From: a virus
Taxonomy: Duplodnaviria; Caudoviricetes
Length of the DNA: 64,000 bases
Direction: 5' to 3' (one strand)
Virus record (IMG/VR): IMGVR_UViG_3300012952_003952
Coordinates: 160,001-224,000 of that record
In this document: piece by piece, positions 1 through 64,000 of the stretch
Layout: every line of letters begins with the position of its first letter
Numbering within the stretch: the first letter of the stretch is position 1
Translations under genes and position numbers: made by a program
The notes under the pieces: model-generated
The model's database searches: none
Told to the model about the DNA's origin: nothing
What the model saw: the letters and a program-made list of their open reading frames with translations, nothing else

Positions 1-273
1 GATAAAAAAGTAGAATTTTCAGAAGAAGCTTATACAGAAATACCCGAAGTGCCCCTTTATGATGTCCACGGCACCCTAGAAGATAATCCAGCTTATGCAC
101 ACATGTTGGAACAGGTGCCTGAAGACAAAAGGGCCGAGGTGATAGCTGACGTAAAAAAGCAAACAGATGTCTGGCAAAAAGTGTTCGATCACCTTCATGA
201 AACCCTGCAAGATCCAGCAGCTAGAGAAAAATTTAGAGATTTGCTAAAAGAGAAAGTGAAAAATAGTATTTGA
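1..273 (+). CDS. Hypothetical protein, 5'-truncated by the window edge
   Basis: Frame is open from base 1 to the TGA at 271-273; no recognisable motif. Confidence 0.6.
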   Translation, partial: DKKVEFSEEAYTEIPEVPLYDVHGTLEDNPAYAHMLEQVPEDKRAEVIADVKKQTDVWQKVFDHLHETLQDPAAREKFRDLLKEKVKNSI

Positions 274-298
274 TACTATTTAATCTAAGAGGATCTAC

Positions 299-3200
299 AT
301 GAGCATTAAAAAAACAGAATTAGAAGATTTGATAGAGGCCGGGACAACCGAAGCTTCTTATTCTCCTGAGGGAACTAATGCTGATGGAACTGTAAATGTC
401 AATCTCCCAGACGATATTAGGGCGATAGGATACGAAGATCCCCCTAAAAAGACACTAGGAGACTGGCTCGCAGATCAAACTGAGAAAAACGAATATGGAC
501 CTAGCGGTGGGCTTACCGTTGCTTCGAAAATGCAAGGCGCTACAGAGCCACCGCCAATAAACACCGCCGGCGATGATTCTGGAGCAAGAGTTTTTTTTAA
601 TGACGTTTTAGAAGATGCTGCGTCTTATTTTGAAGGCATAAGCAAGGGAGGAACTCCAGACACCCGGACTGGAGGAACTTTTGATTCAGCTGATCTCTTA
701 GACCTTTTAGACAAAAATGACGGATCAAGTGGAAATACTCTTCTCGGAGATATTCCAGGAGACGCTTTAAATACTGCTGGAACGCAAGACTACGGAGACA
801 GCAGTAATAACCCTGTCAAAGAAAAAATATCGAGCGTATTAAAATATAACAGGTTTAGTCCCGGTGGCTCTTCTCCATACATTCAAGACCAACAGTACTC
901 GAAGGGCCCGTGGTCAGAACAAAAGACTTTTGGAGAATATAAAGACGATGGTAAAACTCCAACTCTCCAAGAATTAGCAAAAGTCGGCTTATCACTAATG
1001 CTCAGAGCAACAGGAGATAATACTGACCCCGATAGTGCGAACTCTACAAAAGCGATTGGCCAAGGAATCGATGTACAGCTAGCTTTAGCGAAGACTAAAC
1101 AAACTGAGCTCAATGTCAGCGCAGTATCTTCAGATGTTATGGGATTAAGCAACACCGGTTTAAATAATACTACGATGTATACTGCTGGAATTCGGAGAAA
1201 AGGGTCTAAAACAGAACCTCTTGAAGCCGAACACGCAAAGTCTTGGGGACAACTTAACAGTTACTTAGAGCCTTGGGGCGGACCGCTACCTATCGCCATG
1301 ATAGTGCTGGCCGTTTTAGCCGCCCTAGCAACTCTTGTAGCTGGAGTAGTTATTGGTCTCCTTTTAGACTTAATATTCTTACTGTTTCCTGCTGGCGAAG
1401 AAGAAATGCCTGGCGAAGTTTTTCCAATGGGCGCTGCTCCTGGAAAGAAAGACTTTGGAACTAACAACATTGGCGCCAAAATTTTAGCTTATTTGGGAAT
1501 ACCGAAACTGCGCTCAGGAAAAGCGTTCTTCTTGTGTATGGCTGTGGGTGTACTAAGATTCTACAGCAGGCTTTTAGGCACTAGCGCCAGTTATTATGTC
1601 GTGGTATCTCGTGCAGCTATTAGAGATATTAGTCAAATTTCCGATTCTATGAAAGATGCTGATTTCAGCAACCCTGTTAGTTTTATAGAGAGCTTGTTTT
1701 TGATTATAGATGCATTTGCCACTTCTACTACTTTCCAGTTTTTAAATACAATGGCTAAATTGGGAGATATCGTCATGCTGTCTGGTGGTCTTTTTGGCGG
1801 AGGAGATCTAATTTTATCTCCCTATCCGGAAGGAAAAAATTCTGATTTGACAGCTCCCGATATATACAATTTGCACACAAAATCTAGAACTCTCGTTGCT
1901 GGACAAGAAAATGATGATACTAGAATGTCTTGGAGGTTTGGAGCTTTGCCTTCTGCGTATTTGATGCCAAACGGATTTGATAGTTTAGTAAAGAGAAAGA
2001 AGTGGGCAGGACTTCAAATGTCTAGAGGGTTTACTCGAGGCGAAGCACTTGACGGAGCAAACCACCCAGGTGGATACGAGAAAGTAAAAGCACATGTTGC
2101 CGGCGCACGGATGGACACAGCAGATAGAATGGAGCTTGAAGACATTTTAGATGCTTCTTACATGCCGTTTTATTTCCACGACCTTAGAACAAACGAAATT
2201 ATATCCTTCCACGCATTTTTAGCTTCCGTCACCGATGGCTTTAGTCCGAAATGGAAAGAAGAAGAAGGGTTTGGGAGAATGGACCCTGTTCAAATATACC
2301 AAAAAACTACAAGAAAAATTGGTCTGAGCTTTTATGTAGCTGCAACTTCAAAAGAAGACTTTGACGAAATGTGGTTTGCTGTTAACCGCTTAATTTCCAT
2401 GACATACCCTCAGTGGAGCCGCGGTGTACAGAGAAAAGATGCGGCTGGAAACACGTTTATTCAACCATTTTCTCAAATGCCAACTGCATCTCCAGTTATA
2501 AGAATGCGCTTGGGAGAGCTTTTTAAATCCAACTATTCAAAAATGAGCTTAGAAAGGTTGTTTGGTCTCGCAACTGATATGTTTATGTTGACCGTCGATA
2601 CCGGCGAAGCCAACGCAGAAATTAGAGAAAAAATGCTCCTGGCTCGAGACACCGCGATCGCTGACTTAGCTAACGCAGAACTCGGACCCCCGCCAGCTTC
2701 AGAAATGATAGCTGTTCTTGGAGCCATTGCAGCAGGCTTAACCCCATCTCCAAGCCAAGGATACCTCCCCGGCATGCCTGTAGCTATTAACCCAGCAATT
2801 GGAGCTAAATATCCGTACTGTAAAGCCACTGGAGTCCCCGGCCAATATAGTAAAGCTTTAAGAAGATTTACCGCTACTTCAGCAGGCCCAATTGAGGGAG
2901 GAATCATAGGGTATAACATGAAGCCACTTATCGATCTTGGAGATGATGATGAGAAAAAAGCTAAGAAAGCTAAAAGAATGCAAAAGAGGCAGTCTATCAG
3001 ATACGTCTTTAAGCCGGCTTCTCCAGATTTTCCTCTTCCTGATGGAATGGAAGGAATTATTGTAGACCACTCAGCAATTAAAAGTGCACAAGGTTCATGG
3101 ATAAGAGCTTACATATGGAAATGCATAACAGATGCATTCGCTGCTGGCCCTACTTTACCGTTGCCTACCCCTATTCCCTCAGTCGGAAATGCGCAAATTC

Positions 3201-3634
3201 CAGATGGCGCAGAATGGTTTTACGCTCAAGAAGTTAGCGATTGGTTTTCAGCAGAAAATAATGCAATTGTTAGATCTTTTGAATCTGCTGGAGGTCAAGG
3301 CCTTGCAGGAGTAATCAATGCTTTAGATTTTGATTATGGAATCGAAAAAACAACTTGGGAGACTATGCCTGGTTCTAGAGCTCCGCAAGCTATAAAAGTA
3401 ACTTTAGGATTTGCTCCAATTCACGATATACCGCTCGGCCTAGATGCAGATGGCACAATGAGAGCTGTGGCTATTCCAGCTGGAGACCTGGTAAGACAAC
3501 TCTTCGGGGATCCATCACGAGAATATGGTGATGAAGAGTATTTTTTCCGCCAAGCTCAAGCCGCCAGAGGTTTTGGTCAGCCGCTTGACGAGGGAGAAGA
3601 GCAAGACTCACCACCGCCACCACCGGGTAGTTGA
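299..3634 (+). CDS. Large baseplate/tail-tube-initiator-like structural protein (gp48/gp54-like domain) with a hydrophobic segment
   Basis: Contains the FHAFLASVTDGFSPKW...GRMDPVQIYQKTTRKIGLSF and GVINALDFDY...TWE...APQAIKVTLGF segments typical of myophage tube-initiator/baseplate proteins; directly upstream of LysM and hub genes. Confidence 0.6.
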   Translation: MSIKKTELEDLIEAGTTEASYSPEGTNADGTVNVNLPDDIRAIGYEDPPKKTLGDWLADQTEKNEYGPSGGLTVASKMQGATEPPPINTAGDDSGARVFFNDVLEDAASYFEGISKGGTPDTRTGGTFDSADLLDLLDKNDGSSGNTLLGDIPGDALNTAGTQDYGDSSNNPVKEKISSVLKYNRFSPGGSSPYIQDQQYSKGPWSEQKTFGEYKDDGKTPTLQELAKVGLSLMLRATGDNTDPDSANSTKAIGQGIDVQLALAKTKQTELNVSAVSSDVMGLSNTGLNNTTMYTAGIRRKGSKTEPLEAEHAKSWGQLNSYLEPWGGPLPIAMIVLAVLAALATLVAGVVIGLLLDLIFLLFPAGEEEMPGEVFPMGAAPGKKDFGTNNIGAKILAYLGIPKLRSGKAFFLCMAVGVLRFYSRLLGTSASYYVVVSRAAIRDISQISDSMKDADFSNPVSFIESLFLIIDAFATSTTFQFLNTMAKLGDIVMLSGGLFGGGDLILSPYPEGKNSDLTAPDIYNLHTKSRTLVAGQENDDTRMSWRFGALPSAYLMPNGFDSLVKRKKWAGLQMSRGFTRGEALDGANHPGGYEKVKAHVAGARMDTADRMELEDILDASYMPFYFHDLRTNEIISFHAFLASVTDGFSPKWKEEEGFGRMDPVQIYQKTTRKIGLSFYVAATSKEDFDEMWFAVNRLISMTYPQWSRGVQRKDAAGNTFIQPFSQMPTASPVIRMRLGELFKSNYSKMSLERLFGLATDMFMLTVDTGEANAEIREKMLLARDTAIADLANAELGPPPASEMIAVLGAIAAGLTPSPSQGYLPGMPVAINPAIGAKYPYCKATGVPGQYSKALRRFTATSAGPIEGGIIGYNMKPLIDLGDDDEKKAKKAKRMQKRQSIRYVFKPASPDFPLPDGMEGIIVDHSAIKSAQGSWIRAYIWKCITDAFAAGPTLPLPTPIPSVGNAQIPDGAEWFYAQEVSDWFSAENNAIVRSFESAGGQGLAGVINALDFDYGIEKTTWETMPGSRAPQAIKVTLGFAPIHDIPLGLDADGTMRAVAIPAGDLVRQLFGDPSREYGDEEYFFRQAQAARGFGQPLDEGEEQDSPPPPPGS

Positions 3635-3648
3635 TATGGAGAAATTTT

Positions 3649-3936
3649 ATGAAACGCTATAGTAGATCTAACACCGTCAAGGGAGGAAGGCAGTATGGAA
3701 CTTCTAGAGGTGCGACTGCCATATATTATGCTGCTAAATCAGGTGGTATTACTTGCACTAGAAGAGTTACTAAAGAGGGAGACAGGCTAGATATTATAGC
3801 AGGACAACTGTGGGGTGACGCCACACTATGGTGGGTAATTGCTGCGTGTTCAGGAATTGGATGGGGCCCGCAAATACCACCTGCAGTAGTTTTAAAAATT
3901 CCAATAAATATAGATGATATCCAGCTCTACGTGTAG
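3649..3936 (+). CDS. LysM-type baseplate/tail protein (P2 gpX / T4 gp53-like)
   Basis: EGDRLDIIAGQLWGDATLWWVIA motif; GGAG ribosome-binding site before the ATG at 3649. Confidence 0.8.
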   Translation: MKRYSRSNTVKGGRQYGTSRGATAIYYAAKSGGITCTRRVTKEGDRLDIIAGQLWGDATLWWVIAACSGIGWGPQIPPAVVLKIPINIDDIQLYV

Positions 3937-3942
3937 GAATTT

Positions 3943-6900
3943 ATGAAGCAACAAGAACTCATAGAAGAAGCATGCGCTGAAATTGGAAAATTCTTTGGGT
4001 CTATTACTAAAGATAGATTTATAGCAATGATCCTTGAGCTTAGCCCTCAATACGATGAAGAGTCTGGAAGAGTTGTGTTTCACGACTTAAATTCAGAAGT
4101 CGCTAAATCTGTCATTAATATGACAGACGGAGGGCTGTATGCTTATGAAATATGCGGCATGCCTGCTTTGAATGATGCGGATGCCACAAGCAAAAAACTC
4201 GTTCAAGATGCTTTTCAAGTAGTTTGTAAAGATGATATTACAGAAGATTATGCTGAAATTAGGCACACCGGTGTTCCCATGGCAACTATGTTGGGAGATC
4301 TTGGCACAGGCGTAAATCAAAATCTACCTCCAACAAGAGATAAACCAGCATTATCAATAATGCAAGTGCGTCCAGTGCAATTAAATTTTGGAAATAGAGA
4401 TACTGGAGCTTTAGAAATATTCTTAAACGCGATTCCTGCCTTAGAGTGGAGTCGCTCAGTACCATATTTGTCTGCAGAAGTTATAACGCCAGGAGACGCA
4501 GTTCAATCGGGAAGAATTCAAAAAGCTGGCTTGATGAGATTCCTTTTAGGAACTGCAGAAGTAGTAGAGGGTAGTACTGATCACTCCCTAGCATCTGCAG
4601 TTTCTGCTGAAATAGCTGGTATGAATTTTGAAGCCGCAATCGATGCACAGCTTCAAAATGAGGCTGCTGCTGCAGGCGCAGCCGAAGGCGCACCCCCAAC
4701 AGAAGATGTAGAGCCTAAAACATATTCTTCTGCTGGAATGGAAATCTTTACTGCTCCGCAGACTTTAGTGAATGCTGATGAAAACTATGTCAGCTATGAA
4801 TCGATGGCGTACTCAGCGGATGCTATGAGAGCCGAAATCGAAGCCATTGGATCTGCTGCAGGAATAGACACCACAGAGATTTTGGAGCAATTGATATTGC
4901 CCGGAGAACCTGGATCTAATCGACCTGCTCCAATTATTGATAAAATGCGGCCATTTATGAGCTTAAACAGCGTTGAGATAAGCGTTAAGCCAACTCGCGG
5001 AATGATGGCGCACAAATCTGCAAAGATGAAAATAACGCTTCACGATAGATCTAGATTGGGAGAAATAGCAGAATTTGTTAAGCCATCCAGTTTCGGCCAA
5101 ACAGAAATAATGCTGGAGTATGGATGGTCCCACCCTGATGGTACCGTGGGAGGCAACAACAGTTTCGGCAAGCTTATTAATGCGATGAGAGTAAAAGAAA
5201 AATTTGGTGTCTATAATACTCAGTATAGTTTTGATGAAGCTGGCCAAGTCAAGATAACACTAGATTTAGTCACAAAAGGCGCCGCTCATCTTAATATCAG
5301 TGACATAGGAATGTCTGGAGCAGTAGCAGCAAAATGGTACGCGATAGAGAAATTAATAGAAAAAATTAGAGATGTCAGAAGAGATGTTCTTTCTGATGAA
5401 GGGATGAGAGACGTTATAGGAATGAGCGTAATTTCATCTTTAAGCCCAACAAATCTTTCAGACGCTTTTGATGGAGAAAAACTTCAAGAGCTAAACAGTT
5501 TTATTTCGAATAGTCTTCATTCCGAAAATGAAGACCTTGCTTCTTTAGCTGGTTACATGGACACTCTTAAAGATGACGTAAATAGCTTCAATACAACCAT
5601 TGGCGCAGTTATTAAGTCTAAGACTGATCGCTGTTTGGGTGAAGGAGACCCATTTTTAACTAGCCGGTCTGACACCGACATGCTCGGCTTTTGGGCTAAA
5701 GCTGGCCAAAGTGGAATTCAAGTTTCTGATAGCCCTAGCAGGAGGCGACCCAGGGGAACAAAATGGTGCTCTTTTGCTAAGCTCATGTCTATCTTTGTAG
5801 GCCTTCCAATTGCTGAATCTGGAAGGTTTGAAGAAGTTCAAATGATATTTTACGCTTTTAACGACTCTTGCAGCTATCTTCATAATTTAAATATCGGATC
5901 TCTGCCAATAGAAATGACCGGCGATAATGGATTTGAAAAACTTTTTAAAGCGTATCAAGAAGAGAAAATTCAAGTATCTCCAGCCCGTTTTTTGTCTTTT
6001 GTGAACAGAGAGTTTATAAGCAATCAAGCTGCTGCGCCATACGGTTTTTCTAAGCTTTATTCTAGAGACGACGAAGGCAATGTAGAAATGAGAGACTCTG
6101 CAAAAAATAATCCTGGTAGCACTAAATCTTTCAAAGATTCTGTTCTAGAAGATGCTTATGGGCCAGGCACCGATATGAAATTTAAACTTCCTCGAGTTCA
6201 AATGTACATGGAGGCTGTGCCTCACCAAAAAGCTTCTCCAGAATCTTCAGCTGCTGGTCAGCCATGGGCTCCTGGGATGGCGAACACTGTTTTGCGATTG
6301 CATTTTTTCGACAGCGTAGCCACAAAATATGCTGGCGTTTCTGATTTAATTAGAATTTCTAGAAATAGCTCTATGGGAGCTATGAGTTCTGTACTTCGAG
6401 ATATAACAGCGGTAGAAGATGGAGACATGTCTCAACACGCCGCAGCTTTTAATGACGTAATTACTCAAGCAGTAGAAATGAAGCTTATAGAAGAAACTAC
6501 GGCATCTGATGGAAATAAATACTTTAGGATGATAGGCGGAGTACCAAGACTAAAACAATTTGTCAAAAAAGCTATGCCCTCTCTCATGTATGGAGCTCAA
6601 AATTCTTCGGCTCTTTCTGTTAGTGCCGACTCTATGCATAACTCTAAAGATACCACTGTTCATATGTTGCGCTCATCAAGAAACTCAAGCTCAGATGCTA
6701 ATGCTCCAGGCGAACAAGATCGAGGCCTTCCTCTCCGTATGATGCCAATGAAACTAAAAGTCAAATGTTTCGGGTGTCCGCTTATCTCACATGGCCAGCA
6801 GATTTTTGTAGATTTAGGAACTGGAACAACGGTGGATAACATCTACGCAGTGAATGGATTGCAACATAGTTTTTCGCCTGGAGAGTTTAAGACTTCTTTT

Positions 6901-7008
6901 GAGATGGTTCCGTTTGGAGATGCTTATGGCTCTTACGAATCTTTAGATAACTTAATATCTCAAGCTTCAGGTATAATATCAGCAGCTCAAGCTGGCGGTA
7001 ATTCTTAA
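3943..7008 (+). CDS. Baseplate hub protein (gp27/gpD-like)
   Basis: C-terminal LKVKCFGCPLISHGQQIFVD...IYAVNGLQHSFSPGEFKTSFEMV resembles the hub-protein C-terminus; follows the LysM gene. Confidence 0.6.
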   Translation: MKQQELIEEACAEIGKFFGSITKDRFIAMILELSPQYDEESGRVVFHDLNSEVAKSVINMTDGGLYAYEICGMPALNDADATSKKLVQDAFQVVCKDDITEDYAEIRHTGVPMATMLGDLGTGVNQNLPPTRDKPALSIMQVRPVQLNFGNRDTGALEIFLNAIPALEWSRSVPYLSAEVITPGDAVQSGRIQKAGLMRFLLGTAEVVEGSTDHSLASAVSAEIAGMNFEAAIDAQLQNEAAAAGAAEGAPPTEDVEPKTYSSAGMEIFTAPQTLVNADENYVSYESMAYSADAMRAEIEAIGSAAGIDTTEILEQLILPGEPGSNRPAPIIDKMRPFMSLNSVEISVKPTRGMMAHKSAKMKITLHDRSRLGEIAEFVKPSSFGQTEIMLEYGWSHPDGTVGGNNSFGKLINAMRVKEKFGVYNTQYSFDEAGQVKITLDLVTKGAAHLNISDIGMSGAVAAKWYAIEKLIEKIRDVRRDVLSDEGMRDVIGMSVISSLSPTNLSDAFDGEKLQELNSFISNSLHSENEDLASLAGYMDTLKDDVNSFNTTIGAVIKSKTDRCLGEGDPFLTSRSDTDMLGFWAKAGQSGIQVSDSPSRRRPRGTKWCSFAKLMSIFVGLPIAESGRFEEVQMIFYAFNDSCSYLHNLNIGSLPIEMTGDNGFEKLFKAYQEEKIQVSPARFLSFVNREFISNQAAAPYGFSKLYSRDDEGNVEMRDSAKNNPGSTKSFKDSVLEDAYGPGTDMKFKLPRVQMYMEAVPHQKASPESSAAGQPWAPGMANTVLRLHFFDSVATKYAGVSDLIRISRNSSMGAMSSVLRDITAVEDGDMSQHAAAFNDVITQAVEMKLIEETTASDGNKYFRMIGGVPRLKQFVKKAMPSLMYGAQNSSALSVSADSMHNSKDTTVHMLRSSRNSSSDANAPGEQDRGLPLRMMPMKLKVKCFGCPLISHGQQIFVDLGTGTTVDNIYAVNGLQHSFSPGEFKTSFEMVPFGDAYGSYESLDNLISQASGIISAAQAGGNS

Positions 7009-7049
7009 TACGGCTAACCAATTAGTGGTTTTTAGTTAGATTATTACTA

Positions 7050-8249
7050 ATGAACCTCTTAATAGATGCAAGAAATTTTGGAAAATCAAGCCACCTTGCT
7101 TTTGATGGCCAAAATTATTTTTGGACTGAAACTATAGACGAGAGTTCTGTAGTTTTATGTGGAGACCCTGAAAAAGAGTACTCTATAGAACATATTTGTA
7201 AGCTTTTAGACATGGAGTGTCCTTCGATACTGGACGAAAACCAAAAGCAATCTCTTTTAGAACTTGGAGTCAAAACTCGTAACCATCCTGCCATAATGAT
7301 TCAAAGGCCAGAAGACTTTAAAGCTAATTTAAAAAGAATCACAGAATGGGCTTCTGAAGTATACGAAGTTTTAGATGAGTATTCCTATTTAAACACTTTT
7401 AAGAAAGAGCTGAAGTTATTACGTGGCATGAGAGAGGCTATCTTTGATTCCGTCTCTTTTAATCGCTGGCTTTTAGGTAAAAAAATAGACAAAAAGGTTA
7501 AAAATTCTTTTTCTACTAACAGATTTGGCTATCTTCAAAGAGTAGTATATAATAATCATTCTACGAGAACTGGAAGAATAGTAACGGAATCAGGACCCCA
7601 ACTGCTAACAACTCAAAAAGAAGTTAGAAGCTTTTTAAAATCTAGATACAGAGGCGGAAAAATAATTCAATTAGATTTTGTGTCTTTAGAGCCGAGAGTT
7701 GCGCTGTCCGCCGCAGGAAATAATTCGCAAAAAGATGTTTACGAAATGTTTAATGAAAATTACTTTTCTAATTCTTTAAAACGCTCTCAAATTAAAAAGC
7801 TAGTGCTGTGTGCTCTGTATGGAGCGGGAATCAGGACTTTGAAGAAAATATTGCCTGAAAACGTTAATCCAAAAGAAGCTGTGAAATATATCAGAGATTC
7901 GATGAATTTTAATGATGTAGTAAATTTAAAAAAAGAAGAGCTAGAAAAAAATTCTTTTATGAGTAATATTTTTGGTAGAAATATCGTTCCATCTTCCGAT
8001 AGAGACTCTATTATATTTAACAATTGGGTACAGTCTTCTGCGGTCGATGTTTCTTTAGTAGGATTTCAAAATTTAGTAGAAAAATTGAGGTCTGAAAAGT
8101 TAGATTTTGAACCGCTTTTTTTAATTCATGATGCTCTAATAATAGATGCTAGTCCAGATATGGTGAAAAGAATAGAAAAAGATTCCAATATATCTATTTT
8201 TATTAAAGAATTAGGCCACTTTCCTCTTTCGGTGGAATACCTGAGTTAA
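7050..8249 (+). CDS. Family A DNA polymerase, polymerase domain only
   Basis: TRTGR, motif A LDFVSLEPR, motif B RSQIKKLVLCALYG, VQSSAVD and motif C LIHDA are all present; 399 aa with no exonuclease domains apparent. Confidence 0.8.
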   Translation: MNLLIDARNFGKSSHLAFDGQNYFWTETIDESSVVLCGDPEKEYSIEHICKLLDMECPSILDENQKQSLLELGVKTRNHPAIMIQRPEDFKANLKRITEWASEVYEVLDEYSYLNTFKKELKLLRGMREAIFDSVSFNRWLLGKKIDKKVKNSFSTNRFGYLQRVVYNNHSTRTGRIVTESGPQLLTTQKEVRSFLKSRYRGGKIIQLDFVSLEPRVALSAAGNNSQKDVYEMFNENYFSNSLKRSQIKKLVLCALYGAGIRTLKKILPENVNPKEAVKYIRDSMNFNDVVNLKKEELEKNSFMSNIFGRNIVPSSDRDSIIFNNWVQSSAVDVSLVGFQNLVEKLRSEKLDFEPLFLIHDALIIDASPDMVKRIEKDSNISIFIKELGHFPLSVEYLS

Positions 8250-8277
8250 GATTGATATTTATTCTAAAGGTGCATCG

Positions 8278-9036
8278 ATGAATGAAAAACAGATTCGCAA
8301 TTATATTCGAAAGATTATAAAAGAGCAAAATGAAGAAGAGCCCCAAACGACGCAAAAGCGTGGTAAGGGTAGATATAAAAAAGAAATTGAAGATGTGGGC
8401 AGAGTCCCTCCTGGCGAATTAATGCAGAGGCTAGGCGCAAAAAAGGGCGTTGGAGATTCTGATATTAAAAAATTGACGAGCTTTTTAGATTCTGCCACTG
8501 GTGGAATCGAAGCTATGAAAATAGTTTATGATTCTCCTAAAGAAAAACAAGACTCACACGGCCGGTATGGCGCAGAAATTCCTCTAAGCAGTATTAAAGG
8601 CGCAGGAGGAACAATTCCACCAAGAGATGGTAGAAGATATATAGAATATACGATGGCTGCAGGTAAAGATTCCGGTTTCGTAGACACTGCTCCTTTTATG
8701 GTAGAAATTTTTGGAAACGGCATTCTAGTATATTTTTCCGACAAGCCCTATATGTGGAATAGAGCACCTCAAAAGAAGAAATCTACCAACGAATCTGCTG
8801 TAGATGAAGAGTTACTTGGAGAGCCAGATGAGTCTAACGAAGACGAAAGAGAAGACGCTGAAAAAGATGAATACAGCGTCTCTGCAAATGTTGCAGGCGT
8901 AGTAACTCCACTAGGAACAGGCCCAACGGGTGGAAAGGGAAAAGAAGACAAGAACAATGATCCGCGCAAAAGAGCGATCGACGCCAACGAAAGAGCATTT
9001 GGTGGTGGGAAAGTCTATTCTCCAAAGAAGAAATAA
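8278..9036 (+). CDS. Hypothetical protein, probably virion-associated
   Basis: ORF track; N-terminal IRNYIRKIIKEQ motif shared with other acidic proteins in the window; ATATTTA motif upstream. Confidence 0.55.
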   Translation: MNEKQIRNYIRKIIKEQNEEEPQTTQKRGKGRYKKEIEDVGRVPPGELMQRLGAKKGVGDSDIKKLTSFLDSATGGIEAMKIVYDSPKEKQDSHGRYGAEIPLSSIKGAGGTIPPRDGRRYIEYTMAAGKDSGFVDTAPFMVEIFGNGILVYFSDKPYMWNRAPQKKKSTNESAVDEELLGEPDESNEDEREDAEKDEYSVSANVAGVVTPLGTGPTGGKGKEDKNNDPRKRAIDANERAFGGGKVYSPKKK

Positions 9037-9074
9037 GTTGTAGCTCAGTCTTATACCTATTAATATAGGTCTTA

Positions 9075-9527
9075 GTGAGCAATATGAAAAAAACATCTAG
9101 ATTTGTTGCAGGCGACTTAATAGCAGTGTTCGGCGCAGAATCTGGAAAAGAGGGCAAAAAAGCCGAAACCGTTTCTCTCTGTAAAGTTATTTCAGTAGGC
9201 GAAAAAGACCTCATCGTAGAAGAAAAAGATACTCCCTCTTATTCTTCTCGCAAACCTTATTATATAGTGCCTAAGTCTATTTGTCATAAACTTGCAATGG
9301 ACCCTGACACAGTAACAAGCGCTTCTCTTATGATTCCAAAAATCGGAGATCTTGTTCTCTCTTACGTAAAAGAAGTGTTTAAAAATGAAGATCCTGTTGA
9401 AATAACTGGAATTTTGTATAAAATAACGTATAAGCTTGGAAGACCCTTGACAGCGACTTTACTTATGGGTAGCACAGAAATGAAAGAAGTACCCTTTTCA
9501 AGTTTAATGGTTTTGCAAACAAATTAA
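9075..9527 (+). CDS. Hypothetical protein
   Basis: 150-aa ORF filling the intergenic space; an alternative ATG lies at 9084. Confidence 0.6.
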   Translation: MSNMKKTSRFVAGDLIAVFGAESGKEGKKAETVSLCKVISVGEKDLIVEEKDTPSYSSRKPYYIVPKSICHKLAMDPDTVTSASLMIPKIGDLVLSYVKEVFKNEDPVEITGILYKITYKLGRPLTATLLMGSTEMKEVPFSSLMVLQTN

Positions 9528-9625
9528 TTTGAACAACTCACTATAAAGTTATAAATTTATTATGTGGTTATCTACCACACTACAAACTAAAAATTTGCAC
9601 ATTTAAACATTTAAAGGAGTAAAAA

Positions 9626-10444
9626 ATGGCAATTGATCTCGACGCAATTCGCAAGAAGCTAAACCAGCTTTCTGGCAACAATTCAAAGCGCAACTCTATG
9701 TGGCGACCACAAGAAGGAGAAGAACACACTGTTCGAATTCTTGCTTTTTCTGATAATGATGGACAGCCTTTCAAGGAGCGCTGGTTCTATTATAACATTG
9801 GAAATAATCCAGGACTTCTAGCTCCACACCAATTTGGTCAGCCAGACCCAATTCAAGAATTGATTAATACGCTTCGTAATGACGGAACTAAGGAATCATA
9901 CGAGCTGGCTAAGAAGCTATATCCTAAGATGCGAGCATACGCTCCAGTTATCGTTCGTGGTGAAGAGAGCCAAGGTGTTCGTCTTTGGTCTTTCGGAAAG
10001 ACGGTCTATCAATCTCTTCTTAACTTGATGCTTGATGATGAAGTTGGAGATATTACTGATCCCACAACCGGCCGCGATATTAAGGTAACTTGCACAAAGC
10101 CTCCAGGTCGTATGTGGGCTACTACTGAAGTCCGGCCTCGGATGAGCACTACAGATCTTGCCGAAGATGCAAAACAAGCTAAGGCATGGCTTGACAGCAT
10201 TCCAGATATCGATGAAATGTATACTTGCAAGAGTTATGATGAGCTAGAAAATATTGTTAACGCATGGCTAAATGGTGATGAATCAGATGATTCGAATTCG
10301 AACAACTTCGGTCAGACTCGAGGAGGTTCAACTCAAGATAGCTCTACCGCTACCACAAAGGATACCTCGACCGACAATGCGAAGATGGCAGAAAAGTATG
10401 CAAGTCTAGATGATGCATTTGCAGACATCGAAAAAGATTTTTAA
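9626..10444 (+). CDS. Single-stranded DNA-binding protein, T4 gp32-like
   Basis: MAIDLDAIRKKL N-terminus, WRPQEGEEHTVRIL, LWSFGKTVY, DITDPTTGRDI and an acidic C-terminal tail; strong AAGGAG RBS; lies upstream of recA. Confidence 0.8.
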   Translation: MAIDLDAIRKKLNQLSGNNSKRNSMWRPQEGEEHTVRILAFSDNDGQPFKERWFYYNIGNNPGLLAPHQFGQPDPIQELINTLRNDGTKESYELAKKLYPKMRAYAPVIVRGEESQGVRLWSFGKTVYQSLLNLMLDDEVGDITDPTTGRDIKVTCTKPPGRMWATTEVRPRMSTTDLAEDAKQAKAWLDSIPDIDEMYTCKSYDELENIVNAWLNGDESDDSNSNNFGQTRGGSTQDSSTATTKDTSTDNAKMAEKYASLDDAFADIEKDF

Positions 10445-10472
10445 GATTTAAATTTCTAAAAGCTTTCATTTT

Positions 10473-10501
10473 GAGGCGTCACTAAGTGGCGCCTCTTTTT
10501 T
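10473..10501 (+). terminator. Rho-independent terminator after the SSB gene
   Basis: Hairpin GAGGCGTCAC-TAA-GTGGCGCCTC (one G-U pair) followed by TTTTTT. Confidence 0.85.
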
Positions 10502-10548
10502 ATGAACATCGCATGGTTTAGTTTTATATTAGATTAGGAGATTAATAG

Positions 10549-11739
10549 ATGGGAAAAAGTACAAAAAACAAAAATTCTGATGATTTTACAAGCGATCTAA
10601 TAAAGCAACTTAATAAAGAACACGGTTCCAAAGTGGCTTATAACTTAGAGAACGATGAATCACCAACGCACATCAAAAGGTGGATCAGCACAGGTTGCAG
10701 ACAGTTAGATTATATTGTTTCTAATCGTGCAAACGGTGGATTACCAGAAGGTAGAATTATAGAAATTTTTGGACCACCCTCAATTGGAAAGTCACACATT
10801 GCTATTCAGATAGCCCGAACTACTCAGCAGATGGGCGGCATTGTGGTCTATATAGATACTGAGAATGCCACATCTGTAGAAAATCTAGGGCTTCTAGGAG
10901 TTGATATTTCTAAGAGGTTTGTCTATGTTGATACCCACATGACTGAAGAAGTTCTTTCTATAGCGGAGTCAACAATTCTTAAAGCTAGAGCAATGGAAAA
11001 AGATGTTCCAATTACTATTATTTGGGATTCAGTCGCTGCTTCTTCTCCAAAGGCTGAGCTCGATGGAACTTATGAACAAAACTCTATAGGCCTTCAAGCC
11101 CGAGCAATTTCTAAAGGAATGCGTAAAATAACTGGCGTAATTGGCCAAACTAACGCTTTATTCGTAATACTTAACCAAATTCGAACTAAGATCGGAGTTA
11201 TGTATGGAGATCCTACTACTACACCCGGGGGTAAGGCAATCCCTTTTCACTCATCTGTACGAATCAAGTTGGGAGCAGGACAACAGATCCAAAACAAAGA
11301 CTAAGAAGTCATCGGTATTAATGTTTCTGCTAAAACTATCAAGAATAAAGTAGCCCCACCTTTTAGGTCAGCAAATTTTGAGATCCATTTCGGTAAAGGC
11401 GTCTATGAACATGAGCAAGTTTTTGATCTTTTGAGAAAACATGGCCCCGAAGTAGTAGAAGGTAAAGAAATTGCGATTTCTGGAGCAGGCGCTTGGAAAA
11501 ACTTAACAGTTACGGATGTATCTACTGGTGAAATTATAGCTGAGAAAAAGTTTTATAAAGCTGATTTTGGCAGCGTTTGGAAAGATGAGCAATATGAACC
11601 TTATATTGAAAGTTTACTTGAACAATGTCTAGTAAAGACTTTAAGAGATCCTGATTCTATGGATATCGATACTGAGTCTTTTGAAGAAGTAAGAGCACTA
11701 GCTATGGAAGCTGATCTGCTATTGGATTCGGATGAATAA
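10549..11739 (+). pseudogene. recA: RecA/UvsX recombinase interrupted by one in-frame TAA (11302-11304)
   Basis: GPPSIGKS Walker A, YIDTE, WDSVAA and GLQAR precede the stop; the same frame continues EVIGINVSAKTIKNKVAPPFRSANFEI, including the conserved KNKVAPPFR motif, to TAA at 11737-11739. Confidence 0.85.
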
Positions 11740-12694
11740 AAAAGAGAGACCGATAGTTTTTATTGACGCATTAAATTTTTTCATGCGCCACTTTACTGTA
11801 AATCCCTCTGTGGGGATGAACGGCCAACATGTGGGAGGGTCTCTAGGTTTTTTAAGAGGGCTTGGTTATTTAGCCGATCTACTCAATCCGGAATGTGTAT
11901 ACGTTATTTGGGAGGGCGGCGGATCTCCAAGAAGAAGAAGTATTTACCCGGACTACAAGAAGAATAAGCGCCCCGTAAAATTAAACAGGTTTTATGAGGG
12001 AGATATTCCAAACACAGTAGAAAATAGAAACTACCAAGTAAATCTAATTGTGAATCTTTTAAAAAGGTCTGGTATAAAACAAGTCTATACTTCGGATTGC
12101 GAAGCAGATGATGTAATAGGCTATGTTTGTAAGAGAGAGTTCCCAAACAAGAAAAAAGTCATAATATCTTCGGACAAAGATTATTATCAGTTGTTAGAAG
12201 ACAAAAACATAAGAATTTGGTCTCCCGGTCAAAAAGATTTTGTCACTTCAGAAAAAATATTAAAAAAATTTGGTGTCACTGCTGCCAATTTTTGCCTATG
12301 CCGCTGCTTTACAGGAGATGGCTCTGACGGAATCCCAGGAATAAAAGGTGTTGGCTTTCGTTCTCTAGCCAAACGTTTTCCTGATCTGGCATCTTCTGGA
12401 TCGATGGATGTGGAAGAAATACTTAGTCTAAGTAAGGCACGAGCAACTAACAGCAAGCTTCAAATTTATCAAAATATCGGTAAGGATGAAGATGCTGTGA
12501 GGAGGAATTGGAAGCTGATGTACCTAGACACTTCCAATCTATCGTTCAACCAAACACAAAAAATAAAAAGTCAACTGGAATCCGAGATTCCAAAAATAAA
12601 TAAAATGGATTTTATGAGAATTATTCTAAAAGAAGGAATACAAGATTTCGACGTAGAAAAATTCTTCATGAGTATGAAAGCAATGAGTTATTAG
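11732..12694 (+). CDS. 5'-3' exonuclease / flap endonuclease (T4 RNase H / PolI N-terminal type)
   Basis: FIDALN, EADDVIG, SSDKDYYQL and GDGSDGIPGIKGVG (H3TH) motifs. Confidence 0.9.
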   Translation: MNKKERPIVFIDALNFFMRHFTVNPSVGMNGQHVGGSLGFLRGLGYLADLLNPECVYVIWEGGGSPRRRSIYPDYKKNKRPVKLNRFYEGDIPNTVENRNYQVNLIVNLLKRSGIKQVYTSDCEADDVIGYVCKREFPNKKKVIISSDKDYYQLLEDKNIRIWSPGQKDFVTSEKILKKFGVTAANFCLCRCFTGDGSDGIPGIKGVGFRSLAKRFPDLASSGSMDVEEILSLSKARATNSKLQIYQNIGKDEDAVRRNWKLMYLDTSNLSFNQTQKIKSQLESEIPKINKMDFMRIILKEGIQDFDVEKFFMSMKAMSY

Positions 12695-12702
12695 GAGTAG
12701 CC

Positions 12703-14103
12703 GTGTCAGAAGTTTATGACGTATCCCCATCATCAGGGGCACCGTATTTTTCAAAGTATGGAAAGAACTTTCAAGAGAAGATTTTCCAAGGTTTGTTAAC
12801 CGATCACAGATGGGCATCTCAAATGATTGAGATTATGCATCCTGATTTTTTCGAACTTAGATATTTAACGTATCTTTCAGAGAAATATTTTAACTACTTC
12901 ACAAACTATAATGCTTTCCCAACACCGCAACTTCTTATCACCATTGTAAAAGAAGACCTGTCAGAATCTGGAGACATTCTCTTAAAAGAACAAGTTGTAG
13001 ATTTTCTTCACAGACTTAAGTCTAATCCAGATTTGGGAGACCAAAACTACGTAAAAGATAAAGCGTTAGACTTTTGCAAGTGCCAAGTTTTTAAAGAAGC
13101 TTTAGACAAGGCAGTAGATCTTATTTCTACTGAAAAGTTTGAGTCTGTTGTTGGTTTAATGAAAGAAGCGGTGTCTGTTGGCATGCCAGCTAGTTTAGGA
13201 CACGATTTCTTTGAAGATATGGATTCTCGTTTTGTTAAAAACACTAGAATTGTAATTCCCACCGGGCTTCCAAGATTAGACGCTCACGATATCTTAAGAG
13301 GAGGCCTCGGCCGAGGAGAGATTGGCGTTATAACTGCCAACACTGGAGTTGGTAAATCTCACTGGCTTGTAGAAATGGGGGCTAATGCAATGAGAGCTGG
13401 CAAAAATGTTGTTCATTACACATTTGAATTGTCAGAAGAGGCGGTTGGCTTAAGATATGATTCGAATCTTTGCGACATCGCCAACAACGACGTGGTAAAC
13501 CACAAAGAAGAAGTTCAAGATTTTTATAAAGAAAACGAAATGGGAAAACTTATAATAAAAGAGTACCCAACAGGCTCAGCTAGCATCGTAACAATTAAGA
13601 ATCATTTAGACAAACTTCTTCTTAAAAACTTTAAGCCGAATATTATCATTGTAGATTATGCTGATATTATGAGATCAACAAGATCTTTTGACTCTTTGAG
13701 GCACGAATTGAAATTGGTTTATGAAGAATTAAGAAATATGGCTATGGAACTCAATATTCCAATTTGGACAGCTTCTCAAGCTAATAGAGACTCTGCGAAT
13801 TCTGATATAGTTGGACTCGAAAACATGTCAGAAGCTTATGGCAAAGCCATGGTCGCCGATTTAGTAGTTTCTATCTCTAGAAAAGCCACTGAAAAAGCAG
13901 GTGGAACAGGCCGTCTTTTTATAGCAAAAAATAGAGCAGGTAGAGACGGTCTTCTTTTTCCTATTTCAATCGACACAGCAAAATCGAAGTTTCAAATCTT
14001 AGATGAAAATTCACTAACTTTAAATGAAGCTGTTCAACAAGATAAAAATGAAATTAAAGACCAACTACGTGAAAAGTGGGCGGAAGTAAGAAGGTTGCAA
14101 TAA
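12703..14103 (+). CDS. Replicative DnaB-family helicase (gp41-like)
   Basis: ANTGVGKS Walker A, TFELSE, IIVDYAD, WTASQANR and KNRAG motifs. Confidence 0.9.
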   Translation: MSEVYDVSPSSGAPYFSKYGKNFQEKIFQGLLTDHRWASQMIEIMHPDFFELRYLTYLSEKYFNYFTNYNAFPTPQLLITIVKEDLSESGDILLKEQVVDFLHRLKSNPDLGDQNYVKDKALDFCKCQVFKEALDKAVDLISTEKFESVVGLMKEAVSVGMPASLGHDFFEDMDSRFVKNTRIVIPTGLPRLDAHDILRGGLGRGEIGVITANTGVGKSHWLVEMGANAMRAGKNVVHYTFELSEEAVGLRYDSNLCDIANNDVVNHKEEVQDFYKENEMGKLIIKEYPTGSASIVTIKNHLDKLLLKNFKPNIIIVDYADIMRSTRSFDSLRHELKLVYEELRNMAMELNIPIWTASQANRDSANSDIVGLENMSEAYGKAMVADLVVSISRKATEKAGGTGRLFIAKNRAGRDGLLFPISIDTAKSKFQILDENSLTLNEAVQQDKNEIKDQLREKWAEVRRLQ

Positions 14104-14104
14104 C

Positions 14105-16549
14105 ATGAAAGAAAAATACGAAAAGGACAAAGTTTTAGAAGAAACCAACACTTATTTCAACGGAGACGAACTAGCAACTAGTGCGATAGTCAATAAATAT
14201 CTTCTCAGAGACTCAGAAGGAAATTTTCTTGAATCTAATCCAGATCAGATGCACCGCAGGTTAGCTTCTGAATTTGCTAGAATAGAAAAAAAATATAATG
14301 GCTCTAGATCTCTTGACGAAGAGCAAATCTATAATTTATTCAAGAATTTCGAACAAATAATACCTCAGGGTTCTCCAATGTTCGGAATTGGAAATGAGCA
14401 CGCAGTAGTCAGCCTTTCCAACTGTGTGGTTGTAGATTCTCCAAAAGACGATATAAGCTCGATATTAAATCGAGGAAAAGATTTAGCCAACCTTTTTAAA
14501 AGACGCTGTGGAGTGGGAATAGATATATCTACACTCCGACCAGAAGGAGCTTCAGTATCTAATTCTGCTAGGACGACTACAGGAGCTTGGAGCTTTGCAG
14601 ATTTTTATAGCTATGTTTGCAGGATGATCGGCCAAAATGGTCGTCGTGGAGCACTGATGATAACCATCGATGTTCGCCATCCAGACATTGCAAGCTTTGT
14701 TACGATGAAAAAAGATCTCACCAAGGTGACCGGCGCAAATGTTTCTGTAAAAATCACTAATGACTTCATGAGAGCAGTAGAAAGCGGAGAGAAGTTTACT
14801 TTACAGTGGCCAATAGATTCTACTGACCCTTGTGTTTCTGAAGAAATAGACGCAGGAGAGCTTTGGAAATTAATAGTCGAATCTGCTACTGAAACAGCAG
14901 AGCCCGGTTTAATGATGTGGGACAATATAATAGAAGATTTACCCGCAGAGTCTTATAGCGATGTAGGGTTTAAGACGATTACTACTAATCCCTGTGGAGA
15001 AATTCCTTTAAGTGCTTATGATTCATGCCGCCTCATAGCCATCAATCTTACAAGCTATGTTGAAAACTCTTTTGAGAAAAATGCATCTTTTAACTTTGAA
15101 AAATTCAACATGGCAGCTCGATATGCGATGCGGTTAAGCGATAACTTGATAGATTTAGAAGCTGAGAAGCTGCAAGCGATACTAGAAAAAGTAGATACTG
15201 AAGATGAAAAAATTCTTTGGAATAAGCTTTTAGATGCTTGCTTAAATGGAAGAAGAACCGGATTAGGCACCCTCGGCTTAGGTGACACTTTAGTAAAATT
15301 AGGAATAACATACGGCTCTGAAGAATCTATTGAAATGATAGAAAAAATATACGAATCTTTAAAGATTTCTGCGTATACAGAAAGCGTAATTTTAGCTGAA
15401 GAGCGCGGTCCCTTTAAGGTCTGGGATTGGGAAAAAGAAAAAGATAACGCCTTTATTAAAAGGCTTCCAGAGAATTTAAAAGCAGCAATCAAGAAGCACG
15501 GCCGAAGAAACATCGCGTGTTTGACAAATGCCCCAACCGGAACATGCTCAATCGCAGCTCAAACATCGAGCGGCATCGAGCCAATTTTTAGATTAAGCTA
15601 TACTCGAAGAAAAAAGATTAATTCAGACGAAGAAGAAAAGCCTGATTTTGTTGATAATTTAGGTGATAAGTGGAAAGAGTTCGAAATATATCATCATGCG
15701 CTTCAAGAATATTGGGATGCTAGAGGATCTAGCGACATAGAGTCTTTGCCTGAATGTTTTATTACTTCAGACGAAATTGATTGGGTAAAAAGAATAGAAG
15801 TTCAAGCAGCTATCCAGAGACATATCGATCACTCTATTAGCAGTACTATTAATCTACCCTCGGATACATCTCCTGACGTAGTTGATGTTCTATACAGAAA
15901 AGCTTGGAAAAATGGACTGAAGGGCGTCACCGTTTATGTTGATGGTTCTCGAACTGGAGTCTTGGTTACTAAAAAAGAAGAGAATTCAGAAAAGAAATAC
16001 AAATCTGCTCCAAAAAGAGCAGAATTACTAGAATGCGATATTCATAGAGCTTCAATAACAGGCGAAGATTGGACAATTTTAGTAGGTTTAAGCGAAGGCC
16101 AACCCTATGAAATATTTGGTGGTTTATCTGAATATGTGGAGATCCCCAAGAAGCACACTTCTGGAAAAATTAGAAAAAGATCTAGAAAGTCTGTTAACTC
16201 TAAATACGATTTAATAGTAGGAACTAATGGAGATGAATTCGTTATAAAAGATATAGTGTCAGTGTTTAGGAATCCCAACCACACTGCTTTTACTAGGACT
16301 ATTTCTCTGTCTATGCGCCACGGAGTACCGGTTCAATATTTAGTAGAACAACTTCAAAAAGACAAAGAAGCCGATTTATTTTCTTTTAGTAAAGTTATAG
16401 CAAGAGTAATGAAAAAATACATTAAAGACGGAACAAAAGTGAGCAACGGAGTAATAGACTGCAATTGTGAAAACCAAGAACATTGTAAGGTAGTCTATCA
16501 AGAGGGCTGCGCTACGTGTTTAACTTGCGGATATGCTAAATGCGGGTGA
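14105..16549 (+). CDS. nrdJ: Class II (B12-dependent) ribonucleotide reductase with a C-terminal Zn-ribbon
   Basis: SLSNC, TNPCGEIPL, APTGT, ISSTINLP and LKGVTVY motifs plus a C-terminal CxxC; no NrdB small subunit gene adjacent. Confidence 0.85.
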   Translation: MKEKYEKDKVLEETNTYFNGDELATSAIVNKYLLRDSEGNFLESNPDQMHRRLASEFARIEKKYNGSRSLDEEQIYNLFKNFEQIIPQGSPMFGIGNEHAVVSLSNCVVVDSPKDDISSILNRGKDLANLFKRRCGVGIDISTLRPEGASVSNSARTTTGAWSFADFYSYVCRMIGQNGRRGALMITIDVRHPDIASFVTMKKDLTKVTGANVSVKITNDFMRAVESGEKFTLQWPIDSTDPCVSEEIDAGELWKLIVESATETAEPGLMMWDNIIEDLPAESYSDVGFKTITTNPCGEIPLSAYDSCRLIAINLTSYVENSFEKNASFNFEKFNMAARYAMRLSDNLIDLEAEKLQAILEKVDTEDEKILWNKLLDACLNGRRTGLGTLGLGDTLVKLGITYGSEESIEMIEKIYESLKISAYTESVILAEERGPFKVWDWEKEKDNAFIKRLPENLKAAIKKHGRRNIACLTNAPTGTCSIAAQTSSGIEPIFRLSYTRRKKINSDEEEKPDFVDNLGDKWKEFEIYHHALQEYWDARGSSDIESLPECFITSDEIDWVKRIEVQAAIQRHIDHSISSTINLPSDTSPDVVDVLYRKAWKNGLKGVTVYVDGSRTGVLVTKKEENSEKKYKSAPKRAELLECDIHRASITGEDWTILVGLSEGQPYEIFGGLSEYVEIPKKHTSGKIRKRSRKSVNSKYDLIVGTNGDEFVIKDIVSVFRNPNHTAFTRTISLSMRHGVPVQYLVEQLQKDKEADLFSFSKVIARVMKKYIKDGTKVSNGVIDCNCENQEHCKVVYQEGCATCLTCGYAKCG

Positions 16550-16574
16550 TACTTAGATAAACGTAGGGAGAAAA

Positions 16575-16961
16575 ATGGCTTATTCTGATAAAGTTATTGA
16601 CCACTTTGAGGATCCACAAAATATGGGATCTCTAGATAAAAAAGACCCATCTGTAGGAACTGGATTAGTCGGTGCCCCAGCATGTGGCGACGTAATGAGA
16701 CTTCAGTTAAAGATTAGCGATAGTGGAATTATAGAAGAAGCCAAATTTAAAACTTTCGGCTGCGGATCTGCTATTGCTTCTAGCTCTCTCATAACAACTA
16801 TGGTTAAGGGAAAAACTGTTGAAGATGCTGAAAAAATTTCTAATGCTGATGTCGCCAAAGAGTTGTCTCTCCCTCCAGTAAAAATCCACTGTTCAGTATT
16901 GGCAGAAGACGCTATTAAAGCCGCTATTAAAAATTATAGAGAAAAAAATGACGAAAGATGA
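16575..16961 (+). CDS. iscU: Fe-S cluster scaffold IscU
   Basis: MAYSDKVIDHF, GAPACGDVM, FGCGSAIASSS and LPPVKIHCSVLAEDA motifs. Confidence 0.97.
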   Translation: MAYSDKVIDHFEDPQNMGSLDKKDPSVGTGLVGAPACGDVMRLQLKISDSGIIEEAKFKTFGCGSAIASSSLITTMVKGKTVEDAEKISNADVAKELSLPPVKIHCSVLAEDAIKAAIKNYREKNDER

Positions 16962-17220
16962 AATACAGAATTTTATAGATGAAGAAATTAATCCACTCCT
17001 CCAAGACCATGGCGGATTTATTTCTATTTACGATTTCGATCAAAGTAGTAAATCTTTAAAGATACAAATGGGTGGAGGCTGCCAAGGTTGCGCAGGTTCT
17101 AAAATGACTCTGAGAAGAGGGGTCGAGAATCATCTTAGAGAAAATTTTCCAGACATGGGAGAAATCGAAGATGTTACCGATCACCTAGCTGGAGAAAACC
17201 CATATTATGAGAAGGAGTAA
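16948..17220 (+). CDS. NifU C-terminal / Nfu-type Fe-S carrier
   Basis: INPLLQDHGG and GGCQGC motifs. Confidence 0.9.
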   Translation: MTKDEIQNFIDEEINPLLQDHGGFISIYDFDQSSKSLKIQMGGGCQGCAGSKMTLRRGVENHLRENFPDMGEIEDVTDHLAGENPYYEKE

Positions 17221-17223
17221 AAA

Positions 17224-17550
17224 TTGCCTATAACAATTACAGAAAAAGCAAAAGAAAAAATTTCTTCTCTCCTTGCGCAACGCCAAACTCCTGACCACTA
17301 TTTAAAAATTGGGCTTCAAGGCGGAGGCTGTTCAGGATTCAAATATAATTATGATTTTGTTCTAGAGCCAGAAGACAAAGACAAAGTTTTTCAGTTTGAA
17401 AACATTAAAATTTGCATAGACAAAAAATCTTATTTATTTCTCAATGGGGTAGAAATAGATTATGAAGAAGACCTTTTTAAATCTGGTCTTGTATTCAATG
17501 CTCCCTCTGCGAAGAGAACGTGTGGGTGCGGAGAATCGGTAGCTTTTTAG
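17224..17550 (+). CDS. iscA: A-type Fe-S carrier IscA/HesB
   Basis: GGGCSGFKY and CGCGESVA motifs; TTG start after a GAAGGAG RBS. Confidence 0.92.
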   Translation: MPITITEKAKEKISSLLAQRQTPDHYLKIGLQGGGCSGFKYNYDFVLEPEDKDKVFQFENIKICIDKKSYLFLNGVEIDYEEDLFKSGLVFNAPSAKRTCGCGESVAF

Positions 17551-17558
17551 GAAAAAAT

Positions 17559-18161
17559 ATGAAATGGACTACAAATATATCGCCGTTAGTTAAAGAGTTT
17601 GAACTTAGAAAAAACCCAATAATAATACGCGTAAATAAATTCGACGAAGAATCTGCTAGAAAATTCAGCCAAGAAATAGCGCAAGCCCACAACACTGGGC
17701 AAAAGATAGTTCCAGTCGTGATAGATTCATATGGCGGCCAAGTTTACAGTTTGATGGCTATGATAAGCGACATACAGAATTCAGAAATACCAGTTGCTAC
17801 GATTGTAGAAGGAAAAGCCATGTCTTGTGGAGCAATACTTTTTTCTTTTGGTGCCGAAGGGTATCGTTTTATGGACAAAAATGCAACAGTGATGATACAC
17901 GATGTTTCTTCTATGGACATGGGAAAAGTGGAAGAGTTAAAAGCAGGAGCAGCTGAAGCAGACCGACTAAACAGCATAGTTTATACAATGATGGCTCAAA
18001 ACTGTGGCAAGAAAGACGATTATTTTATGGAAATAGTCTACACGAAGAAACACGCTGATTGGTTTCTAGATGCTAACGAATGTAAGACTCATAATCTAGC
18101 TAATCACTTAAGAGTCCCAAAGCTCAACATTAAAATTGATGTTGACATAGATTTTGAGTAG
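17559..18161 (+). CDS. clpP: ClpP-family protease subunit
   Basis: IDSYGG, EGKAMSCGA (catalytic Ser) and VMIHD (catalytic His). Confidence 0.8.
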   Translation: MKWTTNISPLVKEFELRKNPIIIRVNKFDEESARKFSQEIAQAHNTGQKIVPVVIDSYGGQVYSLMAMISDIQNSEIPVATIVEGKAMSCGAILFSFGAEGYRFMDKNATVMIHDVSSMDMGKVEELKAGAAEADRLNSIVYTMMAQNCGKKDDYFMEIVYTKKHADWFLDANECKTHNLANHLRVPKLNIKIDVDIDFE

Positions 18162-18170
18162 GTTTCTAAA

Positions 18171-19106
18171 ATGGCTATCGATAAAGTCTTCTACAACAAG
18201 AGCTCTTCAGACTCTCTCGGTTGGGAACCAAACTGGTTTGGCGCTAAATATCACGACGAAGATTTAGTAAAAGCAATCCGATCTTGGCAAAAAGCAAGAG
18301 GCCTAACAGCAGATGGCTTGTGTGGCCCCTCTACTTATAGGAGAATTTGGACAGAAAGAGATGCCGAAATAGGGAATCATGTTAAATATAACCACAACCA
18401 CAGTGGCGACTCTTTCATAATTCATAACAGTAAACCAATTTTGATAGAATGGGATAAAGTAGTTTTGTGGTCAGATAGTGGTGGGTTAAAAATGAAGCCT
18501 GGCACTTATTATGATTACGCAGGTAAAAAAGATAGAAAACCAACTCATTTCGTTAACCATTGGGACGTGTGTTTAAGTTCTGAGTCATGTGTAAAAGTTT
18601 TAAACAGGAGAGGCGTCTCAGTTCATTTTTGCATCGACAATGACGGCACCATTTACCAAATTTTAGATACTCAGCATGGCGCTTGGCACGCGGGGAATGT
18701 CTATGGTAATAAGCACGGCATTGGCGTTGAGATCAGCAATGCATATTACACAAAATACCAGGATTGGTACTCTAGAAACGGTTTTGGCGAGCGGCCAATT
18801 CAAGAAAACGGATACGTTCATGGCAGAACTTTAGACCCCTTTACTGATTTCTACCCTGTCCAAATAGAAGCTCTTAAAGCTCTTTGGAAAGCTTGCCACG
18901 TTGGTATGGAAATACCGTTAGAATATCCAAAAAATTCTAGTGGGCATATTGAAACTGGGGTTCATAAAGATGTCGCAAAAGGTAGGTTTTCTGGATTTTG
19001 TAATCACTATAATTTCACGAGAAATAAAATAGATTGCGCTGGTTTAGATCTTCCAACCCTTTTGGAAGAAGTAAAAAACACGCCAATGTACTGTTTGGAT
19101 AAATAA
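18171..19106 (+). CDS. N-acetylmuramoyl-L-alanine amidase with a peptidoglycan-binding domain (endolysin candidate)
   Basis: N-terminal AIRSWQKARGLTADGLCGPST (PG-binding); NHWD, SVHFCIDNDGTIYQ, AWHAG and GVEI (Amidase_2-type). Confidence 0.85.
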   Translation: MAIDKVFYNKSSSDSLGWEPNWFGAKYHDEDLVKAIRSWQKARGLTADGLCGPSTYRRIWTERDAEIGNHVKYNHNHSGDSFIIHNSKPILIEWDKVVLWSDSGGLKMKPGTYYDYAGKKDRKPTHFVNHWDVCLSSESCVKVLNRRGVSVHFCIDNDGTIYQILDTQHGAWHAGNVYGNKHGIGVEISNAYYTKYQDWYSRNGFGERPIQENGYVHGRTLDPFTDFYPVQIEALKALWKACHVGMEIPLEYPKNSSGHIETGVHKDVAKGRFSGFCNHYNFTRNKIDCAGLDLPTLLEEVKNTPMYCLDK

Positions 19107-19107
19107 G

Positions 19108-19572
19108 ATGATTAATAATCGCTGGAGAACCATGAATTTAATATCTACCCACTTGTGTAAAACAAGCGACGTTGGATTTCATGGTAATTTGTTTGGCGGC
19201 CAACTTTTAGCTTGGCTAGATGAAGCCGGAGCTGCTCTTTCCGCAGAGTTTACCGAAACCGGAAAAGTAGTAACAAAACATATTTCAGAAGTTAATTTTC
19301 AGAGTCCAGTTCGGCCAGGCCAACTTATTAAAGTTTATGGAAAAATAATGAAAGTTGGAAACACTTCTTTGACTATTGAAGTGGAAGCCAGAAGACATAG
19401 TATTTATAACGGAACTCAAAAGCCAGTTTGTAAGTGCCAGATGGTTTTTGTGAGAATTGACGGAGATGGAGAAGCTGTTCCTATTCCTCCACACATTCAC
19501 AAAAAATTTAAAAGACCGATAGAGAGAAGCAAGGTTTCTAACCATGATAAATCTTCTAATTCAGAAAATTAA
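19108..19572 (+). CDS. Acyl-CoA thioesterase (hotdog fold, YciA-like)
   Basis: HGNLFGGQLLAWLDEA, VNFQSPV and VGNTSLTIEVE motifs. Confidence 0.85.
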   Translation: MINNRWRTMNLISTHLCKTSDVGFHGNLFGGQLLAWLDEAGAALSAEFTETGKVVTKHISEVNFQSPVRPGQLIKVYGKIMKVGNTSLTIEVEARRHSIYNGTQKPVCKCQMVFVRIDGDGEAVPIPPHIHKKFKRPIERSKVSNHDKSSNSEN

Positions 19573-19735
19573 AAAAATTTTTAAAAAAAAATCTAATAAC
19601 ACCGAAAACCACCCACAGAGTAACTTAGACGGCATAGTTGATCTTGAGAGTTTTCTGAAGTACCGCTTAAAATTTAACCCAGAAAGCAAAAAATACCAAA
19701 AAGTGTTAGAGTACTCCGAAGAAGATCTAAATTAG
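19544..19735 (+). CDS. Small hypothetical protein
   Basis: 63-aa ORF only. Confidence 0.4.
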   Translation: MINLLIQKIKKIFKKKSNNTENHPQSNLDGIVDLESFLKYRLKFNPESKKYQKVLEYSEEDLN

Positions 19736-19771
19736 GCTCCAATCTTTATATTTAAGAAATGTCAGTACTTC

Positions 19772-20020
19772 TTGGTTGGTTTAATGAGCAGTGATTCTCC
19801 ATGCAGCGTTCAAGATTCTATTTTAAAGCTTAGGTCTTTAAGAGAAAAGCTTTGTAAAAACGATGTTCAGTGGAAAAAAGCTTTTGAAGTAAGAGATCAC
19901 GTAATAAGCAGCCTCGAAGCTCTTCAGTGTAAGCTTGAAGATAAAGATACGCCTAAAGCAGAATGCGCTATAGAGCTAAGAAGAATATTAAGATATTTTG
20001 AGGATAACAATAATGTCTAG
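19772..20020 (+). CDS. Hypothetical protein
   Basis: 82-aa ORF downstream of an ATATTTA motif. Confidence 0.5.
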   Translation: MVGLMSSDSPCSVQDSILKLRSLREKLCKNDVQWKKAFEVRDHVISSLEALQCKLEDKDTPKAECAIELRRILRYFEDNNNV

Positions 20021-20333
20021 TGGTGCCGACTGGAATGAATATTCAAGGTTGGTTTTAAACCAACTAGAAACCTTGGCGAATAGTATCCAGTCTTTAAATT
20101 CTGAGATTCAGGAGCTTAAGCAAGAGATTGCTAGAATGAGAGAGCGGGAAGACCGGGTTGACGAGCTTCGAGCCTGGAAAGAGAAAGTAGACGAAGTCGC
20201 TTCCCCAACTCAGCTCGGCACAGCCTTGAAAGAAGTCGACGAACTTAAACAATTTAAGACAAAAGCGATTACCATATTTGCAGTAGTTCAATTTGCGATG
20301 GGCGCCATAGTTTTTGCGATGAGATTTATGTAA
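19998..20333 (+). CDS. Coiled-coil protein with a C-terminal transmembrane helix
   Basis: Heptad-like LETLANSIQSLNSEIQELKQEI and a hydrophobic AITIFAVVQFAMGAIVFAM tail. Confidence 0.6.
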   Translation: MRITIMSSGADWNEYSRLVLNQLETLANSIQSLNSEIQELKQEIARMREREDRVDELRAWKEKVDEVASPTQLGTALKEVDELKQFKTKAITIFAVVQFAMGAIVFAMRFM

Positions 20334-20362
20334 ATTAGCTTTTTTTGTGTTATATTTTTAAC

Positions 20363-20788
20363 ATGAAGAAATGGAATCCACCAAAATCACCATGGAATCT
20401 TGTGCAAGAGCCATATTTCGGTGATGAATGGAAAATTCTTATATGCTGTCTGTTATTGAATCTTACGACTCACAAGCAAGTTAGAAAAATTTTAGACGAG
20501 TTATTTGAGAAATACCCTAATCCAAAATCTATGTGTTTGGCTGAAGAAGAAGATTTAAAAGATTTGCTTAGTTCTCTTGGTTTAGTTAACAAGAGAGCAA
20601 AAACGCTTATTCGGTTCTCTCATGAATACCTTACCAAAGATTGGAAGACGGCTAAAGATTTGTACGGCTGCGGAAAATATGCTGATGATGCATGGCATAT
20701 TTTTTGTGTCGGAGATTGGCAAAGCGTTGAGCCAAAAGATCACGCATTAAACTATTATCATGACTTTTTGAGGGAGAATTATGCCTGA
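20363..20788 (+). CDS. MBD4-like HhH DNA glycosylase
   Basis: WNPPKSPWNLVQE, WKILICCLLLNLT, LGL..KRAKTLIRFS and LYGCGKYADD match the MBD4 glycosylase domain pattern. Confidence 0.8.
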   Translation: MKKWNPPKSPWNLVQEPYFGDEWKILICCLLLNLTTHKQVRKILDELFEKYPNPKSMCLAEEEDLKDLLSSLGLVNKRAKTLIRFSHEYLTKDWKTAKDLYGCGKYADDAWHIFCVGDWQSVEPKDHALNYYHDFLRENYA

Positions 20789-21587
20789 AGGCCCAGAATG
20801 CAGAAGAATTGCAGAGTCGCTTGCAAAAGAAGTTTCTAATAAGACCATCGTGGGTATAGACATCCTCGGAGGCAGGTATACTAAGAAAGAACCATCAGGT
20901 TTATCAGATTTAATTTCTGATCTACCGATTGCCGTTGCTGGGGTAGGTGTTCATGGAAAGTTTATTTATTGGATTCTTTCTAAAGAACATTCGCTCTGGA
21001 ACACTCTTGGAATGAGTGGACATTGGTCTGGTGAAGAGCAAAAACATTCTAGAATAAAAATCAGGTTTTCTGATAAAACGCATGTTTACTTTAATGACAC
21101 TAGAAATTTTGGAACAATTAAATTAGTAAAGGGAAAATCAGAGCTTATAAAAAAGCTTAAATCTCTTGGTCCAGATATGCTCTCAGAAGACGTTGATAAT
21201 ATAACATTTTTGTCTGCGCTTAGAAAGAAAAATAAACACAATATATGCAAAGTTCTTATGGACCAAAGCGTCATCGCTGGCGTAGGAAATTATGTAAAAG
21301 CTGAAGCATTGTGGTTAGCTAAAATTAATCCAGCTTCTAACGTTCAAGATTTAGAAGACTACCAGTTAATAGATCTTAATGAGTCTATTAAAAGTGTTTT
21401 AAGAGCTTCTTACGAAAGCGGAGGAGCTACTATTAAGTCATATAAAAACTTTGATGGTGAAATTGGGGATTACTCTTCTCGGTTTCTTGTTTATAATCAG
21501 AAAACAGACCCCCACGGAAACGAAGTGGTAAAGTTTCAAACCCCAGACGGTAGAACAACTCACTGGGTGCCAGAAGTTCAAATTTAG
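20781..21587 (+). CDS. Fpg/Nei-family DNA glycosylase/AP lyase
   Basis: N-terminal MPEGPE, HGKF, TLGMSG, DTRNFG, H2TH LMDQSVIAGVGNY and a zincless-finger-like GRTTHWVP end. Confidence 0.92.
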   Translation: MPEGPECRRIAESLAKEVSNKTIVGIDILGGRYTKKEPSGLSDLISDLPIAVAGVGVHGKFIYWILSKEHSLWNTLGMSGHWSGEEQKHSRIKIRFSDKTHVYFNDTRNFGTIKLVKGKSELIKKLKSLGPDMLSEDVDNITFLSALRKKNKHNICKVLMDQSVIAGVGNYVKAEALWLAKINPASNVQDLEDYQLIDLNESIKSVLRASYESGGATIKSYKNFDGEIGDYSSRFLVYNQKTDPHGNEVVKFQTPDGRTTHWVPEVQI

Positions 21588-21595
21588 GAGAAAAA

Positions 21596-21877
21596 ATGAG
21601 CGAAGAAACAACATACAAAATGACAGATCATTCTATTGCCCACGTGGCGAAATTAATTCAGGTTGCTATGCTAACTGGAACAGACATAGTAGATCATTTG
21701 CGCTCTGTAGAGTTTACACTCGATGAAAACGGAGGGCTAACCCCATCTTCAGCAACTCTTTCGTCTCTAGGTTCAGAAATTGAATCTATGTTTACAGACC
21801 TTGAAAATGAGGCAAGTAATCAAAATGACATTAGCTTCGAAACTCCTAATCAGAAAACAACTATTTTTGAAGTATAG
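21596..21877 (+). CDS. Hypothetical protein
   Basis: 93-aa ORF with an AGGAG RBS. Confidence 0.65.
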   Translation: MSEETTYKMTDHSIAHVAKLIQVAMLTGTDIVDHLRSVEFTLDENGGLTPSSATLSSLGSEIESMFTDLENEASNQNDISFETPNQKTTIFEV

Positions 21878-21915
21878 AGATTTTTCAGTGATACTTACTA
21901 ACAAGGTATCGCTAA

Positions 21916-22731
21916 ATGAAAGCTACAAATATCAGAGAAAAAATAAAGCTCAACAAAAAATATACCGAGCTTAATTATTGGAAGAGTATCTTTGAAGATA
22001 CCCAAGAGCTTTTTCATGCGTACGACATAGAATTAGCAGACTTTGTAAACCAAGTATCTAATATAGTCAACGAAAATGAAGCTTCGAGTGTAGAAATTTG
22101 TGATGAAGAAAATTTGGTAAAGTTTGAAGAGCAAAAACAAGATAACCAACATCAAAATTCTTACGAAGAAACTCGAAGCGAAGAATCTTTAGAGCATGAT
22201 TTAGAAAACAAAAAAGCTCCAGATTGGATGAAAAAAGCTTTTAAAGCTATTGCGCTAAAAACGCACCCTGATAAAGTTCTTTATAGAGATGATCTCTCTG
22301 AAAAAGAAAAAGAACACCTGGTAAAAACTTACTCTAGAGCTGCTGATGCAGTAGCTTCTTTAAGCGGAATTTCGCTTATAGAAATAGCCCAATCTTTAGG
22401 AATAGAGCTAGACCTAAGCCCGAAACAGCAGATTTTAATGCTGGAAAACAAGATAGAAAAAATAAAAAAAGAAGTCCAAAACCATCAACAGATGATTTCT
22501 TGGTCTTGGGGTGAAAATGAGGGTAATATAGAAATTAGAGCTAATTTGTTTCTTCACGTTTTAAGCCATTTAAAAATAGAGCCCATCCCGATAGAAAAAC
22601 TCAAAAGCATGATTGAAAAATTCGAAAAGGGCGATAATTTAGTTGAAAAAACTGACAGCCGAGATAAAATATTAAAAAGAAAGGTTGGTCAAAGACCAGC
22701 TCCTGGTATAGGCAGGATGAGGAAAAAATGA
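21916..22731 (+). CDS. J-domain-like co-chaperone
   Basis: KKAFKAIALKTHPDK contains the J-domain HPD motif. Confidence 0.65.
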   Translation: MKATNIREKIKLNKKYTELNYWKSIFEDTQELFHAYDIELADFVNQVSNIVNENEASSVEICDEENLVKFEEQKQDNQHQNSYEETRSEESLEHDLENKKAPDWMKKAFKAIALKTHPDKVLYRDDLSEKEKEHLVKTYSRAADAVASLSGISLIEIAQSLGIELDLSPKQQILMLENKIEKIKKEVQNHQQMISWSWGENEGNIEIRANLFLHVLSHLKIEPIPIEKLKSMIEKFEKGDNLVEKTDSRDKILKRKVGQRPAPGIGRMRKK

Positions 22732-22964
22732 AAATCGGTTCTCTTATAGTGTTTGAAGAAGAAGCTCAAGGATATGATCTAGTTCAAAAGCAGGGCAATC
22801 TTTTTAGAAATGATCTAATAAGAATAAACACTGGAACCTGTGGAATAGTTTGCAAGCTTTACGACTACCCATCTACTAACATGACACTGGCAGAGATACT
22901 AATTGGAAACAAGCTTGTTTGTGACGTTAATTTAAATAAGCACGAATACAAGCTTATAAATTAA
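22728..22964 (+). CDS. Small hypothetical protein
   Basis: 78-aa ORF overlapping the previous stop codon (ATGA). Confidence 0.5.
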   Translation: MKIGSLIVFEEEAQGYDLVQKQGNLFRNDLIRINTGTCGIVCKLYDYPSTNMTLAEILIGNKLVCDVNLNKHEYKLIN

Positions 22965-23695
22965 AAACATTCTCTTGCAATTGAAACAGATCCGCTTGGA
23001 GAAGCTTGAAAAGTTCTTATTTTGACATGCGGATAATAGTCTTTGCATAAATCTGCAACAGCGTCGATATTGCCAGAATTGTCATCATAAAAATACACTT
23101 CATCTGGATCATATTGGTCTATGTAAGATTTCATTATGCTTGCTTTAGCGCTAGGGTTCCCTCCCATATCACCAGCAGTATGAATGTCTCCACTAGAAAT
23201 GCTTAATCCTTGAGAATTTAGAAATTGAGAAATGTCTTCTCTGTTCGTAGCTTTTACAGAGTTTCCCCTAAGAGAATCTAGATCTTGGTTACCAGATCTT
23301 GCTGTTATGATTATCACTAAAGAGCTAGGGCTACTCTGCGCGCTTTTAGCTATATTCAATATATTTTCTATTGGAGAAGTAGAATCAATGTTTACGCCGG
23401 CAGTTTCTGAAAAATCGAAAACATCTTCTAGCTCATTAGAAGAAAGGTAATCTAAATCTTTTCTTGCTTTTTGCTCATAGTGCGCAAAGTCTTCTGATGA
23501 AAACCAAACTATTTCATTTTCAGTGCCTTTATTCTCTACAGAGTTAAAATCTAGTGAATTGTCTAATATCCAATTCATGAATTCTGGATCAGCTTTTCCG
23601 CTTGGTTTATTTCTCCTAACTCCGATCAGATTATCAGTTATAGCTAGCGTATCATCAAAATCAAACGCGAATATTTTTTTAATTTTTGAAGCCAT
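22961..23695 (-). CDS. HAD-superfamily phosphatase-like protein
   Basis: FAFDFDDTLA (DxD motif I), IITAR (motif II) and YFYDD (motif IV); minus-strand ATACTTA motif upstream. Confidence 0.75.
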   Translation of the reverse strand: MASKIKKIFAFDFDDTLAITDNLIGVRRNKPSGKADPEFMNWILDNSLDFNSVENKGTENEIVWFSSEDFAHYEQKARKDLDYLSSNELEDVFDFSETAGVNIDSTSPIENILNIAKSAQSSPSSLVIIITARSGNQDLDSLRGNSVKATNREDISQFLNSQGLSISSGDIHTAGDMGGNPSAKASIMKSYIDQYDPDEVYFYDDNSGNIDAVADLCKDYYPHVKIRTFQASPSGSVSIARECF

Positions 23696-23752
23696 GTACA
23701 ATTTCCTTATGCAAAATATAAGTATTATAGTATTATCTAACAAGAGACTCTA

Positions 23753-24049
23753 ATGAATCCTTTAAGACTTTTTATAAGAGAAATTTTAAAAGAACAAGTA
23801 GTCGGGTATACACCGCCGCAAAAAGATTCTAGCGGAGATGACGACGCCGACTTTTTAGCTTATGGAGACATGTCAAGTCCAGCGCCTGCAAATCCTTCCG
23901 AAACCGAAGATCCAGAAGACGAAGAGCAGCTTCAGACGCAACTTCAGACTACTAATAAGCAACGCCAAAAAGATTTAGATTCAGGTGATGCTACGGCTGC
24001 TAATTACGACGGTAGGGTACTTCAAAAACTTCAAAAAACTACAGGATAG
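23753..24049 (+). CDS. Small acidic hypothetical protein
   Basis: N-terminal LRLFIREILKEQ motif. Confidence 0.55.
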   Translation: MNPLRLFIREILKEQVVGYTPPQKDSSGDDDADFLAYGDMSSPAPANPSETEDPEDEEQLQTQLQTTNKQRQKDLDSGDATAANYDGRVLQKLQKTTG

Positions 24050-24080
24050 TTGTGAAAAACTAAGCTTACTTTGATATAAT
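24050..24080 (+). promoter_or_regulatory. Sigma70-like promoter of dnaE
   Basis: GTGAAA (24052-24057), 17-bp spacer, TATAAT (24075-24080). Confidence 0.65.
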
Positions 24081-24100
24081 AAACTATCAAAGGTAGGTTT

Positions 24101-27100
24101 ATGAAAACACCCAGCAAGTTTTTTGGTTTACACGCGCATTCTGGCTTTTCTATTTTCGATGGGCTAGGTTATCCGCAAGAACATATTGATTTTTGTAGAG
24201 AGAATGGACTAGACGGATGGTCCATGACTGACCATGGTCACATGAACGGCTTTGGTCACGCTTATTTGCACACGGAAAAGCTAAATAAAGCAGGCGGTAA
24301 TTTTAAGTTAATCCCCGGCTGCGAGATGTATGTTCATCCAGATTTAGACGTGTGGAAGCTAGATTACGAAATCAATAAAACAGCTAAAAAAGGAGACAAA
24401 GAAGCTTTAGCTATTTTAAAAAAGCAGAGAGAAGCAATTCAAACTCCTCTTCTCGCTTTTGTAGATGAGCATGACGAAACTTTAAACGTTGGCCTAGAAG
24501 GCGCTTCTTTGACCGTTGAAAACGAAGAAGAAACTAAATCAGGAAAGTTTTATGATCCGATCAAGCGTCGTCACCATCTAGTGGTTTTACCAAAAACTTC
24601 CGAGGGATTGCAAAGGTTGTTCCACTTAGTTTCTCGAGGTTACACAGAGGGATTCTATAGATTTCCAAGAGTAGACTATAAGATGCTTAAAGAAGCCGCT
24701 AAGGGTGGCCATCTAATGGTATCGACAGCTTGTATCGGTGGACCGTTAGCCTATGACGTGTTCCAACCGCTGCAAGAAACCAATTTTGAAGATCTCATTC
24801 CTTCACTTTTTGATGACGAATCTTTAAGAAATAAAATTCTTTCTAAGTTTGAATATTCTTATGACCAGCTAGCGGATGCCGTTGGAGAAGAAAATGTAAT
24901 GCTGGAATTGCAGTTTAATAAACTCCCAGCGCAGCACTTAGTAAACAAAGCTATATTAGAATTCGCTAGAACGCGATCTTTAACAGATCAACTTATTGTT
25001 ACTTGCGATTCTCATTATGCTTCTCCTGACCACTGGAAAGAGAGAGAGCTTTATAAAAAGCTCGGGTGGCTAAACTATCAAAGCTTTAATCCAGATAATT
25101 TGCCCAAATCTAAAGAAGACTTAAAGTGCGAACTGTACCCTAAGAATGCAAAACAGGTTTGGGAATCATATCTTGAAACGACAGAAGGCCACGATTTTTA
25201 TGAAGATTCAGAAATATTTGACGCTATAGAAAGAACACATGATGTTGCTCACGAGATGATTGGAGAAATTCACCCTGATCGTAAAATGAAATTACCTTCT
25301 TATGTAGTTCCTAAAGGCCAAACAGCGAATAAAGCTCTTTTAGAAGCAGCTAAAGCTGGATTAATCAAGCGAGGACTAGCAAATCAACCAGAATATGTCG
25401 ACAGGATGAAGACAGAGCTTAAAGTTATTTTTGATAAAAATTTCTCTGAGTATTTCTTAACCATGAAAGCAATTATTGATCTTGCTCGCGAGAAAATGCT
25501 AGCTGGACCAGGCCGCGGATCTGGAGCAGGGTCTCTAGTGAATTACGCCCTTTATATTACTGACATAGATCCAGTGGAATATGGGCTCTTATTTGAGCGG
25601 TTCATGTCTCCAGAGCGAACCGAAATGCCGGATATCGACACCGATATCGCAGACCGAGATGAACTCATTAAAATTCTTAGAGAGAATTTTGGTAACAAAA
25701 ATGTGATTCCGATCTCAAATTACAATACTTTCAAGATCAAAAGTCTTCTTAAAGATGTTTCTAGATTTTATGGGATTGAATTCTCAGAAGTAAATAAGAC
25801 TCTAGCTTCTCTAGAAAGAGATGTTGCTCAAGGAAGAAAAGCAGACGGCGTGGACGCAGCTTTTGATATTAGTTTTGAAGAAGCCAAGAAGTATTCTACT
25901 AAAGTTAGTGATTATCTAGAAAAATATCCTCAAATTGCAGACCCTATCAATGTGCTTTACAAGCAAAATAAAGCACTTGGCCGACACGCTGGTGGTGTCA
26001 TTGTTTCTGAAAAAATAGAAGAAAGAATGCCTTTGATTGTGGCTCGTGGCGAAATGCAAACTCCTTGGGTCGAGGGAATGAACTACAAGCACCTTGAAGA
26101 GTTTGGTTGGATTAAGTTTGATCTCCTCGGCCTAGAAACTCTTAGAATTATCGAAAGAACAATTTCTCTTGTTTTACAAAAATCAGGGGTGGAGAACCCA
26201 ACGTTCGACCAGGTGGTAGATTGGTACAATGAAAATATTGCCCCAAACGTAATTGACTTCAACGATAGCAAAGTTTACAAAAACGTATATCACTCTGGAA
26301 GGTGGGCTGGTATTTTTCAGTGCACTCAAAGAGGTGCGCAAGCTCTATTTAAAAGAGCTAAGCCAGAATCAGTAGTAGATTTAGCTACTCTTACTTCTAT
26401 TTATCGTCCTGGTCCACTTTCTGCAAAAGTAGATAAGCTTTACATTAAAGCCAAAAACAATCCGCAGAATGTTTTTTATGGTCACCCTTTAATCGAACAA
26501 GTTCTAAATTCAACTTATGGAATGATTATCTTCCAAGAGCAAGTAATGGAACTTTGCCATGTCGTAGCCGGTTTTCCAAAAGCAGAATGTAATAAGCTTA
26601 GAAAGATGATGAAGCCGGTTGGGTCTGGTAACGAAAATGTAAAGAAGGCTGCAGCTCTAAAGAATAAATTCGTAGAAGGAGCTTCGCAAAATGGAGTAGA
26701 TAAAAATATAGCTAGCGAGCTTTACGATAGAATCTTGTATTTCAGTGGCTATGGTTTCAATAAGTCTCACGCTGTTTCTTACGCAGTTAATTCTTACCAC
26801 TGCGCTTGGCTTATGACTTACTACGAGCAAGAATGGATTCAAGCTTATTTAGAAGCTTGTTCTGGTAACCCTAAAAAGCTTTCTAAAGCCCTAAGCGAAG
26901 TAAAAGCTTTAGGATACAACATTGTTCCCATCGATATCAATAAAGCTGGTAAAGCTTGGAGTTGCGTAGACGACAATTCTTTGATGCCGTCTTTTCTCTC
27001 TTGTAAAGGCGTTGGCGAAGCTGCTGTAGAAGAAATCTTAGAGCAGAGACCTTACTCTTCTATTGAAGATTTGTTTTGGGATGAAGAAGGAAAGTGGAAG

Positions 27101-27700
27101 CATGCAAAATTCAATAAAAGAGCTATTGAATCTTTAATCAAGATTAGAGCTTTTGATTCTCTTGATTGTGTGGGTCCAGACAAAACTTTCCAAAGTTATT
27201 CTCACATGCACACTGTACTCATGGAAAACTTTAATGATATCAGGAAGAGAACCAAGAAAGATCCTTATCGCGGCAAGAATAACTTTATTAAAGCTTTAGT
27301 AGAATCTCCTCGTTCTGAAGAGTGGTCTTTCGATGCGTTGATGAACTTTGAAGAAGAGTTGTTGGGAACTATTAACGTAGAAGCTCTTCTTCCGAAAAAA
27401 TTCGTGAAGAAGATGACCGAAAAGAATATCCATTCTTTAGACGATCATAACGGAAGAGAGTTTTATTGGTTCGTTTTGACTAAAGCTATACCTAAGCTTA
27501 CAAAAAACAAGAAGCCATACCTTCTTTTAAATGGAATAGCTTCAACTGGAAGGGTCCATAGAATGTTTTGCTGGGGAGTTCCTAAAGATGCTGACCTTCC
27601 GCCGTTTACTTTTTGTATAGCCGAAGTAGACAAAAACGACTTTGGGATGTCTACTAAGTGGAACAGAATTAAAAAATTTAGCTTTAATGATTTAGCTTAA
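24101..27700 (+). CDS. dnaE: DNA polymerase III alpha subunit (family C)
   Basis: PHP domain HAHSGFS..DG and TDHG, GRGSGAGSLV, PDIDTD, GRHAGG, KFDLLGL and YGFNKSHA motifs; C-terminal OB-like region. Confidence 0.97.
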   Translation: MKTPSKFFGLHAHSGFSIFDGLGYPQEHIDFCRENGLDGWSMTDHGHMNGFGHAYLHTEKLNKAGGNFKLIPGCEMYVHPDLDVWKLDYEINKTAKKGDKEALAILKKQREAIQTPLLAFVDEHDETLNVGLEGASLTVENEEETKSGKFYDPIKRRHHLVVLPKTSEGLQRLFHLVSRGYTEGFYRFPRVDYKMLKEAAKGGHLMVSTACIGGPLAYDVFQPLQETNFEDLIPSLFDDESLRNKILSKFEYSYDQLADAVGEENVMLELQFNKLPAQHLVNKAILEFARTRSLTDQLIVTCDSHYASPDHWKERELYKKLGWLNYQSFNPDNLPKSKEDLKCELYPKNAKQVWESYLETTEGHDFYEDSEIFDAIERTHDVAHEMIGEIHPDRKMKLPSYVVPKGQTANKALLEAAKAGLIKRGLANQPEYVDRMKTELKVIFDKNFSEYFLTMKAIIDLAREKMLAGPGRGSGAGSLVNYALYITDIDPVEYGLLFERFMSPERTEMPDIDTDIADRDELIKILRENFGNKNVIPISNYNTFKIKSLLKDVSRFYGIEFSEVNKTLASLERDVAQGRKADGVDAAFDISFEEAKKYSTKVSDYLEKYPQIADPINVLYKQNKALGRHAGGVIVSEKIEERMPLIVARGEMQTPWVEGMNYKHLEEFGWIKFDLLGLETLRIIERTISLVLQKSGVENPTFDQVVDWYNENIAPNVIDFNDSKVYKNVYHSGRWAGIFQCTQRGAQALFKRAKPESVVDLATLTSIYRPGPLSAKVDKLYIKAKNNPQNVFYGHPLIEQVLNSTYGMIIFQEQVMELCHVVAGFPKAECNKLRKMMKPVGSGNENVKKAAALKNKFVEGASQNGVDKNIASELYDRILYFSGYGFNKSHAVSYAVNSYHCAWLMTYYEQEWIQAYLEACSGNPKKLSKALSEVKALGYNIVPIDINKAGKAWSCVDDNSLMPSFLSCKGVGEAAVEEILEQRPYSSIEDLFWDEEGKWKHAKFNKRAIESLIKIRAFDSLDCVGPDKTFQSYSHMHTVLMENFNDIRKRTKKDPYRGKNNFIKALVESPRSEEWSFDALMNFEEELLGTINVEALLPKKFVKKMTEKNIHSLDDHNGREFYWFVLTKAIPKLTKNKKPYLLLNGIASTGRVHRMFCWGVPKDADLPPFTFCIAEVDKNDFGMSTKWNRIKKFSFNDLA

Positions 27701-27735
27701 TTTGTAAATCTAGCGAAAGAGGATATTATTACTAC

Positions 27736-28584
27736 ATGAATTCGAAATACAAAAATTTAAATCAAGCCTTTGTAGAAGAGTTAGTCGATTGCCACAAGAA
27801 CGGCGTAGAAGTTGAATCTCGTGGCTTCGTACAAAAAGAAAAACTTTTCTCTTCTTTTATAATTCAAGATCCCACCGATTTGCGAATTGATGTCCCAGCT
27901 AGAAAGTTCAATGAAGACTATGCAATTTTAGAATGGCTTTGGTACCTAAACTCTGACTCTAGAATAAAGACTATCGGTAAATTTGCAGATATTTGGAACA
28001 AGATTGCAGATTCGCAAGGGGTCGTTGAGTCTAACTATGGCTCTTATTTAAAGCCGTGCTGGTATGACTTAGTAGATGAGCTTATATCTGATAGAGATAC
28101 CCGTAGAGCAACTTGCGTAATTAATCAGCCATACCATAGGTTCAAAAACCCAAAAGACTATCCTTGTACGCACTATATTCACTTTTTTATCAGAGAAGAA
28201 GCTCTTCACATGGGCGTATATATGCGGTCTAATGATGCAGTTTTTGGTTTTTGTAACGACGTTTTCACCTTTGCGTTGTTTCAACAGCTTATGCTAAATG
28301 AACTAAACGCTCGCGGTGGTAAACTTTCATTAGGAACATACTACCACTCGGCTGGAAGCTTTCACGTATACGATAGACATTATTCTATGATGGAAAAGAT
28401 AGCTGAAAATTATTTTGTGAAAGCTAGAAGAAATGGGTATCCAACCGACTTAAAGAAAATAGTGCTAGATCCCAATTTAACCTGGCCGAAAATGGAAAAC
28501 TACACGTCTTTTTTCAATGAAGACTTAGACAAAGAAGAAGTTTTAAATACAATTAAAAAGACTAAGGAAATTATATTCAAATGA
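27736..28584 (+). CDS. Thymidylate-synthase-family enzyme resembling T4 gp42 dCMP hydroxymethylase
   Basis: SNYG, DTRR, DYPCT (catalytic Cys), MRSNDAVFGFCND and GSFHVYDRH. Asp occupies the position of E. coli ThyA Asn177, as in T4 gp42 (MRSNDVVFGFRND). Confidence 0.8.
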   Translation: MNSKYKNLNQAFVEELVDCHKNGVEVESRGFVQKEKLFSSFIIQDPTDLRIDVPARKFNEDYAILEWLWYLNSDSRIKTIGKFADIWNKIADSQGVVESNYGSYLKPCWYDLVDELISDRDTRRATCVINQPYHRFKNPKDYPCTHYIHFFIREEALHMGVYMRSNDAVFGFCNDVFTFALFQQLMLNELNARGGKLSLGTYYHSAGSFHVYDRHYSMMEKIAENYFVKARRNGYPTDLKKIVLDPNLTWPKMENYTSFFNEDLDKEEVLNTIKKTKEIIFK

Positions 28585-28862
28585 ATATTCTAAAAAAAGC
28601 AAATGAGATAATCAATGAAAGATCTGAAGAAAAAGAGCGCCAATACGGCCCAATGGGTGAAGGCCTTGAAAGAGCTGCGATGATTGCTTCTGGAATAACG
28701 GGTAAAGATTTAACAGCAGACGATATTTTTGCATGCCTCATCGGCCTTAAATTTTCTAGACATTCGTATAACTACAAAGAAGATAATTTTCTAGATGCTG
28801 CTGCTTATTTGGGAGCGTGGAACAATTACCAACAGGAGAAATTAAAAAGTGAAGATAAGTAA
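28581..28862 (+). CDS. Small all-helical phage protein (DUF6378-like)
   Basis: ILKKANEII...RQYG...LIGLKFSR...DNFLDAAAY pattern recalled for this family. Confidence 0.6.
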   Translation: MNILKKANEIINERSEEKERQYGPMGEGLERAAMIASGITGKDLTADDIFACLIGLKFSRHSYNYKEDNFLDAAAYLGAWNNYQQEKLKSEDK

Positions 28863-29283
28863 AGTAAGGGCAGTTAAAACACCGCAAAGGGGGACTCCAG
28901 AGTCAGCTGGAATTGATTTTTTCGTGCCAGAGGGAATGATAGCTAAATTATCGCCTGGAGACTCTTGCTTGATGCCAAGCGGAATCAAAGCCAATGTTCC
29001 ATCTGGCCATGCATTAATAGCGTTTAATAAGAGTGGAGTAGCAGTTAAGAAATCTCTTCACGTTGGGGCATGCGTCGTAGACGAAGATTATCAGGGCGAA
29101 ATTCACCTTAATTTAATCAATGTTGGCTCGAGCGTTGCAGAGATAAAATCTGGAGAAAAAATAGTCCAATTTATTTTACTTCCTGTTTTTTATGACACAA
29201 TTGAAGAAGTAGAATTGGAAAACCTTTACGAAGACGAAACTGTTCGAGGTGAAGGTGGTTTTGGTAGCACGGGAGTAGAATAG
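28849..29283 (+). CDS. dut: Trimeric dUTPase
   Basis: SAGID, KSG, GACVVDEDYQGE and RGEGGFGSTG motifs. Confidence 0.93.
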   Translation: MKISKVRAVKTPQRGTPESAGIDFFVPEGMIAKLSPGDSCLMPSGIKANVPSGHALIAFNKSGVAVKKSLHVGACVVDEDYQGEIHLNLINVGSSVAEIKSGEKIVQFILLPVFYDTIEEVELENLYEDETVRGEGGFGSTGVE

Positions 29284-30353
29284 TGGATTATTTTGTAGAT
29301 TATGAAATTCCTAAAAACTTTAAGATAGGGATCGACGGACTAGAGAGAAACATTCCGGCTAGAAAACACAGCCACAATGCTGCCTGGGTTCATCTCTACA
29401 AAAATATGCTACAATCTGCTGGCTGGAGTGATGTACACGTCTTAGGCAATCATGACACTTACGAAGGTTATGATGCTATGATATTTTATCCAGGAATTGC
29501 TTACGCTGGAACGATTAACTTCTTTTTTGGAGTTGACGACAATGTAGTTAGAAGGTTCTCCAGAATTCAAGATTTTGAAGGTCCGACTTTTATTTTAAAT
29601 CATGAAATGCCGCTCATTGGAGCGACGATCAGCAAAAGACTGCACAATAAATCGACAAGCTCGAAAATTGGAAATCTTAAACTGAGCTTATTAGATGATA
29701 TTTGCAAATCTACTCGCAGAATAGATTATGTTGAAAGATCAACAAAGCTTTGCTTTGGAGACAGTCATTGTTTTTCTGCTTATCTTCCAGGGTATTCTGT
29801 TTGCCGAAATGACGGGCTCACTCTTTTTTCTACGCTTCGCGATGGAGTAAAAGAGACCATTGAAGAAAAATATGGAGCTTCTGTTGAAAATTTGACTCAT
29901 CTTACTTTTTATATGGGCAATATTGATATAAGGCACCACTTGATGCGCCAAGAAAATCCATATGAAAAAATCCACGCTATGACTATCGAGCTTTCACACC
30001 AGCTTAAAAAACTTGATATACCAAACATTGAACTAGTTCACGCACTGCCTATCGAAAATATTTCTAGAAAACTTCCTAAAACTGGATATTATAAGAAGAC
30101 TCCATATTTCGGAACTTGGGAAGAAAGAACAAAATTAGTCAATACATTCAATGCCGCTGTAGATAGAATTTGTATAGAAAACAAATGGAATTCTTTCCAC
30201 TGGCCAGCTAAATTTTTAAATGATTCTGGTGAATTAGACTTTGAATATATGGAGCGCCCTAAAAGCGTACACTTAAGCCCGCTTTCTTATAGGTGGGACC
30301 TTTTTGAAAATCAATTAAATTTATTGCATAGTAATCAAAACAACGGAGAATAA
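29283..30353 (+). CDS. Two-domain protein: N-terminal segment resembling the T4 beta-glucosyltransferase N-domain, C-terminal SGNH-like domain
   Basis: YDAMIFY...TINFFFG compared with T4 BGT YDRLIVVNSSINFFGG; FGDSH (block I), YMGNID (block III) and SVHL (block V). Confidence 0.5.
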   Translation: MDYFVDYEIPKNFKIGIDGLERNIPARKHSHNAAWVHLYKNMLQSAGWSDVHVLGNHDTYEGYDAMIFYPGIAYAGTINFFFGVDDNVVRRFSRIQDFEGPTFILNHEMPLIGATISKRLHNKSTSSKIGNLKLSLLDDICKSTRRIDYVERSTKLCFGDSHCFSAYLPGYSVCRNDGLTLFSTLRDGVKETIEEKYGASVENLTHLTFYMGNIDIRHHLMRQENPYEKIHAMTIELSHQLKKLDIPNIELVHALPIENISRKLPKTGYYKKTPYFGTWEERTKLVNTFNAAVDRICIENKWNSFHWPAKFLNDSGELDFEYMERPKSVHLSPLSYRWDLFENQLNLLHSNQNNGE

Positions 30354-30354
30354 T

Positions 30355-31545
30355 ATGCCAAAAAACAAGTCAATTAGAGTTGCAATCGTCGGAGTCGGAA
30401 ATTGTGCTAATTCCTTTTACCAGGGCTTAACGTATTATGCGGGGTACACCGCTGGACAAGAGCGCGATGGAGTGATGAAGAGCCGAATCGGAGGATATTC
30501 GGTAGCTGATCTCGAGGTTGTAGCAGCATTCGACGTTGATAAACGAAAAGTTGGAAAGTGTTTTAGAGAAGCTATGCTAGCCAAACCAAACTGTACTCCA
30601 AGCTATGAGGCAAATGTTCCTGACGGTCCCGTAGTTCAAATGGGCCCAATCATGGACGGTGTTCCAAATTTGATGGCTAATTATTCTGATGAAGAAGCGT
30701 TTAGAACTGCTGATTTAGAACCAGTAGATGTGGCTCAAGTGTTATTAGACCGCAAAGTGGATATTCTTATCAACTATCTTCCTGTTGGTTCTCAGAAGGC
30801 CACCGAGTGGTATGCAGAACAGTGCCTTAAGACTGGAGTTTCTCTTCTTAACTGTATTCCAGTTTTTATTGCTTCTAATCCAGTTTGGGAGCAAAAGTTT
30901 ATTGATGCTGGAATTCCACTCGTTGGCGATGACATGAAATCTCAATTTGGGGCCTCTATTATGTCTCAAATGCTTCAAGAACTAGCTTTTGCTCGAGGTC
31001 TAAATGTTAAAGCTCACATTCAGCGAAATGTCGGTGGCAATACTGATTTCTTGAACATGGTAGATCAATCTCGGCTGAAATACAAGAAAGTTTCAAAGGA
31101 GAATGTAATTCGATCTCAACACGTAATTCGTGGTGTAGACCCCGAAGAATCTTTCCTCCATGCTGGGCCGTCTGAATATATTCGCTACTATGGAGATAAC
31201 AAGGTCGCAAACTTCCGAATTGAAATGGAGGGATTCCTTGGTGCCCCAGTTATTTTAGACGCGCAGCTTTCTGTAATTGACTCTCCTAACTCTGGAGGCG
31301 TTGTAATCGACGCCGCTCGGTATCTAAAAGTCGCCAGAGAGATGGGCATTGTAGGGGCTCTCAGAGGTCCGTCTGCTTTTACTCAGAAGACTCCGCCTCA
31401 ACAGCTTATGTTTAGTGAAACTCTTTATGAATGCGACGCTCTTTCTGATAGGAGGCTCACTCGATTTACTAAGCGCCAAACAGAAAAATACAGCGCTGAA
31501 GAGCTTTACCTATCGTGTCCAGCAGGAAACAAGGAAGTAGATTAA
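30355..31545 (+). CDS. ino1: Myo-inositol-1-phosphate synthase
   Basis: IVGVGNCANS (NAD binding), NYLPVGS, GDDMKSQFGA, GGNTDFLNM and DSPNSGGVVIDA motifs. Confidence 0.95.
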   Translation: MPKNKSIRVAIVGVGNCANSFYQGLTYYAGYTAGQERDGVMKSRIGGYSVADLEVVAAFDVDKRKVGKCFREAMLAKPNCTPSYEANVPDGPVVQMGPIMDGVPNLMANYSDEEAFRTADLEPVDVAQVLLDRKVDILINYLPVGSQKATEWYAEQCLKTGVSLLNCIPVFIASNPVWEQKFIDAGIPLVGDDMKSQFGASIMSQMLQELAFARGLNVKAHIQRNVGGNTDFLNMVDQSRLKYKKVSKENVIRSQHVIRGVDPEESFLHAGPSEYIRYYGDNKVANFRIEMEGFLGAPVILDAQLSVIDSPNSGGVVIDAARYLKVAREMGIVGALRGPSAFTQKTPPQQLMFSETLYECDALSDRRLTRFTKRQTEKYSAEELYLSCPAGNKEVD

Positions 31546-32261
31546 TGGCTAAATTGCATGAGCAAAAAGGAAAACTTTTTAATCCAGACTCTGAAGATTT
31601 TGAAGAGTGTGTAATAAAGTTTAACGGAAGGAATGGGTTTTGGTACAGACCAGGCACTTTTGATTTAAATTCTATAAGAGAGTGCAGAGACAATTATAGC
31701 GATATTGACACTTGCGGGAAAACAGTTTTAGATTTAGGAGCCAACATTGGAGGATTTTCAAGAATGGCTCTAGAAAAAGGAGCTAAAAAAGTAATAGCTT
31801 TAGAGCCATGCCCTCATAATTTTCAAATTTTAGAGATCAATGCCCCAAATGCAGAATGTCTAAATGCTGCAGTTTGCGAAAGCAAGGTAAAAGAAGTAGT
31901 TTTTCATTATGCTGGATCTAAAAGAAACTCAGTGTCGTCTTCTACTCTTAAAAGAAGAAATGCTTCTGGAGTATCTATTGCAGTACCAGGATTATCATTT
32001 TCAAGTCTTTTAGAAAAATATAGGCCAGAAATATTAAAAATAGACATTGAAGGTAAAGAGTACGACATTTTAGATTCTATTAAAGAAATTCCAGATTTCG
32101 TAGAAATAGTAGGGATTGAGTTTCACAATACTCGTAAGCCATACTCAGAATATCCAGTTAAATTTTTCCCAGAGTCCACTTGGAAGAAAGTAGAACACCC
32201 TATTTTGATGTTCGGACAGAAAAAAGTTTTAGATTACACTTTTTATAGAAAGTATGCATAG
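31545..32261 (+). CDS. FkbM-family SAM-dependent methyltransferase
   Basis: VLDLGANIGGFS, IALEP, NAAV and ILKIDIEGKE motifs; start overlaps the ino1 stop (TAATG). Confidence 0.88.
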   Translation: MAKLHEQKGKLFNPDSEDFEECVIKFNGRNGFWYRPGTFDLNSIRECRDNYSDIDTCGKTVLDLGANIGGFSRMALEKGAKKVIALEPCPHNFQILEINAPNAECLNAAVCESKVKEVVFHYAGSKRNSVSSSTLKRRNASGVSIAVPGLSFSSLLEKYRPEILKIDIEGKEYDILDSIKEIPDFVEIVGIEFHNTRKPYSEYPVKFFPESTWKKVEHPILMFGQKKVLDYTFYRKYA

Positions 32262-32270
32262 GAAATATTA

Positions 32271-32687
32271 ATGAAAGTAAATGGTTTTGATATTGATGGA
32301 GTTATCCATCTTGGAGACGGAGTCTGCGGCATTCGCCCGGGCCCTGGAGATGTTATCATCACAGGACGAAGCTTTGAAGAAGAAGCTGAGACTCTAGCTT
32401 TTCTTCGGCGCAATGGAATTAATAACCCAGTTTTTTTTAACCAGTGCCATTATGAGGAAAAATCTCGAACAGGGTCAGGAAATCATAAGGCGGAAACTAT
32501 TAAGCTTCTCCACAGAGCTGGCTTAAGCGTTCAATATTTTTTTGAAGATGATGAAGTTCAAAAAGCTGAAATTGAAAGAGGCATCGAAGAAGTCTCAACT
32601 TGGGGAATCGGAACTAAAGTTATTCACGTCAACAATCCTCATGTTAAGAAAGAAAATAGACGTCATTTAGAGGATTTAAATGAGTAA
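32271..32687 (+). CDS. Capless HAD-family phosphatase
   Basis: GFDIDGVI (DxD), ITGRS, a conserved Lys and FFEDD. Confidence 0.8.
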   Translation: MKVNGFDIDGVIHLGDGVCGIRPGPGDVIITGRSFEEEAETLAFLRRNGINNPVFFNQCHYEEKSRTGSGNHKAETIKLLHRAGLSVQYFFEDDEVQKAEIERGIEEVSTWGIGTKVIHVNNPHVKKENRRHLEDLNE

Positions 32688-34134
32688 TTCTGAACTTCTT
32701 AAAATGAGGGATGAAGAACTCTTTGCAGAGATACCCACTTACAAAAAGCAAGATTTTGTCGACTTTATAAAAGAGCTTAACAGAAGAGAGTACTTAGTAA
32801 GATTTGCAAAGTCGTGTACTTTTGACTCTTTTGAGCATTTGCCTGGAACTGGATTTAAATACGGGAACGGCTTTATAGTAGACGGCAAATCAGTACCTTA
32901 CTTCCACCCCAATCGTAGTTTTCATGATGAGATAATTTGGTTAAACGAGAACCTATTCTATAATCCCCAAGCTACGTTTGAAGATAAACTTATTAATGCG
33001 GCGATAGTGAAATTCTATGGGCCTTCTAATACCCTTAAACTAATTGCTGAGGGCACCGGCAAGAAATTCGTGGACTACAAGAGGTTCGTGGGAGATCCTA
33101 AATACTTGAGGCAGGTTTGCGTCAATTTAGAAACAGCAGTTAAGAATAAAGAAAAGATTTATGGAACAACTGAGCTTAGGACAAGCTTACAAACAGCTGG
33201 TAGAAATTATGCTAGAAGCGTTGGTTCTCCAATTGATAAAATAGAATTAATTCCAGTTTCTGAAAGGAAATCTCGTACGTGCCGTCCCTCTGATATTCTT
33301 TTTTGGTTTACTAAAATCGGCCCTGATTTTGTTAAATTTTATAAAACAACACCCAACATGGAAGAGTCTTTTAAGTTTTTAAATTCATTTCGAGGAATTG
33401 GAAATTATTATGGATACCATTTTAGTTGTAACCTTGCTCGAATGCCAGAAGTAGGAAATTTAATTTTTAAGGGAACTCCTGGAAAAATTGACGAAGACGA
33501 CGAGTATGTAGTTCCTGGGGTTGGAGCAATGCAAGCGATTAATTGGTTTTATGAACACAGGGGACACTCAATTAATACAAAAGTTGGAAAGAAATTAATC
33601 AATGCTATTCGACGTCACCAAAATAGTTTCTTTGACTTAAATAATGCTGATAATTCTAAATTCTATATGGAAAAAGTTTCTGAACTGGGATATTTTACTA
33701 ATTTTGGATGTGAAATATCTTGCTGCCAGTTTGGAGTTTATCGTCGACTAAGAGAAGATAAAAAATTAGCTCTAAGGAGAGCAGCAGCGCCAATATCAAG
33801 AGAGGAAGTAAAAATGATTCTTACGCCCAAAACACTAATGCAAAAACTCGGTCTTTTATCTGAAGAAGATTCTAATGTTGAAAATAAAAATCAAAGTATT
33901 GAAAAAGATTCTTCACTAGATTTTTCTTCGACTAGCAAAGAAGACTTGATCCTTAACATCATTGATGAAGCTGGAGGTTCTTGTTCACATTCTTCAGTTG
34001 CTAAATTAATCGAAGAAAAAGGATACACTCAGTATAAGCAAAATGGTTCTTGGAAAGAGAGCTGGATGATAATGAGGCAACTTGTTGAAAAGGGGGCCTT
34101 AGTAAAAGACGGAAAATTTTATCGGAGGTCATAG
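32680..34134 (+). CDS. aGPT-Pplase / 5-HMUDK-helical-like DNA base-modifying enzyme (HhH-glycosylase fold) with a C-terminal winged-helix-like domain
   Basis: YFHPNRSFHD, FRGIGNYYGY, DEYVVPGVGA and EISCCQFGVYRR parallel the FTN.YR.D / PGIG.F / GPGA / LCE.DKY.R pattern recalled for this family. Confidence 0.6.
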   Translation: MSNSELLKMRDEELFAEIPTYKKQDFVDFIKELNRREYLVRFAKSCTFDSFEHLPGTGFKYGNGFIVDGKSVPYFHPNRSFHDEIIWLNENLFYNPQATFEDKLINAAIVKFYGPSNTLKLIAEGTGKKFVDYKRFVGDPKYLRQVCVNLETAVKNKEKIYGTTELRTSLQTAGRNYARSVGSPIDKIELIPVSERKSRTCRPSDILFWFTKIGPDFVKFYKTTPNMEESFKFLNSFRGIGNYYGYHFSCNLARMPEVGNLIFKGTPGKIDEDDEYVVPGVGAMQAINWFYEHRGHSINTKVGKKLINAIRRHQNSFFDLNNADNSKFYMEKVSELGYFTNFGCEISCCQFGVYRRLREDKKLALRRAAAPISREEVKMILTPKTLMQKLGLLSEEDSNVENKNQSIEKDSSLDFSSTSKEDLILNIIDEAGGSCSHSSVAKLIEEKGYTQYKQNGSWKESWMIMRQLVEKGALVKDGKFYRRS

Positions 34135-35312
34135 TGTCAGATATTAAGTGGGGAACAATTATTCCTCTTATTGGCGGAAGCGCTATAGGGTGCTCACAAG
34201 CTACTAAAAATAAACCAGAGTTTCATCTTAGCTACTCTGCTTTCGGCGCTAACGAAAAATATCTAACTGACTACTGGAAAGATGTTCCGAGAATAGTTTT
34301 AGATGAAGGTGGAAAAATACCAAACGAAAAAATTGATTTTATCAATTCTGTTTGTCCGTGCGCAGGCCTAAGCCAGCTTAATACTTCTAGAAGTAAAGAT
34401 ATGCGTGAATCTAAAAACTATTGGATGTACGAATCTGCACAGAGAATCTTAAGCGAACTACGCCCTAGAGTTTATTGGGGAGAAAATGCGCCCGGCCTTT
34501 TTACTAATTCAGGCGCGTACGTGCGTGATAAGCTTAAAGTTTTTGCTAAAGAAAACGGCTACACTTTTTCTCTTTACAAGACCGATACGCAAAGGCACGG
34601 TATTCCGCAACGCAGAGTAAGAACTTTTTACTTTTTCTGGAGAGACACTAACCCTCCTCTCTTGAGCTATTTTAATAACCCTCCCATTCCATTCGCCGAG
34701 TACATAAGACAGATACCGCAATCTGCAACCCTTCAAGATCAATTTAACATCGAAGGGAAAATCTCTGAAAATTTTGATTCTTATGCTTTTGTGTTACAAT
34801 ATCTTGGGTTGGCGCATGAAGAGTTCGTGAAGTCTAATGATTCTGGCTCTATTCACTCTATTTTTTCTTATCTATCAGAAAATAATCTTTTAGCCGAGTG
34901 TATTGAGTGGATTGAAAAAAGAAATATTGAAGAAACTGCAGAACACAGACGACTCAAAGCTATTTACAAAAAAGTTCAAGCGGGTGGAAGATTTATGGAT
35001 GCTTCTCCTGGATATTATTACAACCGCACTAATGCAATCGTAGGAAGAACCTTGACCCATTTAGTACACCCCACTGAAGACAGAGGGATGTCTATTAGAG
35101 AGCTTCTTCATATGATGGGACTGCCCCATGATTTTGAAATGGGCGATAGAAAATCTCTAAATGTAATCGCTCAAAATGTTCCAACTTGTACAGCTAGAGA
35201 TATGGCAAGTCAAGTTATAGAATACTTAAGAGGTGATTTACAAATTGCAGAAAACAGCTTTTTAATGCAAAATAACCTAAAAGAGGAGATTACATTATGC
35301 GAGCCCTTGTAA
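34134..35312 (+). CDS. C5-cytosine DNA methyltransferase homolog with a non-canonical motif I
   Basis: CPCAGLS (motif IV), GENAPG (VI), PQRRVR (VIII) and RELLHMMGLP..F / AQNVP (IX-X); motif I reads IPLIGG rather than FxGxG. Confidence 0.8.
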   Translation: MSDIKWGTIIPLIGGSAIGCSQATKNKPEFHLSYSAFGANEKYLTDYWKDVPRIVLDEGGKIPNEKIDFINSVCPCAGLSQLNTSRSKDMRESKNYWMYESAQRILSELRPRVYWGENAPGLFTNSGAYVRDKLKVFAKENGYTFSLYKTDTQRHGIPQRRVRTFYFFWRDTNPPLLSYFNNPPIPFAEYIRQIPQSATLQDQFNIEGKISENFDSYAFVLQYLGLAHEEFVKSNDSGSIHSIFSYLSENNLLAECIEWIEKRNIEETAEHRRLKAIYKKVQAGGRFMDASPGYYYNRTNAIVGRTLTHLVHPTEDRGMSIRELLHMMGLPHDFEMGDRKSLNVIAQNVPTCTARDMASQVIEYLRGDLQIAENSFLMQNNLKEEITLCEPL

Positions 35313-36283
35313 CTGGCGGATGCGGTTTTATCGGATCTTGTTTAACTAAAAAATTGGTAGATTTAGGCTGGGACGTAGAAATAGTAGATGATATGTCTAA
35401 TGGAGATTATTCTTTTTTAGAAGAGTATTCTTTTCGTAGCGTCCCTGTTCAAATGGGACATATTTTCGAAAATCAAAATTTGAAAAAAGATGACGTTATT
35501 ACTGTTTTGGTAGGAGATTTTGTTAGCCAAGAAGTTGTTAGAAGGATTGTTGAAAAAAAATATGACGTAATTTTTCACCTTGCAGCTAACCCAAGAGTAG
35601 AATACTCGGTGCAAAATCCGCTAGAGACTACAGACGAAAACCTTACAAAGACCATAAGGCTTTTTACTCATGCTGTGGGTAATGTCAAGAGAGTTGTTTT
35701 TTCTTCTAGTTGCTCAGTGTATGGAGACCCTTGGAGTCTTCCAACTACAGAAAGCCATGGAAAAAACCCTAACAGTCCTTATGCTCTTCAAAAGCAATGT
35801 GTTGAAGAATACGCTAAACTCTACTCAAAAATATATGATTTAGATGTAGCTTGCTTGAGGTACTTTAACGTATATGGTCCATTTCAGCATGGCGACTCTC
35901 CTTACTCTACTGCCATAGTTTCTTGGTGTGATAAAGTATCTAAGGGTTTGCCTCTTCGGAGTGATGGAGATGGCACTCAATCTAGAGACATGGTTTTTGT
36001 AGAAGATGTAGCGCGAGCTAATATTTTAGCTGCTACTAGAGAAGAAAATTTCAATGGAAAGTCTATAAACATAGGAAGCGGCGCTTCTTATACCAATAAT
36101 CAGATTTTAGATATTTTTAAAAATCAATTTGGAAATTTAGAAATCACACATGCTCCAGAACGGCCTGGAGACGTAAAGCACACGCAAGCAGATGTTAAAG
36201 AAGCTAGATCTAAATTAGGCTTTACTACTGAATACAGCTTAGAAGAAGGGTTGAAAAAGACCTTTGCTTGGTGGGACTTATAA
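35297..36283 (+). CDS. NAD-dependent nucleotide-sugar epimerase/dehydratase
   Basis: TGGCGFIG, HLAA, FSSS, YALQK (YxxxK) and RYFNVYGP motifs. Confidence 0.93.
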   Translation: MRALVTGGCGFIGSCLTKKLVDLGWDVEIVDDMSNGDYSFLEEYSFRSVPVQMGHIFENQNLKKDDVITVLVGDFVSQEVVRRIVEKKYDVIFHLAANPRVEYSVQNPLETTDENLTKTIRLFTHAVGNVKRVVFSSSCSVYGDPWSLPTTESHGKNPNSPYALQKQCVEEYAKLYSKIYDLDVACLRYFNVYGPFQHGDSPYSTAIVSWCDKVSKGLPLRSDGDGTQSRDMVFVEDVARANILAATREENFNGKSINIGSGASYTNNQILDIFKNQFGNLEITHAPERPGDVKHTQADVKEARSKLGFTTEYSLEEGLKKTFAWWDL

Positions 36284-36837
36284 TGACAAACCCTCAATTC
36301 ATTATTTTTACTGGACCGATGTTTGGAGGCAAGACCACGAGGCTATTGTCTGCTTTAGATAGATACGTTCACCAAAAGAAAGATGTTTTAGCTTTCAAGC
36401 CAGATATCGACAAAAGGTACGGGAAAGAGTCTATTAACACTCACACTGGCGGAAAGATTGATGCCATCAGAGTTGCGACTGGTGAAGATATAGCACAATG
36501 CGTTCTAGAAAAAGCAGAAAATAAGTTGGTAGAAATCATTGCAGTAGATGAAGCTTTCATGATACCCGGCTCTGCTAACGTGCTAATAAATCTTTTCAAC
36601 AAAGGATTCACTATCTTGATATCTACTTTACAGCTATGTTCTGACGGTACGTCTTATAAAGAAATTAGAGAAATGATGCCTTGGGCTACTAAAATAGAAA
36701 TCTGCCCTGCGGTTTGTACAGTGTGTGGATCCGATGCGTATTACACTTTTAAAAAAGGCGGAAATAGCCACCAGCAAATTGAAGTTGGAGGAGCTGATTT
36801 ATACGAGCCCCGCTGTTTAACTCACTTTGAATTTTGA
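36283..36837 (+). CDS. tdk: Thymidine kinase (type II)
   Basis: GPMFGGKTT, VDEA, C-terminal CxxC and GG..LYEPRC motifs. Confidence 0.9.
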   Translation: MTNPQFIIFTGPMFGGKTTRLLSALDRYVHQKKDVLAFKPDIDKRYGKESINTHTGGKIDAIRVATGEDIAQCVLEKAENKLVEIIAVDEAFMIPGSANVLINLFNKGFTILISTLQLCSDGTSYKEIREMMPWATKIEICPAVCTVCGSDAYYTFKKGGNSHQQIEVGGADLYEPRCLTHFEF

Positions 36838-36844
36838 ATAATTA

Positions 36845-36873
36845 ATGAAATTATTCCCACTTTTTATTATAAT
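36845..36873 (+). promoter_or_regulatory. Sigma70-like promoter
   Basis: ATGAAA, 17-bp spacer, TATAAT (36868-36873); GAGG RBS follows. Confidence 0.6.
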
Positions 36874-36894
36874 ATAGATAGAGGACTATGAAAT

Positions 36895-37323
36895 ATGCCT
36901 GAATACAAAAGCTCTTGGAAATCAAAATCATCTAGTCATTTGACCCCATGGGGATCTGAGATCCGGTGGGCTGCTACTTCTGGCTGTGTAGGTAAATGTT
37001 TAAGCGTAAAAAAGGGAATGAGAACCAGTTTAAAGTACTATAAAATGAAAGATGAAGTGCTATTTTTGTATCGCGGCAAAATATTGGTTACTCACGGAGA
37101 CGAGAAAACTATAGAAGATCCAACTCGCCACCCGTATGTTAAAAGCTATCTTGCTCCAGGAGAGATGGTGATAATTCAAAGCGGTTGTCCTTATAGAATA
37201 GAAGCTTTAGAAGATTCTGAAGTTATTGAGATAGGAACGAACCGCGGTGCTGGAATTGGTGACCGAGTTATGGTAGAAGATGATTTTGGTAGAGTAGAAA
37301 AACCAGAAAGTGGAGAAATATAA
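36895..37323 (+). CDS. Cupin-fold protein (sugar isomerase-like)
   Basis: TPWGSE, LAPGEMVII..G.PYRIEA and VIEI; the usual metal-binding His residues look partly replaced. Confidence 0.6.
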   Translation: MPEYKSSWKSKSSSHLTPWGSEIRWAATSGCVGKCLSVKKGMRTSLKYYKMKDEVLFLYRGKILVTHGDEKTIEDPTRHPYVKSYLAPGEMVIIQSGCPYRIEALEDSEVIEIGTNRGAGIGDRVMVEDDFGRVEKPESGEI

Positions 37324-38223
37324 ATGATCGTAAGTGATCCATCTTCAGTAAACGTGGTAATTTATCACGCCGATTGTACGGACGGTTTCGGCGCAGCATA
37401 TTCAGCTTGGAAACTCCTCGGCAATCGCGCAGAGTACTACGCTTGTAAGCACGGAACGCCACCGCCTGAAGTAAAAGACAAAAACGTTGTAATCTTAGAT
37501 TTTTCTTTTGATAATGCGACGACTAAAAAAATGATAGAAGAAGCATCTGCTTTATTGGTTATTGATCACCATAAATCAGCAGTAGTAGAGCTTCACGATA
37601 TCAGCAACACTATTTTTGATATGACAAAGTCTGGAGCTATGTTATCATGGGAATGGTTTCATCCAGGAAAAGAGCCGCCAAAATTTATAAAATACATTCA
37701 AGACAGAGATTTGTGGAAGTGGGAACTTGATTATTCTAAAGAGTTTAGCGCTGCGTTTGATATGGTGCCATTCGAGTTTGAAGAGTTTGAAAAATTTGAA
37801 GACGATTCAGTTTTTGATGATGCAGTAAAACGAGGTTCTTACATTTTAGCTTATAGTAAAACCGTCGTCAAGAAAGTATGCGAAAAAGCCCAACCTAGAA
37901 AAATGGATGGGAAAGATGTTTTGGTGGTTAACGCTTCTCACTGGATGTCTGAGATTGGCTCAAGGCTAGCTCCTGATTGTGATTTCGCAATGATATGGTA
38001 TTGGGATCATGATGCACAGCATACAAAAGTTTCTCTGAGAGCTTTTCATGACGCGGTTGATGTTTCTGAGATCTCGAAGAAGTTTGGCGGAGGTGGCCAT
38101 AAAAAAGCAGGAGGGTTTCAACTTCCTAAGAATAAACACGTAGAAGATTTATTCGACAAACCAAAACCAGCAAGAAAGAAAAGAGCTTCAAAAACAAAGG
38201 TTAAACAAGATGAGTCGTCCTAG
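37324..38223 (+). CDS. DHH/DHHA1-family phosphoesterase
   Basis: YHADCTDG, ILDF, IDHH and GGGHKKAGG motifs. Confidence 0.88.
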   Translation: MIVSDPSSVNVVIYHADCTDGFGAAYSAWKLLGNRAEYYACKHGTPPPEVKDKNVVILDFSFDNATTKKMIEEASALLVIDHHKSAVVELHDISNTIFDMTKSGAMLSWEWFHPGKEPPKFIKYIQDRDLWKWELDYSKEFSAAFDMVPFEFEEFEKFEDDSVFDDAVKRGSYILAYSKTVVKKVCEKAQPRKMDGKDVLVVNASHWMSEIGSRLAPDCDFAMIWYWDHDAQHTKVSLRAFHDAVDVSEISKKFGGGGHKKAGGFQLPKNKHVEDLFDKPKPARKKRASKTKVKQDESS

Positions 38224-38614
38224 TTGGGATCAGATCTGGATGAATTTTGCAGAATCTATTTCTGAAAGATCTTATGATCCAAGGTTTCAAGTTGGAGCAG
38301 TCGTTGTAACTGAAGACAACAGCCAGGTTTTAGCTGTTGGATACAATGGAAATTATGCCGGCGGACCCAATCAAGTAGAGTCAGAAACCCCTGGAGAGTC
38401 TGGTATGCTACATGCTGAAATTAATGCGCTCTTAAAAATGGATTATAATAACCCTAAAAAGAAAAAGCTTTATTTAACTCTATCGCCTTGTAGAATGTGC
38501 GCAAAGGCTATAATTAATAGTGGAATTAAAGAAGTAGTCTACGCTGAAGCTTACAGGGATCTTTCGGGGATAAAACTTTTAAAAGAATGTGGCATATCAG
38601 TAAGACACTTTTGA
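38210..38614 (+). CDS. dCMP deaminase
   Basis: HAEINAL and PCRMC zinc-binding motifs, GYNG. Confidence 0.92.
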   Translation: MSRPSWDQIWMNFAESISERSYDPRFQVGAVVVTEDNSQVLAVGYNGNYAGGPNQVESETPGESGMLHAEINALLKMDYNNPKKKKLYLTLSPCRMCAKAIINSGIKEVVYAEAYRDLSGIKLLKECGISVRHF

Positions 38615-38663
38615 TTCAGAACTTAATATGTAGTAATGAATTGTAAGCAATGAGGTTGATATA

Positions 38664-40658
38664 ATGTCACAAATGAACATGAAAGAGAGATTTGATCTCT
38701 TTGCCAAATGCGGAGCTTTTGGTAATTTAGAAGATTTAATGCTTCAAGAATCTAATCTGTCTTTTCTTTTAGTAGAGCAATTAGAAAATCAAGATGTTGA
38801 TAAACTAAGAGCTTCTATCGCTGCAACAATGGAAGTTCTTGATAGTATTAAGGGAAAAATCGGAAACTCTTTTCCTTCACTTGCCGCATATCTTGATAAA
38901 AATAAGCTTGCTCTATCTAAAGCTGAAGAATTAGCCTCAAAAGTAGATTTAAAAGATCCCAAAGGGTTAAAGGGTTTACTTGGCAGCATGTTTGGCGATA
39001 AAATGGATATCGGTCGAGCTCTCCAGGGAGTACTTGAAGTAGAAGCTAAAGCCAACCAGTCTTTAAACACTTTTAAAGCTGCCATTCCTTTAATAGCTAG
39101 AAACCTAAAAGGAAAACTCGAGCCTGAAACAAAACTTTCTCAAATTCCAGCAGACGTAGGAATTACTTCTGACCAACTCCGCGGAGGAGTAGAAAAAGCG
39201 TTTGGTTCTGCTGGTAAAAAAGGTATCTTCGCTAAAATGGCCGGTTTCTTTAAAAGTAAAGCTGCAAAAATACCTGGCGCCGAAGATCCTGGAGATTTTC
39301 CAACAGACGCATTTGCAGACGAATTATTAGAATTAACTTATGGTGATTTAGAAGATTTAGTTTCAGCTGTAGAAGCAGTAGATCTTCCGCAACCTCAGCA
39401 AGACGCCATAGAAGACGTAAACACGGCAGCTCAAGAAGCTGAGGGTTCTGATGATCCCTTAGCTGGCACGCCCGCAGCTGCTGCCGGTGCCGAGGAAGGT
39501 GGCGAAGAAGCCGAAGAAGCCGAAGAAGGAGAAACTGCAGCTAGTATAACTAGAGACAGTTTAATCCAAAAAGCTACCGACGCCGCAGGAGAACCAGGAG
39601 CTAAAATCTTTGCTAAGTTAATCGACATGGGCACTTTGAAAGATGCTGGTTTAGAAATAACTGAAGAATCTTTTAATCGAAGAAATTTGCTCGACTTACT
39701 TTTTGAGCAAGTTAAAGTTTCTCACGAAAAATACCAAGCCGCAGTTAACGCTGTTTCTGAAGAAGATGAAGAAGCGTTCAAAGACGTAGATTTAGATGAC
39801 ATTAGAGATAAACTTAGTGGAATCGACGAACTAGATATTGAAGCTAAAAAAATCAATCCAAAAGAACTAACGGATAAAGCTTATAGGCAGGGTAAATTTG
39901 CTGTAACGCTAAATGGAAATGAATTTATTGAAGGCCGTCCATCTGAAATCGTAGCCTACGTTGCAATGGAGCTCAGCAAAGACGAAGACTTACAGGTCGA
40001 TTTTGTAGAAGACGCTGAAATAGAAGTCGATGGCGGCGGTGGTGAAAAAATTCCTTTCATAGAAATGGAAGACATGGTTTCTAGAATCAACAAAGACCTT
40101 GAAGCTGCGAAATATGGAGAAACAACATTTCGACTTGGAGCTTCTGAAGAAGCTGAAGAGCCAGCTGAAGATGCAGAAGAAATTGCAGCAGCACTAGAAA
40201 AAGCTGCCGCTGAAGTAACTGCCGAGCCAGAAGCTCCAGCAGTCGCGATTGGTCATGCTTTAGATGGTTGGTTCGACACTTTGTCCACTTCGGCTAAGAG
40301 TGTTTTAAATGCTAAGGGAAGATTTGGTGGATTAAAAACAGCAGTTGATACGTCTTTAGGAAATGCTGCTAAAGCTATAGCGGGCGAAGTACAAAAAGCA
40401 GTTGACGCCTGGTGGAAAGAGCATGAAGAGACACTGGTTAAGAGCAAAAAGTTTAGTAAAACTAATGGCGAAACTCTTAGAGCAGAAATTCCAAAAATTG
40501 CAGCAGCCATGCTACAACAGAAAGCTGAAAACAGCTTTCCAATAACCACTTCCACTATACGACGTGTGACAAACAGATATCTTAATAAAAAGTATCTTTC
40601 TGGAGAACTCCTCCAAGAGTCTTCTAGGTGGCAAACACTTGCGGGTATTAAAAAATGA
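38664..40658 (+). CDS. Large acidic hypothetical protein, probably virion-internal
   Basis: E/A/D-rich; LLxEQ motifs and a C-terminal ESSRWQTLAGIKK. Confidence 0.6.
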   Translation: MSQMNMKERFDLFAKCGAFGNLEDLMLQESNLSFLLVEQLENQDVDKLRASIAATMEVLDSIKGKIGNSFPSLAAYLDKNKLALSKAEELASKVDLKDPKGLKGLLGSMFGDKMDIGRALQGVLEVEAKANQSLNTFKAAIPLIARNLKGKLEPETKLSQIPADVGITSDQLRGGVEKAFGSAGKKGIFAKMAGFFKSKAAKIPGAEDPGDFPTDAFADELLELTYGDLEDLVSAVEAVDLPQPQQDAIEDVNTAAQEAEGSDDPLAGTPAAAAGAEEGGEEAEEAEEGETAASITRDSLIQKATDAAGEPGAKIFAKLIDMGTLKDAGLEITEESFNRRNLLDLLFEQVKVSHEKYQAAVNAVSEEDEEAFKDVDLDDIRDKLSGIDELDIEAKKINPKELTDKAYRQGKFAVTLNGNEFIEGRPSEIVAYVAMELSKDEDLQVDFVEDAEIEVDGGGGEKIPFIEMEDMVSRINKDLEAAKYGETTFRLGASEEAEEPAEDAEEIAAALEKAAAEVTAEPEAPAVAIGHALDGWFDTLSTSAKSVLNAKGRFGGLKTAVDTSLGNAAKAIAGEVQKAVDAWWKEHEETLVKSKKFSKTNGETLRAEIPKIAAAMLQQKAENSFPITTSTIRRVTNRYLNKKYLSGELLQESSRWQTLAGIKK

Positions 40659-41023
40659 AAGTTGAAAAAATTGCGAACGGCTTACTTTACGAAAGGTATA
40701 AAAGAAAACTTTTAGAAGCTCTTTCCGAAGTAGATGTTTTAGATGATCAGGGTAATATCATAATATCGAAAGATTTAAAAGTGAAACATAAAGATTCTGG
40801 TTTTGAATACACAGTAGATGATGTAGTAGATGATAATGGAAATGTCAGTATCTATCTTAGAGATCCCACTGCCCCGCGTATAGAAGATCCACCAGGAGAC
40901 GAAACTTTATTAGGCGCTCCTCCAGCCGCAGATTTTCTTCATGAAGAAGACGACGAAGACGAAGAAGATACTGTATTTGTAATAGATCAAAGTGAATTTG
41001 AAAAGGAATACGAAATAAAATGA
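40655..41023 (+). CDS. Acidic hypothetical protein
   Basis: 122-aa ORF translationally coupled to its neighbours. Confidence 0.6.
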   Translation: MKVEKIANGLLYERYKRKLLEALSEVDVLDDQGNIIISKDLKVKHKDSGFEYTVDDVVDDNGNVSIYLRDPTAPRIEDPPGDETLLGAPPAADFLHEEDDEDEEDTVFVIDQSEFEKEYEIK

Positions 41024-41706
41024 AAGATTTAGAAAAAAATTTAAAGGCACAAATACGCTCGGATCTTGGTATAGAAAATGAAAAACTTTCTGAAGCTTAT
41101 GTTACTAAAGCCAAAAAGTTCAATCTAAACACTGAGCTCCTTAGCACTAAAACAAAGAAAGTTCAGCAAGAAATGCTTAACGGCTATGTAGAAACACTTA
41201 ACGATACTGCTGCTTCTTTAGACACGGCAAACAGAGACAATGCTAATTCCGATTCTTCTAAGTTTAGGTCTTTAAAAATAGACGAGATTTATAATCTAAA
41301 TGGAGCGTTTCTTTTTGGGTTGCACTTTGAAAATATTTCAGACCCGCAGTCTCAAGTTGCGATGGACTCTTTGTCATTTATGAGACTAGAAAGAGATTTT
41401 GGCACTTTTGATGAATGGCAAAAAGATTTCATTGCTTGCGCTCTTTCTTCTCGCTCTGGTTGGGTAGTCACTGTTTACAATGGTTTTTTGAATCGATACA
41501 TAAATTGCACAGTAGATTCTAATGACATTAGTATTCCAATCAATTCTTATCCAGTTTTAGTTTTAAGCATGCATCCTGAATCTTATGTTCGAGATTACTT
41601 AGAAGACAAAAAAGCTTATGTTTATGCAATGATGCAAGAGCTTAACTGGGGAGTAATAGAAGATAGATTCAAGAAGTCTGACAGAATTAGCAAGGTGCTT
41701 CGATGA
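41020..41706 (+). CDS. Degenerate Fe/Mn superoxide-dismutase-fold protein
   Basis: LERDFGTFDEWQKDF, SGWV, PVLVL and LNWGVIEDRF match the SOD C-domain, but DxWEHAY is replaced by SMHPESY. Confidence 0.7.
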   Translation: MKDLEKNLKAQIRSDLGIENEKLSEAYVTKAKKFNLNTELLSTKTKKVQQEMLNGYVETLNDTAASLDTANRDNANSDSSKFRSLKIDEIYNLNGAFLFGLHFENISDPQSQVAMDSLSFMRLERDFGTFDEWQKDFIACALSSRSGWVVTVYNGFLNRYINCTVDSNDISIPINSYPVLVLSMHPESYVRDYLEDKKAYVYAMMQELNWGVIEDRFKKSDRISKVLR

Positions 41707-42365
41707 AAAGAGATGATTTAAAAAGATATTTTGTAAGGTATTTCTCTAATACCCTCCTCCAAGAGCAAGACGAGCTTTTTGGAGACGAAGAAGAGGATAC
41801 TGCTGATGATGAAGCTGCTGATGAAGAGGGAGACACCGAGACAGAAGAAGGTGCTACCGAAGATGAAGAACCACCAGAAGAAGAAATAGAAATAGAAGCT
41901 GGCGATGAAGTAAGGTTAGGTAAGGGATTTGAAGCAGCGATAGATTCTATACTTAACGATTTTGAAATGGACGCTTTAAAAAGCGCGCAAATAAACATTG
42001 GCGATGAAGAAATAGCAGTAGAGTCTAGCTGGTGGAATAAACCACTTTCTAAAATGCTTCTAGAGCAAGAAGAAGCAACTACAGAAGCAGAACTTGATAT
42101 AGACATTTTTGCTGAAGATGTAGCTCGGTTTATAAACAATTACGATACTCTTTTGGACATGGAGTCGATAATATACAATAAGGCTAAAGAGCTTTTAATC
42201 ACTAAATACGGAGACGAAGTAGCTCTTGCTTTTGAAGAGATATTAAAAGCGCGCCACGGAATAGATTTGACATCTGCAGTAGATGGAAAAGCCGTATCGG
42301 ACTCTGAAGAAATTCAGCCTCCACTAGCAGTTGGTTCATCGGGTGCAGCAGCTGGTGGGGCATGA
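41703..42365 (+). CDS. Acidic hypothetical protein
   Basis: LLQEQ and LLEQ motifs; D/E-rich linker. Confidence 0.6.
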   Translation: MKRDDLKRYFVRYFSNTLLQEQDELFGDEEEDTADDEAADEEGDTETEEGATEDEEPPEEEIEIEAGDEVRLGKGFEAAIDSILNDFEMDALKSAQINIGDEEIAVESSWWNKPLSKMLLEQEEATTEAELDIDIFAEDVARFINNYDTLLDMESIIYNKAKELLITKYGDEVALAFEEILKARHGIDLTSAVDGKAVSDSEEIQPPLAVGSSGAAAGGA

Positions 42366-42643
42366 CCAGCCGTTTTCAAACTAGAAAATCGGTTCACGTT
42401 AATCTCAGCACCGGAGTGCATGCTGAATTTAGGATGGAGCTCTTTAAAAGAGGCTTATCTATGCAGGAAGTATTTGAGCATTTAGCATGTTCAATTACAA
42501 ATGGTGACTCTTATTTAACTAATCTTTTAGATACTCTTGAATATAATAAAAAATATCGAGTAGATACAAAGAAATTTGTGGATGCTGATTCTGAAACATT
42601 GTTTGAGCAAATTAAAGCTAATAATACGCTTGGAGAAGATTAA
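42362..42643 (+). CDS. Hypothetical protein
   Basis: 93-aa coupled ORF. Confidence 0.55.
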   Translation: MTSRFQTRKSVHVNLSTGVHAEFRMELFKRGLSMQEVFEHLACSITNGDSYLTNLLDTLEYNKKYRVDTKKFVDADSETLFEQIKANNTLGED

Positions 42644-42943
42644 GTGTTTGATTTTTTATTTAAAGGTGGTAATCAAAAACTTTTAGAAGAGAAAAATAGA
42701 AATCTCTCTAAAGATTTAGACGCGTTAACAAGAGAAGTCGCGGTTATTAAATCAGAGCTTGAAACACTCAAGCACTCTTTTGCTGAAACACAAATGAGTC
42801 TAAACATTTTAATTACAGCAACTCAAGGCGTGGCAGACGATTTAAGTATTGTCTATAATGCAGTAATGGGTCCAGAAAAAACAGCATCTAATGTTTTACC
42901 ATTTTCGTTTGGCCAAGTTGAGGATGATGATTACGAAAATTAA
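42644..42943 (+). CDS. Coiled-coil hypothetical protein
   Basis: 99-aa ORF with a GGAG RBS. Confidence 0.55.
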   Translation: MFDFLFKGGNQKLLEEKNRNLSKDLDALTREVAVIKSELETLKHSFAETQMSLNILITATQGVADDLSIVYNAVMGPEKTASNVLPFSFGQVEDDDYEN

Positions 42944-42966
42944 TACTTAAGTTCAGGAGGTGGATT

Positions 42967-43158
42967 ATGAATGTCCCGTTTCTTGACAGAGTAGTTAATA
43001 AGTTAATCTCCCGAAAGTTTTTAGTATTTTGTACTGCGACCGGTCTATTGACTTGGTCAGGATTAGATTCTGACACTTGGGGAATGATAGCTATAGTTTA
43101 TATCGGAGGGCAGTCTGTAATTGATGCTGCCTTAGCTTGGAAGCATGGCAACAATTAA
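42967..43158 (+). CDS. Small two-TM membrane protein (holin candidate)
   Basis: SRKFLVFCTATGLL and WGMIAIVYIGGQSVID; 63 aa; AGGAGG RBS. Confidence 0.55.
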   Translation: MNVPFLDRVVNKLISRKFLVFCTATGLLTWSGLDSDTWGMIAIVYIGGQSVIDAALAWKHGNN

Positions 43159-43573
43159 GATGGCACTTTGGTGGATTTCTGCAAGTTCTTGGCTTAAGAA
43201 AGCTTGGGCTTGGTGTAAGAAAAATTGGAAGCTGTTCTTAGGGATGGCTATACCGATTATCGTAATGCTTATTTCGCGCAAAAGAGTCGATCTTAAAAAA
43301 GTTTTAGATAGGACTAGAGAAGATTACGAAAAAGAAATACAACTTATTGAAGACTCTAAAGCTGCAGAATTAGAAAAGAGAGACGCTTCTCGAAAAAAAT
43401 ATTTTTCTACAGTAGACGAAATTAAAGAAAGATACGAAAATAGAAGAAGCGAGTTAGAAGAATCTAAGGCTGAAGAAGTTGATAAGTTGTTAAAAGAATA
43501 TGAAAGTGACCCAGCAGCTCTTACTGAAAAGATAAAAAGTTTAACAGGATTCAGCATATATAATAATGAATAA
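43145..43573 (+). CDS. N-terminal TM plus coiled-coil protein (inner-spanin-like candidate)
   Basis: LFLGMAIPIIVMLI followed by a charged helical ectodomain. Confidence 0.45.
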   Translation: MATIKMALWWISASSWLKKAWAWCKKNWKLFLGMAIPIIVMLISRKRVDLKKVLDRTREDYEKEIQLIEDSKAAELEKRDASRKKYFSTVDEIKERYENRRSELEESKAEEVDKLLKEYESDPAALTEKIKSLTGFSIYNNE

Positions 43574-43591
43574 ACAGCAGAAGGTATCTTA

Positions 43592-45166
43592 ATGTCATAT
43601 TCTTTAAAAAAGGTTTACGGTTTTTCAGACAAAGACGACACTCGAGTTAAAAAAGTAACCGGAAAGTCTTTATCTAATTTGCTAATGAGAGAAGCTTTGA
43701 TCTTAGAGCAAGAAGCTCTGGCTCAGCAAGTTCAAGCGGCTGGCGCAAAACCAGTTACTCTAGTTGTTTTGTATGGGCCCCCAGCAGCTGGGAAGGGCGC
43801 GGCTAAAAAAGATATCGGAACTTTCATTGGAGGCGTAGAGCAAAATTTTGAAGATTGGCTCGATGACATCGGCGATGAAGGAAATAAACACTTTCAAGAA
43901 GAAGATGCTGCCATGGTTAACATCACCACAAAACAAATGGCTCCAGCAGTCTACAGCGAGATTTCGAAAAGAGTTTCTGGCGGAGAGAATTTTGAAGATG
44001 TAGTAGAAGATTATTTTCATGTTAATGAATCTGGCAAAAAGTTTTCCGTTTCAGATATTCTCAGTAAGTCTGCGTTTGAAAAACTAGAATCTGAAGGAGG
44101 AAGCGCTGCTTTTGCTGACTTCCCGCAAACTCAAGCTTTCTTTACACAAGCCAGAGGTTTTTCTCGTGCGCTAGATGGATTAAGCGCTGAAGTAAACGAC
44201 ATGATGGGGCCTGATGATGGTTCTCCTACACTCGGTATCAGAGCTGCTGCTGCCGGCAGATATATGAACGATGTGAAAAAAGAGCTGCAGGGCATGTTAG
44301 CTACTGAAGAAATTGGCTCTACACCTTACGCTACAGTTTATTTAGCTGATCAAGCTGGAGAATCTACAGCTGACACAGCCAGAATTTCTGCTTTGGGCAA
44401 GATGAAAGAAGATCCTGAATTTGATGCTCTTAAAATTATTGGTGTTTATATTCACCAACCAGCCGAAAGAACTCGCATAGCCAATCTCCACCGCGCCTCA
44501 ACTGGCGGCCGGAGAGTTGCCCAAAAAGAAGTAGACCGTATTTTCGCTGCCGGACCTCAGATAAGCGCAGATGGAAATATCGAAGAGAAGGGTGCCGCAT
44601 TAGAAGCTATGGAGTCTGCTGGATTCGATCAAATTCATCTTTATCATCCACCAGACCCTTTTGATCCTGAGGGCGTCGAAGTAGACGGTCAACCTATTGG
44701 AAACGCTATTTGCGAGCCTCTTGGATCCGGTAAAGGACACTTAGATATTGAAGGCTGTGAAGAAGAATCCGAAGGATCAGCAACAGGTGCAAAGTCTCTT
44801 AAAGGAATGGAAAAATATGCTGTCAAACAAGCTAATATTTCAGACGAAGAAGTAGAAGCTGCTGGCGGAGGTATACCAGAAGATCTAGAAGCAGAAGAAA
44901 AAGAGAAAATAATTGCTGCTTTTAACAAAATGGGATTTAGTGGAGTTTCGCCTGGGGATCTAGACAATTATCTTACTCGTCTAGCTCCTCCCGGTGTGCG
45001 TGGAGCTTCGAAACATGGTAAAGTTCCATGGTCAGGCGATTTGTTTGGAAAGGGGACTAACCCCACTGAAAAAATTACTATTAAAGATGAAAGTGCTAGA
45101 ACACAAAAATCTGAAGATGACCTTATTTTAGAACGCTGGCAAAGAATGGCAGGTTTACTTAAGTAA
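43592..45166 (+). CDS. P-loop kinase-like protein (zeta-toxin/AAA_33-like)
   Basis: LYGPPAAGKG Walker A, VYLADQ and RIANLHRASTGGRRV; C-terminal ERWQRMAGLLK. Confidence 0.55.
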   Translation: MSYSLKKVYGFSDKDDTRVKKVTGKSLSNLLMREALILEQEALAQQVQAAGAKPVTLVVLYGPPAAGKGAAKKDIGTFIGGVEQNFEDWLDDIGDEGNKHFQEEDAAMVNITTKQMAPAVYSEISKRVSGGENFEDVVEDYFHVNESGKKFSVSDILSKSAFEKLESEGGSAAFADFPQTQAFFTQARGFSRALDGLSAEVNDMMGPDDGSPTLGIRAAAAGRYMNDVKKELQGMLATEEIGSTPYATVYLADQAGESTADTARISALGKMKEDPEFDALKIIGVYIHQPAERTRIANLHRASTGGRRVAQKEVDRIFAAGPQISADGNIEEKGAALEAMESAGFDQIHLYHPPDPFDPEGVEVDGQPIGNAICEPLGSGKGHLDIEGCEEESEGSATGAKSLKGMEKYAVKQANISDEEVEAAGGGIPEDLEAEEKEKIIAAFNKMGFSGVSPGDLDNYLTRLAPPGVRGASKHGKVPWSGDLFGKGTNPTEKITIKDESARTQKSEDDLILERWQRMAGLLK

Positions 45167-45187
45167 GCAAAAGTTTAGTATTTTCAT

Positions 45188-45637
45188 ATGATTATGAAAA
45201 AAATCTTCGCCTGCTTGATTTCAATTCAGTTAATGTTTCTGCCAGTCGCAGCTCATGCTGATGAAGTTATAACAAATATATCTGAAGGAGACCCCGCTCC
45301 ATTTAGTGGAACTCTTTTTAATCCAGAGGCTAGCGCTAGGATTATAATACAATTAGATTATGCACAGGAATCTTGCGATTTAAGGATTTCCGAATTGCAA
45401 GAGACGCTAACTGCAAGGCACACTTTCGAAATGGAAGTACTGCAATCTTCTCTAACTAGCTGCAATCAACTTTGCACATCGAGATTAGACATTAGACAAA
45501 ACCAAATAGACTTTCTCAACGAAGAATTAACTAAGAAAAGACCGCAAAATCAAGTGCTTTATTTTATAGTTGGGACAGTTCTTGGTGTGGGCCTAACGCT
45601 AGGCACGTCTTATGCGTATTCAAATATTGTAAATTAG
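45188..45637 (+). CDS. Exported coiled-coil protein with a C-terminal TM helix
   Basis: Signal peptide ending AHA, EGDPAPFSGTLF, a coiled coil and LYFIVGTVLGVGLTLG. Confidence 0.6.
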   Translation: MIMKKIFACLISIQLMFLPVAAHADEVITNISEGDPAPFSGTLFNPEASARIIIQLDYAQESCDLRISELQETLTARHTFEMEVLQSSLTSCNQLCTSRLDIRQNQIDFLNEELTKKRPQNQVLYFIVGTVLGVGLTLGTSYAYSNIVN

Positions 45638-45675
45638 CTTTAATATGCATACTTAGTTATGTTCATGGAGTTACT

Positions 45676-46683
45676 ATGCCCAAGAGTAAAAGATCTAATT
45701 TGTTAAAAACACTAGACGACATTTTATTCGAAGACGTTTATCAAAAATACGGATCCGAATATATGTCGCACGGAATGTCAAAAGACGAAGAGCAGTTTAC
45801 GGTTCCGCAATCTCTTCCAATTCAGGCGTTCGACCAAATGGCGACTCAGCTTACAGTAGAGAGACCGCCAGTTGAAGATTCAGATTATATTCCAGATGGA
45901 GTAGAAGAATTAGCACGAGCAGCTTCCGCTGTAGCCCAGCAAGTTCCAAGAGATCAAGTTTCTTCTTTTTATGAAAAAATAAAATCTGCTTTAGAAGCAT
46001 CTATTGCAGATGAAAATGATCCAGAGACAGTTTCTCCAGCGCAAGAAAAAGAAGAAGCAGCAGAAGCTGCCATAGAATCAGAAGTCGCACCTCCAGTAGT
46101 AGAAAGTAGGCTAAGGTCTTTTTTAAGAGAGCAATTAAGCGATTGGGGGACTCCCGATCCAAGGTACGATAAAAAGAAGAAAGAAGACTGGGAAGAGGAA
46201 GACGCTCCTGCGGGAAGGCCTGGGAAAGATACTATAAAGGGAAAATATATAGCTCCCTATTATGACAAAAAAGGTCCAAGCGGAGTAAACGTTTCTAGCG
46301 ACAGACTAATGCAAAATTTTTTAGCTCCACTTTTTGAAGTTCCATCTGAAGATTTAAAAGACTCTATGGACTATGTGAAATATTTTTACAACGAACACGC
46401 TACAGGCGAAGAACCCCAAGGATCTCAGCAAGCTTTTGTAAGCTACGTCCTCAAAAAAGTGGTAAAGAAAGAATTGAAAAAAGGAAGTAATCTTACCCAA
46501 ACTCTTTTACCAGCCGTTGTGCAGCACGTTAAAGAGATGCCAGATAAAGAATTTGCTCAGTTAATAGACAAGGCTTCTAAAGAATCTTCTAGCGAACTTC
46601 AAGCTAGAGGAGAGTTTGCAGATATGCTTCAAAAAGAAGACCCAGAACAGTTTAAACTTCTACAAGATTTAGGTCTTGCGTAA
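45676..46683 (+). CDS. Hypothetical protein
   Basis: 335-aa ORF after an ATACTTA motif; contains RLRSFLREQ. Confidence 0.6.
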   Translation: MPKSKRSNLLKTLDDILFEDVYQKYGSEYMSHGMSKDEEQFTVPQSLPIQAFDQMATQLTVERPPVEDSDYIPDGVEELARAASAVAQQVPRDQVSSFYEKIKSALEASIADENDPETVSPAQEKEEAAEAAIESEVAPPVVESRLRSFLREQLSDWGTPDPRYDKKKKEDWEEEDAPAGRPGKDTIKGKYIAPYYDKKGPSGVNVSSDRLMQNFLAPLFEVPSEDLKDSMDYVKYFYNEHATGEEPQGSQQAFVSYVLKKVVKKELKKGSNLTQTLLPAVVQHVKEMPDKEFAQLIDKASKESSSELQARGEFADMLQKEDPEQFKLLQDLGLA

Positions 46684-47066
46684 TGATGCTTCAAGAGCTG
46701 CTAAAAGAATATCTAGATTCAGAGAAAGAAGAAGAAATACCTTTTCTGCAAGAGGGAATTTATTTTAGTGTGCCCATAGTTCCCCAACAGAAAAATCATT
46801 GGGAGGTGATACCGTCGCCAAACAGGCTTTCTAGATCTTATGATTTTGAAAGTTCTGAAATTTTGAAAATTTTCTTAAACGAAGCCCTAGATTACCAAGA
46901 ATCAGTTCAACACCATGGAAAATTTATTGTAGAACATCAGAAAGTTACAATAGAAATCTACACACACGATTTAGACGATGTAACAGAAGTAGACTTAGAA
47001 TGGGCTAAGATGATGGATAACATATACAAGGACGTTCAGTTTTATGTCTCAAGAACCCAATTCTGA
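46683..47066 (+). CDS. Pterin-4a-carbinolamine dehydratase-like protein
   Basis: W......LSRSYDF, QHHG, VTIEIYTHD and VTEVDLEWAKMMD follow the PCD pattern. Confidence 0.7.
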   Translation: MMLQELLKEYLDSEKEEEIPFLQEGIYFSVPIVPQQKNHWEVIPSPNRLSRSYDFESSEILKIFLNEALDYQESVQHHGKFIVEHQKVTIEIYTHDLDDVTEVDLEWAKMMDNIYKDVQFYVSRTQF

Positions 47067-47469
47067 AAAAGAGCTGATGAGAGTGCTTTCTAATCCGGAC
47101 AATCTGATAATTAGTGAAGCTTTATTAGATAGGCTGCCTGGAGAAAGCCCTAAGTCGCAAACAGGGTGCCTCGTTAAGTTTGGACAAGCAGAGTATTCTG
47201 GCAGTTGTTTAAACGTCACCTTTAATGAAGAATCTCTGTTTATATCTTTAGTTTTGCATTCAGATGTTGATAAATTTGAATTTTTAGATTCTGGCATTCC
47301 TTGCACTAAAATTTTTAAATCTAAAATTACTGTTGTTTTATCTTCAAATAAAGAAAGTAAGATTTTTTCTGGAATACCCAAGCAAATTTCATATGATCAA
47401 ACACCAACTTCTGAATGTACTATGAGCTTAGAGTTGTATAATTACTCGTTGGAGGATTCTCATGAGTAA
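47044..47469 (+). CDS. Hypothetical protein
   Basis: 141-aa ORF. Confidence 0.5.
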   Translation: MSQEPNSEKELMRVLSNPDNLIISEALLDRLPGESPKSQTGCLVKFGQAEYSGSCLNVTFNEESLFISLVLHSDVDKFEFLDSGIPCTKIFKSKITVVLSSNKESKIFSGIPKQISYDQTPTSECTMSLELYNYSLEDSHE

Positions 47470-47604
47470 CAAAGATTACGATTTTTCTAAATTTATCGAA
47501 GATATTGAAAAAAGAGAAAATCAAGCTCGAGAAAAAAAAGAAAAATACCAAAACGATCATAGAGATCATCCTATGAGAAGAAGAAATGTTTTGTCTAGGG
47601 AGCT

Positions 47605-48264
47605 TTGGCAAAACAGAATATTCTGGAGAAGAAACAAATGAAGCTTTCTCTTCTAGATGAAATAACAGAAGCTTCAGTAAGAGATGCTTTTCTAGAAGTG
47701 TATTCTAATTTGCTCGAGCAAAAAGAGCAAACAAAACAAGATAAAGCATCTGAAGAAATTAAAGATTTAGATCTTCGCGCTAATAAAAAAGCTAGACCCA
47801 CTGACGAAGAAGAAGTCGAAGAAGAAGAAATAGAGGTAAAGACGCAAGTCGAGCCAAAAGAAGAAAAACCCGAAGTAGTAATACCAGAAACCTTGCCCGA
47901 TGTTTTAGAAGCCGAATCTATTATTAAGTCAATAAACGTGATTCGATCTGGAAATTCTTTAAAAGATCCAGGCGTGCAAGAGAGGTTTGGTATTTATTTT
48001 GATAAATTATCACCGCCTGAAAAAGTAGCCTTGAAAGGTTTCTTAGACGGGTTAGCTCAAGTCATTGCAGGAGACGTTCCCGGCGAAGAGGCTACTAGTC
48101 CAAAAAATCCGCCGTACAATGTTACTATGCAAGACAATCCAGATCAAAAATCCAGAGAAGTTAAACCTCCTCCTGGCACTGGAGAGCCTGACGCTCCAAT
48201 TATAGTTGGAGAAAGTGCTAATAAATCTTGGGTTAAAAATGTGTTTTCAAAAAACTTACTTTGA
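47605..48264 (+). CDS. Acidic hypothetical protein
   Basis: 219-aa ORF with an LLEQ motif. Confidence 0.6.
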   Translation: MAKQNILEKKQMKLSLLDEITEASVRDAFLEVYSNLLEQKEQTKQDKASEEIKDLDLRANKKARPTDEEEVEEEEIEVKTQVEPKEEKPEVVIPETLPDVLEAESIIKSINVIRSGNSLKDPGVQERFGIYFDKLSPPEKVALKGFLDGLAQVIAGDVPGEEATSPKNPPYNVTMQDNPDQKSREVKPPPGTGEPDAPIIVGESANKSWVKNVFSKNLL

Positions 48265-48271
48265 TTCTTTT

Positions 48272-48398
48272 GGCGGGCGGCTGTTCCTATCCACGGTCGA
48301 CCATAGGTTAAGCGATCACTCACTACTTTTCACCGATGCCCCATGCGGTTAAACCGCTTCATTCCCCGGTGAATATGTATCTTCGCCGGCCGTCCGCC
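48272..48398 (+). ncRNA. Candidate structured non-coding RNA of unknown family
   Basis: 127 nt, 73 G+C (57%) in an AT-rich intergenic gap; 12-bp terminal helix GGCGGGCGGCUG/CGGCCGUCCGCC plus internal stems. Confidence 0.55.
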
Positions 48399-48424
48399 TC
48401 TTGTTTGAAATATATTGAGCGATC

Positions 48425-48454
48425 TGTAAAAAAGCTTTGATTCTATGATATAAT
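48425..48454 (+). promoter_or_regulatory. Sigma70-like promoter
   Basis: GTAAAA (48426-48431), 17-bp spacer, TATAAT (48449-48454); AAGGAG RBS follows. Confidence 0.65.
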
Positions 48455-48477
48455 ATATTATATAAAGGAGTTGAATT

Positions 48478-49761
48478 ATGGGAGGTATCGCTAAGCATCT
48501 AAGCCACGTCTGGGAAGACTTGGATATGACCTTTGGGGATTTGAAAGGAATACTTTCAGAAGCCAGTCAGGGAAATCTAGAGGCTGTAGAGAAATGGGAT
48601 GGAGTTAATCTTCACTTCTGTGTAGATTCTTCTGGGATAGTACGTTTCGGCCGAAATGATACGCACCGCAGAAATGGCGGACTAACTCTTAGAGAGTTGA
48701 GAGACTTCTTTGAAGGCCACCCAGCTCAAGATACTTTCGTCCGCGGTGGAATTGCTATTTGCGAAATGGTCCAGGATTCATGGTGGCCACTTGGTTTCTC
48801 TAAGAGAAATTGGGTTAATTGTGATGTCATCGATACGAGTCGGCCGCAGTTGCTGAACTACGACAGAAACGCTGTAGCCCTTCATGAAGCTGTGTCTTAT
48901 GACGCCAATGGATTCAAGCTCGCATCAACTAGCGAAAGTGTTAAAAATCAATTCAAGAAATTAGTTGAGTCATTGCCATCGAGTGTGTCTTTCGATGGAG
49001 AAGAGTTTGATATAGTCGGTCCAAAACTTATTGAAGTGAATGAAATAGCTGGTACCGATGAATACTACCAGATACTAGAAGCGATAAACGAATGTCAAAA
49101 GTCGACGTCTCTAAGCGATGAAGATACACTCCGCGAATTTGCTTATCGCTCTGTCTACACTGGAGTAACTAGTCAGATCAACATCTCTGAAAATAAAGCT
49201 AAAGATTTAGCCAATTTAATTGTCGGATATGAATCTCCTACATTGGTCCAGATTAAAAAAGGTATGCCTGTTGGGATCGCCAGCCGTATATCTTCAGTTG
49301 GTAAATCTACAGTCAGGGGAAAAGTGGTTGCTGAAGCGATGCTTCCAATAGAGACAGCGTTCACAACGCTTGGAGCTTATATCTTAGATGGAGTATCTTC
49401 TACTTTAATCAACAACCCCGCAGCTGAATGTGAGCGAATTAAAACAGATTATATTTCTTCTCGTAGCGTATGCGAAAGTGTAGATGATGGCTTTCAAGCT
49501 CGTAGAATTGAAGCTATCGAAAAACACATTAGGAAAATAGAATTAAGTAATTACCACATAGAAGATTCCATATTCTCCGGCTTTGCAATTGAGGGCTTAG
49601 TGTTCGAGAAGAATGACAGGAAATATAAGCTCACAGGCAACTTTGCTCCTGTTAACCAAATTGTTGGAACGACTAGATACGGCAGAGGAAAGATACCTGC
49701 GGTATCGCCAAGCTCTCAAAACAAAGAATATTCTATCTTAGAGGGATTTTCAGTCGGCTAG
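48478..49761 (+). CDS. Ligase-like (KxDG) nucleotidyltransferase-fold protein
   Basis: VEKWDG (motif I-like), EGLVF (motif IV-like) and YKLTG. Confidence 0.45.
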   Translation: MGGIAKHLSHVWEDLDMTFGDLKGILSEASQGNLEAVEKWDGVNLHFCVDSSGIVRFGRNDTHRRNGGLTLRELRDFFEGHPAQDTFVRGGIAICEMVQDSWWPLGFSKRNWVNCDVIDTSRPQLLNYDRNAVALHEAVSYDANGFKLASTSESVKNQFKKLVESLPSSVSFDGEEFDIVGPKLIEVNEIAGTDEYYQILEAINECQKSTSLSDEDTLREFAYRSVYTGVTSQINISENKAKDLANLIVGYESPTLVQIKKGMPVGIASRISSVGKSTVRGKVVAEAMLPIETAFTTLGAYILDGVSSTLINNPAAECERIKTDYISSRSVCESVDDGFQARRIEAIEKHIRKIELSNYHIEDSIFSGFAIEGLVFEKNDRKYKLTGNFAPVNQIVGTTRYGRGKIPAVSPSSQNKEYSILEGFSVG

Positions 49762-50325
49762 CAAAATCTCTATGTTTTGATCTACAGTTTGCTTTGAGTA
49801 ACCTCGATGCGAATGTTGTAGCACCATTTCATCGTCGATATAAAAGAATGTTGGCCAAGCTGAGATAGGCCACCCAAAAGGATCGGTAGGTTGAAGTAAA
49901 TCCCTGTTTCCAGCCAGAACAGGTTCGGATATGCCATGAGTTTGAGCCCACCAATCTAAGTCTTCTGTAGTTGGATCTTGACCGCTTTTGTTTTCTATTA
50001 AGATAGTGATATAATTTATTTCAGGAAACTCATTTACAGTATCTTCTATGTCTACAGCAGCTATTTGACAGGGCCCACACCACATCGCAGAGAAATCTAT
50101 AACAACGGGAGATCCATAAAAGTCATATAAATTAACTTCGCTCCCTTCTTGATTGACCAGCGTAAAATTACAAGGATGGTCTCCTATAGTAGATGCGCAA
50201 GATTCCCACGTAGCAAACGGGTAGGGCTCAGTATCTTCAATTTCTTCAGTTTCTAACTCAGCAGGATTGCATGCCCCGCAACCAAGAGCACCAATAGTTA
50301 ACAGTGCAAAAAATATTTTTTTCAT
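49750..50325 (-). CDS. Thioredoxin-like (TlpA/ResA) lipoprotein
   Basis: Signal peptide MKKIFF..LGC; FSAMWCGPC and WPTF motifs. Confidence 0.85.
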   Translation of the reverse strand: MKKIFFALLTIGALGCGACNPAELETEEIEDTEPYPFATWESCASTIGDHPCNFTLVNQEGSEVNLYDFYGSPVVIDFSAMWCGPCQIAAVDIEDTVNEFPEINYITILIENKSGQDPTTEDLDWWAQTHGISEPVLAGNRDLLQPTDPFGWPISAWPTFFYIDDEMVLQHSHRGYSKQTVDQNIEILLAD

Positions 50326-50342
50326 GATTTCCTCTTTTGAAT

Positions 50343-51962
50343 TTATTGGCAAGACCAGATCGCGTAGTTTATTTCTATACTGCTACCGTCAGGTGGAGAA
50401 ACTGTAAATATGACTGTATTAGAAGAAGCTTCGTAGCCCCAGTCCGACGAAACAACTCCGTCTACAGTTACCTCTATAGTGTCTTCAATTGGCGTATCTG
50501 ATAAAGCAAATGCTACTTGCGCCAAAGAATCTCTAGCAAGTGTGTCCATTGTGCCACTCCAGTCAGAAGCGCATATCGACATGAAAGTTCCGCCTAGATC
50601 ATTTACTACGTCGTAATACCCCTCTCCAAACTGGGCTCCACCGTTTGCGCTGCACCCAGATGGATAGTCTCCTGCGATTGCATGAGCAGCTACCAGAGAT
50701 GATGAAGTCTTCAGAGATAAAAGCGATGCTGAATAATCTGAAGGTGCCATAGTGGAGGACCCTCCGCTTCCGTATGCGTGGTCTGAGAAATCAGGTTCAT
50801 CAGAAACGTATACGACGACGAGCCTTGCTGCTGATCTTTGAAAGCCAGTTGCGCTACCAGGAGATGCATCACCAGTCGTTGTTGATTCATATGCATACCA
50901 TAGCCCTTTTTCATGAGCGCTACCACGTGTGCCTATTGAATCAATTTGATCGTTAAACGCAGTTACAGGATCTGCTGTTGCGTTAGTGATGACGTCACCT
51001 ACGAAACTTGAGCTGTCTGTTGTTATTAGAGCTATTTGATAAGAAACACCTGCTGCAGTGAAAGCATTCATAAATGTGTCAAAGTTATTCTTTATGTTTG
51101 TCTGGTTAGATCCCATAGACCCTGAATTGTCTATTACAAAAAGAATATCGACGTCTACTGTTCCATCTTGAATATGAGAATCATTTACCCAAGCTTCTAT
51201 ATCACCGAGCCCATCTTGATCAGCATAAGCTAGTGGAGTAGCTGGGTCGTTAGAAGCTATCTCTAAATACCCAGCATCATCATGCAGGTCTAAAGGTAGG
51301 TAATCTATGTTAAGATCTATAGTATCTCCAGGGGGCACTGTGATTGGTAGAGCGCCCCATCCAGCTTCATAGTCTTGCATAGAGAAATCTACAGGCAGGC
51401 TAGCAAAAAATTCAATGTCAGAAATTATAAGATTGGAATTACCAATGTTGCCAACTTCTATTGAAAGAGTATCATCACAGCCTAAATAAACATCTCCAAA
51501 GTCGTGATAATCTGGAGTTATAGTAATGACTGGTGCATCACCAGATCCATCTAGCAAGACATTCACTATTGGTTCATCTTCGTCGTTAGATATAATACTA
51601 ACTGTTTCGTGATTTGTCTCATATGTTCCAGGAGCATAAGTTACGATAAGCTCTACAGAATTTAGAGAGTCAACAATTCCTGTTGGGACTGTCGTGAGAG
51701 AGAAATTAGAGTTTCCATTGTTGAGGTAGATATTAGAAATGTTAAGTTCGCCATTTCCAATGTTTTCAATGTTTATAACAACGTCTTGAGTTTCGCTACC
51801 AGCGCTTAGCGCTCCATAGCTGTGATAAGTTGGATCTACTTCTATTTCCGGAGCAGTAACCCCAGGTTCGACCTCTTCAGTTATCTTTGATATTTTATAA
51901 TCTGAGCACCCAACTGAAAATAAAAAGAGGGTGCACAATAATGATTTAGTTAACGTATACAT
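50343..51962 (-). CDS. Lipoprotein with two Ig-like domains and a vWA domain
   Basis: Lipobox SVGC; two repeats of ITI.P..HDFG...IGN..L.ISDI..SND; MIDAS DILFVIDNSGSM; YVSDE. Confidence 0.8.
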   Translation of the reverse strand: MYTLTKSLLCTLFLFSVGCSDYKISKITEEVEPGVTAPEIEVDPTYHSYGALSAGSETQDVVINIENIGNGELNISNIYLNNGNSNFSLTTVPTGIVDSLNSVELIVTYAPGTYETNHETVSIISNDEDEPIVNVLLDGSGDAPVITITPDYHDFGDVYLGCDDTLSIEVGNIGNSNLIISDIEFFASLPVDFSMQDYEAGWGALPITVPPGDTIDLNIDYLPLDLHDDAGYLEIASNDPATPLAYADQDGLGDIEAWVNDSHIQDGTVDVDILFVIDNSGSMGSNQTNIKNNFDTFMNAFTAAGVSYQIALITTDSSSFVGDVITNATADPVTAFNDQIDSIGTRGSAHEKGLWYAYESTTTGDASPGSATGFQRSAARLVVVYVSDEPDFSDHAYGSGGSSTMAPSDYSASLLSLKTSSSLVAAHAIAGDYPSGCSANGGAQFGEGYYDVVNDLGGTFMSICASDWSGTMDTLARDSLAQVAFALSDTPIEDTIEVTVDGVVSSDWGYEASSNTVIFTVSPPDGSSIEINYAIWSCQ

Positions 51963-52821
51963 TGTACCCTACCTCTATTACTGATCCGTAATCTGGAACA
52001 AAGCCAAGCTGAATTCCATTAGTTTCTTCTACGTAAGACCAGTTGTATATTGCTTCTTGATTTACATAAACAACAAGAGACTCTAAGATAGGCTCAGGCT
52101 CGCTTAAAGCGATAAAGTCTTTTAATTGAGTTAAATAAGAAGAATCTGAAAGCCAAACTGACCAGTCTTCTTCGCATATATCTATTGCGTCTTTTCCATA
52201 CAAGTTTACTAATTCTTCGTACTTGTATCCGATATCATAAGTGTAGCCGCACTCGCTATCTTCTAGTTGCGTAATAGCGACAACATCATGATTTACGTCT
52301 TTAAATTCATCTTGCATCCAATCACGAAACAAATCTGCAGAAATAGCACTTTGTTCATCTTCGTCAGAAATCAAGAATAATAGAAAATCCGCCTCTGGAC
52401 GCCTGAAGGCTAATCCTTCCTCTGTGTCCAAAAAAGAGTATGTGGCTCCAAACCCCTCCTCATAAAAAGTAGAGCTTAGTAAGCTTGGTGCCATAAGCAT
52501 ATCAATTGCAGTAGAAGATGAATCATAAGGGCCTACGTATGAAAGATCTGTTGGGTCCATAGTAATATACCCAAACTTATAGTCAAGGGTCAGAGACTCA
52601 ATGTCGGTTCTTAGCATGTCCATTCCATCTGCCACATCTTCATAATTGTCCCTCATAGAACCAGAAGTATCTAAAGCTACGAGAACGTCTAGTTCTTCTA
52701 GTTGTTTTGCTTGGACAAATGAATCTACAACAACTTTAACTTCTTTTCGATCTACAACTTGAAAATCTCCACCGCAGCCTGCGATCAAAAAAGATAAAAA
52801 GATGAACAATATTTTTTTCAT
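51946..52821 (-). CDS. vWA-domain lipoprotein
   Basis: Lipobox IAGC; VLVALDTSGSM and LISDEDEQS; C-terminal beta domain similar to that of the neighbouring vWA gene. Confidence 0.8.
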   Translation of the reverse strand: MKKILFIFLSFLIAGCGGDFQVVDRKEVKVVVDSFVQAKQLEELDVLVALDTSGSMRDNYEDVADGMDMLRTDIESLTLDYKFGYITMDPTDLSYVGPYDSSSTAIDMLMAPSLLSSTFYEEGFGATYSFLDTEEGLAFRRPEADFLLFLISDEDEQSAISADLFRDWMQDEFKDVNHDVVAITQLEDSECGYTYDIGYKYEELVNLYGKDAIDICEEDWSVWLSDSSYLTQLKDFIALSEPEPILESLVVYVNQEAIYNWSYVEETNGIQLGFVPDYGSVIEVGYNVYVN

Positions 52822-53612
52822 AGACTTCTCAGAGTGTCTCTAATTTTTCCTACTTCTTCTTGCGACAAAGGGCAGACGTAAACAAGCGTTTCTAGAGCTT
52901 GAGGCCGGCCTGCAAAACTTTCTACTCCTAAAGCCCATACTAGACCAACTAGCCGTCCATTAGAGTCAAAAACACCCGCTCCACTCGACCCTGGCCAGAC
53001 AAACCCTTGTATTAATACTGAATTATTATGATTAACTGCAGTCCCACTTACAAACCCAGTGGAAGTTAACCTACTGTATGAGCTTGGATAGCCTGTATAC
53101 ACCACTTCACTTCCGATGACCCAATCTTCTAAATCTAACGCCCCTATTGAAACAGCTGTCAAGTCATTTATTTTAGGAACAGAAAGTACTGCAATGTCGT
53201 AATCGTCAGAAACATAGACCGTGTGAGCAACTGTAGTAAAAGAGTTTTCGCTACTGATTAATAAAATTGATTGGTCGTCTATTACATGCTTTGCGGTAAG
53301 AATGTAATAAGATCCTCGAAACTTAAAATATGTTCCTGACCCATGTCCGTTAGTGTAGGCTCTGTCTTGTGTTGGAAGCTGAGATAATTGATGAACTTTT
53401 ACTGAAGATTCCCGACTCATTCTGTGGTGGTAATCTAAAGATCTTAAAGCTGCTTGCTCTTGAATTAAAACCGGAGATTCTACCAGTTGAGGAGATGGAA
53501 TGGGCTCTTCATGTTCTTCTAAGAGCGCGCCGTTGTTTTTAGCAGTGATTCCAATCAAGAGTAAAAAAGTGAAAAAAGAGAGTAAAACTAACCTTTTAAA
53601 AAGTGTAGACAT
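52818..53612 (-). CDS. Trypsin-like serine protease with an N-terminal membrane anchor or signal
   Basis: HGSG, ILTAKHV (His), YDIAVL (Asp) and PGSSG (Ser). Confidence 0.88.
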   Translation of the reverse strand: MSTLFKRLVLLSFFTFLLLIGITAKNNGALLEEHEEPIPSPQLVESPVLIQEQAALRSLDYHHRMSRESSVKVHQLSQLPTQDRAYTNGHGSGTYFKFRGSYYILTAKHVIDDQSILLISSENSFTTVAHTVYVSDDYDIAVLSVPKINDLTAVSIGALDLEDWVIGSEVVYTGYPSSYSRLTSTGFVSGTAVNHNNSVLIQGFVWPGSSGAGVFDSNGRLVGLVWALGVESFAGRPQALETLVYVCPLSQEEVGKIRDTLRSL

Positions 53613-53742
53613 TATGGGGACCTCTATTAAATAGTTATTATTAAAAAGACGTCTAAGGAACTAATTTGTAAATTTTTTTACGTACTCCGTTATAATTGTG
53701 TACAGAGATAGGCACAAGGGCTAACTTTTTAATAGTTAATAC

Positions 53743-54993
53743 ATGAAAAAAGGTTTAAAAATAATGAACGAACAAGCGATCCGAAAGGTTATCCGACAAG
53801 AAATAAAGAAACAGAATTCGCTGCTTTTAGAGCAGGGTGGAACAATTTATTACAGCAAAGATGAGTTTTATGATGCTTTCATTGGTCCGTGGATCAACGT
53901 TTTAAAAGTGATAAAAAACGAGAGTCAAAAAACTTTAGCTAACGTTAAAACATCGTTTCAAGTTTTCTTTACGTTCAACCAAAAGAAAGCGGAGCTGCTT
54001 CTGGCTAAAAATAGAGATAGAGTAGCAAAAATAAACGCCGACACCGATGCCATTCTAAAGACGATGCCAATCAATGGCGAATTTAAAGCAGCGGCCTTTA
54101 TCATGAATCCTGGAGCTTATTTAGCTATTAATCACGGTCCAGATTTTGCAAGAGGTACTGTGGATTATTTAAAAGGAGCAGGTTTTGGAGACTTCTTACC
54201 AGACGAATCTAATTACGATGCTCAAAAAAGAAAAGACGACGACAAAGGTCCTATTGGAAAAGCTCTTTCTGCTCTAAATCAGATTTTTCTTCTCGCAGGA
54301 GCTACTCACCCTGGCCAAATATTAACCGAGCAAGATGAAGAATCAGAAGCAGAGATAGAAGATGAATCGCAAATACCTCCAGACCTTATAATTCAAGCTT
54401 TTGAAGAAAGTGGAGACTTGCAAAAAATAGAAAAAGTCAAAAAAGATTTTCTAGATTCTATTTTTCTAGGAGAAGATTCTATAGAGTCTCTTGCAACTTT
54501 GGCCAATAGCCAGATGAAGTTTTTAGAAAATGTTGCTGGCGCTACGAATGTGGAAGAATTAAATAAGTCACTACAAGAATTTAAAGTGGCTGCTCCAGAA
54601 GCTGACCTTGGTGGAGTAGAAAAATTACCTGAAACTTTAAAACAAGATGCAGAAAACATAGCAAACAATGAAAAAGCTATGAAGAAAATTAAAGAAGAAT
54701 TCTTAAAAGAAAAAGGTATGGACGCTGAAGAGGTCGATAATATCGATAAGCAAGAGTTGCGAGATTATGTAAATAATTTAGCATTTGGTCAAGCTATGTC
54801 AGGTGTCCAAAGTTCAGTAAAAGAAACAACGCAAAATTTAATAAGATTCACCGAAGACAGTATTGATGAACAAGTCCAGTCTCTATGGTCCGAAATGAAT
54901 AAAGCGGTACCAGAAATAGACTTAGATCCAAACAACGATCCGGTCCTCCAGAGTTATATTAAGGCTGCTAAGCAAAAAATTCAAGCTCCTTAA
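53743..54993 (+). CDS. Helical acidic hypothetical protein, probably virion-associated
   Basis: IRKVIRQEI..LLLEQ and ILTEQ motifs; ATAGTTA upstream. Confidence 0.6.
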   Translation: MKKGLKIMNEQAIRKVIRQEIKKQNSLLLEQGGTIYYSKDEFYDAFIGPWINVLKVIKNESQKTLANVKTSFQVFFTFNQKKAELLLAKNRDRVAKINADTDAILKTMPINGEFKAAAFIMNPGAYLAINHGPDFARGTVDYLKGAGFGDFLPDESNYDAQKRKDDDKGPIGKALSALNQIFLLAGATHPGQILTEQDEESEAEIEDESQIPPDLIIQAFEESGDLQKIEKVKKDFLDSIFLGEDSIESLATLANSQMKFLENVAGATNVEELNKSLQEFKVAAPEADLGGVEKLPETLKQDAENIANNEKAMKKIKEEFLKEKGMDAEEVDNIDKQELRDYVNNLAFGQAMSGVQSSVKETTQNLIRFTEDSIDEQVQSLWSEMNKAVPEIDLDPNNDPVLQSYIKAAKQKIQAP

Positions 54994-55055
54994 ATCTATT
55001 CAGATTAACATTTTTCTTCTTTGTTTAAAATAGAAAAGTAATAAGAGAGTTCACA

Positions 55056-55421
55056 ATGTCGAAACAACCTTCCAATTCTCAGTGGATACCAGAAATAATG
55101 TATGAAGAAGATTCTCAAGGCTTATCTTCGCACATTCCCTTTATTCAAGTTCCAATTTCTGAAGATATGCCAGCGCTTCTATTTGTTTTTGAATCTAGAG
55201 AAACTGGAGAATTTGAACCAGGTCCAAATGGAGAAGAGCTTCCAGTTACTGAATTAGATTTACATCAATACGCTGACATGCTAATTTTAAAAGAAGGGCT
55301 CTCAGCTTCAGAATACGATAAAGTTCGTGAAGCTTTAGGGTTAGAGCCGCTCATTTCGGCCGCTACAAAAGGTCGAGAATTAACAAAAAATATTAGACAA
55401 AATCTTGAAAAATCCTCTTAA
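55056..55421 (+). CDS. Hypothetical protein
   Basis: 121-aa ORF. Confidence 0.6.
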   Translation: MSKQPSNSQWIPEIMYEEDSQGLSSHIPFIQVPISEDMPALLFVFESRETGEFEPGPNGEELPVTELDLHQYADMLILKEGLSASEYDKVREALGLEPLISAATKGRELTKNIRQNLEKSS

Positions 55422-55433
55422 ATATGGTATAAT
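55405..55433 (+). promoter_or_regulatory. Sigma70-like promoter with extended -10
   Basis: TTGAAA, 17-bp spacer, TGn-TATAAT (55428-55433); AGGAG RBS follows. Confidence 0.75.
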
Positions 55434-55457
55434 ATCCATATAAGAGGAGTTTTATTT

Positions 55458-56114
55458 ATGAATCCCATCTCTGTTAGAATGACTCAGGGTGCACTCGCAA
55501 GAATGTCTGAGTTTCACGAGGCCATTAAAAATCTTTATGCAGCTCAAGGCTTAGAGTTTTTCGAAGATTTAGGCCGTAGAAATATTCTTATGTCTCGCCC
55601 ACAAGAAAAATTCTTTGCCGAAGAGCTTAAAGAGAAATATCCGCTAGCTCATGCTGATGGAAAAACAGGTCAGCCAGACATAATCGTCCCAGAGATCAGC
55701 AAAGAAATAGAGTGTAAAATTACTTCGAAGGGAAAATCTGGGAGCTGGAGCTTGCAAACAGATTACAATACTTTGAAAACTAAGGGCAAACTAGACTACC
55801 TATACGTTCTTTGTAGTCCAGAATTTGAGAAATTCTCTGTTTTATATTTTGAGGGTCTTGACGTTTCTGATTTTAGAAATCCTTCTCCTGGCTCTCGTGG
55901 TAAATCTCAAATGGTTCTCTGGAAAGCTATGAAGAAGTGCACTGTGCTGTGGGGAGGAGTAGAAAATTTAAGCGACCAAAATAGAGCTAAAGTAGAAGCT
56001 CTTTTAGCAGACGCTAAAAATATCGATAAACATTCTTTGAAAAAATTGATAAAAAGAAAAAAGTTTTGGAACACAACTCCAGATCGTTTTAGATTTGTTT
56101 TGGAGGAAATTTAA
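55458..56114 (+). CDS. PD-(D/E)xK nuclease-like protein
   Basis: GQPDIIVPEISKEIECK fits PD...ExK. Confidence 0.55.
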   Translation: MNPISVRMTQGALARMSEFHEAIKNLYAAQGLEFFEDLGRRNILMSRPQEKFFAEELKEKYPLAHADGKTGQPDIIVPEISKEIECKITSKGKSGSWSLQTDYNTLKTKGKLDYLYVLCSPEFEKFSVLYFEGLDVSDFRNPSPGSRGKSQMVLWKAMKKCTVLWGGVENLSDQNRAKVEALLADAKNIDKHSLKKLIKRKKFWNTTPDRFRFVLEEI

Positions 56115-56554
56115 TGCAAAGATATGAAGTTGGATCAGTTTTGTACTTAATCCCTACTGGAAATTTTGTAGCAGTACCTGCTCAAGTAGTAGAAGAAGTA
56201 ATCAGAAAATCTATTTCAGGAGAAAACATAGACTACTACATTGCAATACCGGGAAAAGAAAAGACAATTCTTTTAGAAAGTTTTGATGGAGACATCTTTC
56301 AAGACATATCTGACATAAGAGCTTATCTTTTAGAAATAGCAACATCTAAAGTTAGAGAATTAGTAGACAACGCAGAAAAAGTTGCAAAAGCTAGTTTTGA
56401 ATCTTTCGAGAAACCAGAACCAAAACCATCATCGAAAAAGCCGCGTCGTAAAAAAGCTACAAAAAAATCTAGTGATCATGCTGAAGTAGATTTGGGGAAT
56501 GGACAAAGCGCTAAAATAGTAGTGAATGACGAACTTAAGGAGTTGCTCTCATGA
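56114..56554 (+). CDS. Hypothetical protein
   Basis: 146-aa coupled ORF. Confidence 0.6.
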   Translation: MQRYEVGSVLYLIPTGNFVAVPAQVVEEVIRKSISGENIDYYIAIPGKEKTILLESFDGDIFQDISDIRAYLLEIATSKVRELVDNAEKVAKASFESFEKPEPKPSSKKPRRKKATKKSSDHAEVDLGNGQSAKIVVNDELKELLS

Positions 56555-57363
56555 TATTAGTTCTAGATGCTTATAATCTTATACACAGAGCGAGGTGGTC
56601 GCCTATGGGCAAAGCTTATTCTGGAAACGGGATGACTTTTTCTTTTTTTCGCTCTCTTAAAGCTCTTGTTGAAAAGTTTGATCCTGATAAAGTCTATCTA
56701 GTTTTAGAAGGACACCCAAAGCTGAGACACGAAGCCACTTCAGATTATAAAGGCACTAGAGGAAAAATAGAAGACGAATCTTTTCACGAGCAAAAAGAAG
56801 ATATAATCTCTTTATGCCGTAGCGCTCTTCCAATTACTATTATACGACACCCTGAATTCGAGTGTGACGACGTCATCGGGTTTCTAACCAGGCAGAGACA
56901 TGTCAGTGAAAAGTGCACTATAGTATCTACCGATACAGACTTCATTCAACTTTTAACAAACCCCAACACCAGTCTCTATAACCCAGTTAAAAAGAAATAT
57001 ATCAACCCAACGCCATTTAACTATGTTCAGTGGAAAGCCCTCCGCGGAGACTCCGCTGATAACATCCATGGATTCAAGGGAATCGGCGACAAGAGAGCTA
57101 CTAAGCTTTTAGAAAACAGAGAATCTTTATATGAGTTTTTAGATTCTGCAGACAATAGAGAAAAATTTGCTAAAAACTGTTTTCTTATTAGTCTACATGA
57201 TTACATTTTAACTACTAAGATAGAACTTCTTGAAGAAAGTAGTTCTGGTTTCGACTGGAAAGGCTGTAGAAAATTCTTCCAAGAAAGAGAATTTGGATCA
57301 ATGCTTAACACAGTATACTCAACACAATTCAAGAAAGTCTTTTCAAACGTGGAGAATAAATGA
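56551..57363 (+). CDS. Second 5'-3' exonuclease / flap endonuclease
   Basis: LDAYN, YKGTR, ECDDVIG, STDTDF and GDSADNIHGFKGIG motifs. Confidence 0.9.
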   Translation: MILVLDAYNLIHRARWSPMGKAYSGNGMTFSFFRSLKALVEKFDPDKVYLVLEGHPKLRHEATSDYKGTRGKIEDESFHEQKEDIISLCRSALPITIIRHPEFECDDVIGFLTRQRHVSEKCTIVSTDTDFIQLLTNPNTSLYNPVKKKYINPTPFNYVQWKALRGDSADNIHGFKGIGDKRATKLLENRESLYEFLDSADNREKFAKNCFLISLHDYILTTKIELLEESSSGFDWKGCRKFFQEREFGSMLNTVYSTQFKKVFSNVENK

Positions 57364-57548
57364 AGAATTTAACTGAAGAAATTTTATCTGCTTTAAGAGA
57401 GAAAGGCTTTATTTCTGAGAATGAAATAGCCTATAAACAAGGTGATCTTTTAATAGCTGAAAACGTAATATCTAATCAAAAAAGAAAATTAGAGAATGTT
57501 CCGACGTCTTTGATTGAAGGTTCTGCACCAAGAATTCTAAAGGGTTAA
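57360..57548 (+). CDS. Small hypothetical protein
   Basis: 62-aa coupled ORF. Confidence 0.55.
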   Translation: MKNLTEEILSALREKGFISENEIAYKQGDLLIAENVISNQKRKLENVPTSLIEGSAPRILKG

Positions 57549-57552
57549 ATCT

Positions 57553-59163
57553 ATGAGCATAAACAAGACTTTAATGTTTGATGGGGCTGCTCGTGGAGAA
57601 ATACTTTCCGGAGTAGATATTATTGCTAATGCTGTAAAGAGCACGATGGGACCTAACGGGCAAACAGTAGTAATTGAAAGAGCTGGACTTCCTCCGATCT
57701 TAACTAAAGATGGAGTCACAGTAGCTCACGCAATCAACTTGAGAGACAAGTTTAAAAATCTTGGCGTTCAAATGGTCAAACAAGCTGCTGCTAGAACTGC
57801 AGAAGAAGCTGGAGATGGAACCACTACGTCTACAGTGCTTACTCATAAATTAACTTCGGAGGGAGTGAAACTAATTTCAGCAGGTTATAAAAGTTCTGAA
57901 GTCCGAGAAGGAATGCTTTGGGCTACTGAGAAAGTACTTAAAGATTTAGAAGACAGCGCACGCCCAGTCACTGAAGACGAAGAAATAATCAACATTGGGA
58001 CTATATCAGCTAATGGAGACAGGAAAATTGGCGATCTTTTGTTAGAGGCGATGAAATCTGTCGGACCAGACGGCGTAATTTCTATAGAAGAAGCAAAAGG
58101 CTTTAGCACGAGCTTGGACACCGTGGACGGATTCCAGCTAGACAGAGGTTATATTTCTCCGTATTTTGTTACAAACCACGATCGCTTAAGCGTTGAGTTT
58201 TCTAATCCTAGAATTTTGCTAGCTAACAAAACTATATCTAATGTTACAGAAATGCTGCCTCTTCTAGAGCAAGCTCACAAAAATTCTATTCCTTTAGTTA
58301 TAATCGCGAACGATGTCGATGGAGACGCTCTCAAAGCTTTAGTAGTCAATAATTCAAAGGGCGTAGTTAAAGTTTGCGTTATTCGAGCTCCAGAGTTCGG
58401 AGACGGGAGAGTAGATAGTATGAATGACCTTTCTCTTCTGTTCGACACAAGCGTAGTTTTCTCCGGAGAAGAATTGCCGCAAAATATAGAAGATCTTGGT
58501 ACATGCGAAAGATTAGAAGTTTTTAGATCTCGTTCTGTCTTCGTCAATCCAGTGTGTACACAAGAGTCTTTAGAAGATAGATGCCAAGCTATTCAAGAGA
58601 TGTTAGTTTCTCCAGAAACTGAATTGAATCAAAAGATGCTGTTGGGTCGTAGGCTAAGTAGACTGCAGGGCGGAATTGCCGTGATAAGAGTTGGCGGTCA
58701 CACTGAACTAGAACTTAAAGAAAGAAAAGATAGAGTAGAAGACGCTCTCCACGCTACCCAGGCAGCTGCAGCTAAGGGTATTTTACCAGGGGGAGGAATT
58801 GCTCTTATAAGATCTTCAAGAAATTTATTAGAAGACAAGAATTTAGAAAATCAAAGTAGAGATTTTATAGCTGGAGTTCAAGCAGTTTCTCTGTCTTGCG
58901 AAGCTCCACTCCGCCAAATTGTAGAGAATTCTGGCGGAGCTCCAGATGTAGTGTTTAATAGAGCAACTAACCCTGAAGAGCCTGACGAAGGATATGATGC
59001 ACGAAAAAATGAGTTTGTGAATATGTATAAACAGGGAATTATTGATCCGTACAGCGTTGTGAGTGCCGCTCTGAAAAATGCGTGCTCTGCTGCTACTTCG
59101 ATAATCTCTATCGGTTGCGCGATGATAGAAGAAGATTCTGAAGGAATAGATAAATTAATTTAG
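57553..59163 (+). CDS. groEL: GroEL-like chaperonin
   Basis: TMGPNG, TKDGVTVA, GDGTTT, DRGYISPYF, KDRVEDA and GGG motifs. Confidence 0.95.
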   Translation: MSINKTLMFDGAARGEILSGVDIIANAVKSTMGPNGQTVVIERAGLPPILTKDGVTVAHAINLRDKFKNLGVQMVKQAAARTAEEAGDGTTTSTVLTHKLTSEGVKLISAGYKSSEVREGMLWATEKVLKDLEDSARPVTEDEEIINIGTISANGDRKIGDLLLEAMKSVGPDGVISIEEAKGFSTSLDTVDGFQLDRGYISPYFVTNHDRLSVEFSNPRILLANKTISNVTEMLPLLEQAHKNSIPLVIIANDVDGDALKALVVNNSKGVVKVCVIRAPEFGDGRVDSMNDLSLLFDTSVVFSGEELPQNIEDLGTCERLEVFRSRSVFVNPVCTQESLEDRCQAIQEMLVSPETELNQKMLLGRRLSRLQGGIAVIRVGGHTELELKERKDRVEDALHATQAAAAKGILPGGGIALIRSSRNLLEDKNLENQSRDFIAGVQAVSLSCEAPLRQIVENSGGAPDVVFNRATNPEEPDEGYDARKNEFVNMYKQGIIDPYSVVSAALKNACSAATSIISIGCAMIEEDSEGIDKLI

Positions 59164-59168
59164 TTTTC

Positions 59169-59198
59169 TGTAAAATTGTGCCAGTTTTGTGGTATAAT
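59169..59198 (+). promoter_or_regulatory. Sigma70-like promoter with extended -10
   Basis: GTAAAA (59170-59175), 17-bp spacer, TGG-TATAAT (59193-59198). Confidence 0.7.
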
Positions 59199-59224
59199 AG
59201 GAGTATAAGTTAAAGGAGTGGCTT

Positions 59225-59485
59225 GTGAAAAGACAAAGACAGCATAATTCTGAAAGAGACATTGCGTATCTTTCAGAGTACGAAGTGCAAAGACGATACG
59301 ATTCTCTTGTGAGATTGATTCAGGGGCGAGGTTTTTCTAGAGATAAGAAGATAAAACTAGAAATAGATGCTTGTTATATCTGGAGAGAGCTGGAGCATCG
59401 CAAAACTAGAAAGACAATGCACGCAGAGTATCTTAAAAAATTCAACAAAAACAGACGCTACCGTGGAGGGCGCAAAAATGGCTGA
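59225..59485 (+). CDS. Small basic hypothetical protein
   Basis: GTG start after AAGGAG; 86 aa, Arg/Lys-rich. Confidence 0.6.
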   Translation: MKRQRQHNSERDIAYLSEYEVQRRYDSLVRLIQGRGFSRDKKIKLEIDACYIWRELEHRKTRKTMHAEYLKKFNKNRRYRGGRKNG

Positions 59486-60236
59486 TTTGGCATCGTACTT
59501 CGAACAAGTAGGAAAAACCGCACTTTTAACAAAAGAGCAAGAAGTCCAACTTTCTCAAAGGATTGAACAAGGAGACAGGCAAGCTAGGGATCATATGATT
59601 CAAGCAAATCTTCGGCTTGCTATTTCTATTGCTAAAAAATATCAGAATTCTGGTTGCTCATTAGAAGACCTTATCCAGGAATCTAGCATGGGCCTTATTA
59701 AAGCAGTTGATCGATTCGACTGGCGAAAGGGTTTTAAGTTCTCCACTTATGCATGCTGGTGGATTAAGCAAGCTGTAAGAAAGCACGTTGCTTCTCATTC
59801 TGGTTCTATTAAACTTCCAACGCATGCAAAAAACCTGCTTTGGAAAGTGAAGGTGGTTTCTGATGAATATGAAGAAGAGTTTGGTTCTAGACCTTCAATA
59901 GAAGAATTGTCTGATTTGTTAAGCGTAAAGAAAGAAACTCTAGATTCTATTATGATGAGTTCTCGATGGACTCTTTCTCTTGACAAAGAAGTTGGAAATA
60001 GAGAAGAAGGTTCAGGTCGAACCTTGAAAGAAATCATTCCAGATGATAAAGAGTCGTTTGAACTCAGTCTAGATAAATCTAAGATTTCAAAGATTATCCG
60101 CGATGCGTTTTGCCAACTAACACCTCGCGAAGAAAAAGTTTTGAGACTCAGGTTTGGAATTGACGAAGTTCCAGGTTCTCAAGAGCAGTTTTTTTTGTCT
60201 AATGAAGAATACAAAACTATTAAGAAGGGAGAATAA
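59478..60236 (+). CDS. Sigma-70 family sigma factor (RpoD/RpoS-like regions 1.2 to 4.1), lacking the region 4.2 helix-turn-helix
   Basis: LLTKEQEVQL, ANLRLAISIAKKY, DLIQE..GLIKAVDRFD, KFSTYACWWI and LTPREEKVLRLRFG, then a stop with no TLEE.G/RERIRQ segment. Confidence 0.9.
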   Translation: MADLASYFEQVGKTALLTKEQEVQLSQRIEQGDRQARDHMIQANLRLAISIAKKYQNSGCSLEDLIQESSMGLIKAVDRFDWRKGFKFSTYACWWIKQAVRKHVASHSGSIKLPTHAKNLLWKVKVVSDEYEEEFGSRPSIEELSDLLSVKKETLDSIMMSSRWTLSLDKEVGNREEGSGRTLKEIIPDDKESFELSLDKSKISKIIRDAFCQLTPREEKVLRLRFGIDEVPGSQEQFFLSNEEYKTIKKGE

Positions 60237-60239
60237 AAA

Positions 60240-60518
60240 ATGAGTATGCCGAAAGGATATCAAAGTGAGCTTGGTTATGCCACCGTTTCAGGCGATGAAG
60301 GGTGCATGGGCTATAGAGAAATTGCTGAGAAGATGACAGGCGAGGGAGATAAAATGAATCACTCTACTGCCCGCAACGTTTTTCTTAGGGCTATGGAAAA
60401 ACTAGCGAATCCAGTATGCCAGCTTTACGGAAAAAATGATTCTGTAGCAATGGCTAGAGACCCAAGATTTCAGTCTTGTATGCAAGAAATTATTGAAGAT
60501 CTCGGGATTGATATTTAA
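60240..60518 (+). CDS. Small HTH protein resembling sigma region 4.2
   Basis: MGYREIAEKM....NHSTARNVFLRAMEKL. Confidence 0.6.
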   Translation: MSMPKGYQSELGYATVSGDEGCMGYREIAEKMTGEGDKMNHSTARNVFLRAMEKLANPVCQLYGKNDSVAMARDPRFQSCMQEIIEDLGIDI

Positions 60519-60539
60519 TATAAGAAGCGTGGAGGAATC

Positions 60540-60950
60540 ATGGCTGTAAGTTGGGAATTTTTTTCTGGTCGTAGATCAGTTACTTTGAGAGAAATATTAG
60601 AAGCGGAAAACATCACTTGTTACGAAGAGCTTTTTTTAAAGCTTAAACACATGGGAGTAGAAGCTCCGCCAGAAAAAACTTTGGCTTGGATGTTTAATGA
60701 AAAAGCTGATAAAATAAAAATTCCAAATGATCCCTCTGCATCGATGGACGATTTGGTAGAAGCAAAAAAAGAAATAGATCAAATAATCGCAGATGGCGAT
60801 CCAGACGCGCTAGTTCCAGATTTGCACTTGCCAGCTCAGCCCGGCATAAACAAAGCCGCCGTACCTGGATCTAAAGCAGCGCAATCTAAGACTGCTGCGC
60901 CAAGAAAGAGGAGGAGTGCAAGAAAGCCAAGTAAAGCAAAGGCAAAATAA
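60540..60950 (+). CDS. Hypothetical protein
   Basis: GGAGG RBS; basic C-terminal tail. Confidence 0.6.
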   Translation: MAVSWEFFSGRRSVTLREILEAENITCYEELFLKLKHMGVEAPPEKTLAWMFNEKADKIKIPNDPSASMDDLVEAKKEIDQIIADGDPDALVPDLHLPAQPGINKAAVPGSKAAQSKTAAPRKRRSARKPSKAKAK

Positions 60951-61192
60951 TGGATTTATCCCTTCCGCACGGAGCTGTAATAGACGACCAAAATCAGCTT
61001 ATAACTGTTAACTTAGGAAGAATACAACTGAGTTTTTCTTTTGAAGAGTGGGAAGAGTTTATAGGGATGATATCAGATATAGACACCGTTGTTCAATCGA
61101 ATGTAACGGCTGAAGGATATACATGCCCTTCTTGTGGCACTCAAAAAGTTTTTTATGATTATCAACAACCAGATGAAGACGAATATAATTGA
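60950..61192 (+). CDS. Small protein with a CxxC motif
   Basis: YTCPSCG. Confidence 0.55.
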   Translation: MDLSLPHGAVIDDQNQLITVNLGRIQLSFSFEEWEEFIGMISDIDTVVQSNVTAEGYTCPSCGTQKVFYDYQQPDEDEYN

Positions 61193-61394
61193 AAATAGCG
61201 GAATGTTAGTTAAGCTCAAGCCGGGTAGATATGTCTTGAGTGGAGAGCATTCTGGAGATTCTGCGTTTGTAAATCTAAAAGAATCTAGAGAAGCTATAAT
61301 ACTAGAAGATCTCGGTGGCCGTGACTCGGCATATCTTTCTTTGTTAGACAGCAAAGTTATAATAGTTTGGCAAGACCAATTTGAGAAATTATAG
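61134..61394 (+). CDS. Small hypothetical protein
   Basis: ORF track; probable start at ATG 61173. Confidence 0.45.
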   Translation: MALKKFFMIINNQMKTNIIENSGMLVKLKPGRYVLSGEHSGDSAFVNLKESREAIILEDLGGRDSAYLSLLDSKVIIVWQDQFEKL

Positions 61395-61576
61395 TGTCGC
61401 TAGAGAAATTAATTCCAGACATTGTACTTCAAATTGCAATAGGAGTTAATTACGCCCTTATTTTACTTGGTGCTTATTTGGGAGAGCCAGATTTAATCTT
61501 GCTACCCATTTTTTCTATAGGCTGTTGTGCCCTACCTCTTTGGATTAGAAAAAAACAAAAAGATGATAAAAAGTAG
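61394..61576 (+). CDS. Small membrane protein
   Basis: Two hydrophobic stretches in 60 aa. Confidence 0.5.
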   Translation: MSLEKLIPDIVLQIAIGVNYALILLGAYLGEPDLILLPIFSIGCCALPLWIRKKQKDDKK

Positions 61577-61612
61577 ATTTTTTTGATATAATCTACTTAA
61601 ACAGGAGAATGT

Positions 61613-62287
61613 ATGGCTTATAGAAAAGTGCTTCAGTGGCCTGACGAAAGGCTTCAGAAAAAATCTGAAAATGTCGTGCAAGAAGACGATTCTATTATGT
61701 CTCTTATGAATGACATGATAGACACTCTTAAAATAGAAAGAGGGGCGGGGCTAGCAGCTCCACAAATTGGATTTAATCAAAATGTTGTTGTTTTAGATTT
61801 AGGAGAAATGGAATCTCCCTCTGGAATCACTCAGAAGCTTTCTGATGAATTAGTGGACGAAAGATATTGGTTCCTATTGAATCCAAAGTTGGATACTTCG
61901 AGGGAGACTCAGAGCTGGTCAGAGGGTTGTTTATCTGTTCCCTGGGTTAGTGAAGATGTAGAAAGACATTCTGCATGCACAGTAAACTATATGACTTTAG
62001 ATTTTAAAGCAAAATCGATTAGCCTTGGTTGGCCACTCTCAGGTGCAATTCAGCATGAGTGCGACCATCTAGACGGTGTTCTTTTTTTAGATAGATTAAG
62101 TCGCTTAAAATCTAGCAGGCTAAAAAAGTCTATTACTAAAAAGAGAAAAAAGATAGAATCATACAAAGAAAATCTCTTGAGCGATCCTGAAGAAAAGAAG
62201 ATAGGAAAAAAGAAGAAGAATTCTCATATTGGAAAAAAAGAGCTTCAAAAAAGAAGAACTACAAGGCGTAGATCTGGAAGAAAATAG
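61613..62287 (+). CDS. def: Peptide deformylase
   Basis: GAGLAAPQIG, EGCLS and QHECDHLDG motifs. Confidence 0.95.
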   Translation: MAYRKVLQWPDERLQKKSENVVQEDDSIMSLMNDMIDTLKIERGAGLAAPQIGFNQNVVVLDLGEMESPSGITQKLSDELVDERYWFLLNPKLDTSRETQSWSEGCLSVPWVSEDVERHSACTVNYMTLDFKAKSISLGWPLSGAIQHECDHLDGVLFLDRLSRLKSSRLKKSITKKRKKIESYKENLLSDPEEKKIGKKKKNSHIGKKELQKRRTTRRRSGRK

Positions 62288-62375
62288 GTCCATTTTAAAA
62301 TTATTTTGATTTTTTTTGAAAAAAACTGAATAAAATGGGCCCTTCATACGGCTAATAGACAGCAGGAGGAAAAAA

Positions 62376-62663
62376 ATGACTGCTTTAATTTTGGTAGGAA
62401 CACTATTTTTGGGTGGAAACGAAGCCCATGCGCATAACGCGCGACACAACCATAGACCACCAGCCACACAAGTTCAAATTAATTTTCACTGGGTTTGGGT
62501 AAATGGTCATTGGTCTCACGGAAGCTGGGTGAAGGGACATTGGTCTAGACGACCAGGGCATCATCCTCGTGCCCATCAGCATGATATGCGCTGGATTCCT
62601 GGACACTACGAGGGTAGAGGGCCACGTAGGCACTGGGTACCAGGCCACTGGAAGCGTAAGTAA
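62376..62663 (+). CDS. Secreted His/Trp/Gly-rich repeat protein (YXWGXW-like)
   Basis: Signal peptide ending AHA; repeats WVNGHW, WVKGHW, WIPGHY and WVPGHW. Confidence 0.7.
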   Translation: MTALILVGTLFLGGNEAHAHNARHNHRPPATQVQINFHWVWVNGHWSHGSWVKGHWSRRPGHHPRAHQHDMRWIPGHYEGRGPRRHWVPGHWKRK

Positions 62664-62691
62664 ACCAGTCGGCGTTATACTTAATTGCGTT

Positions 62692-62943
62692 ATGACTACG
62701 CAAGAAATTGAAACCAACAGATTTTTTCGATACTGTTTAAGACGGTATCAATCCTTCGGTCCTTCTCAGCTAGAAAAGGCAAAGCTAAGCCTTATTTCAA
62801 GAATGACAGATAATACGGGATGGGGATCAGAAATTTTTTGGGAATTGTTCGAAGATCTTGTGAAAAATAATGATTGGTCTGAAGCACAAGTATGCGCCTA
62901 CTTTGAAGTTTGCAGTATTGGAGAGCTAGAAGTAGAGGTATAA
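62692..62943 (+). CDS. Hypothetical protein
   Basis: ATG at 62692 just after an ATACTTA motif. Confidence 0.5.
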   Translation: MTTQEIETNRFFRYCLRRYQSFGPSQLEKAKLSLISRMTDNTGWGSEIFWELFEDLVKNNDWSEAQVCAYFEVCSIGELEVEV

Positions 62944-63066
62944 GAAATTATGAAAATGAGAATAAGAGACTATATTATAATCTCGGTTTTTACTACTGGG
63001 ATATTTGTTGGGTGCTTTAAGTTAACAATGTTTTTGGGAGATTTCCTTGGAACTTTTACTTACTGA

Positions 63067-63300
63067 GTGTATATTTATCGACACGGCCAAGGGGTAAAGA
63101 TTACAATGAGTGAAGAATTAATAGAGTACGCAGTCTACAATCGCCAATATAGTAGAGAAGCTGCAGAAGAAATTTCAAATTATGGAATTTGCGAACTTTT
63201 AAAATACGTAGATTACCCTACAGCATTAGTTATCTTAGAGAGAGCTCAGACCGGTCTTCAGCGCGCTCAGCACACTCTTAACATGTTTGGTAGAAAATAG
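63067..63300 (+). CDS. Hypothetical protein
   Basis: ORF track; probable start at ATG 63106. Confidence 0.5.
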   Translation: MYIYRHGQGVKITMSEELIEYAVYNRQYSREAAEEISNYGICELLKYVDYPTALVILERAQTGLQRAQHTLNMFGRK

Positions 63301-63349
63301 TTAGTACGATTTTATCCGACTGATTATAATCTTTCAGAGGTTATAGCTA

Positions 63350-63676
63350 ATGAAGTTTAAGTTGGATCATATTGCTCTAAACTGCAGATCGATTTCAAAT
63401 TCAGTTGATTGGTACGTTGAGAATTTTGATGCTCAAATAATACATTTCGACGGCACTTGGGCGATGTTAGAAATCGGCGGCCAAAGAGTCGCTTTGACTG
63501 TACCGAACCAACATAAACCTCATATAGCATTCTGCGTAGATTCTTTTGACGATTTTCCTGAAGGTGTAGAGATTAAAACCCATAGAGATGGCAGCATGTA
63601 TCACTATATGGAAGACCCAGACGGTAATGTAATTGAATATATCTATTGGCCAAAACAAACACTGGCTGACGAATAA
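63350..63676 (+). CDS. VOC/glyoxalase-family protein
   Basis: LDHIAL, HIAF and EDPDGNVIE motifs. Confidence 0.88.
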   Translation: MKFKLDHIALNCRSISNSVDWYVENFDAQIIHFDGTWAMLEIGGQRVALTVPNQHKPHIAFCVDSFDDFPEGVEIKTHRDGSMYHYMEDPDGNVIEYIYWPKQTLADE

Positions 63677-63700
63677 TTAATTGTAGTTGGGAGATTGTCC

Positions 63701-64000
63701 ATGGGAAGAAGTCGTAAAATTTTAGATTCTATTTTGTTAGAAGAGCTCCTCAAAGAAGCAGTTAGTTCCGGGCCGGCTAATATTCAGAGGATGGCCATTG
63801 GATATGCGATAGCTAGCTTAGGAAATTTTCAGTTTTCTCCTACTAGCAGCAATCCTTCTACAAGTTCTGGCATAAGATTAAATCCCTCTGAGTCTAATAA
63901 AGATTTGGGAGCTACGGAGATAGAATCTCTTTTAAATTCCGATGCTAAAAAAATAGGCATCGACTTTGGAGACTCAATCGGCCCTGATAAAAGTAAGGGT
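63701..64000 (+). CDS. Hypothetical protein, 3'-truncated by the window edge
   Basis: ATG at 63701 after GGGAG; open to the window end (MGRSRKILDSILLEELLKEAV...). Confidence 0.6.
   Translation, partial: MGRSRKILDSILLEELLKEAVSSGPANIQRMAIGYAIASLGNFQFSPTSSNPSTSSGIRLNPSESNKDLGATEIESLLNSDAKKIGIDFGDSIGPDKSKG

What the first reader, a model, noticed from the sequence alone, without database searches (positions are those of the whole stretch)
27736..38614. Candidate new DNA hypermodification pathway using inositol
Seen: one tightly coupled run of genes (most junctions overlap or are under 15 bp apart) directly after dnaE. In order: gp42-like dCMP hydroxymethylase homolog, DUF6378-like protein, dUTPase, BGT-like/SGNH fusion, myo-inositol-1-phosphate synthase, FkbM methyltransferase, HAD phosphatase, aGPT-Pplase-type DNA modifier, atypical C5 methyltransferase, NDP-sugar epimerase, thymidine kinase, then cupin, DHH phosphoesterase and dCMP deaminase. 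Known: T-even phages make hm-dCMP and glycosylate it in DNA; phiW-14, ViI and M6 use aGPT-Pplase-family enzymes to phosphorylate hmU in DNA and substitute it with amines or amino acids; Ino1 converts glucose-6-phosphate to inositol-1-phosphate. I know of no characterised phage base carrying inositol. Inference: a hydroxymethylated pyrimidine is decorated with inositol or inositol-phosphate, trimmed by the HAD enzyme and possibly O-methylated (FkbM) or acylated (SGNH), as an anti-restriction/anti-CRISPR shield. Caveats: no NTP-transferase to activate inositol is visible in the window, and Ino1, FkbM and the epimerase could instead serve surface-glycan synthesis.
Basis: partly seen in the sequence, partly recalled or inferred. 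Interest (0 to 1): 0.9.

Follow-up and report, generated by a model that had tools for sequence, protein, structure and literature searches.

The report
Phage inositol module for hydroxymethylcytosine DNA
A marine jumbo phage links genes for making inositol to enzymes that work on hydroxymethylcytosine in DNA, and the same link recurs in many unrelated phages, which points to an undescribed inositol-bearing DNA base that has not yet been shown chemically.

Summary

- **Base:** the thymidylate-synthase homologue carries the residues published for 5-hydroxymethyl-dCMP synthases, so the modified base is cytosine.
- **Conserved core:** five genes form it.
  - a virus-only 356-aa protein with an SGNH-type catalytic domain;
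  - a true inositol-3-phosphate synthase (Ino1);
  - a small HAD phosphatase;
  - an FkbM methyltransferase;
  - a stand-alone helical domain of the 5-hmdU-DNA-kinase type (PF18723), here with a winged helix.
- **Co-occurrence:** among 73 viral loci outside this phage's own clade, found through the helical protein, 70 hold Ino1, 69 the 356-aa protein and 68 the HAD. Gene order is shuffled and the polymerases differ. The reverse survey from Ino1 gives 22 of 25.
- **Fusions:** the helical protein is fused to the 356-aa protein in Aeromonas phages 31 and 44RR2.8t, and to FkbM in one metagenomic contig.
- **Aeromonas variant:** these phages lack Ino1 but have a sugar/polyol sodium symporter next to the fusion.
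- **Precursor gene:** all seven module-bearing records tested also hold the hydroxymethylase-type homologue.

No kinase, NDP-activating enzyme or DNA glycosyltransferase lies in the module, so the attachment chemistry is inferred. No paper describes such a base. This scan has flagged the same theme on other phage DNA.

The parts
24101..27700 (+). DnaE-type replicative polymerase; context gene that heads the run
   Evidence: 1199-aa ORF. In the relative L007 the orthologue carries PHP, DNA_pol3_alpha, finger and HHH_6 domains.
27736..28584 (+). Thymidylate-synthase homologue, predicted 5-hydroxymethyl-dCMP synthase (T4 gp42 type)
   Evidence: PF00303, 64 bits. Best solved relatives are MilA CMP hydroxymethylase and T4 dCMP hydroxymethylase. 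The motifs DYPCTH and RSNDAVFGFCND give L143D, D169 kept and N177D in E. coli ThyA numbering, the signature described in PMC13326640.
28581..28862 (+). DUF6378 protein, function unknown; often sits next to the module
   Evidence: PF19905, 48 bits. Present in 49 of 73 loci outside the window's clade.
28849..29283 (+). dUTPase-family enzyme (dUTPase, possibly also a dCTPase)
   Evidence: PF00692, 77 bits, with a weak dCTP-deaminase-like hit.
29283..30353 (+). p356: virus-specific two-domain protein. The N-terminal alpha/beta domain is unidentified and the C-terminal domain is SGNH-type; core module gene.
   Evidence: No Pfam or NCBIfam hit. The AlphaFold model has pLDDT 89.9. Residues 150-354 match SGNH esterases and O-acetyltransferases with Z up to 13.3. 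GDSH 159-162, GNID 212-215 and H330 are invariant. It is fused to the PF18723 protein in Aeromonas phage 31 ORF233c.
30355..31545 (+). Inositol-3-phosphate synthase (Ino1/MIPS); core module gene
   Evidence: PF01658. TIGR03450, 328 bits. M. tuberculosis Ino1 (1GR0), E = 9e-88, scores well above the cyclitol synthase Ari2. The GVGNCA, GDDMKSQ, GGNTDFLN and DSPNS motifs are kept.
31515..32261 (+). FkbM-family SAM methyltransferase (the true start may be near 31545); frequent module gene
   Evidence: PF05050, 55 bits; TIGR01444, 86 bits. LDLGxNxG is conserved in 41 sequences. It is fused N-terminally to the PF18723 domain in L010 as a 718-aa open frame under table 11.
32271..32687 (+). Small capless HAD phosphatase; core module gene, almost always next to Ino1
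   Evidence: phrog_415, PNK phosphatase part. Language-model neighbours are Acid_phosphat_B and HAD_PNKP clusters. Motifs DxDGV, ITGR, K and EDD are conserved in 61 sequences. It follows Ino1 also in phages Mendera, Cr30 and RP13.
32680..34134 (+). HMUDKh: stand-alone helical domain of the 5-hmdU-DNA-kinase / aGPT-Pplase clade 1 type (residues 1-375) plus a C-terminal winged helix (about 418-484); core module gene
   Evidence: PF18723, 29.5 bits against a cut-off of 25; 38 of 39 homologues hit it. The model has pLDDT 88. BFVD fold hits include the SP10 5-hmdU DNA kinase, PhiW-14 and phiRSL1. The winged-helix tail matches wH domains. Invariant features are GIGNYYGYH, E345, C349 and Q350. No Walker A motif is present.
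34134..35312 (+). C5-cytosine methyltransferase homologue; accessory gene (this clade and a T4-like group)
   Evidence: PF00145, 66 bits. CPCAGLS, GENAP and QRRVR align to motifs IV, VI and VIII. IIPLIGG, NE, RE and QNVP are conserved in 19 sequences.
35297..36283 (+). GalE-like NDP-hexose 4-epimerase; accessory gene, mainly this clade
   Evidence: PF01370, 169 bits. TIGR01179 galE, 175 bits. Best solved relatives are UDP-GlcNAc and UDP-Glc 4-epimerases.
36268..36837 (+). Thymidine kinase
   Evidence: PF00265, 116 bits.
36895..37323 (+). 142-aa protein, possibly cupin-like; function unknown
   Evidence: phrog_7851 'cysteine dioxygenase', E = 1e-14. Cupin_2 reaches only E = 0.2.
37324..38223 (+). 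DHH/DHHA1 phosphoesterase (NrnA-like)
   Evidence: PF02272, 29.6 bits; PF01368, 22.7 bits.
38210..38614 (+). dCMP deaminase
   Evidence: PF00383, 83 bits. It lies next to the gp42-like gene in the T4-like group of module loci.
20339..20788 (+). Small HhH-GPD DNA glycosylase; context gene outside the finding, possibly for repair of deaminated modified cytosine
   Evidence: PF00730, 35.5 bits. A 147-aa HhH-GPD gene lies directly upstream of DUF6378 and the module in L011 and L012.

Best explanation
The cluster encodes a two-stage cytosine hypermodification.

Stage 1, before replication (well supported). The ThyA homologue turns dCMP into 5-hydroxymethyl-dCMP. The dUTPase-family enzyme, dCMP deaminase and thymidine kinase balance the pyrimidine pools, as in T-even phages. 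The phage DnaE polymerase then builds 5hmC into DNA.

Stage 2, after replication (inferred).
- Ino1 makes inositol-3-phosphate from host glucose-6-phosphate, and the small HAD enzyme releases myo-inositol, a compound many bacteria lack.
- The stand-alone HMUDK_hel-type protein has an HhH-like GIG motif, invariant Glu345 and Cys349, and in this clade a winged helix. It binds DNA and presents or activates the 5-hydroxymethyl group. This probably runs through Cys attack on C6 and an exocyclic methylene, as in the amino-acid:DNA transferases.
- The 356-aa SGNH-type protein is fused to the helical domain in Aeromonas phages. It takes the place that the P-loop kinase holds in thymidine systems, either activating the hydroxymethyl group (for example by O-acylation) or tailoring the attached group.
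- An inositol hydroxyl adds to the methylene, giving an ether-linked inosityl-methyl-cytosine.
- FkbM, fused to the helical domain in one phage, O-methylates the DNA-bound group.

The C5-methyltransferase homologue and the GalE-like epimerase are clade-specific extras. The expected purpose is protection from restriction and other DNA-targeting defences.
For: Shown by tools:
1. The gene identities hold.
2. The hydroxymethyl-dCMP signature (L143D, D169 kept, N177D) is present in the window's ThyA homologue. It is also present in every module-linked homologue aligned, in 20 loci that partly overlap, judged by the criteria in PMC13326640.
3. In the survey anchored on HMUDKh, 73 loci lie outside the window's clade. 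Ino1 is in 70, p356 in 69, HAD in 68, FkbM in 52 and DUF6378 in 49. Gene order differs between groups, and the backbones use DnaE, family-B or T4-like replication genes.
4. In the survey anchored on Ino1, 22 of 25 loci with at least 3.5 kb on both sides carry p356, HAD and HMUDKh.
5. Two fusions exist: p356-HMUDKh in Aeromonas phages 31 and 44RR2.8t, and FkbM-HMUDKh in L010 as one open frame under table 11.
6. All six other large records with the module that were tested also hold a hydroxymethylase-type ThyA homologue, often beside a normal ThyA, and so does the window's own genome.
7. Aeromonas phage 31 lacks Ino1 but has an SGLT-type sodium:solute symporter directly upstream of the fusion (vSGLT, 351 bits). 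This fits import in place of synthesis of a sugar or polyol co-substrate.
8. Catalytic motifs are conserved in p356, HAD, FkbM and HMUDKh.
9. The phage's general glycan genes sit in a separate island about 130 kb away, so the Ino1 genes are not part of it.

Established knowledge: in phage ViI a serine hydroxyl adds to the activated 5-methylene of hmU (PMC8989533), so an O-nucleophile is precedented.
Against: - There are no chemical data on any phage carrying the module.
- The module holds no kinase, NDP-transferase or glycosyltransferase, so how either partner is activated is unknown. PF18724 (the known transferase) is absent from the genome.
- The N-terminal domain of p356 is unidentified, and its SGNH chemistry (acyl transfer) has no obvious place in ether formation.
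- The role of PF18723 domains has not been shown biochemically, even in thymidine systems.
- No dNMP kinase, thymidylate kinase or dCTPase of known type was found in the 242 kb held, a record estimated to be 57% complete.
- Some viral contigs, including giant-virus bins, carry Ino1 without the module. Cultured phages Mendera, Cr30 and RP13 carry Ino1-HAD in other contexts.
- Aeromonas phages run p356-HMUDKh without Ino1, so inositol is not strictly required by these two proteins.
Confidence: 0.5

Rival explanations
1. The module does modify 5hmC in DNA, but the appended group is not inositol. p356 (SGNH) would acylate the 5-hydroxymethyl group, or FkbM would O-methylate it. Inositol phosphate would serve only indirectly, for example as a phosphoryl donor used by the HAD enzyme, as a cofactor, or for a separate purpose.
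For: - p356-HMUDKh works without Ino1 in Aeromonas phages.
- p356 alone sits beside a UDP-galactopyranose mutase in Aes012-type phages.
- FkbM is fused directly to the DNA-recognition domain.
- SGNH enzymes are acyl transferases or esterases.
- Class B and PNKP-type HAD enzymes can act as phosphotransferases (established knowledge; family hint).
Against: - Ino1 and HAD are the most constant partners, present in 70 and 68 of 73 loci, more constant than FkbM at 52 of 73.
- A full synthase is a costly way to supply a phosphoryl donor when ATP is at hand.
- The Aeromonas phages replace Ino1 with a sugar/polyol importer, which points to a consumed substrate.
Confidence: 0.2
2. Ino1, HAD and FkbM are auxiliary metabolic genes. 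They would make free inositol or methyl-inositol for osmoprotection, membrane lipids, or virion or host-surface glycans. Their place next to DNA genes would reflect shared early expression only.
For: - Ino1, or Ino1-HAD, occurs without the module in some viral contigs and in cultured phages.
- This genome has a large glycan island with glycosyltransferases, a sugar kinase, a GFO/IDH/MocA oxidoreductase and an NTP-transferase.
- FkbM enzymes commonly methylate glycans.
Against: - The Ino1 genes lie about 130 kb from the glycan island.
- Linkage to p356 and HMUDKh survives gene-order shuffling across groups with different replication genes.
- FkbM is fused to a DNA-modification domain.
- The genome has no CDP-alcohol phosphatidyltransferase.
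Confidence: 0.12
3. The target is thymine or 5-hydroxymethyluracil, as in the known 5-HMUDK systems, with dCMP deaminase and dUTPase feeding dUMP.
For: PF18723 is known only from thymidine hypermodification systems. dCMP deaminase and dUTPase are present.
Against: - The only ThyA homologue has Asp at the N177 position, which selects dCMP, in this genome and in all module-linked homologues.
- There is no P-loop kinase and no PF18724 transferase.
Confidence: 0.05
4. The DNA carries only plain 5hmC or 5mC, and the helical protein, p356 and FkbM act on RNA or another polymer.
For: No direct evidence for the substrate of any module protein. The complex prediction gave no answer.
Against: - HhH-like and winged-helix features are present.
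- The family is known only from DNA modification.
- The module is constantly linked with a dCMP hydroxymethylase and with replication genes.
Confidence: 0.05

Closest known systems
Thymidine hypermodification pathway of phages ViI, M6, PaMx11, PhiW-14 and SP10 (5-hmdU DNA kinase plus amino-acid:DNA transferase; PMC5889632, PMC8989533, PMC13458397)
   Same: A ThyA homologue makes a hydroxymethyl-pyrimidine nucleotide before replication. The group is then replaced on finished DNA. A PF18723 helical domain is present. In ViI an oxygen nucleophile (the serine hydroxyl) is added. Tailoring enzymes act on DNA-bound groups, and a phage dCMP deaminase and dUTPase-type enzyme belong to the set.
   Different: Here the base is cytosine. 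There is no P-loop kinase domain, no PF18724 transferase, and no PLP, radical-SAM or flavin tailoring enzymes. Ino1, HAD, FkbM and an SGNH-type protein stand in their place, and the helical domain stands alone or is fused to these.
T-even phage 5hmC synthesis and glucosylation (gp42, gp56, alpha- and beta-glucosyltransferase)
   Same: A gp42-type dCMP hydroxymethylase with the same active-site signature. dCMP deaminase and thymidine kinase sit in the same gene set. A glucose-derived polyhydroxy group is the presumed decoration, and the purpose is anti-restriction.
   Different: No GT-B DNA glucosyltransferase and no UDP-sugar donor lie in the module. The donor would be a carbocyclic polyol made by the phage itself, and the linkage cannot be a glycosidic bond.
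Arabinosyl-5-hydroxycytosine pathway of RB69 and DLP3 (PMC13326640)
   Same: A ThyA homologue is clustered with phage-encoded genes that build the appended sugar from a host sugar phosphate, including a HAD phosphatase.
   Different: Those synthases carry D169N and make 5-hydroxy-dCMP, whereas here D169 is kept. Those clusters contain nucleotide-sugar steps and glycosyltransferases.
Aeromonas phages 31 and 44RR2.8t, ORF233c (795 aa) with upstream ORF234c
   Same: ORF233c is a fusion of p356 (about 34% identity) and HMUDKh (about 41% identity) with the same catalytic motifs. The phage also has a gp42-like ThyA homologue. These are the nearest cultured relatives of the module.
   Different: They have no Ino1, HAD or FkbM. 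An SGLT-type sodium:solute symporter sits next to the fusion instead. All of these genes are annotated as hypothetical and are uncharacterised.
Bacterial and archaeal inositol synthesis (Ino1 plus inositol monophosphatase), as in mycothiol and di-inositol-phosphate pathways
   Same: Ino1 is 298 bits from M. tuberculosis Ino1 and keeps the family motifs. It is followed by a phosphatase.
   Different: The phosphatase is a small capless HAD, not an IMPase-family enzyme. No cytidylyltransferase, glycosyltransferase or CDP-alcohol transferase follows.

Membership tests
dCMP hydroxymethylase (T4 gp42 type, ThyA superfamily) | ThyA fold and family match, with the catalytic Cys | tested here: met
   PF00303, 64 bits. 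Cys in DYPCTH aligns with the catalytic Cys of T4 gp42 and MilA.
dCMP hydroxymethylase (T4 gp42 type, ThyA superfamily) | Asp at E. coli N177 (dCMP choice), an acidic residue at L143 (hydroxymethyl product), and Asp169 kept (not the D169N of 5-hydroxy-dCMP synthases) | tested here: met
   RSNDAVFGFCND and DYPCTH; criteria taken from PMC13326640.
dCMP hydroxymethylase (T4 gp42 type, ThyA superfamily) | The product is 5-hydroxymethyl-dCMP | not testable with these tools
   Needs an enzyme assay or nucleoside analysis.
5-hmdU DNA kinase (5-HMUDK) | PF18723 helical domain | tested here: met
   29.5 bits against a cut-off of 25; 38 of 39 homologues hit it; fold match to the SP10 kinase and to PhiW-14.
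5-hmdU DNA kinase (5-HMUDK) | P-loop kinase domain | tested here: not met
   No kinase family hit and no GxxxxGK[ST] motif in the sequence. The C-terminus is a winged helix.
Amino-acid:DNA transferase (aGPT-Pplase clade 2, PF18724) | Family match | tested here: not met
   No PF18724 hit on the protein or its 38 relatives. None was found in the genome either, although that genome search rang in no control.
Amino-acid:DNA transferase (aGPT-Pplase clade 2, PF18724) | Essential Cys with a nearby Glu in an HhH-containing fold | tested here: inconclusive
   E345 and C349 are invariant, and a GIG hairpin motif is present. Their equivalence to the clade 2 residues was not established.
myo-Inositol-3-phosphate synthase | Family domain, NAD-binding motif and catalytic motifs; closer to true synthases than to other cyclitol synthases | tested here: met
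   PF01658. 1GR0, E = 9e-88, against Ari2, E = 2e-49. GVGNCA, GDDMKSQ, GGNTDFLN and DSPNS are kept. The score of 328 bits is below the mycothiol-type equivalog cut-off of 638.
SGNH hydrolase / acyltransferase | SGNH fold with block I Ser, block III Asn and block V His | tested here: met
   Z up to 13.3 over residues 150-354. GDSH, GNID and H330 are invariant, also in the Aeromonas and Tenacibaculum phage homologues. The Asp of DxxH is absent. No sequence-family hit (Lipase_GDSL, E = 0.097).
T4 beta-glucosyltransferase-like (GT-B) domain | Sequence or fold match of the N-terminal half of p356 to BGT | tested here: inconclusive
   No PDB profile hit, and BGT is not among the listed Foldseek or VIA matches. 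The tool warns that residues 1-145 were barely tested. No language-model hit.
FkbM methyltransferase | Family match above the cut-off and a SAM-binding motif | tested here: met
   TIGR01444, 86 bits against 37.7. LDLGxNxG is conserved.
HAD phosphatase | Motifs I-IV (DxDx[TV], S/T, K, DD) | tested here: met
   FDIDGVI, ITGR, HK and FFEDD are conserved in 61 sequences. phrog_415. The Pfam hit is only E = 0.2.
C5-cytosine DNA methyltransferase | Catalytic motifs IV (PC), VI (ENV) and VIII (QxRxR), and SAM motifs I and II | tested here: inconclusive
   CPCAGLS, GENAP and QRRVR are present. Motif I reads IIPLIGG rather than FxGxG, and NE and QNVP are conserved. Whether it binds SAM or acts on 5hmC cannot be told.

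The most novel reading that the evidence does not exclude
A widespread family of marine and freshwater phages replaces cytosine with 5hmC and then couples a phage-made cyclitol, myo-inositol (often O-methylated), to the base. The route would need neither a kinase nor a nucleotide sugar. It would use a stand-alone HMUDK_hel-type DNA enzyme and a virus-only SGNH-type partner. This would be the first carbocyclic polyol found on DNA. Relatives would either synthesise the polyol (Ino1 plus HAD) or import it (the Aeromonas phage symporter).
Probability: 0.45. Interest if true: 0.9.

Novelty: new variant of a known kind. Interest (0 to 1): 0.82.

Why it matters
- **Chemistry.** Known phage pyrimidine decorations are sugars, amino acids and polyamines. 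A cyclitol ether on cytosine would be a new chemical class of DNA base.
- **Enzymology.** It would involve a cytosine-side counterpart of the thymidine pathway that works without the kinase or the known transferase. It would also give a first function to the PF18723 domain outside kinases and to a large virus-only SGNH family.
- **Abundance.** The module is common in environmental viromes: at least 90 HMUDKh loci and at least 457 viral Ino1 relatives in one collection. It could therefore affect sequencing bias, restriction and CRISPR sensitivity, and host-range inference for many uncultured phages.
- **Testability.** Cultured Aeromonas phages 31 and 44RR2.8t carry the p356-HMUDKh fusion. Mendera, Cr30 and RP13 carry the Ino1-HAD pair. 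These make the question open to experiment now.

Tried and rejected
- **Nucleotide search of the phage collection:** no match, so no close cultured relative is held.
- **Sequence and profile searches of p356 and HMUDKh against solved structures:** nothing usable.
- **Foldseek of the HMUDKh model against PDB:** only the small winged-helix tail matched; the helical core had no solved relative.
- **Language-model searches of the p356 N-terminal domain and of DUF6378:** no usable hit.
- **Complex prediction for HMUDKh (1-380) with p356:** no answer, score 0.00. This is neither support nor evidence against binding.
- **Promoter and terminator scan:** counts equal to shuffled background, so uninformative.
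- **Search of records behind the ENA and JGI loci L010 and L012:** not held.
- **Sequencing runs:** only marine DNA metagenomes kept as contigs, with no RNA run and no raw reads.
- **Family searches of the held 242 kb:**
  - ThyX, thymidylate kinase and T4-type dNMP kinase: none found.
  - CDP-alcohol phosphatidyltransferase: none found.
  - PF18724: none found.
- **Idea that the FkbM-HMUDKh fusion was an artefact of reading through TGA:** rejected, because the frame is open for 718 codons under table 11.
- **5-hydroxy-dCMP synthase reading of the ThyA homologue:** rejected, because D169 is kept.

Full report
**The observation**

They are packed tightly: the junctions run from a 31-nt overlap to a 57-nt gap, and most are overlaps of 1-16 nt.

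Family searches confirm the following:
- a thymidylate-synthase homologue, DUF6378 and a dUTPase;
- an inositol-phosphate synthase;
- an FkbM methyltransferase;
- a PF18723 (5-hmdU DNA kinase helical domain, formerly aGPT-Pplase clade 1) protein;
- a C5-methyltransferase homologue;
- a GalE-like epimerase;
- thymidine kinase, a DHH/DHHA1 phosphoesterase and dCMP deaminase.

The 138-aa protein is a capless HAD phosphatase by motifs and by PHROG. The 'cupin' rests on a PHROG hit only.

The window lies at 160,001-224,000 of a 241,978-bp marine viral contig. It has no close relative among deposited phages.

**Which base**

The ThyA homologue is closest to MilA CMP hydroxymethylase and to T4 dCMP hydroxymethylase.

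A 2026 paper gives active-site diagnostics (PMC13326640):
- N177D selects dCMP.
- An acidic residue at L143 goes with a hydroxymethyl product.
- D169N marks the newly found 5-hydroxy-dCMP synthases.

The window protein reads DYPCTH and RSNDAVFGFCND. That gives L143D, D169 kept and N177D, which is the hydroxymethyl-dCMP type.

It is the only ThyA-family gene in the held genome, and no ThyX is present.

**The two unknown proteins**

*p356 (29283-30353).* It has no family match, but it has at least 710 homologue clusters, all uncharacterised and mostly from metagenomes.
- A confident model (pLDDT 89.9) shows a C-terminal SGNH fold over residues 150-354, with Z up to 13.3.
- GDSH, GNID and a distal His are invariant, including in the Aeromonas and Tenacibaculum phage homologues.
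- The N-terminal alpha/beta domain stayed unidentified. I found no support for a beta-glucosyltransferase likeness, although that half was barely tested.
- Its structural neighbours in the ESM Atlas are virus-only clusters. One is a giant-virus protein in which the unit is joined to glycosyltransferase domains.

*The 484-aa protein (HMUDKh, 32680-34134).* The model has pLDDT 88.
- It is a helical domain that matches the SP10 5-hmdU DNA kinase, PhiW-14, phiRSL1 and 'Pplase1' models.
- It also has a C-terminal winged helix.
- It has no P-loop, and neither it nor its relatives hit the transferase family PF18724.
- Invariant residues include a GIGNYYGYH hairpin motif and E345, C349 and Q350.

*Survey anchored on the helical protein.* Searching IMG/VR with it gave 90 relatives, of which 80 loci were kept. 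I scored these, together with six loci obtained by look-up of individual homologues, using tblastn. The counts among the 73 loci outside the window's own DnaE clade are:

| Gene | Loci (of 73) |
|---|---|
| Ino1 | 70 |
| p356 | 69 |
| HAD | 68 |
| FkbM | 52 |
| DUF6378 | 49 |
| ThyA homologue within 10 kb | 15 |
| C5-methyltransferase homologue | 11 |
| dCMP deaminase | 11 |

- Identity of the helical protein falls to 26% across these loci.
- Gene order differs between groups. HAD lies before or after FkbM, and p356 lies upstream or downstream.
- The backbones carry DnaE, family-B polymerase or T4-like genes.

*Survey anchored on Ino1.* There are at least 457 viral relatives. Of the 25 top loci with at least 3.5 kb on each side, 22 carry p356, HAD and the helical protein.

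*ThyA homologue.* All six other large module-bearing records that I could search hold a hydroxymethylase-type ThyA homologue, usually in addition to a normal ThyA. With the window's own genome that makes seven of seven. Every module-linked homologue aligned carries the same three diagnostic residues.

**Fusions and a substitution**

- In Aeromonas phages 31 and 44RR2.8t, p356 and the helical domain form one 795-aa protein.
- In contig L010, FkbM and the helical domain form one 718-codon frame that is open under the standard bacterial code.
- The Aeromonas phages have no Ino1. The gene directly upstream of their fusion is a sodium:solute symporter of the SGLT branch, with Vibrio vSGLT at 351 bits. 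I read this as import replacing synthesis of a sugar or polyol co-substrate. The substrate itself is not known.
- In Aes012-type phages a p356 homologue stands alone next to a UDP-galactopyranose mutase.
- In the cultured phages Mendera, Cr30 and RP13, Ino1 is followed directly by a homologue of the same small HAD (34-54% identity). This happens without the rest of the module. In Mendera the pair lies inside a 7-deazaguanine gene set.

Ino1-HAD therefore behaves as a portable two-gene inositol kit.

**Is Ino1 a real synthase?**

It scores 298 bits (E = 9e-88) against M. tuberculosis Ino1. The five-membered cyclitol synthase Ari2 scores 172 bits. The NAD-binding and catalytic motifs are kept. 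Inositol-3-phosphate is the most likely product.

**Mechanism**

Shown:
- the gene identities;
- the cytosine-type hydroxymethylase signature;
- the conserved five-gene core;
- the fusions.

Inferred:
- 5hmC is built in before replication.
- Ino1 and HAD supply myo-inositol.
- The helical protein binds and activates 5hmC in DNA, with Cys349 and Glu345 as candidates for the C6 attack that clade 2 enzymes use (PMC8989533).
- p356 takes the place of the missing kinase or tailors the adduct.
- An inositol hydroxyl adds to the 5-methylene, as the serine hydroxyl does in ViI.
- FkbM methylates the bound group.

I put this at 0.5.

**The weak points**

- There are no chemical data.
- There is no activating enzyme in the module.
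- The N-terminal domain of p356 is unassigned.
- No dNMP kinase or dCTPase of known type was found in the 242 kb held, a record estimated to be 57% complete.
- p356 plus the helical domain can exist without Ino1.

**Rivals**

- The adduct is an acyl or methyl group and inositol phosphate acts only indirectly (0.2).
- Ino1, HAD and FkbM serve free-pool or glycan needs (0.12). The genome's large glycan island lies about 130 kb away and has its own NTP-transferase, kinase and glycosyltransferases, which argues against this.
- The target is thymine (0.05).
- The target is not DNA (0.05).

**Comparison with known systems, and novelty**

The system works like the thymidine hypermodification pathways and shares their PF18723 domain. 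It fails two membership tests, because it has no P-loop kinase and no PF18724 transferase. It shares the gp42-type first step with T-even phages but has no DNA glycosyltransferase.

Full-text searches found no report of inositol on DNA, or of this module.

Earlier notes of this scan flag the same Ino1-plus-phosphatase theme in at least 11 other genomes, in both hmC and thymidine contexts. These are unverified leads. My own surveys cover the hmC type only.

I class the finding as a new variant of a known kind, with high interest. The decisive test, nucleoside mass spectrometry, is feasible on cultured relatives.

Noticed in passing
L004:6375-7898 (Aeromonas phage 31 ORF234c; same arrangement in 44RR2.8t): A phage-encoded 507-aa sodium:solute symporter of the SGLT branch (vSGLT, 351 bits) lies directly upstream of the p356-HMUDKh fusion gene. 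Both are annotated as hypothetical. A membrane transporter in a T4-like phage is unusual in itself.
   Followed up: partly
G000:C1:43000-82000 (same genome, outside the window; loci L019, L020): A large glycan-synthesis island: several GT2, GT4 and GT9 glycosyltransferases, an NTP-transferase (54907-55596), a PfkB sugar kinase, a GFO/IDH/MocA oxidoreductase, an FAD/NAD(P)-binding oxidoreductase and a second SDR epimerase. The target (virion, host surface or DNA) is unknown.
   Followed up: partly
window 20339-20788 (+): A small stand-alone HhH-GPD DNA glycosylase. A similar 147-aa gene sits directly upstream of DUF6378 and the module in the family-B-polymerase phage contigs L011 and L012. It may repair deaminated modified cytosine.
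   Followed up: partly
L001:8101-13627 (Stenotrophomonas phage Mendera): The Ino1-HAD pair lies between GTP cyclohydrolase I and a QueE-like gene, that is, inside a 7-deazaguanine DNA-modification gene set. Cr30 and RP13 also have Ino1 followed by the same HAD.
   Followed up: partly
L005:4740-8014 (Aeromonas phage Aes012): A UDP-galactopyranose mutase, an unknown 358-aa protein and a stand-alone p356 homologue sit side by side in the early region between motA and nrdC.10. This looks like another uncharacterised DNA-decoration set.
   Followed up: no
L127, L130, L152 (IMG/VR contigs labelled GVMAG) and L128, L143: Ino1 genes 60-65% identical to the window's occur without p356, HAD or HMUDKh nearby, some in bins labelled as giant-virus MAGs. 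Viral Ino1 therefore has at least one other context.
   Followed up: no
window 38664-40658 (+) and 41020-41706 (+): A 664-aa protein with no family match follows the run; its counterpart in the relative L007 is 1026 aa. Further on lies a protein that hits only the C-terminal domain of Fe/Mn superoxide dismutase.
   Followed up: no
L083 / G005 (IMG/VR contig of 360,227 bp with direct terminal repeats): A complete jumbo phage carries the module in yet another order (p356, Ino1, HMUDKh, HAD, C5-methyltransferase homologue), together with both a normal ThyA and a hydroxymethylase-type homologue.
   Followed up: partly

Follow-up and report, generated by a model that had tools for sequence, protein, structure and literature searches.

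Does a gene that keeps the catalytic machinery of a DNA cytosine-C5 methyltransferase, in a phage that probably fills C5 before replication, still encode a methylase? Few DNA enzymes are understood as well as the cytosine-C5 methyltransferases, and CmoX is a recent example with a naturally different cofactor. The question is raised by a gene in the window analysed here, the whole 64,000-nucleotide stretch of a virus record (Caudoviricetes), for which an earlier note had proposed a rewired SAM site. Coordinates of all features are collected in Table 1.

Table 1. Features of the methylase homologue and its operon (positions in the window; residue numbers refer to the methylase homologue)
Feature	Position	Strand	Remarks
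Thymidylate-synthase homologue, Asp at base-specificity position (RSNDAVFGFCND)	27736..28584	+	gp42-like
Remaining upstream operon	28849..32687	+	dUTPase-family enzyme, phrog_17781 protein, inositol-3-phosphate synthase homologue, FkbM methyltransferase, small PNK/HAD-like protein
5-hmdU-DNA-kinase-like helical protein (PF18723)	32680..34134	+	adjoins methylase homologue 5'; apparently coupled in translation
GGAGG ribosome-binding site	34124..34128	+	five bases 5' of GTG start; read directly from sequence
C5-methyltransferase-fold protein ORF	34134..35312	+	392 aa; GTG start
Motif I variant I9-I-P-L-I-G-G-S16 (canonical F-x-G-x-G-G)	34158..34181	+	P11, L12, G14, G15 invariant in clade
F37-G-A-N40-E41, helix B	34242..34256	+	F37, N40 invariant; residue 41 always Glu/Asp
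Asp57, motif III	34302..34304	+	directly 3' of strand 3; by spacing HhaI D60 / CmoX D69, adenine N6 binder
Motif IV C74-P-C76-A77-G-L-S80	34353..34373	+	Cys76 catalytic nucleophile; Ala77 for Gln of PCQ (HhaI Gln82)
Motif VI G-E117-N-A119-P	34479..34493	+	Glu117 kept; Ala119 for Val of ENV
Motif VIII P-Q159-R-R161-V-R163 (QxRxR)	34605..34622	+	
Motif IX region H312-P...R317...R322-E323	35067..35102	+	
Motif X A346-Q347-N-V-P350	35169..35183	+	Gln347 at position of HhaI Asn304 / CmoX Arg350
Downstream operon	35297..38614	+	NAD-dependent sugar epimerase/dehydratase, thymidine kinase, cupin (cysteine-dioxygenase-like), DHH phosphoesterase, dCMP deaminase

The gene encodes a protein with a predicted C5-methyltransferase fold

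The protein scores 65.7 bits with the Pfam profile PF00145 (cut-off 22), over profile positions 56-300 only; because the match starts only at position 56, the N-terminal SAM half goes unrecognised. Its score with the NCBIfam dcm profile (TIGR00675) is 37.2 bits, with a cut-off of 100.65. Both C5-methyltransferase domains are present in an AF2 model of the protein (pLDDT 89.5), and structural matches of this model (VIA) include CmoX (Z 24.2), HaeIII (Z 23.1), HhaI (Z 22.5) and DNMT1 (also within Z 22-24), as well as Dnmt2 structures (Z 19-20), the HhaI alignment spanning residues 1-368 of the model and 7-325 of the chain. We conclude that the ORF is real and that its product, as modelled, has a complete C5-cytosine methyltransferase fold.

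The GTG start codon (34134-34136) shares its G with the TAG stop codon of the preceding gene, and this overlap suggests that translation of the methylase homologue is coupled to that of the upstream gene. Moreover, in one metagenomic relative (P0121) the kinase-like protein and the methylase homologue are a single fused protein. Fused relatives of the P0122 group carry a C-terminal extension of ~370 aa with a Lys/Glu-rich linker, a C2H2-like zinc finger and basic RSGR repeats (identified by eye), for which no PDB, Pfam or Atlas match was found; this extension looks like a DNA-targeting region and gives no clue to the chemistry. A megablast search with the operon DNA returned no match among phage records.

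Catalytic residues are kept and the cofactor side is altered

The earlier note had stated that the catalytic PC, EN and QxRxR motifs are retained, that motif I reads TIIPLIGG without FxGxG and that motif X is AQNV in place of GNSV. All three readings hold: Cys76, Glu117-Asn118 and Gln159/Arg161/Arg163 are intact and invariant in the clade of related proteins; in motif I, I10, P11 and L12 stand where the canonical motif has F-x-G; and AQNVP pairs residue for residue with GNAVP of M.HaeIII and GRMVP of CmoX. Two changes come in addition to those already described, i.e. PCQ to PCA (Ala77) and ENV to ENA (Ala119).

The statement that the acidic residue of motif II is not evident appears correct for the canonical position, which falls at about S33-S35 and is occupied by a Ser, a Tyr and a variable residue with no conserved acid; its placement relies solely on spacing and the secondary structure predicted by the model (strand 31-33), hhalign leaving residues 1-36 unaligned to canonical methylases. 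It did not take in the invariant Asn40-Glu/Asp41 pair six residues further on, in which residue 41 is E in 148 and D in 37 of 185 relatives and may be a relocated ribose-binding acid. The proposal of a rewired SAM site stands in part: the cofactor side has been rebuilt next to invariant catalytic residues, but this pair and Asp57 hint that the protein may have kept the ability to bind an adenosyl-type ligand. Asp57 with an invariant Asn-Glu/Asp is also the pattern expected if SAM is still bound, and as such counts against the reading that we prefer below.

The changes define a large clade

With a conservation of 95-100%, both among 185 distinct relatives (35-100% identity) and among 130 distant cluster representatives (30-50% identity), the clade signature goes far beyond chance. 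Cys76, Glu117, Gln159, Arg161 and Arg163 are conserved in 100% of both sets. Among the 185 relatives, Ala119, Gln347 and the P-L-x-G-G of motif I occur without exception, Ile or Val replaces the motif I Phe and Leu its first Gly in every sequence, and Ala77 is found in all but two (183/185); Gln at residue 77 occurs in 0/130 distant representatives. Because the signature is near-invariant across close and distant relatives alike, the motif changes are, by their conservation, not decay.

At 50% identity, the clade falls into no fewer than 300 clusters. Cluster look-up returned metagenomic members only, and the named cultured carriers are Pseudoalteromonas phage XG4 and the group of cyanophage S-TIM5, with identities of 31-32%. 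In the literature on the clade, on DNA modification in S-TIM5 and on methylase-like enzymes of hmC phages, we found no direct description of these proteins. Finally, the full signature also occurs in intronless copies on eukaryote-like contigs, where no hmC-nucleotide genes were seen, and the enzyme may therefore not require pre-made hmC.

The clade is linked to cytosine-type thymidylate synthases

In line with the earlier note, the gene lies inside a modification operon, with a thymidylate synthase (TS) homologue and the PF18723 kinase-like neighbour. By alignment, the TS homologue has Asp at the position of E. coli N177 and T4 gp42 D179, and it is probably a dCMP hydroxymethylase. The same cytosine-specifying Asp was present in 38/38 TS homologues that lie no more than 10 kb away from a clade member, and four further contigs with clade members carry Asp-type TS genes elsewhere. 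Because the TS homologue is of the cytosine type, the phage cytosines probably already carry a substituent at C5, which would leave little for a plain methylase to act on; this supports the earlier argument that methylation is redundant if C5 is occupied. The clade-wide linkage points the same way, as do the exchanged residues lining the C5/methyl space (Ala77, Ala119, Gln347). We infer that hmC takes the place of all C in the phages that carry the clade; partial replacement would leave substrate for an ordinary methylase.

Clade members have hydroxyl-using enzymes as neighbours, i.e. glycosyltransferases and an hmU-kinase-like protein, and this holds for three or more different cluster types and phage backbones. 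Some members occur in glycosyltransferase-only clusters, where no step obviously calls for the enzyme. Tet_JBP (PF12851) had no match in the record from which the window is taken or in four related contigs, nor among the Pfam-scanned neighbours, and its absence from the record and the four contigs makes a route through 5mC and subsequent oxidation unlikely. The PF18723 neighbour had raised the possibility that the operon is a 5-hydroxymethyl-uracil (thymidine) hypermodification cluster; this was rejected on the Asp at the TS position, which is Asn in SPO1 gp29 and phi3T TS.

A possible reaction on hydroxymethylcytosine and its alternatives

In the reading that we favour, at a probability of about 0.4, the protein is a working DNA enzyme of an hmC module that would act covalently on hmC-type DNA and not simply convert C to 5mC. 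As judged from the invariant residues, a cytosine-type base would be flipped out of the DNA and held by Glu117 and Arg161/Arg163 while Cys76 adds to C6, as in M.HhaI. In M.HhaI, Gln82 and Asn304 flank the transferable group, and the Q82A substitution lowers methylation ~16-fold and admits larger groups (PMC3526304). With Ala77 and Gln347 at these two positions, Ala119 for the Val of ENV and a rebuilt glycine loop that would otherwise hold the methionine part of SAM, the site beside C5 is expected to be differently shaped. The flipped base would most likely be the phage's own 5-substituted cytosine, either hmC or a phosphorylated or glycosylated form of it, and covalent activation at C6 could lead to exchange or transformation of the 5-CH2-X group. 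The pocket formed by Asp57, Asn40-Glu/Asp41 and Phe37 would hold a cosubstrate, possibly an adenosyl-type ligand. The more specific proposal of a natural enzyme that applies Cys-C6 covalent chemistry to 5-hydroxymethylcytosine in DNA for exchange, removal or rebuilding of the 5-CH2-OH, possibly without SAM, is somewhat less likely.

A strong rival, tentative in its turn, is an ordinary SAM-dependent DNA cytosine-5 methyltransferase with a clade-specific functional SAM pocket, which would give further protection by methylating a specific motif or those cytosines that were left unreplaced. The full fold, the presence of every catalytic residue and the retention of the motif I GG, Asp57 and the invariant acid at residue 41 all fit such an enzyme, and motif I and motif X vary in proven methylases too, e.g. 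DNMT3 and Dnmt2. Modification systems are often stacked in phages (PMC7824862), and where the clade occurs on eukaryote-like contigs it has no neighbouring hmC genes. The rival is harder to reconcile with the cytosine-type TS homologues in all 38 linked cases, which imply a C5 that is already occupied. Moreover, the motif I aromatic residue and first glycine and the canonical motif II acid are all missing, the dcm score is far under its cut-off, and the substitutions fall at positions where the HhaI mutants Q82A and N304A lose methylation activity (PMC3526304).

Transfer of a non-methyl group from a modified SAM-type cofactor onto C5 of unmodified cytosine, as by CmoX with Cx-SAM, is distinctly unlikely. 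CmoX is the top structural match, and the cofactor-selecting position in motif X is changed here as well, but residue 347 is neither Arg nor Lys and there is no SPPC motif; likewise, Ala77 as a natural counterpart of Q82A would give room for a larger group, but the reaction would require C5 to be free although the phage produces 5-substituted dCMP. CmoA (TIGR00740) had no match in the 242-kb record, which is an estimated 57% complete, and no cofactor-synthesis gene is constant across the cluster types. Very unlikely, finally, is a role outside DNA modification in this pathway, either as a helper that binds or flips hmC-DNA or in a reaction on RNA, as with Dnmt2, or host DNA. A function independent of the type of adduct would suit many cluster types, and Dnmt2 structures are among the matches; the strict invariance of the nucleophile Cys, Glu117 and both Arg argues for catalysis on a cytosine base instead, as does the tight operon coupling to DNA-modification genes for a role in the pathway.

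The clade thus combines a conserved catalytic machinery with replacement of the residues that define the C5 group, and travels with genes that would fill C5 before replication. If the substrate is hmC or if another group is transferred, this would be a new reaction type in phage DNA hypermodification; it would account for a recurrent unexplained gene of abundant marine phages and could provide a tool enzyme to label or rewrite hmC. Chemistry at the 5-CH2-OH would be the natural counterpart of side reactions so far known only in vitro with ordinary methylases. Should the protein merely be a methylase, it would show how far a SAM pocket can drift.

Comparison with known enzymes

With M.HhaI and M.HaeIII, the clade shares the two-domain fold, the catalytic Cys of motif IV, the Glu of motif VI, the QxRxR of motif VIII, motif IX and the VP of motif X, at an identity of only 12-18%. 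It differs in having [IV]PL[IV]GG for FxGxGG in motif I, no acid in canonical motif II, PCA for PCQ, ENA for ENV and [AC]Q for GN in motif X and, unlike these enzymes, is linked to dCMP-type TS genes and not to restriction enzymes. Engineered M.HhaI Q82A/Y254S/N304A (PMC3526304) is altered at the Gln82 and Asn304 positions as the clade is, and the Ala at the Gln82 position is natural in the clade. However, the engineered enzyme keeps its SAM-binding motifs and was built for synthetic SAM analogues, whereas in the clade Asn304 is replaced by the longer Gln rather than by Ala and motif I is rebuilt.

CmoX of Synechococcus phage S-B43 (PDB 8YF3) is a DNA cytosine C5-carboxymethyltransferase that uses Cx-SAM, for which it selects by the Arg at the Asn304 position (PMC12783734). 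It is likewise a phage enzyme, gives the best structural match, sets its cofactor specificity at the motif X position that is changed in the clade and feeds a hypermodification pathway, as the setting of the clade protein suggests for the latter. By contrast, CmoX has Phe25, Glu47 and Asp69 for SAM, SPPC and Arg350, where the clade protein has Ile10, no acid at the Glu47 position, VCPC and Gln347, and neither CmoA nor an amide ligase lies near the clade protein.

The phage C5-methyltransferases associated with TET/5mYOX enzymes (Burke et al. 2021, PMC8256090; bioRxiv 2023.12.21.572611) also have glycosyltransferase and epimerase genes as neighbours, within clusters for cytosine hypermodification. 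These enzymes make 5mC for an adjacent dioxygenase, whereas here there is no Tet_JBP and the hydroxymethyl group would be supplied before replication by the Asp-type TS homologue. Finally, 5hmC DNA is already a substrate for a canonical C5-methyltransferase, which binds it covalently and releases its hydroxymethyl group as formaldehyde (PMC11347137).

Gene and operon context

The ORF encoding the C5-methyltransferase-fold protein is the sole PF00145 gene in the 242-kb record. As read from the sequence, its GTG start and the preceding gene's TAG stop have one base in common, a GGAGG site lies five bases before this start, and at the 3' end the reading frame runs 16 bases into the following gene; because of this arrangement, the gene is predicted to be coupled in translation to its neighbours within a long plus-strand operon.

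Features in the window and in records of relatives
Feature	Record	Coordinates	Strand	Remark
Thymidylate synthase (TS) homologue	window	27736-28584		Asp at base-specificity position (RSNDAVFGFCND), like T4-type gp42
Inositol-3-phosphate synthase homologue and FkbM-family methyltransferase	window	30355-32261		synthase: TIGR03450, E 6e-98
C5-methyltransferase-fold ORF	window	34134-35312	+	392 aa
Small cupin	window	36895-37323		phage 'cysteine dioxygenase' family (phrog_7851)
ThyA, cyanophage S-TIM61	L001	5781-6617		Asp (GVPLDMF)
Kinase-like/methylase fusion P0121	L095	9001-11670		889 aa
Zinc-finger-tailed relative	L102	6920-9250		intronless
Zinc-finger-tailed relative	L099	7065-9386		intronless
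Asp-type TS	L098	G005:C1:9064-9579		one in-frame TGA

Among the relatives with the same changed motifs (the clade), gene neighbours vary by phage lineage and are all hydroxyl-using or sugar-activating enzymes. They are a kinase-like protein, a phrog_17781 protein, inositol-3-phosphate synthase, an FkbM methylase and an epimerase in the window; an Asp-type TS, a deaminase and a glycosyltransferase in a T4-like lineage; an aminotransferase, HAD, kinase, nucleotidyltransferase, glycosyltransferase and epimerase in another lineage; and a TS, a nucleotidyltransferase-kinase fusion and two glycosyltransferases in Pseudoalteromonas phage XG4. Because the inositol-3-phosphate synthase homologue and the FkbM-family methyltransferase lie inside the base-modification operon, they hint at a DNA adduct derived from inositol. 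The cupin is kept two genes downstream in all close operon relatives (L003-L007). No TET/JBP dioxygenase was found in the 242-kb record, nor on any of four related contigs.

Motifs and fold of the protein

The earlier note described intact catalytic motifs and altered motifs I and X, and this was borne out overall. Cys76 (CPC), Glu117-Asn118 (GENAP) and Gln159, Arg161 and Arg163 were all found; motif I reads I-I-P-L-I-G-G, and motif X reads A-Q-N-V-P. HMMER aligned A-Q-N-V-P without gaps to G-N-A-V-P (M.HaeIII) and G-R-M-V-P (the phage carboxymethyltransferase CmoX) and, therefore, Gln347 is at the site of Asn304 in M.HhaI and Arg350 in CmoX. Two further replacements were absent from the earlier note, i.e. 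Ala77 for the Gln of PCQ and Ala119 for the Val of ENV. The motif II acid had been reported as not evident; indeed, none is present at the usual site, S33-S35, as set by canonical spacing (~22 residues from motif I to the acid in M.HhaI and CmoX) and strand 31-33 of the model, but Asn40 does not vary and an acidic residue always occupies position 41. Based on the model and spacing, Asp57 directly after strand 3 fits the adenine-binding Asp of motif III.

The protein matched DNA_methylase (PF00145) with an E of 6e-18 in an alignment that begins only at profile position 56, scored 37 bits against the NCBIfam dcm model (cut-off 100.65), and matched solved methylases by sequence over motifs IV-VIII and IX-X only. 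An AlphaFold2 model built from a 25-sequence family alignment was confident (pLDDT 89.5), and its residues 1-368 superposed on complete C5-methyltransferases (CmoX 8YF3, Z 24.2; DNMT1, 24.0; HaeIII, 23.1; HhaI, 22.5).

Conservation across the clade

In 185 distinct relatives (35-100% identity), P11, L12, G14, G15, F37, N40, C76, G78-L79-S80, E117-N118-A119-P120, R161, R163 and Q347-N348-V349-P350 are 100% conserved, Ala77 is present in 183 and Asp57 in 177. In a second set of 130 representatives at 30-50% identity, every sequence that aligns at the columns of Cys76, Glu117, Arg161 and Arg163 has these residues; position 77 holds Ala, Ser or Gly, with no Gln in any sequence, and Ala119 and Gln347 reach 98% and 97%, respectively. 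These alignments mark the altered motifs as a selected signature and not decay. Three of the 130 have Lys at position 347, which recalls the engineered Cx-SAM-using M.MpeI N374K. The clade comprises at least 300 clusters (E below 1e-30, exhaustive search), and a word-index search gave 2886 proteins with E below 1e-5; nearly all are from marine and freshwater metagenomes.

Fusions and eukaryote-like copies

P0121 fuses an hmU-kinase-like helical protein to a methylase relative in one ORF, in an operon with the same gene order as in the window. This weakly supports functional coupling of the two proteins; the fusion is known from one metagenomic contig labelled '2x', possibly of low coverage, and may be an assembly error.

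The 81 member sequences of the P0122 group keep the full IPLIGG/ENAP/AQNVP signature and have a tail, rich in Lys and Glu, that bears a C2H2-like zinc finger and basic (RSGR) repeats. Because the intronless zinc-finger-tailed ORFs share contigs with HSP70 and protein-disulfide-isomerase genes split as if by introns, they suggest transfer of a phage clade gene into a marine eukaryote. Given this setting, the enzyme may need no pre-made hmC.

Base type of the operon

A 5-hmdU-DNA-kinase helical domain upstream suggested a thymidine (hmU) pathway, which was ruled out by the Asp-type TS; in the alignment, SPO1 gp29 (hmU) and phi3T TS have Asn at the base-specificity position. Among 80 clade-bearing viral contigs, a TS homologue lies within 10 kb of the clade member on 38, with Asp in 38/38. 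Four larger contigs lacking a nearby TS encode an Asp-type TS elsewhere, in some alongside a normal Asn-type TS. Asp-type TS genes, often with dCMP deaminase in cis, are linked to 5hmC- or 5mC-DNA phages (bioRxiv 2024.12.05.627091).

The annotated ThyA of S-TIM5-group cyanophages also has this Asp and, for this reason, these cultured phages may make C5-modified dCMP; their clade member is 2.4 kb from ThyA on the opposite strand. The in-frame TGA in the L098 TS (389-kb record, 98% complete, classed as a provirus) may mean that the gene is broken or the codon recoded, or may be an error.

Possible reactions and comparison with known enzymes

The earlier proposal of a different electrophile or hmC processing is supported in part, i.e. 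by the replaced residues on the cofactor side and by the base-modification operon. We favour, with a probability of about 0.4, a catalytically active hmC-module enzyme that acts on 5-substituted cytosine or otherwise performs non-methyl chemistry. By analogy, the fold would be able to process hmC because ordinary methylases become covalently linked to 5hmC DNA and are able to release its hydroxymethyl group as formaldehyde (PMC11347137). However, a strong if somewhat less probable rival, in line with the retained catalytic residues, is an ordinary SAM methylase whose pocket is specific to the clade. CmoX-like transfer of another group to a free C5 is possible but unlikely; CmoA was not found in the 242-kb record.

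In M.HhaI, Gln82, Tyr254 and Asn304 adjoin the transferable group; Q82A lowers methylation ~16-fold and favours larger groups, and N304A does the same more strongly (PMC3526304). In CmoX, a natural carboxymethyltransferase, the Asn304 site has an Arg, which binds the Cx-SAM carboxyl, and the adenosine is held by Phe25, Glu47 and Asp69 (PMC12783734). Compared with M.HhaI, the clade is changed at both group-flanking positions (the Gln82 and Asn304 sites) and at the ENV Val; moreover, its motif I has neither the aromatic residue nor the first glycine. Unlike CmoX, it has no acid at the Glu47 position, while the Asp69 equivalent is kept. Because of these changes and losses, the clade's active site is predicted to be rebuilt where it faces C5 and the methionine part of SAM; an adenosine-type pocket may persist.

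Follow-up and report, generated by a model that had tools for sequence, protein, structure and literature searches.

The question raised by this locus is whether a short GC-rich stretch, lying between two genes of an uncultured phage, encodes an RNA of its own and, if so, how such an RNA could act. The window (the whole stretch of DNA analysed, 64,000 nucleotides) belongs to a 242-kb IMG/VR phage record that is 57% complete, and the element is single-copy in this record. The original prediction had described, at 48272-48398, a 127-nt multi-stem element rich in GC and closed by a 12-bp helix (P1), and all of its coordinates are correct, the ends of the RNA being putative. The GC content of the element is 57.5% versus 38.6% for the window, and a value of 57% is reached by only 0.16% of 120-nt segments; the minimum free energy (MFE) of the + strand is -46.7 kcal/mol, with z = -3.4 relative to dinucleotide shuffles. 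The MFE fold of this strand contains P1, the P2 hairpin, a 7-bp stem and a 5-bp hairpin as they had been described. Three features had been missed: P3 (48312-48315 with 48383-48386) together with a 3-bp helix, which makes the structure a three-way junction, an 8-nt palindrome at 48295-48302, and a 9x9 C-rich internal loop (48336-48344 / 48358-48366). In the predicted architecture P1, P2 and P3 meet in the junction, P1 and P2 are joined by a linker of 2 nt, P2 carries a loop of 12 nt and is separated by 4 nt from the long arm, and the long arm is formed by P3, P3b, P4, the 9x9 internal loop and P5, its 3' end abutting P1 directly. The parts of the putative RNA are the following.

48272-48398, + strand: structured RNA, predicted three-way junction, 127 nt (ends putative), from the fold and the homologues
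48272-48283, + strand: 5' strand of P1, partner 48387-48398; GGCNGGCR in 15/15 members, 6/12 pairs invariant
48286-48307, + strand: P2 side hairpin (48286-48290 with 48303-48307); stem swapped wholesale between lineages
48295-48302, + strand: palindrome GGUCGACC in the P2 loop; candidate symmetric kissing or dimer site
48312-48335, + strand: 5' strands of the long arm (P3 48312-48315, P3b 48324-48326, P4 48329/48330-48335)
48336-48344, + strand: 5' C-rich unpaired tract of the internal loop
48345-48357, + strand: P5 apical hairpin; covarying stem, unconserved loop
48358-48366, + strand: 3' C-rich unpaired tract of the internal loop
48367-48398, + strand: 3' strands of P4, P3b, P3 and P1
48399-48406, + strand: pyrimidine tail UCUUGUUU; its conserved part is 3-4 pyrimidines, with no U-tract

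The MFE by itself does not choose a strand. The + strand is favoured because of the G-U pairs in P1: both of those pointed out originally turn into mismatches on the - strand, and one or two G-U pairs are kept on the + strand in 11/11 long members outside the L298/L301 branch.

Loci were gathered by means of the flanking proteins, and the gap 3' of the upstream 219-aa gene was then read. This gave 15 distinct full-length homologues and two partial ones, which come from marine metagenomes and some apparently freshwater ones and belong to uncultured aquatic giant phages. Thirteen of the full-length copies are long (126-134 nt) and two are short (73-75 nt; L247 and L300), and their identity to the window copy is 39-80%. 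A covariance model built from three close copies retrieved divergent copies at E values of 1e-3 to 1e-18, and a second model (R2) added L298, L301 and the short L300. In the fitted alignment 93% of the cells pair, two-sided changes are found in 27 of 37 pairs, and sliding the pairing partners lowers pairing to 40-50%; these covariation counts are inflated, given that the alignment was model-fitted to the structure and holds one spurious row. When each sequence was decomposed by hand, it was observed that the P2 and P5 stems are wholly replaced yet still pair, and that compensatory changes are present in every helix. RNAalifold on an unaided MAFFT alignment recovered only P1 because the interior of that alignment is out of register. 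From the homologues, the pairing of each helix and the G-U pairs of P1, we therefore conclude that the element is an RNA whose structure is conserved, rather than a GC island that arose by chance. The original suggestion of a small structured RNA outside the known families is thus borne out, on the one hand by covarying homologues, the proposed collection of relatives having given 15 full-length copies with covarying helices, and on the other by the Rfam search, in which the proposed cmscan run returned no family at the gathering threshold.

The distribution of this RNA is narrow. A blastn search of annotated phages gave chance matches only, outside the element; DNA patterns run over IMG/VR also gave chance matches, the covariance model rejecting all but one known copy, and a pattern for the short form gave no match in IMG/VR. 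Model R2 was run on 23 further records of related phages, two of which are >90% complete, and detected no copy at another site (there was one 20-nt match at chance level); it also detected none in 61 Planctomycetota genomes, a set that was reached through a probably mis-binned contig and represents an unlikely host, so that this null shows little. The contig, L333, is a 2.5-kb fragment of the phage group inside a Planctomycetota MAG. No catalogue or paper describing the RNA was found, and it may have been listed before in the motif files of PMC10690425, a catalogue of viral structured RNAs. The element is a real, uncatalogued and clade-restricted phage RNA family of about 127 nt.

A comparison with known RNAs delimits what this family could be. 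Against Rfam 15 the window gave no match at the gathering threshold, and at E <= 10 only chance matches appeared (window, L246, L300). In line with the original statement, neither Rfam nor ARAGORN identifies the element in the window as a tRNA, tmRNA or SRP RNA; instead of a GNRA-capped SRP motif its apical loop is unconserved, and instead of a CCA end its 3' flank is YCYY-like. The size (about 120-130 nt) and the three-way junction recall 5S rRNA; in contrast, the order of the arms is reversed, the short one being first here, the resemblance is gone in the divergent members, and the 5S model RF00001 gives no match. P1 looks like 5S helix I, and a short stretch that follows it looks like the loop C region; within 48280-48313 a short stretch is reminiscent of bacterial 5S rRNA at helix III/loop C, a likeness that is not retained in the divergent members and has no model match. 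A bacterial Y RNA (YrlA/YrlB) was also considered; no TROVE/Ro60 gene is found in G000 (57% complete), and there is no match with Rfam or ARAGORN. Myxococcus Pxr, which consists of three serial hairpins, was dropped, with no Rfam match.

One of the functions proposed originally was that of a 6S-like decoy of the RNA polymerase, in which the C-rich internal loop would mimic an open promoter. Paired ends and a large internal loop are indeed shared with 6S RNA, the 9x9 loop of the window is symmetric and flanked by helices, and, according to PMC8876501, a truncated 6S RNA with only the bubble and short arms still cycles in vitro. However, 6S RNA is a long rod with a conserved, long-armed bubble, whereas the phage RNA is a three-way junction with an apical arm of only 5-6 bp and a variable loop that L121 does not retain and that the short forms lack; its length is 127 nt versus the 187 model positions of RF00013, a model that detects nothing at E <= 10 and for which the positive controls gave a signal in 7/14 genomes. 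The likeness to the 6S family accordingly falls, and a decoy mode of action is left as very improbable.

The remaining proposals concern the neighbours of the RNA, which in the window are the following.

47605-48264, + strand: upstream gene, 219 aa, function not assigned; its homologues start at ATG 47638
48425-48454, + strand: promoter-like TGTAAA ... TGnTATAAT of the ligase-like gene, 3' of the RNA
48478-49761, + strand: 427-aa nucleotidyltransferase (KxDG motif) with a predicted RNA-ligase-like fold

The 219-aa gene precedes the RNA in every member, with its stop codon 4-18 nt before P1. In eight loci the operon continues into a gene of 86-92 aa that starts 13-21 nt after P1, and the RNA fills the whole gap. 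When the upstream protein was placed in a tree, the loci with the RNA fell within one clade of 28 rows; a well-supported group of 12 nested in this clade lacks the RNA, as do all 25 rows beyond the clade. The ancestral arrangement was apparently the 219-aa gene, followed by the RNA, the 86-92-aa gene, the promoter and the ligase-like gene. The 86-92-aa gene was lost in the window branch (G000 has none) and in the L246 branch, and the RNA was retained in both. In distant phages, where the RNA is lacking, this gene lies next to a neighbour or is fused with it; the domain is found at the C-terminus of the 219-aa homologue in L259, L261-L263, L265-L268, L270-L274 and L276, and at the N-terminus of the next gene in L260, L264 and L277. 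Its product (L120:2353-2619, L121:5690-5950, L123:5198-5458, L247:4828-5094, L301:3545-3820 and L309:3870-4148) shows a CxxC motif in most cases, many invariant Arg residues, a helical hairpin and a virion-type leader. The 88-aa version folds as a plain hairpin of helices, no structure being clearly related to it, and its candidacy as an S15-like binder was dropped since no specific match was obtained. The fusions of the 219-aa and 88-aa proteins prompted us to consider an intron or a ribosome hop; both were rejected, given that the stop codon lies outside P1 and the second gene has its own start, and inspection by eye revealed no consistent matched take-off and landing codons.

These arrangements bear on the proposal that the element ends the late operon as an elaborate intrinsic terminator. 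In the window the operon does end there, and the GC-rich P1 is followed by the pyrimidine tail. Nevertheless, the element was not called by the intrinsic-terminator scan, the loop closed by P1 would have 103 nt, C-rich text takes the place of the U-tail in L247, L298, L300 and L301, so that four members have no U-tract, and the operon runs on in eight loci. The terminator part of the original proposal therefore fails, and we regard it as scarcely credible.

The other part of that proposal, a stabiliser, can be widened to a cis element of the late mRNA, that is, a 3'-UTR or intercistronic stabiliser or a processing site serving the 219-aa gene, and not a free RNA. The fixed position after the stop codon, the filled gap, the single match per genome with no other site in the 23 related records, and the lack in most members of a promoter of their own are all consistent with it. 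Against it, a simple hairpin would suffice for such a role, and the C-rich tracts, the palindrome and the invariant P1 would be left unexplained; moreover, the 219-aa gene does without the RNA in the 12 nested loci and in all distant relatives. A further objection comes from ATATTTA (variants ATAnTTA), the top enriched 7-mer upstream of genes in G000 and G026, which is strand-biased, is enriched <=60 nt before starts and is a candidate late promoter of this phage group. This motif starts 12-13 nt before P1 in L246, L289 and L299, a start-site spacing seen in one branch; upstream of the RNA it has no match in the window or in the other members. We consider a cis role unlikely.

The RNA had been put forward as a substrate or guide of the ligase-like protein. 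This protein has no Pfam or PHROG match; its structural model (pLDDT 88) has archaeal Rnl3 and T4 Rnl1 as the closest structures (E 6e-4 to 4e-3, low TM-scores), which supports an ATP-dependent RNA-ligase-like fold. Many homologues of 600-730 aa exist, a few of which bear a cytidyltransferase-like name or annotation (P0045, P0058, P0065). At every RNA-bearing locus with enough sequence the gene lies within one gene of the RNA, a linkage that synteny explains. The RNA could be a substrate or cofactor of this enzyme, for instance one circularised across P1, which brings the ends together; Rnl3 Pab1020 circularises RNAs, as cited in PMC12558985. In contrast, the gene is widespread without the RNA and persists in the 12-locus clade that lost it. 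In G026, a complete genome, it is split by one in-frame TAA into 151 + 262 aa (L123:5509-6789, that is G026:C1:245723-247003), and the RNA is intact. It also has its own promoter-like site, of which there are seven in G000 and 15 in G026, all on the + strand; the RNA is not the leader of the ligase gene because this promoter separates them, and a riboswitch or leader was rejected for this reason. Hence, the predicted fold stands and an obligate partnership does not: the ligase-like gene is a neighbour and not an obligate partner, the RNA is independent of both downstream genes, and a role as ligase substrate is quite improbable.

Several features are kept in the RNA itself. The sequence GGCNGGCR and its partner are found in P1 of all 15 copies and six pairs never vary, an invariance that suggests sequence-specific recognition. 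The two C-rich tracts are present in 13/13 long members; they comprise 145 C, 58 U, 24 A and 13 G in 240 nt (60% C, 5% G) and are mostly unpaired by prediction. The internal loop that holds them varies in size (9x9 in the window; 5x14, 7x8 and 11x1 elsewhere; none in the short forms), and in L121 the second tract has been relocated to the apical loop, the tracts surviving this change of topology. In the branch of L246, L289, L299 and L309 the tracts are anti-Shine-Dalgarno (anti-SD) sequences: the motif CCUCCUCCC, which is the anti-SD motif of the cuckoo RNAs (PMC4615179), occurs exactly, once each, in L289 and L309, near-matches occur in L246 and L299, and the window copy lacks it. Paired with a model SD, the L289 and L309 tracts reach about -8.7 kcal/mol versus -6.3 and -3.3 for the weak tracts of the window, and tract sequence differs even between close relatives (window and L119). 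The short form (L247:4742-4814, L300:3775-3849) consists of P1, the P2 hairpin and a short arm with a loop cap containing UCGA, without C-tracts, and may be either a minimal version that occurs naturally or one that differs in function.

The exposed C-rich tracts and the self-complementary loop of P2 suggest an RNA that may silence genes and pair with itself. The explanation that we favour, tentatively and with less than even confidence, is a free late RNA acting in trans, the C-tracts of which would pair with G-rich ribosome-binding sites, perhaps as a dimer. Late in infection the RNA would be cut from the late-operon transcript or, in one branch, be made from its own late promoter; P1 would protect the ends or be bound by a protein; the tracts would pair with ribosome-binding sites, most likely those of host mRNAs, and this pairing would dampen translation, as with the 6C, cuckoo and RsaE-type sRNAs; and two copies could kiss through the P2 palindrome, dimerise and present four tracts. 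This explanation is consistent with the composition and exposure of the tracts despite the rearrangement in L121, with the exact anti-SD motif in two members and the late-promoter motif before P1 in three, with the survival of the RNA after the loss of the 88-aa gene in two branches, and with the dimer gain predicted for most of the palindromic hairpins. On the opposite side, the tracts drift between close relatives, unlike a typical seed; those of the window are weak SD binders; among 167 orthologue pairs of G000 and G026 no conserved phage target beats shuffled seeds (26% of shuffles equal), and no long antisense target was found in the phage genome; the short forms lack tracts, the window lacks an upstream late-promoter match, the palindrome is not general, and the conservation of P1 sequence is left unexplained.

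Several bacterial RNAs offer parallels for such pairing. The cuckoo RNAs of Alphaproteobacteria (RSs0680/CcsR, alpha-r14) have two to four adjacent hairpins with an anti-SD motif in each loop and no multiloop (PMC4615179). The phage RNA resembles them in exposing an anti-SD motif, with two motifs per molecule, and differs in that both of its tracts belong to one internal loop, within a closed three-way junction, and the window has no exact motif. In Actinobacteria, the C-rich loops of the 6C sRNA bind mRNA directly, with no chaperones (PMC6486639), and sRNAs of the UCCC type, such as RsaE and RNAIII, are summarised in PMC4615179. Like these, the phage RNA is small and structured and has two C-rich tracts in single-stranded form, and by analogy it may work as they do; in contrast, they use hairpin loops, whereas the phage-encoded RNA has an internal loop, a closing helix conserved in sequence and a palindromic side loop. 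Judged by models and topology, it belongs to neither the cuckoo nor the 6C family.

The invariant P1 leads to a different explanation, in which the RNA is a decoy or scaffold whose P1 and C-tracts are read by a protein of the host or the phage (a binder of C-rich RNA, a nuclease or a defence protein); the RNA would possibly be dimeric and possibly packaged in the virion. P1 is conserved beyond the needs of pairing, and this holds for the short forms too; in the tracts it is the composition, not the exact sequence, that is kept; and the RNA gene sits among genes with virion-type N-terminal leaders. This explanation accounts for the invariant P1 and for conservation of composition only better than pairing with SD sequences does. 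However, it has no candidate partner: the 57%-complete record gave no Ro60/TROVE, and the 88-aa neighbour, for which no structural relative stands out, has been lost from loci that still carry the RNA. We see protein binding as a possible but doubtful function.

The trans-acting reading includes the palindrome, which has four sequence forms of 8-10 nt in the P2 loop and measures 6 nt in L119/L283 (where it includes wobbles) and in L121. An apical mini-stem takes up part of it, and the central tetramer is unable to pair within one molecule. This tetramer switches among UCGA, CCGG, CUAG and UCGG and stays self-complementary; between the close relatives L246 and L289, CG changes to UA at both central positions. 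The forms are spread over two branches, with none in a third branch; L298, L301, L310 and the short forms have no palindrome, and that of L119 is weak. In five of seven palindromic P2 hairpins (window, L123, L246, L289 and L309) the dimer gain exceeds that of loop-shuffled controls (fractions 0.007-0.033), L121 being borderline and L119 not significant. About three changes are informative, with a rough chance estimate of 0.04-0.15, so the switching is only suggestive of a symmetric kissing loop, a lead and not a result. In OLE and GOLLD, the switching of palindromic tetramers has been used as an argument for symmetric kissing loops (PMC12286853). OLE, GOLLD and ROOL share with the phage RNA this type of switching and the condition of a phage-borne RNA with no assigned function (PMC12286853); they are several times larger, have no sequence or model match with it, and here oligomerisation is predicted only.

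The most elaborate version, in which the RNA would be a homodimer joined by the kissing loop that exposes four anti-SD tracts (or mimics the 3' end of 16S rRNA) and shuts down host translation or sequesters a host factor late in infection, seems rather improbable to us. If true, it would be a new architecture for a phage regulatory RNA. Mechanisms are known for only a few phage-encoded regulatory RNAs. Should the RNA silence ribosome-binding sites or dimerise, it would add an RNA-based means by which jumbo phages take over the host. The family is small and can be synthesised, it offers three separable modules (the invariant closing helix, the palindromic loop and the C-rich tracts), and natural variants already lack the palindrome or the C-tracts.

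Other features of these phages were also recorded. The 242-kb record has a tmRNA and two tRNAs away from the element, and a tmRNA is present in both genomes (G000:C1:32740-33108 and L381:12354-12761). In G026 there are, in addition, at least eight tRNAs, and Rfam gave nothing further. A pterin-4a-carbinolamine dehydratase-like gene, at 46683-47066 of the window, is constant in the late-gene block of nearly all sufficiently long relatives.
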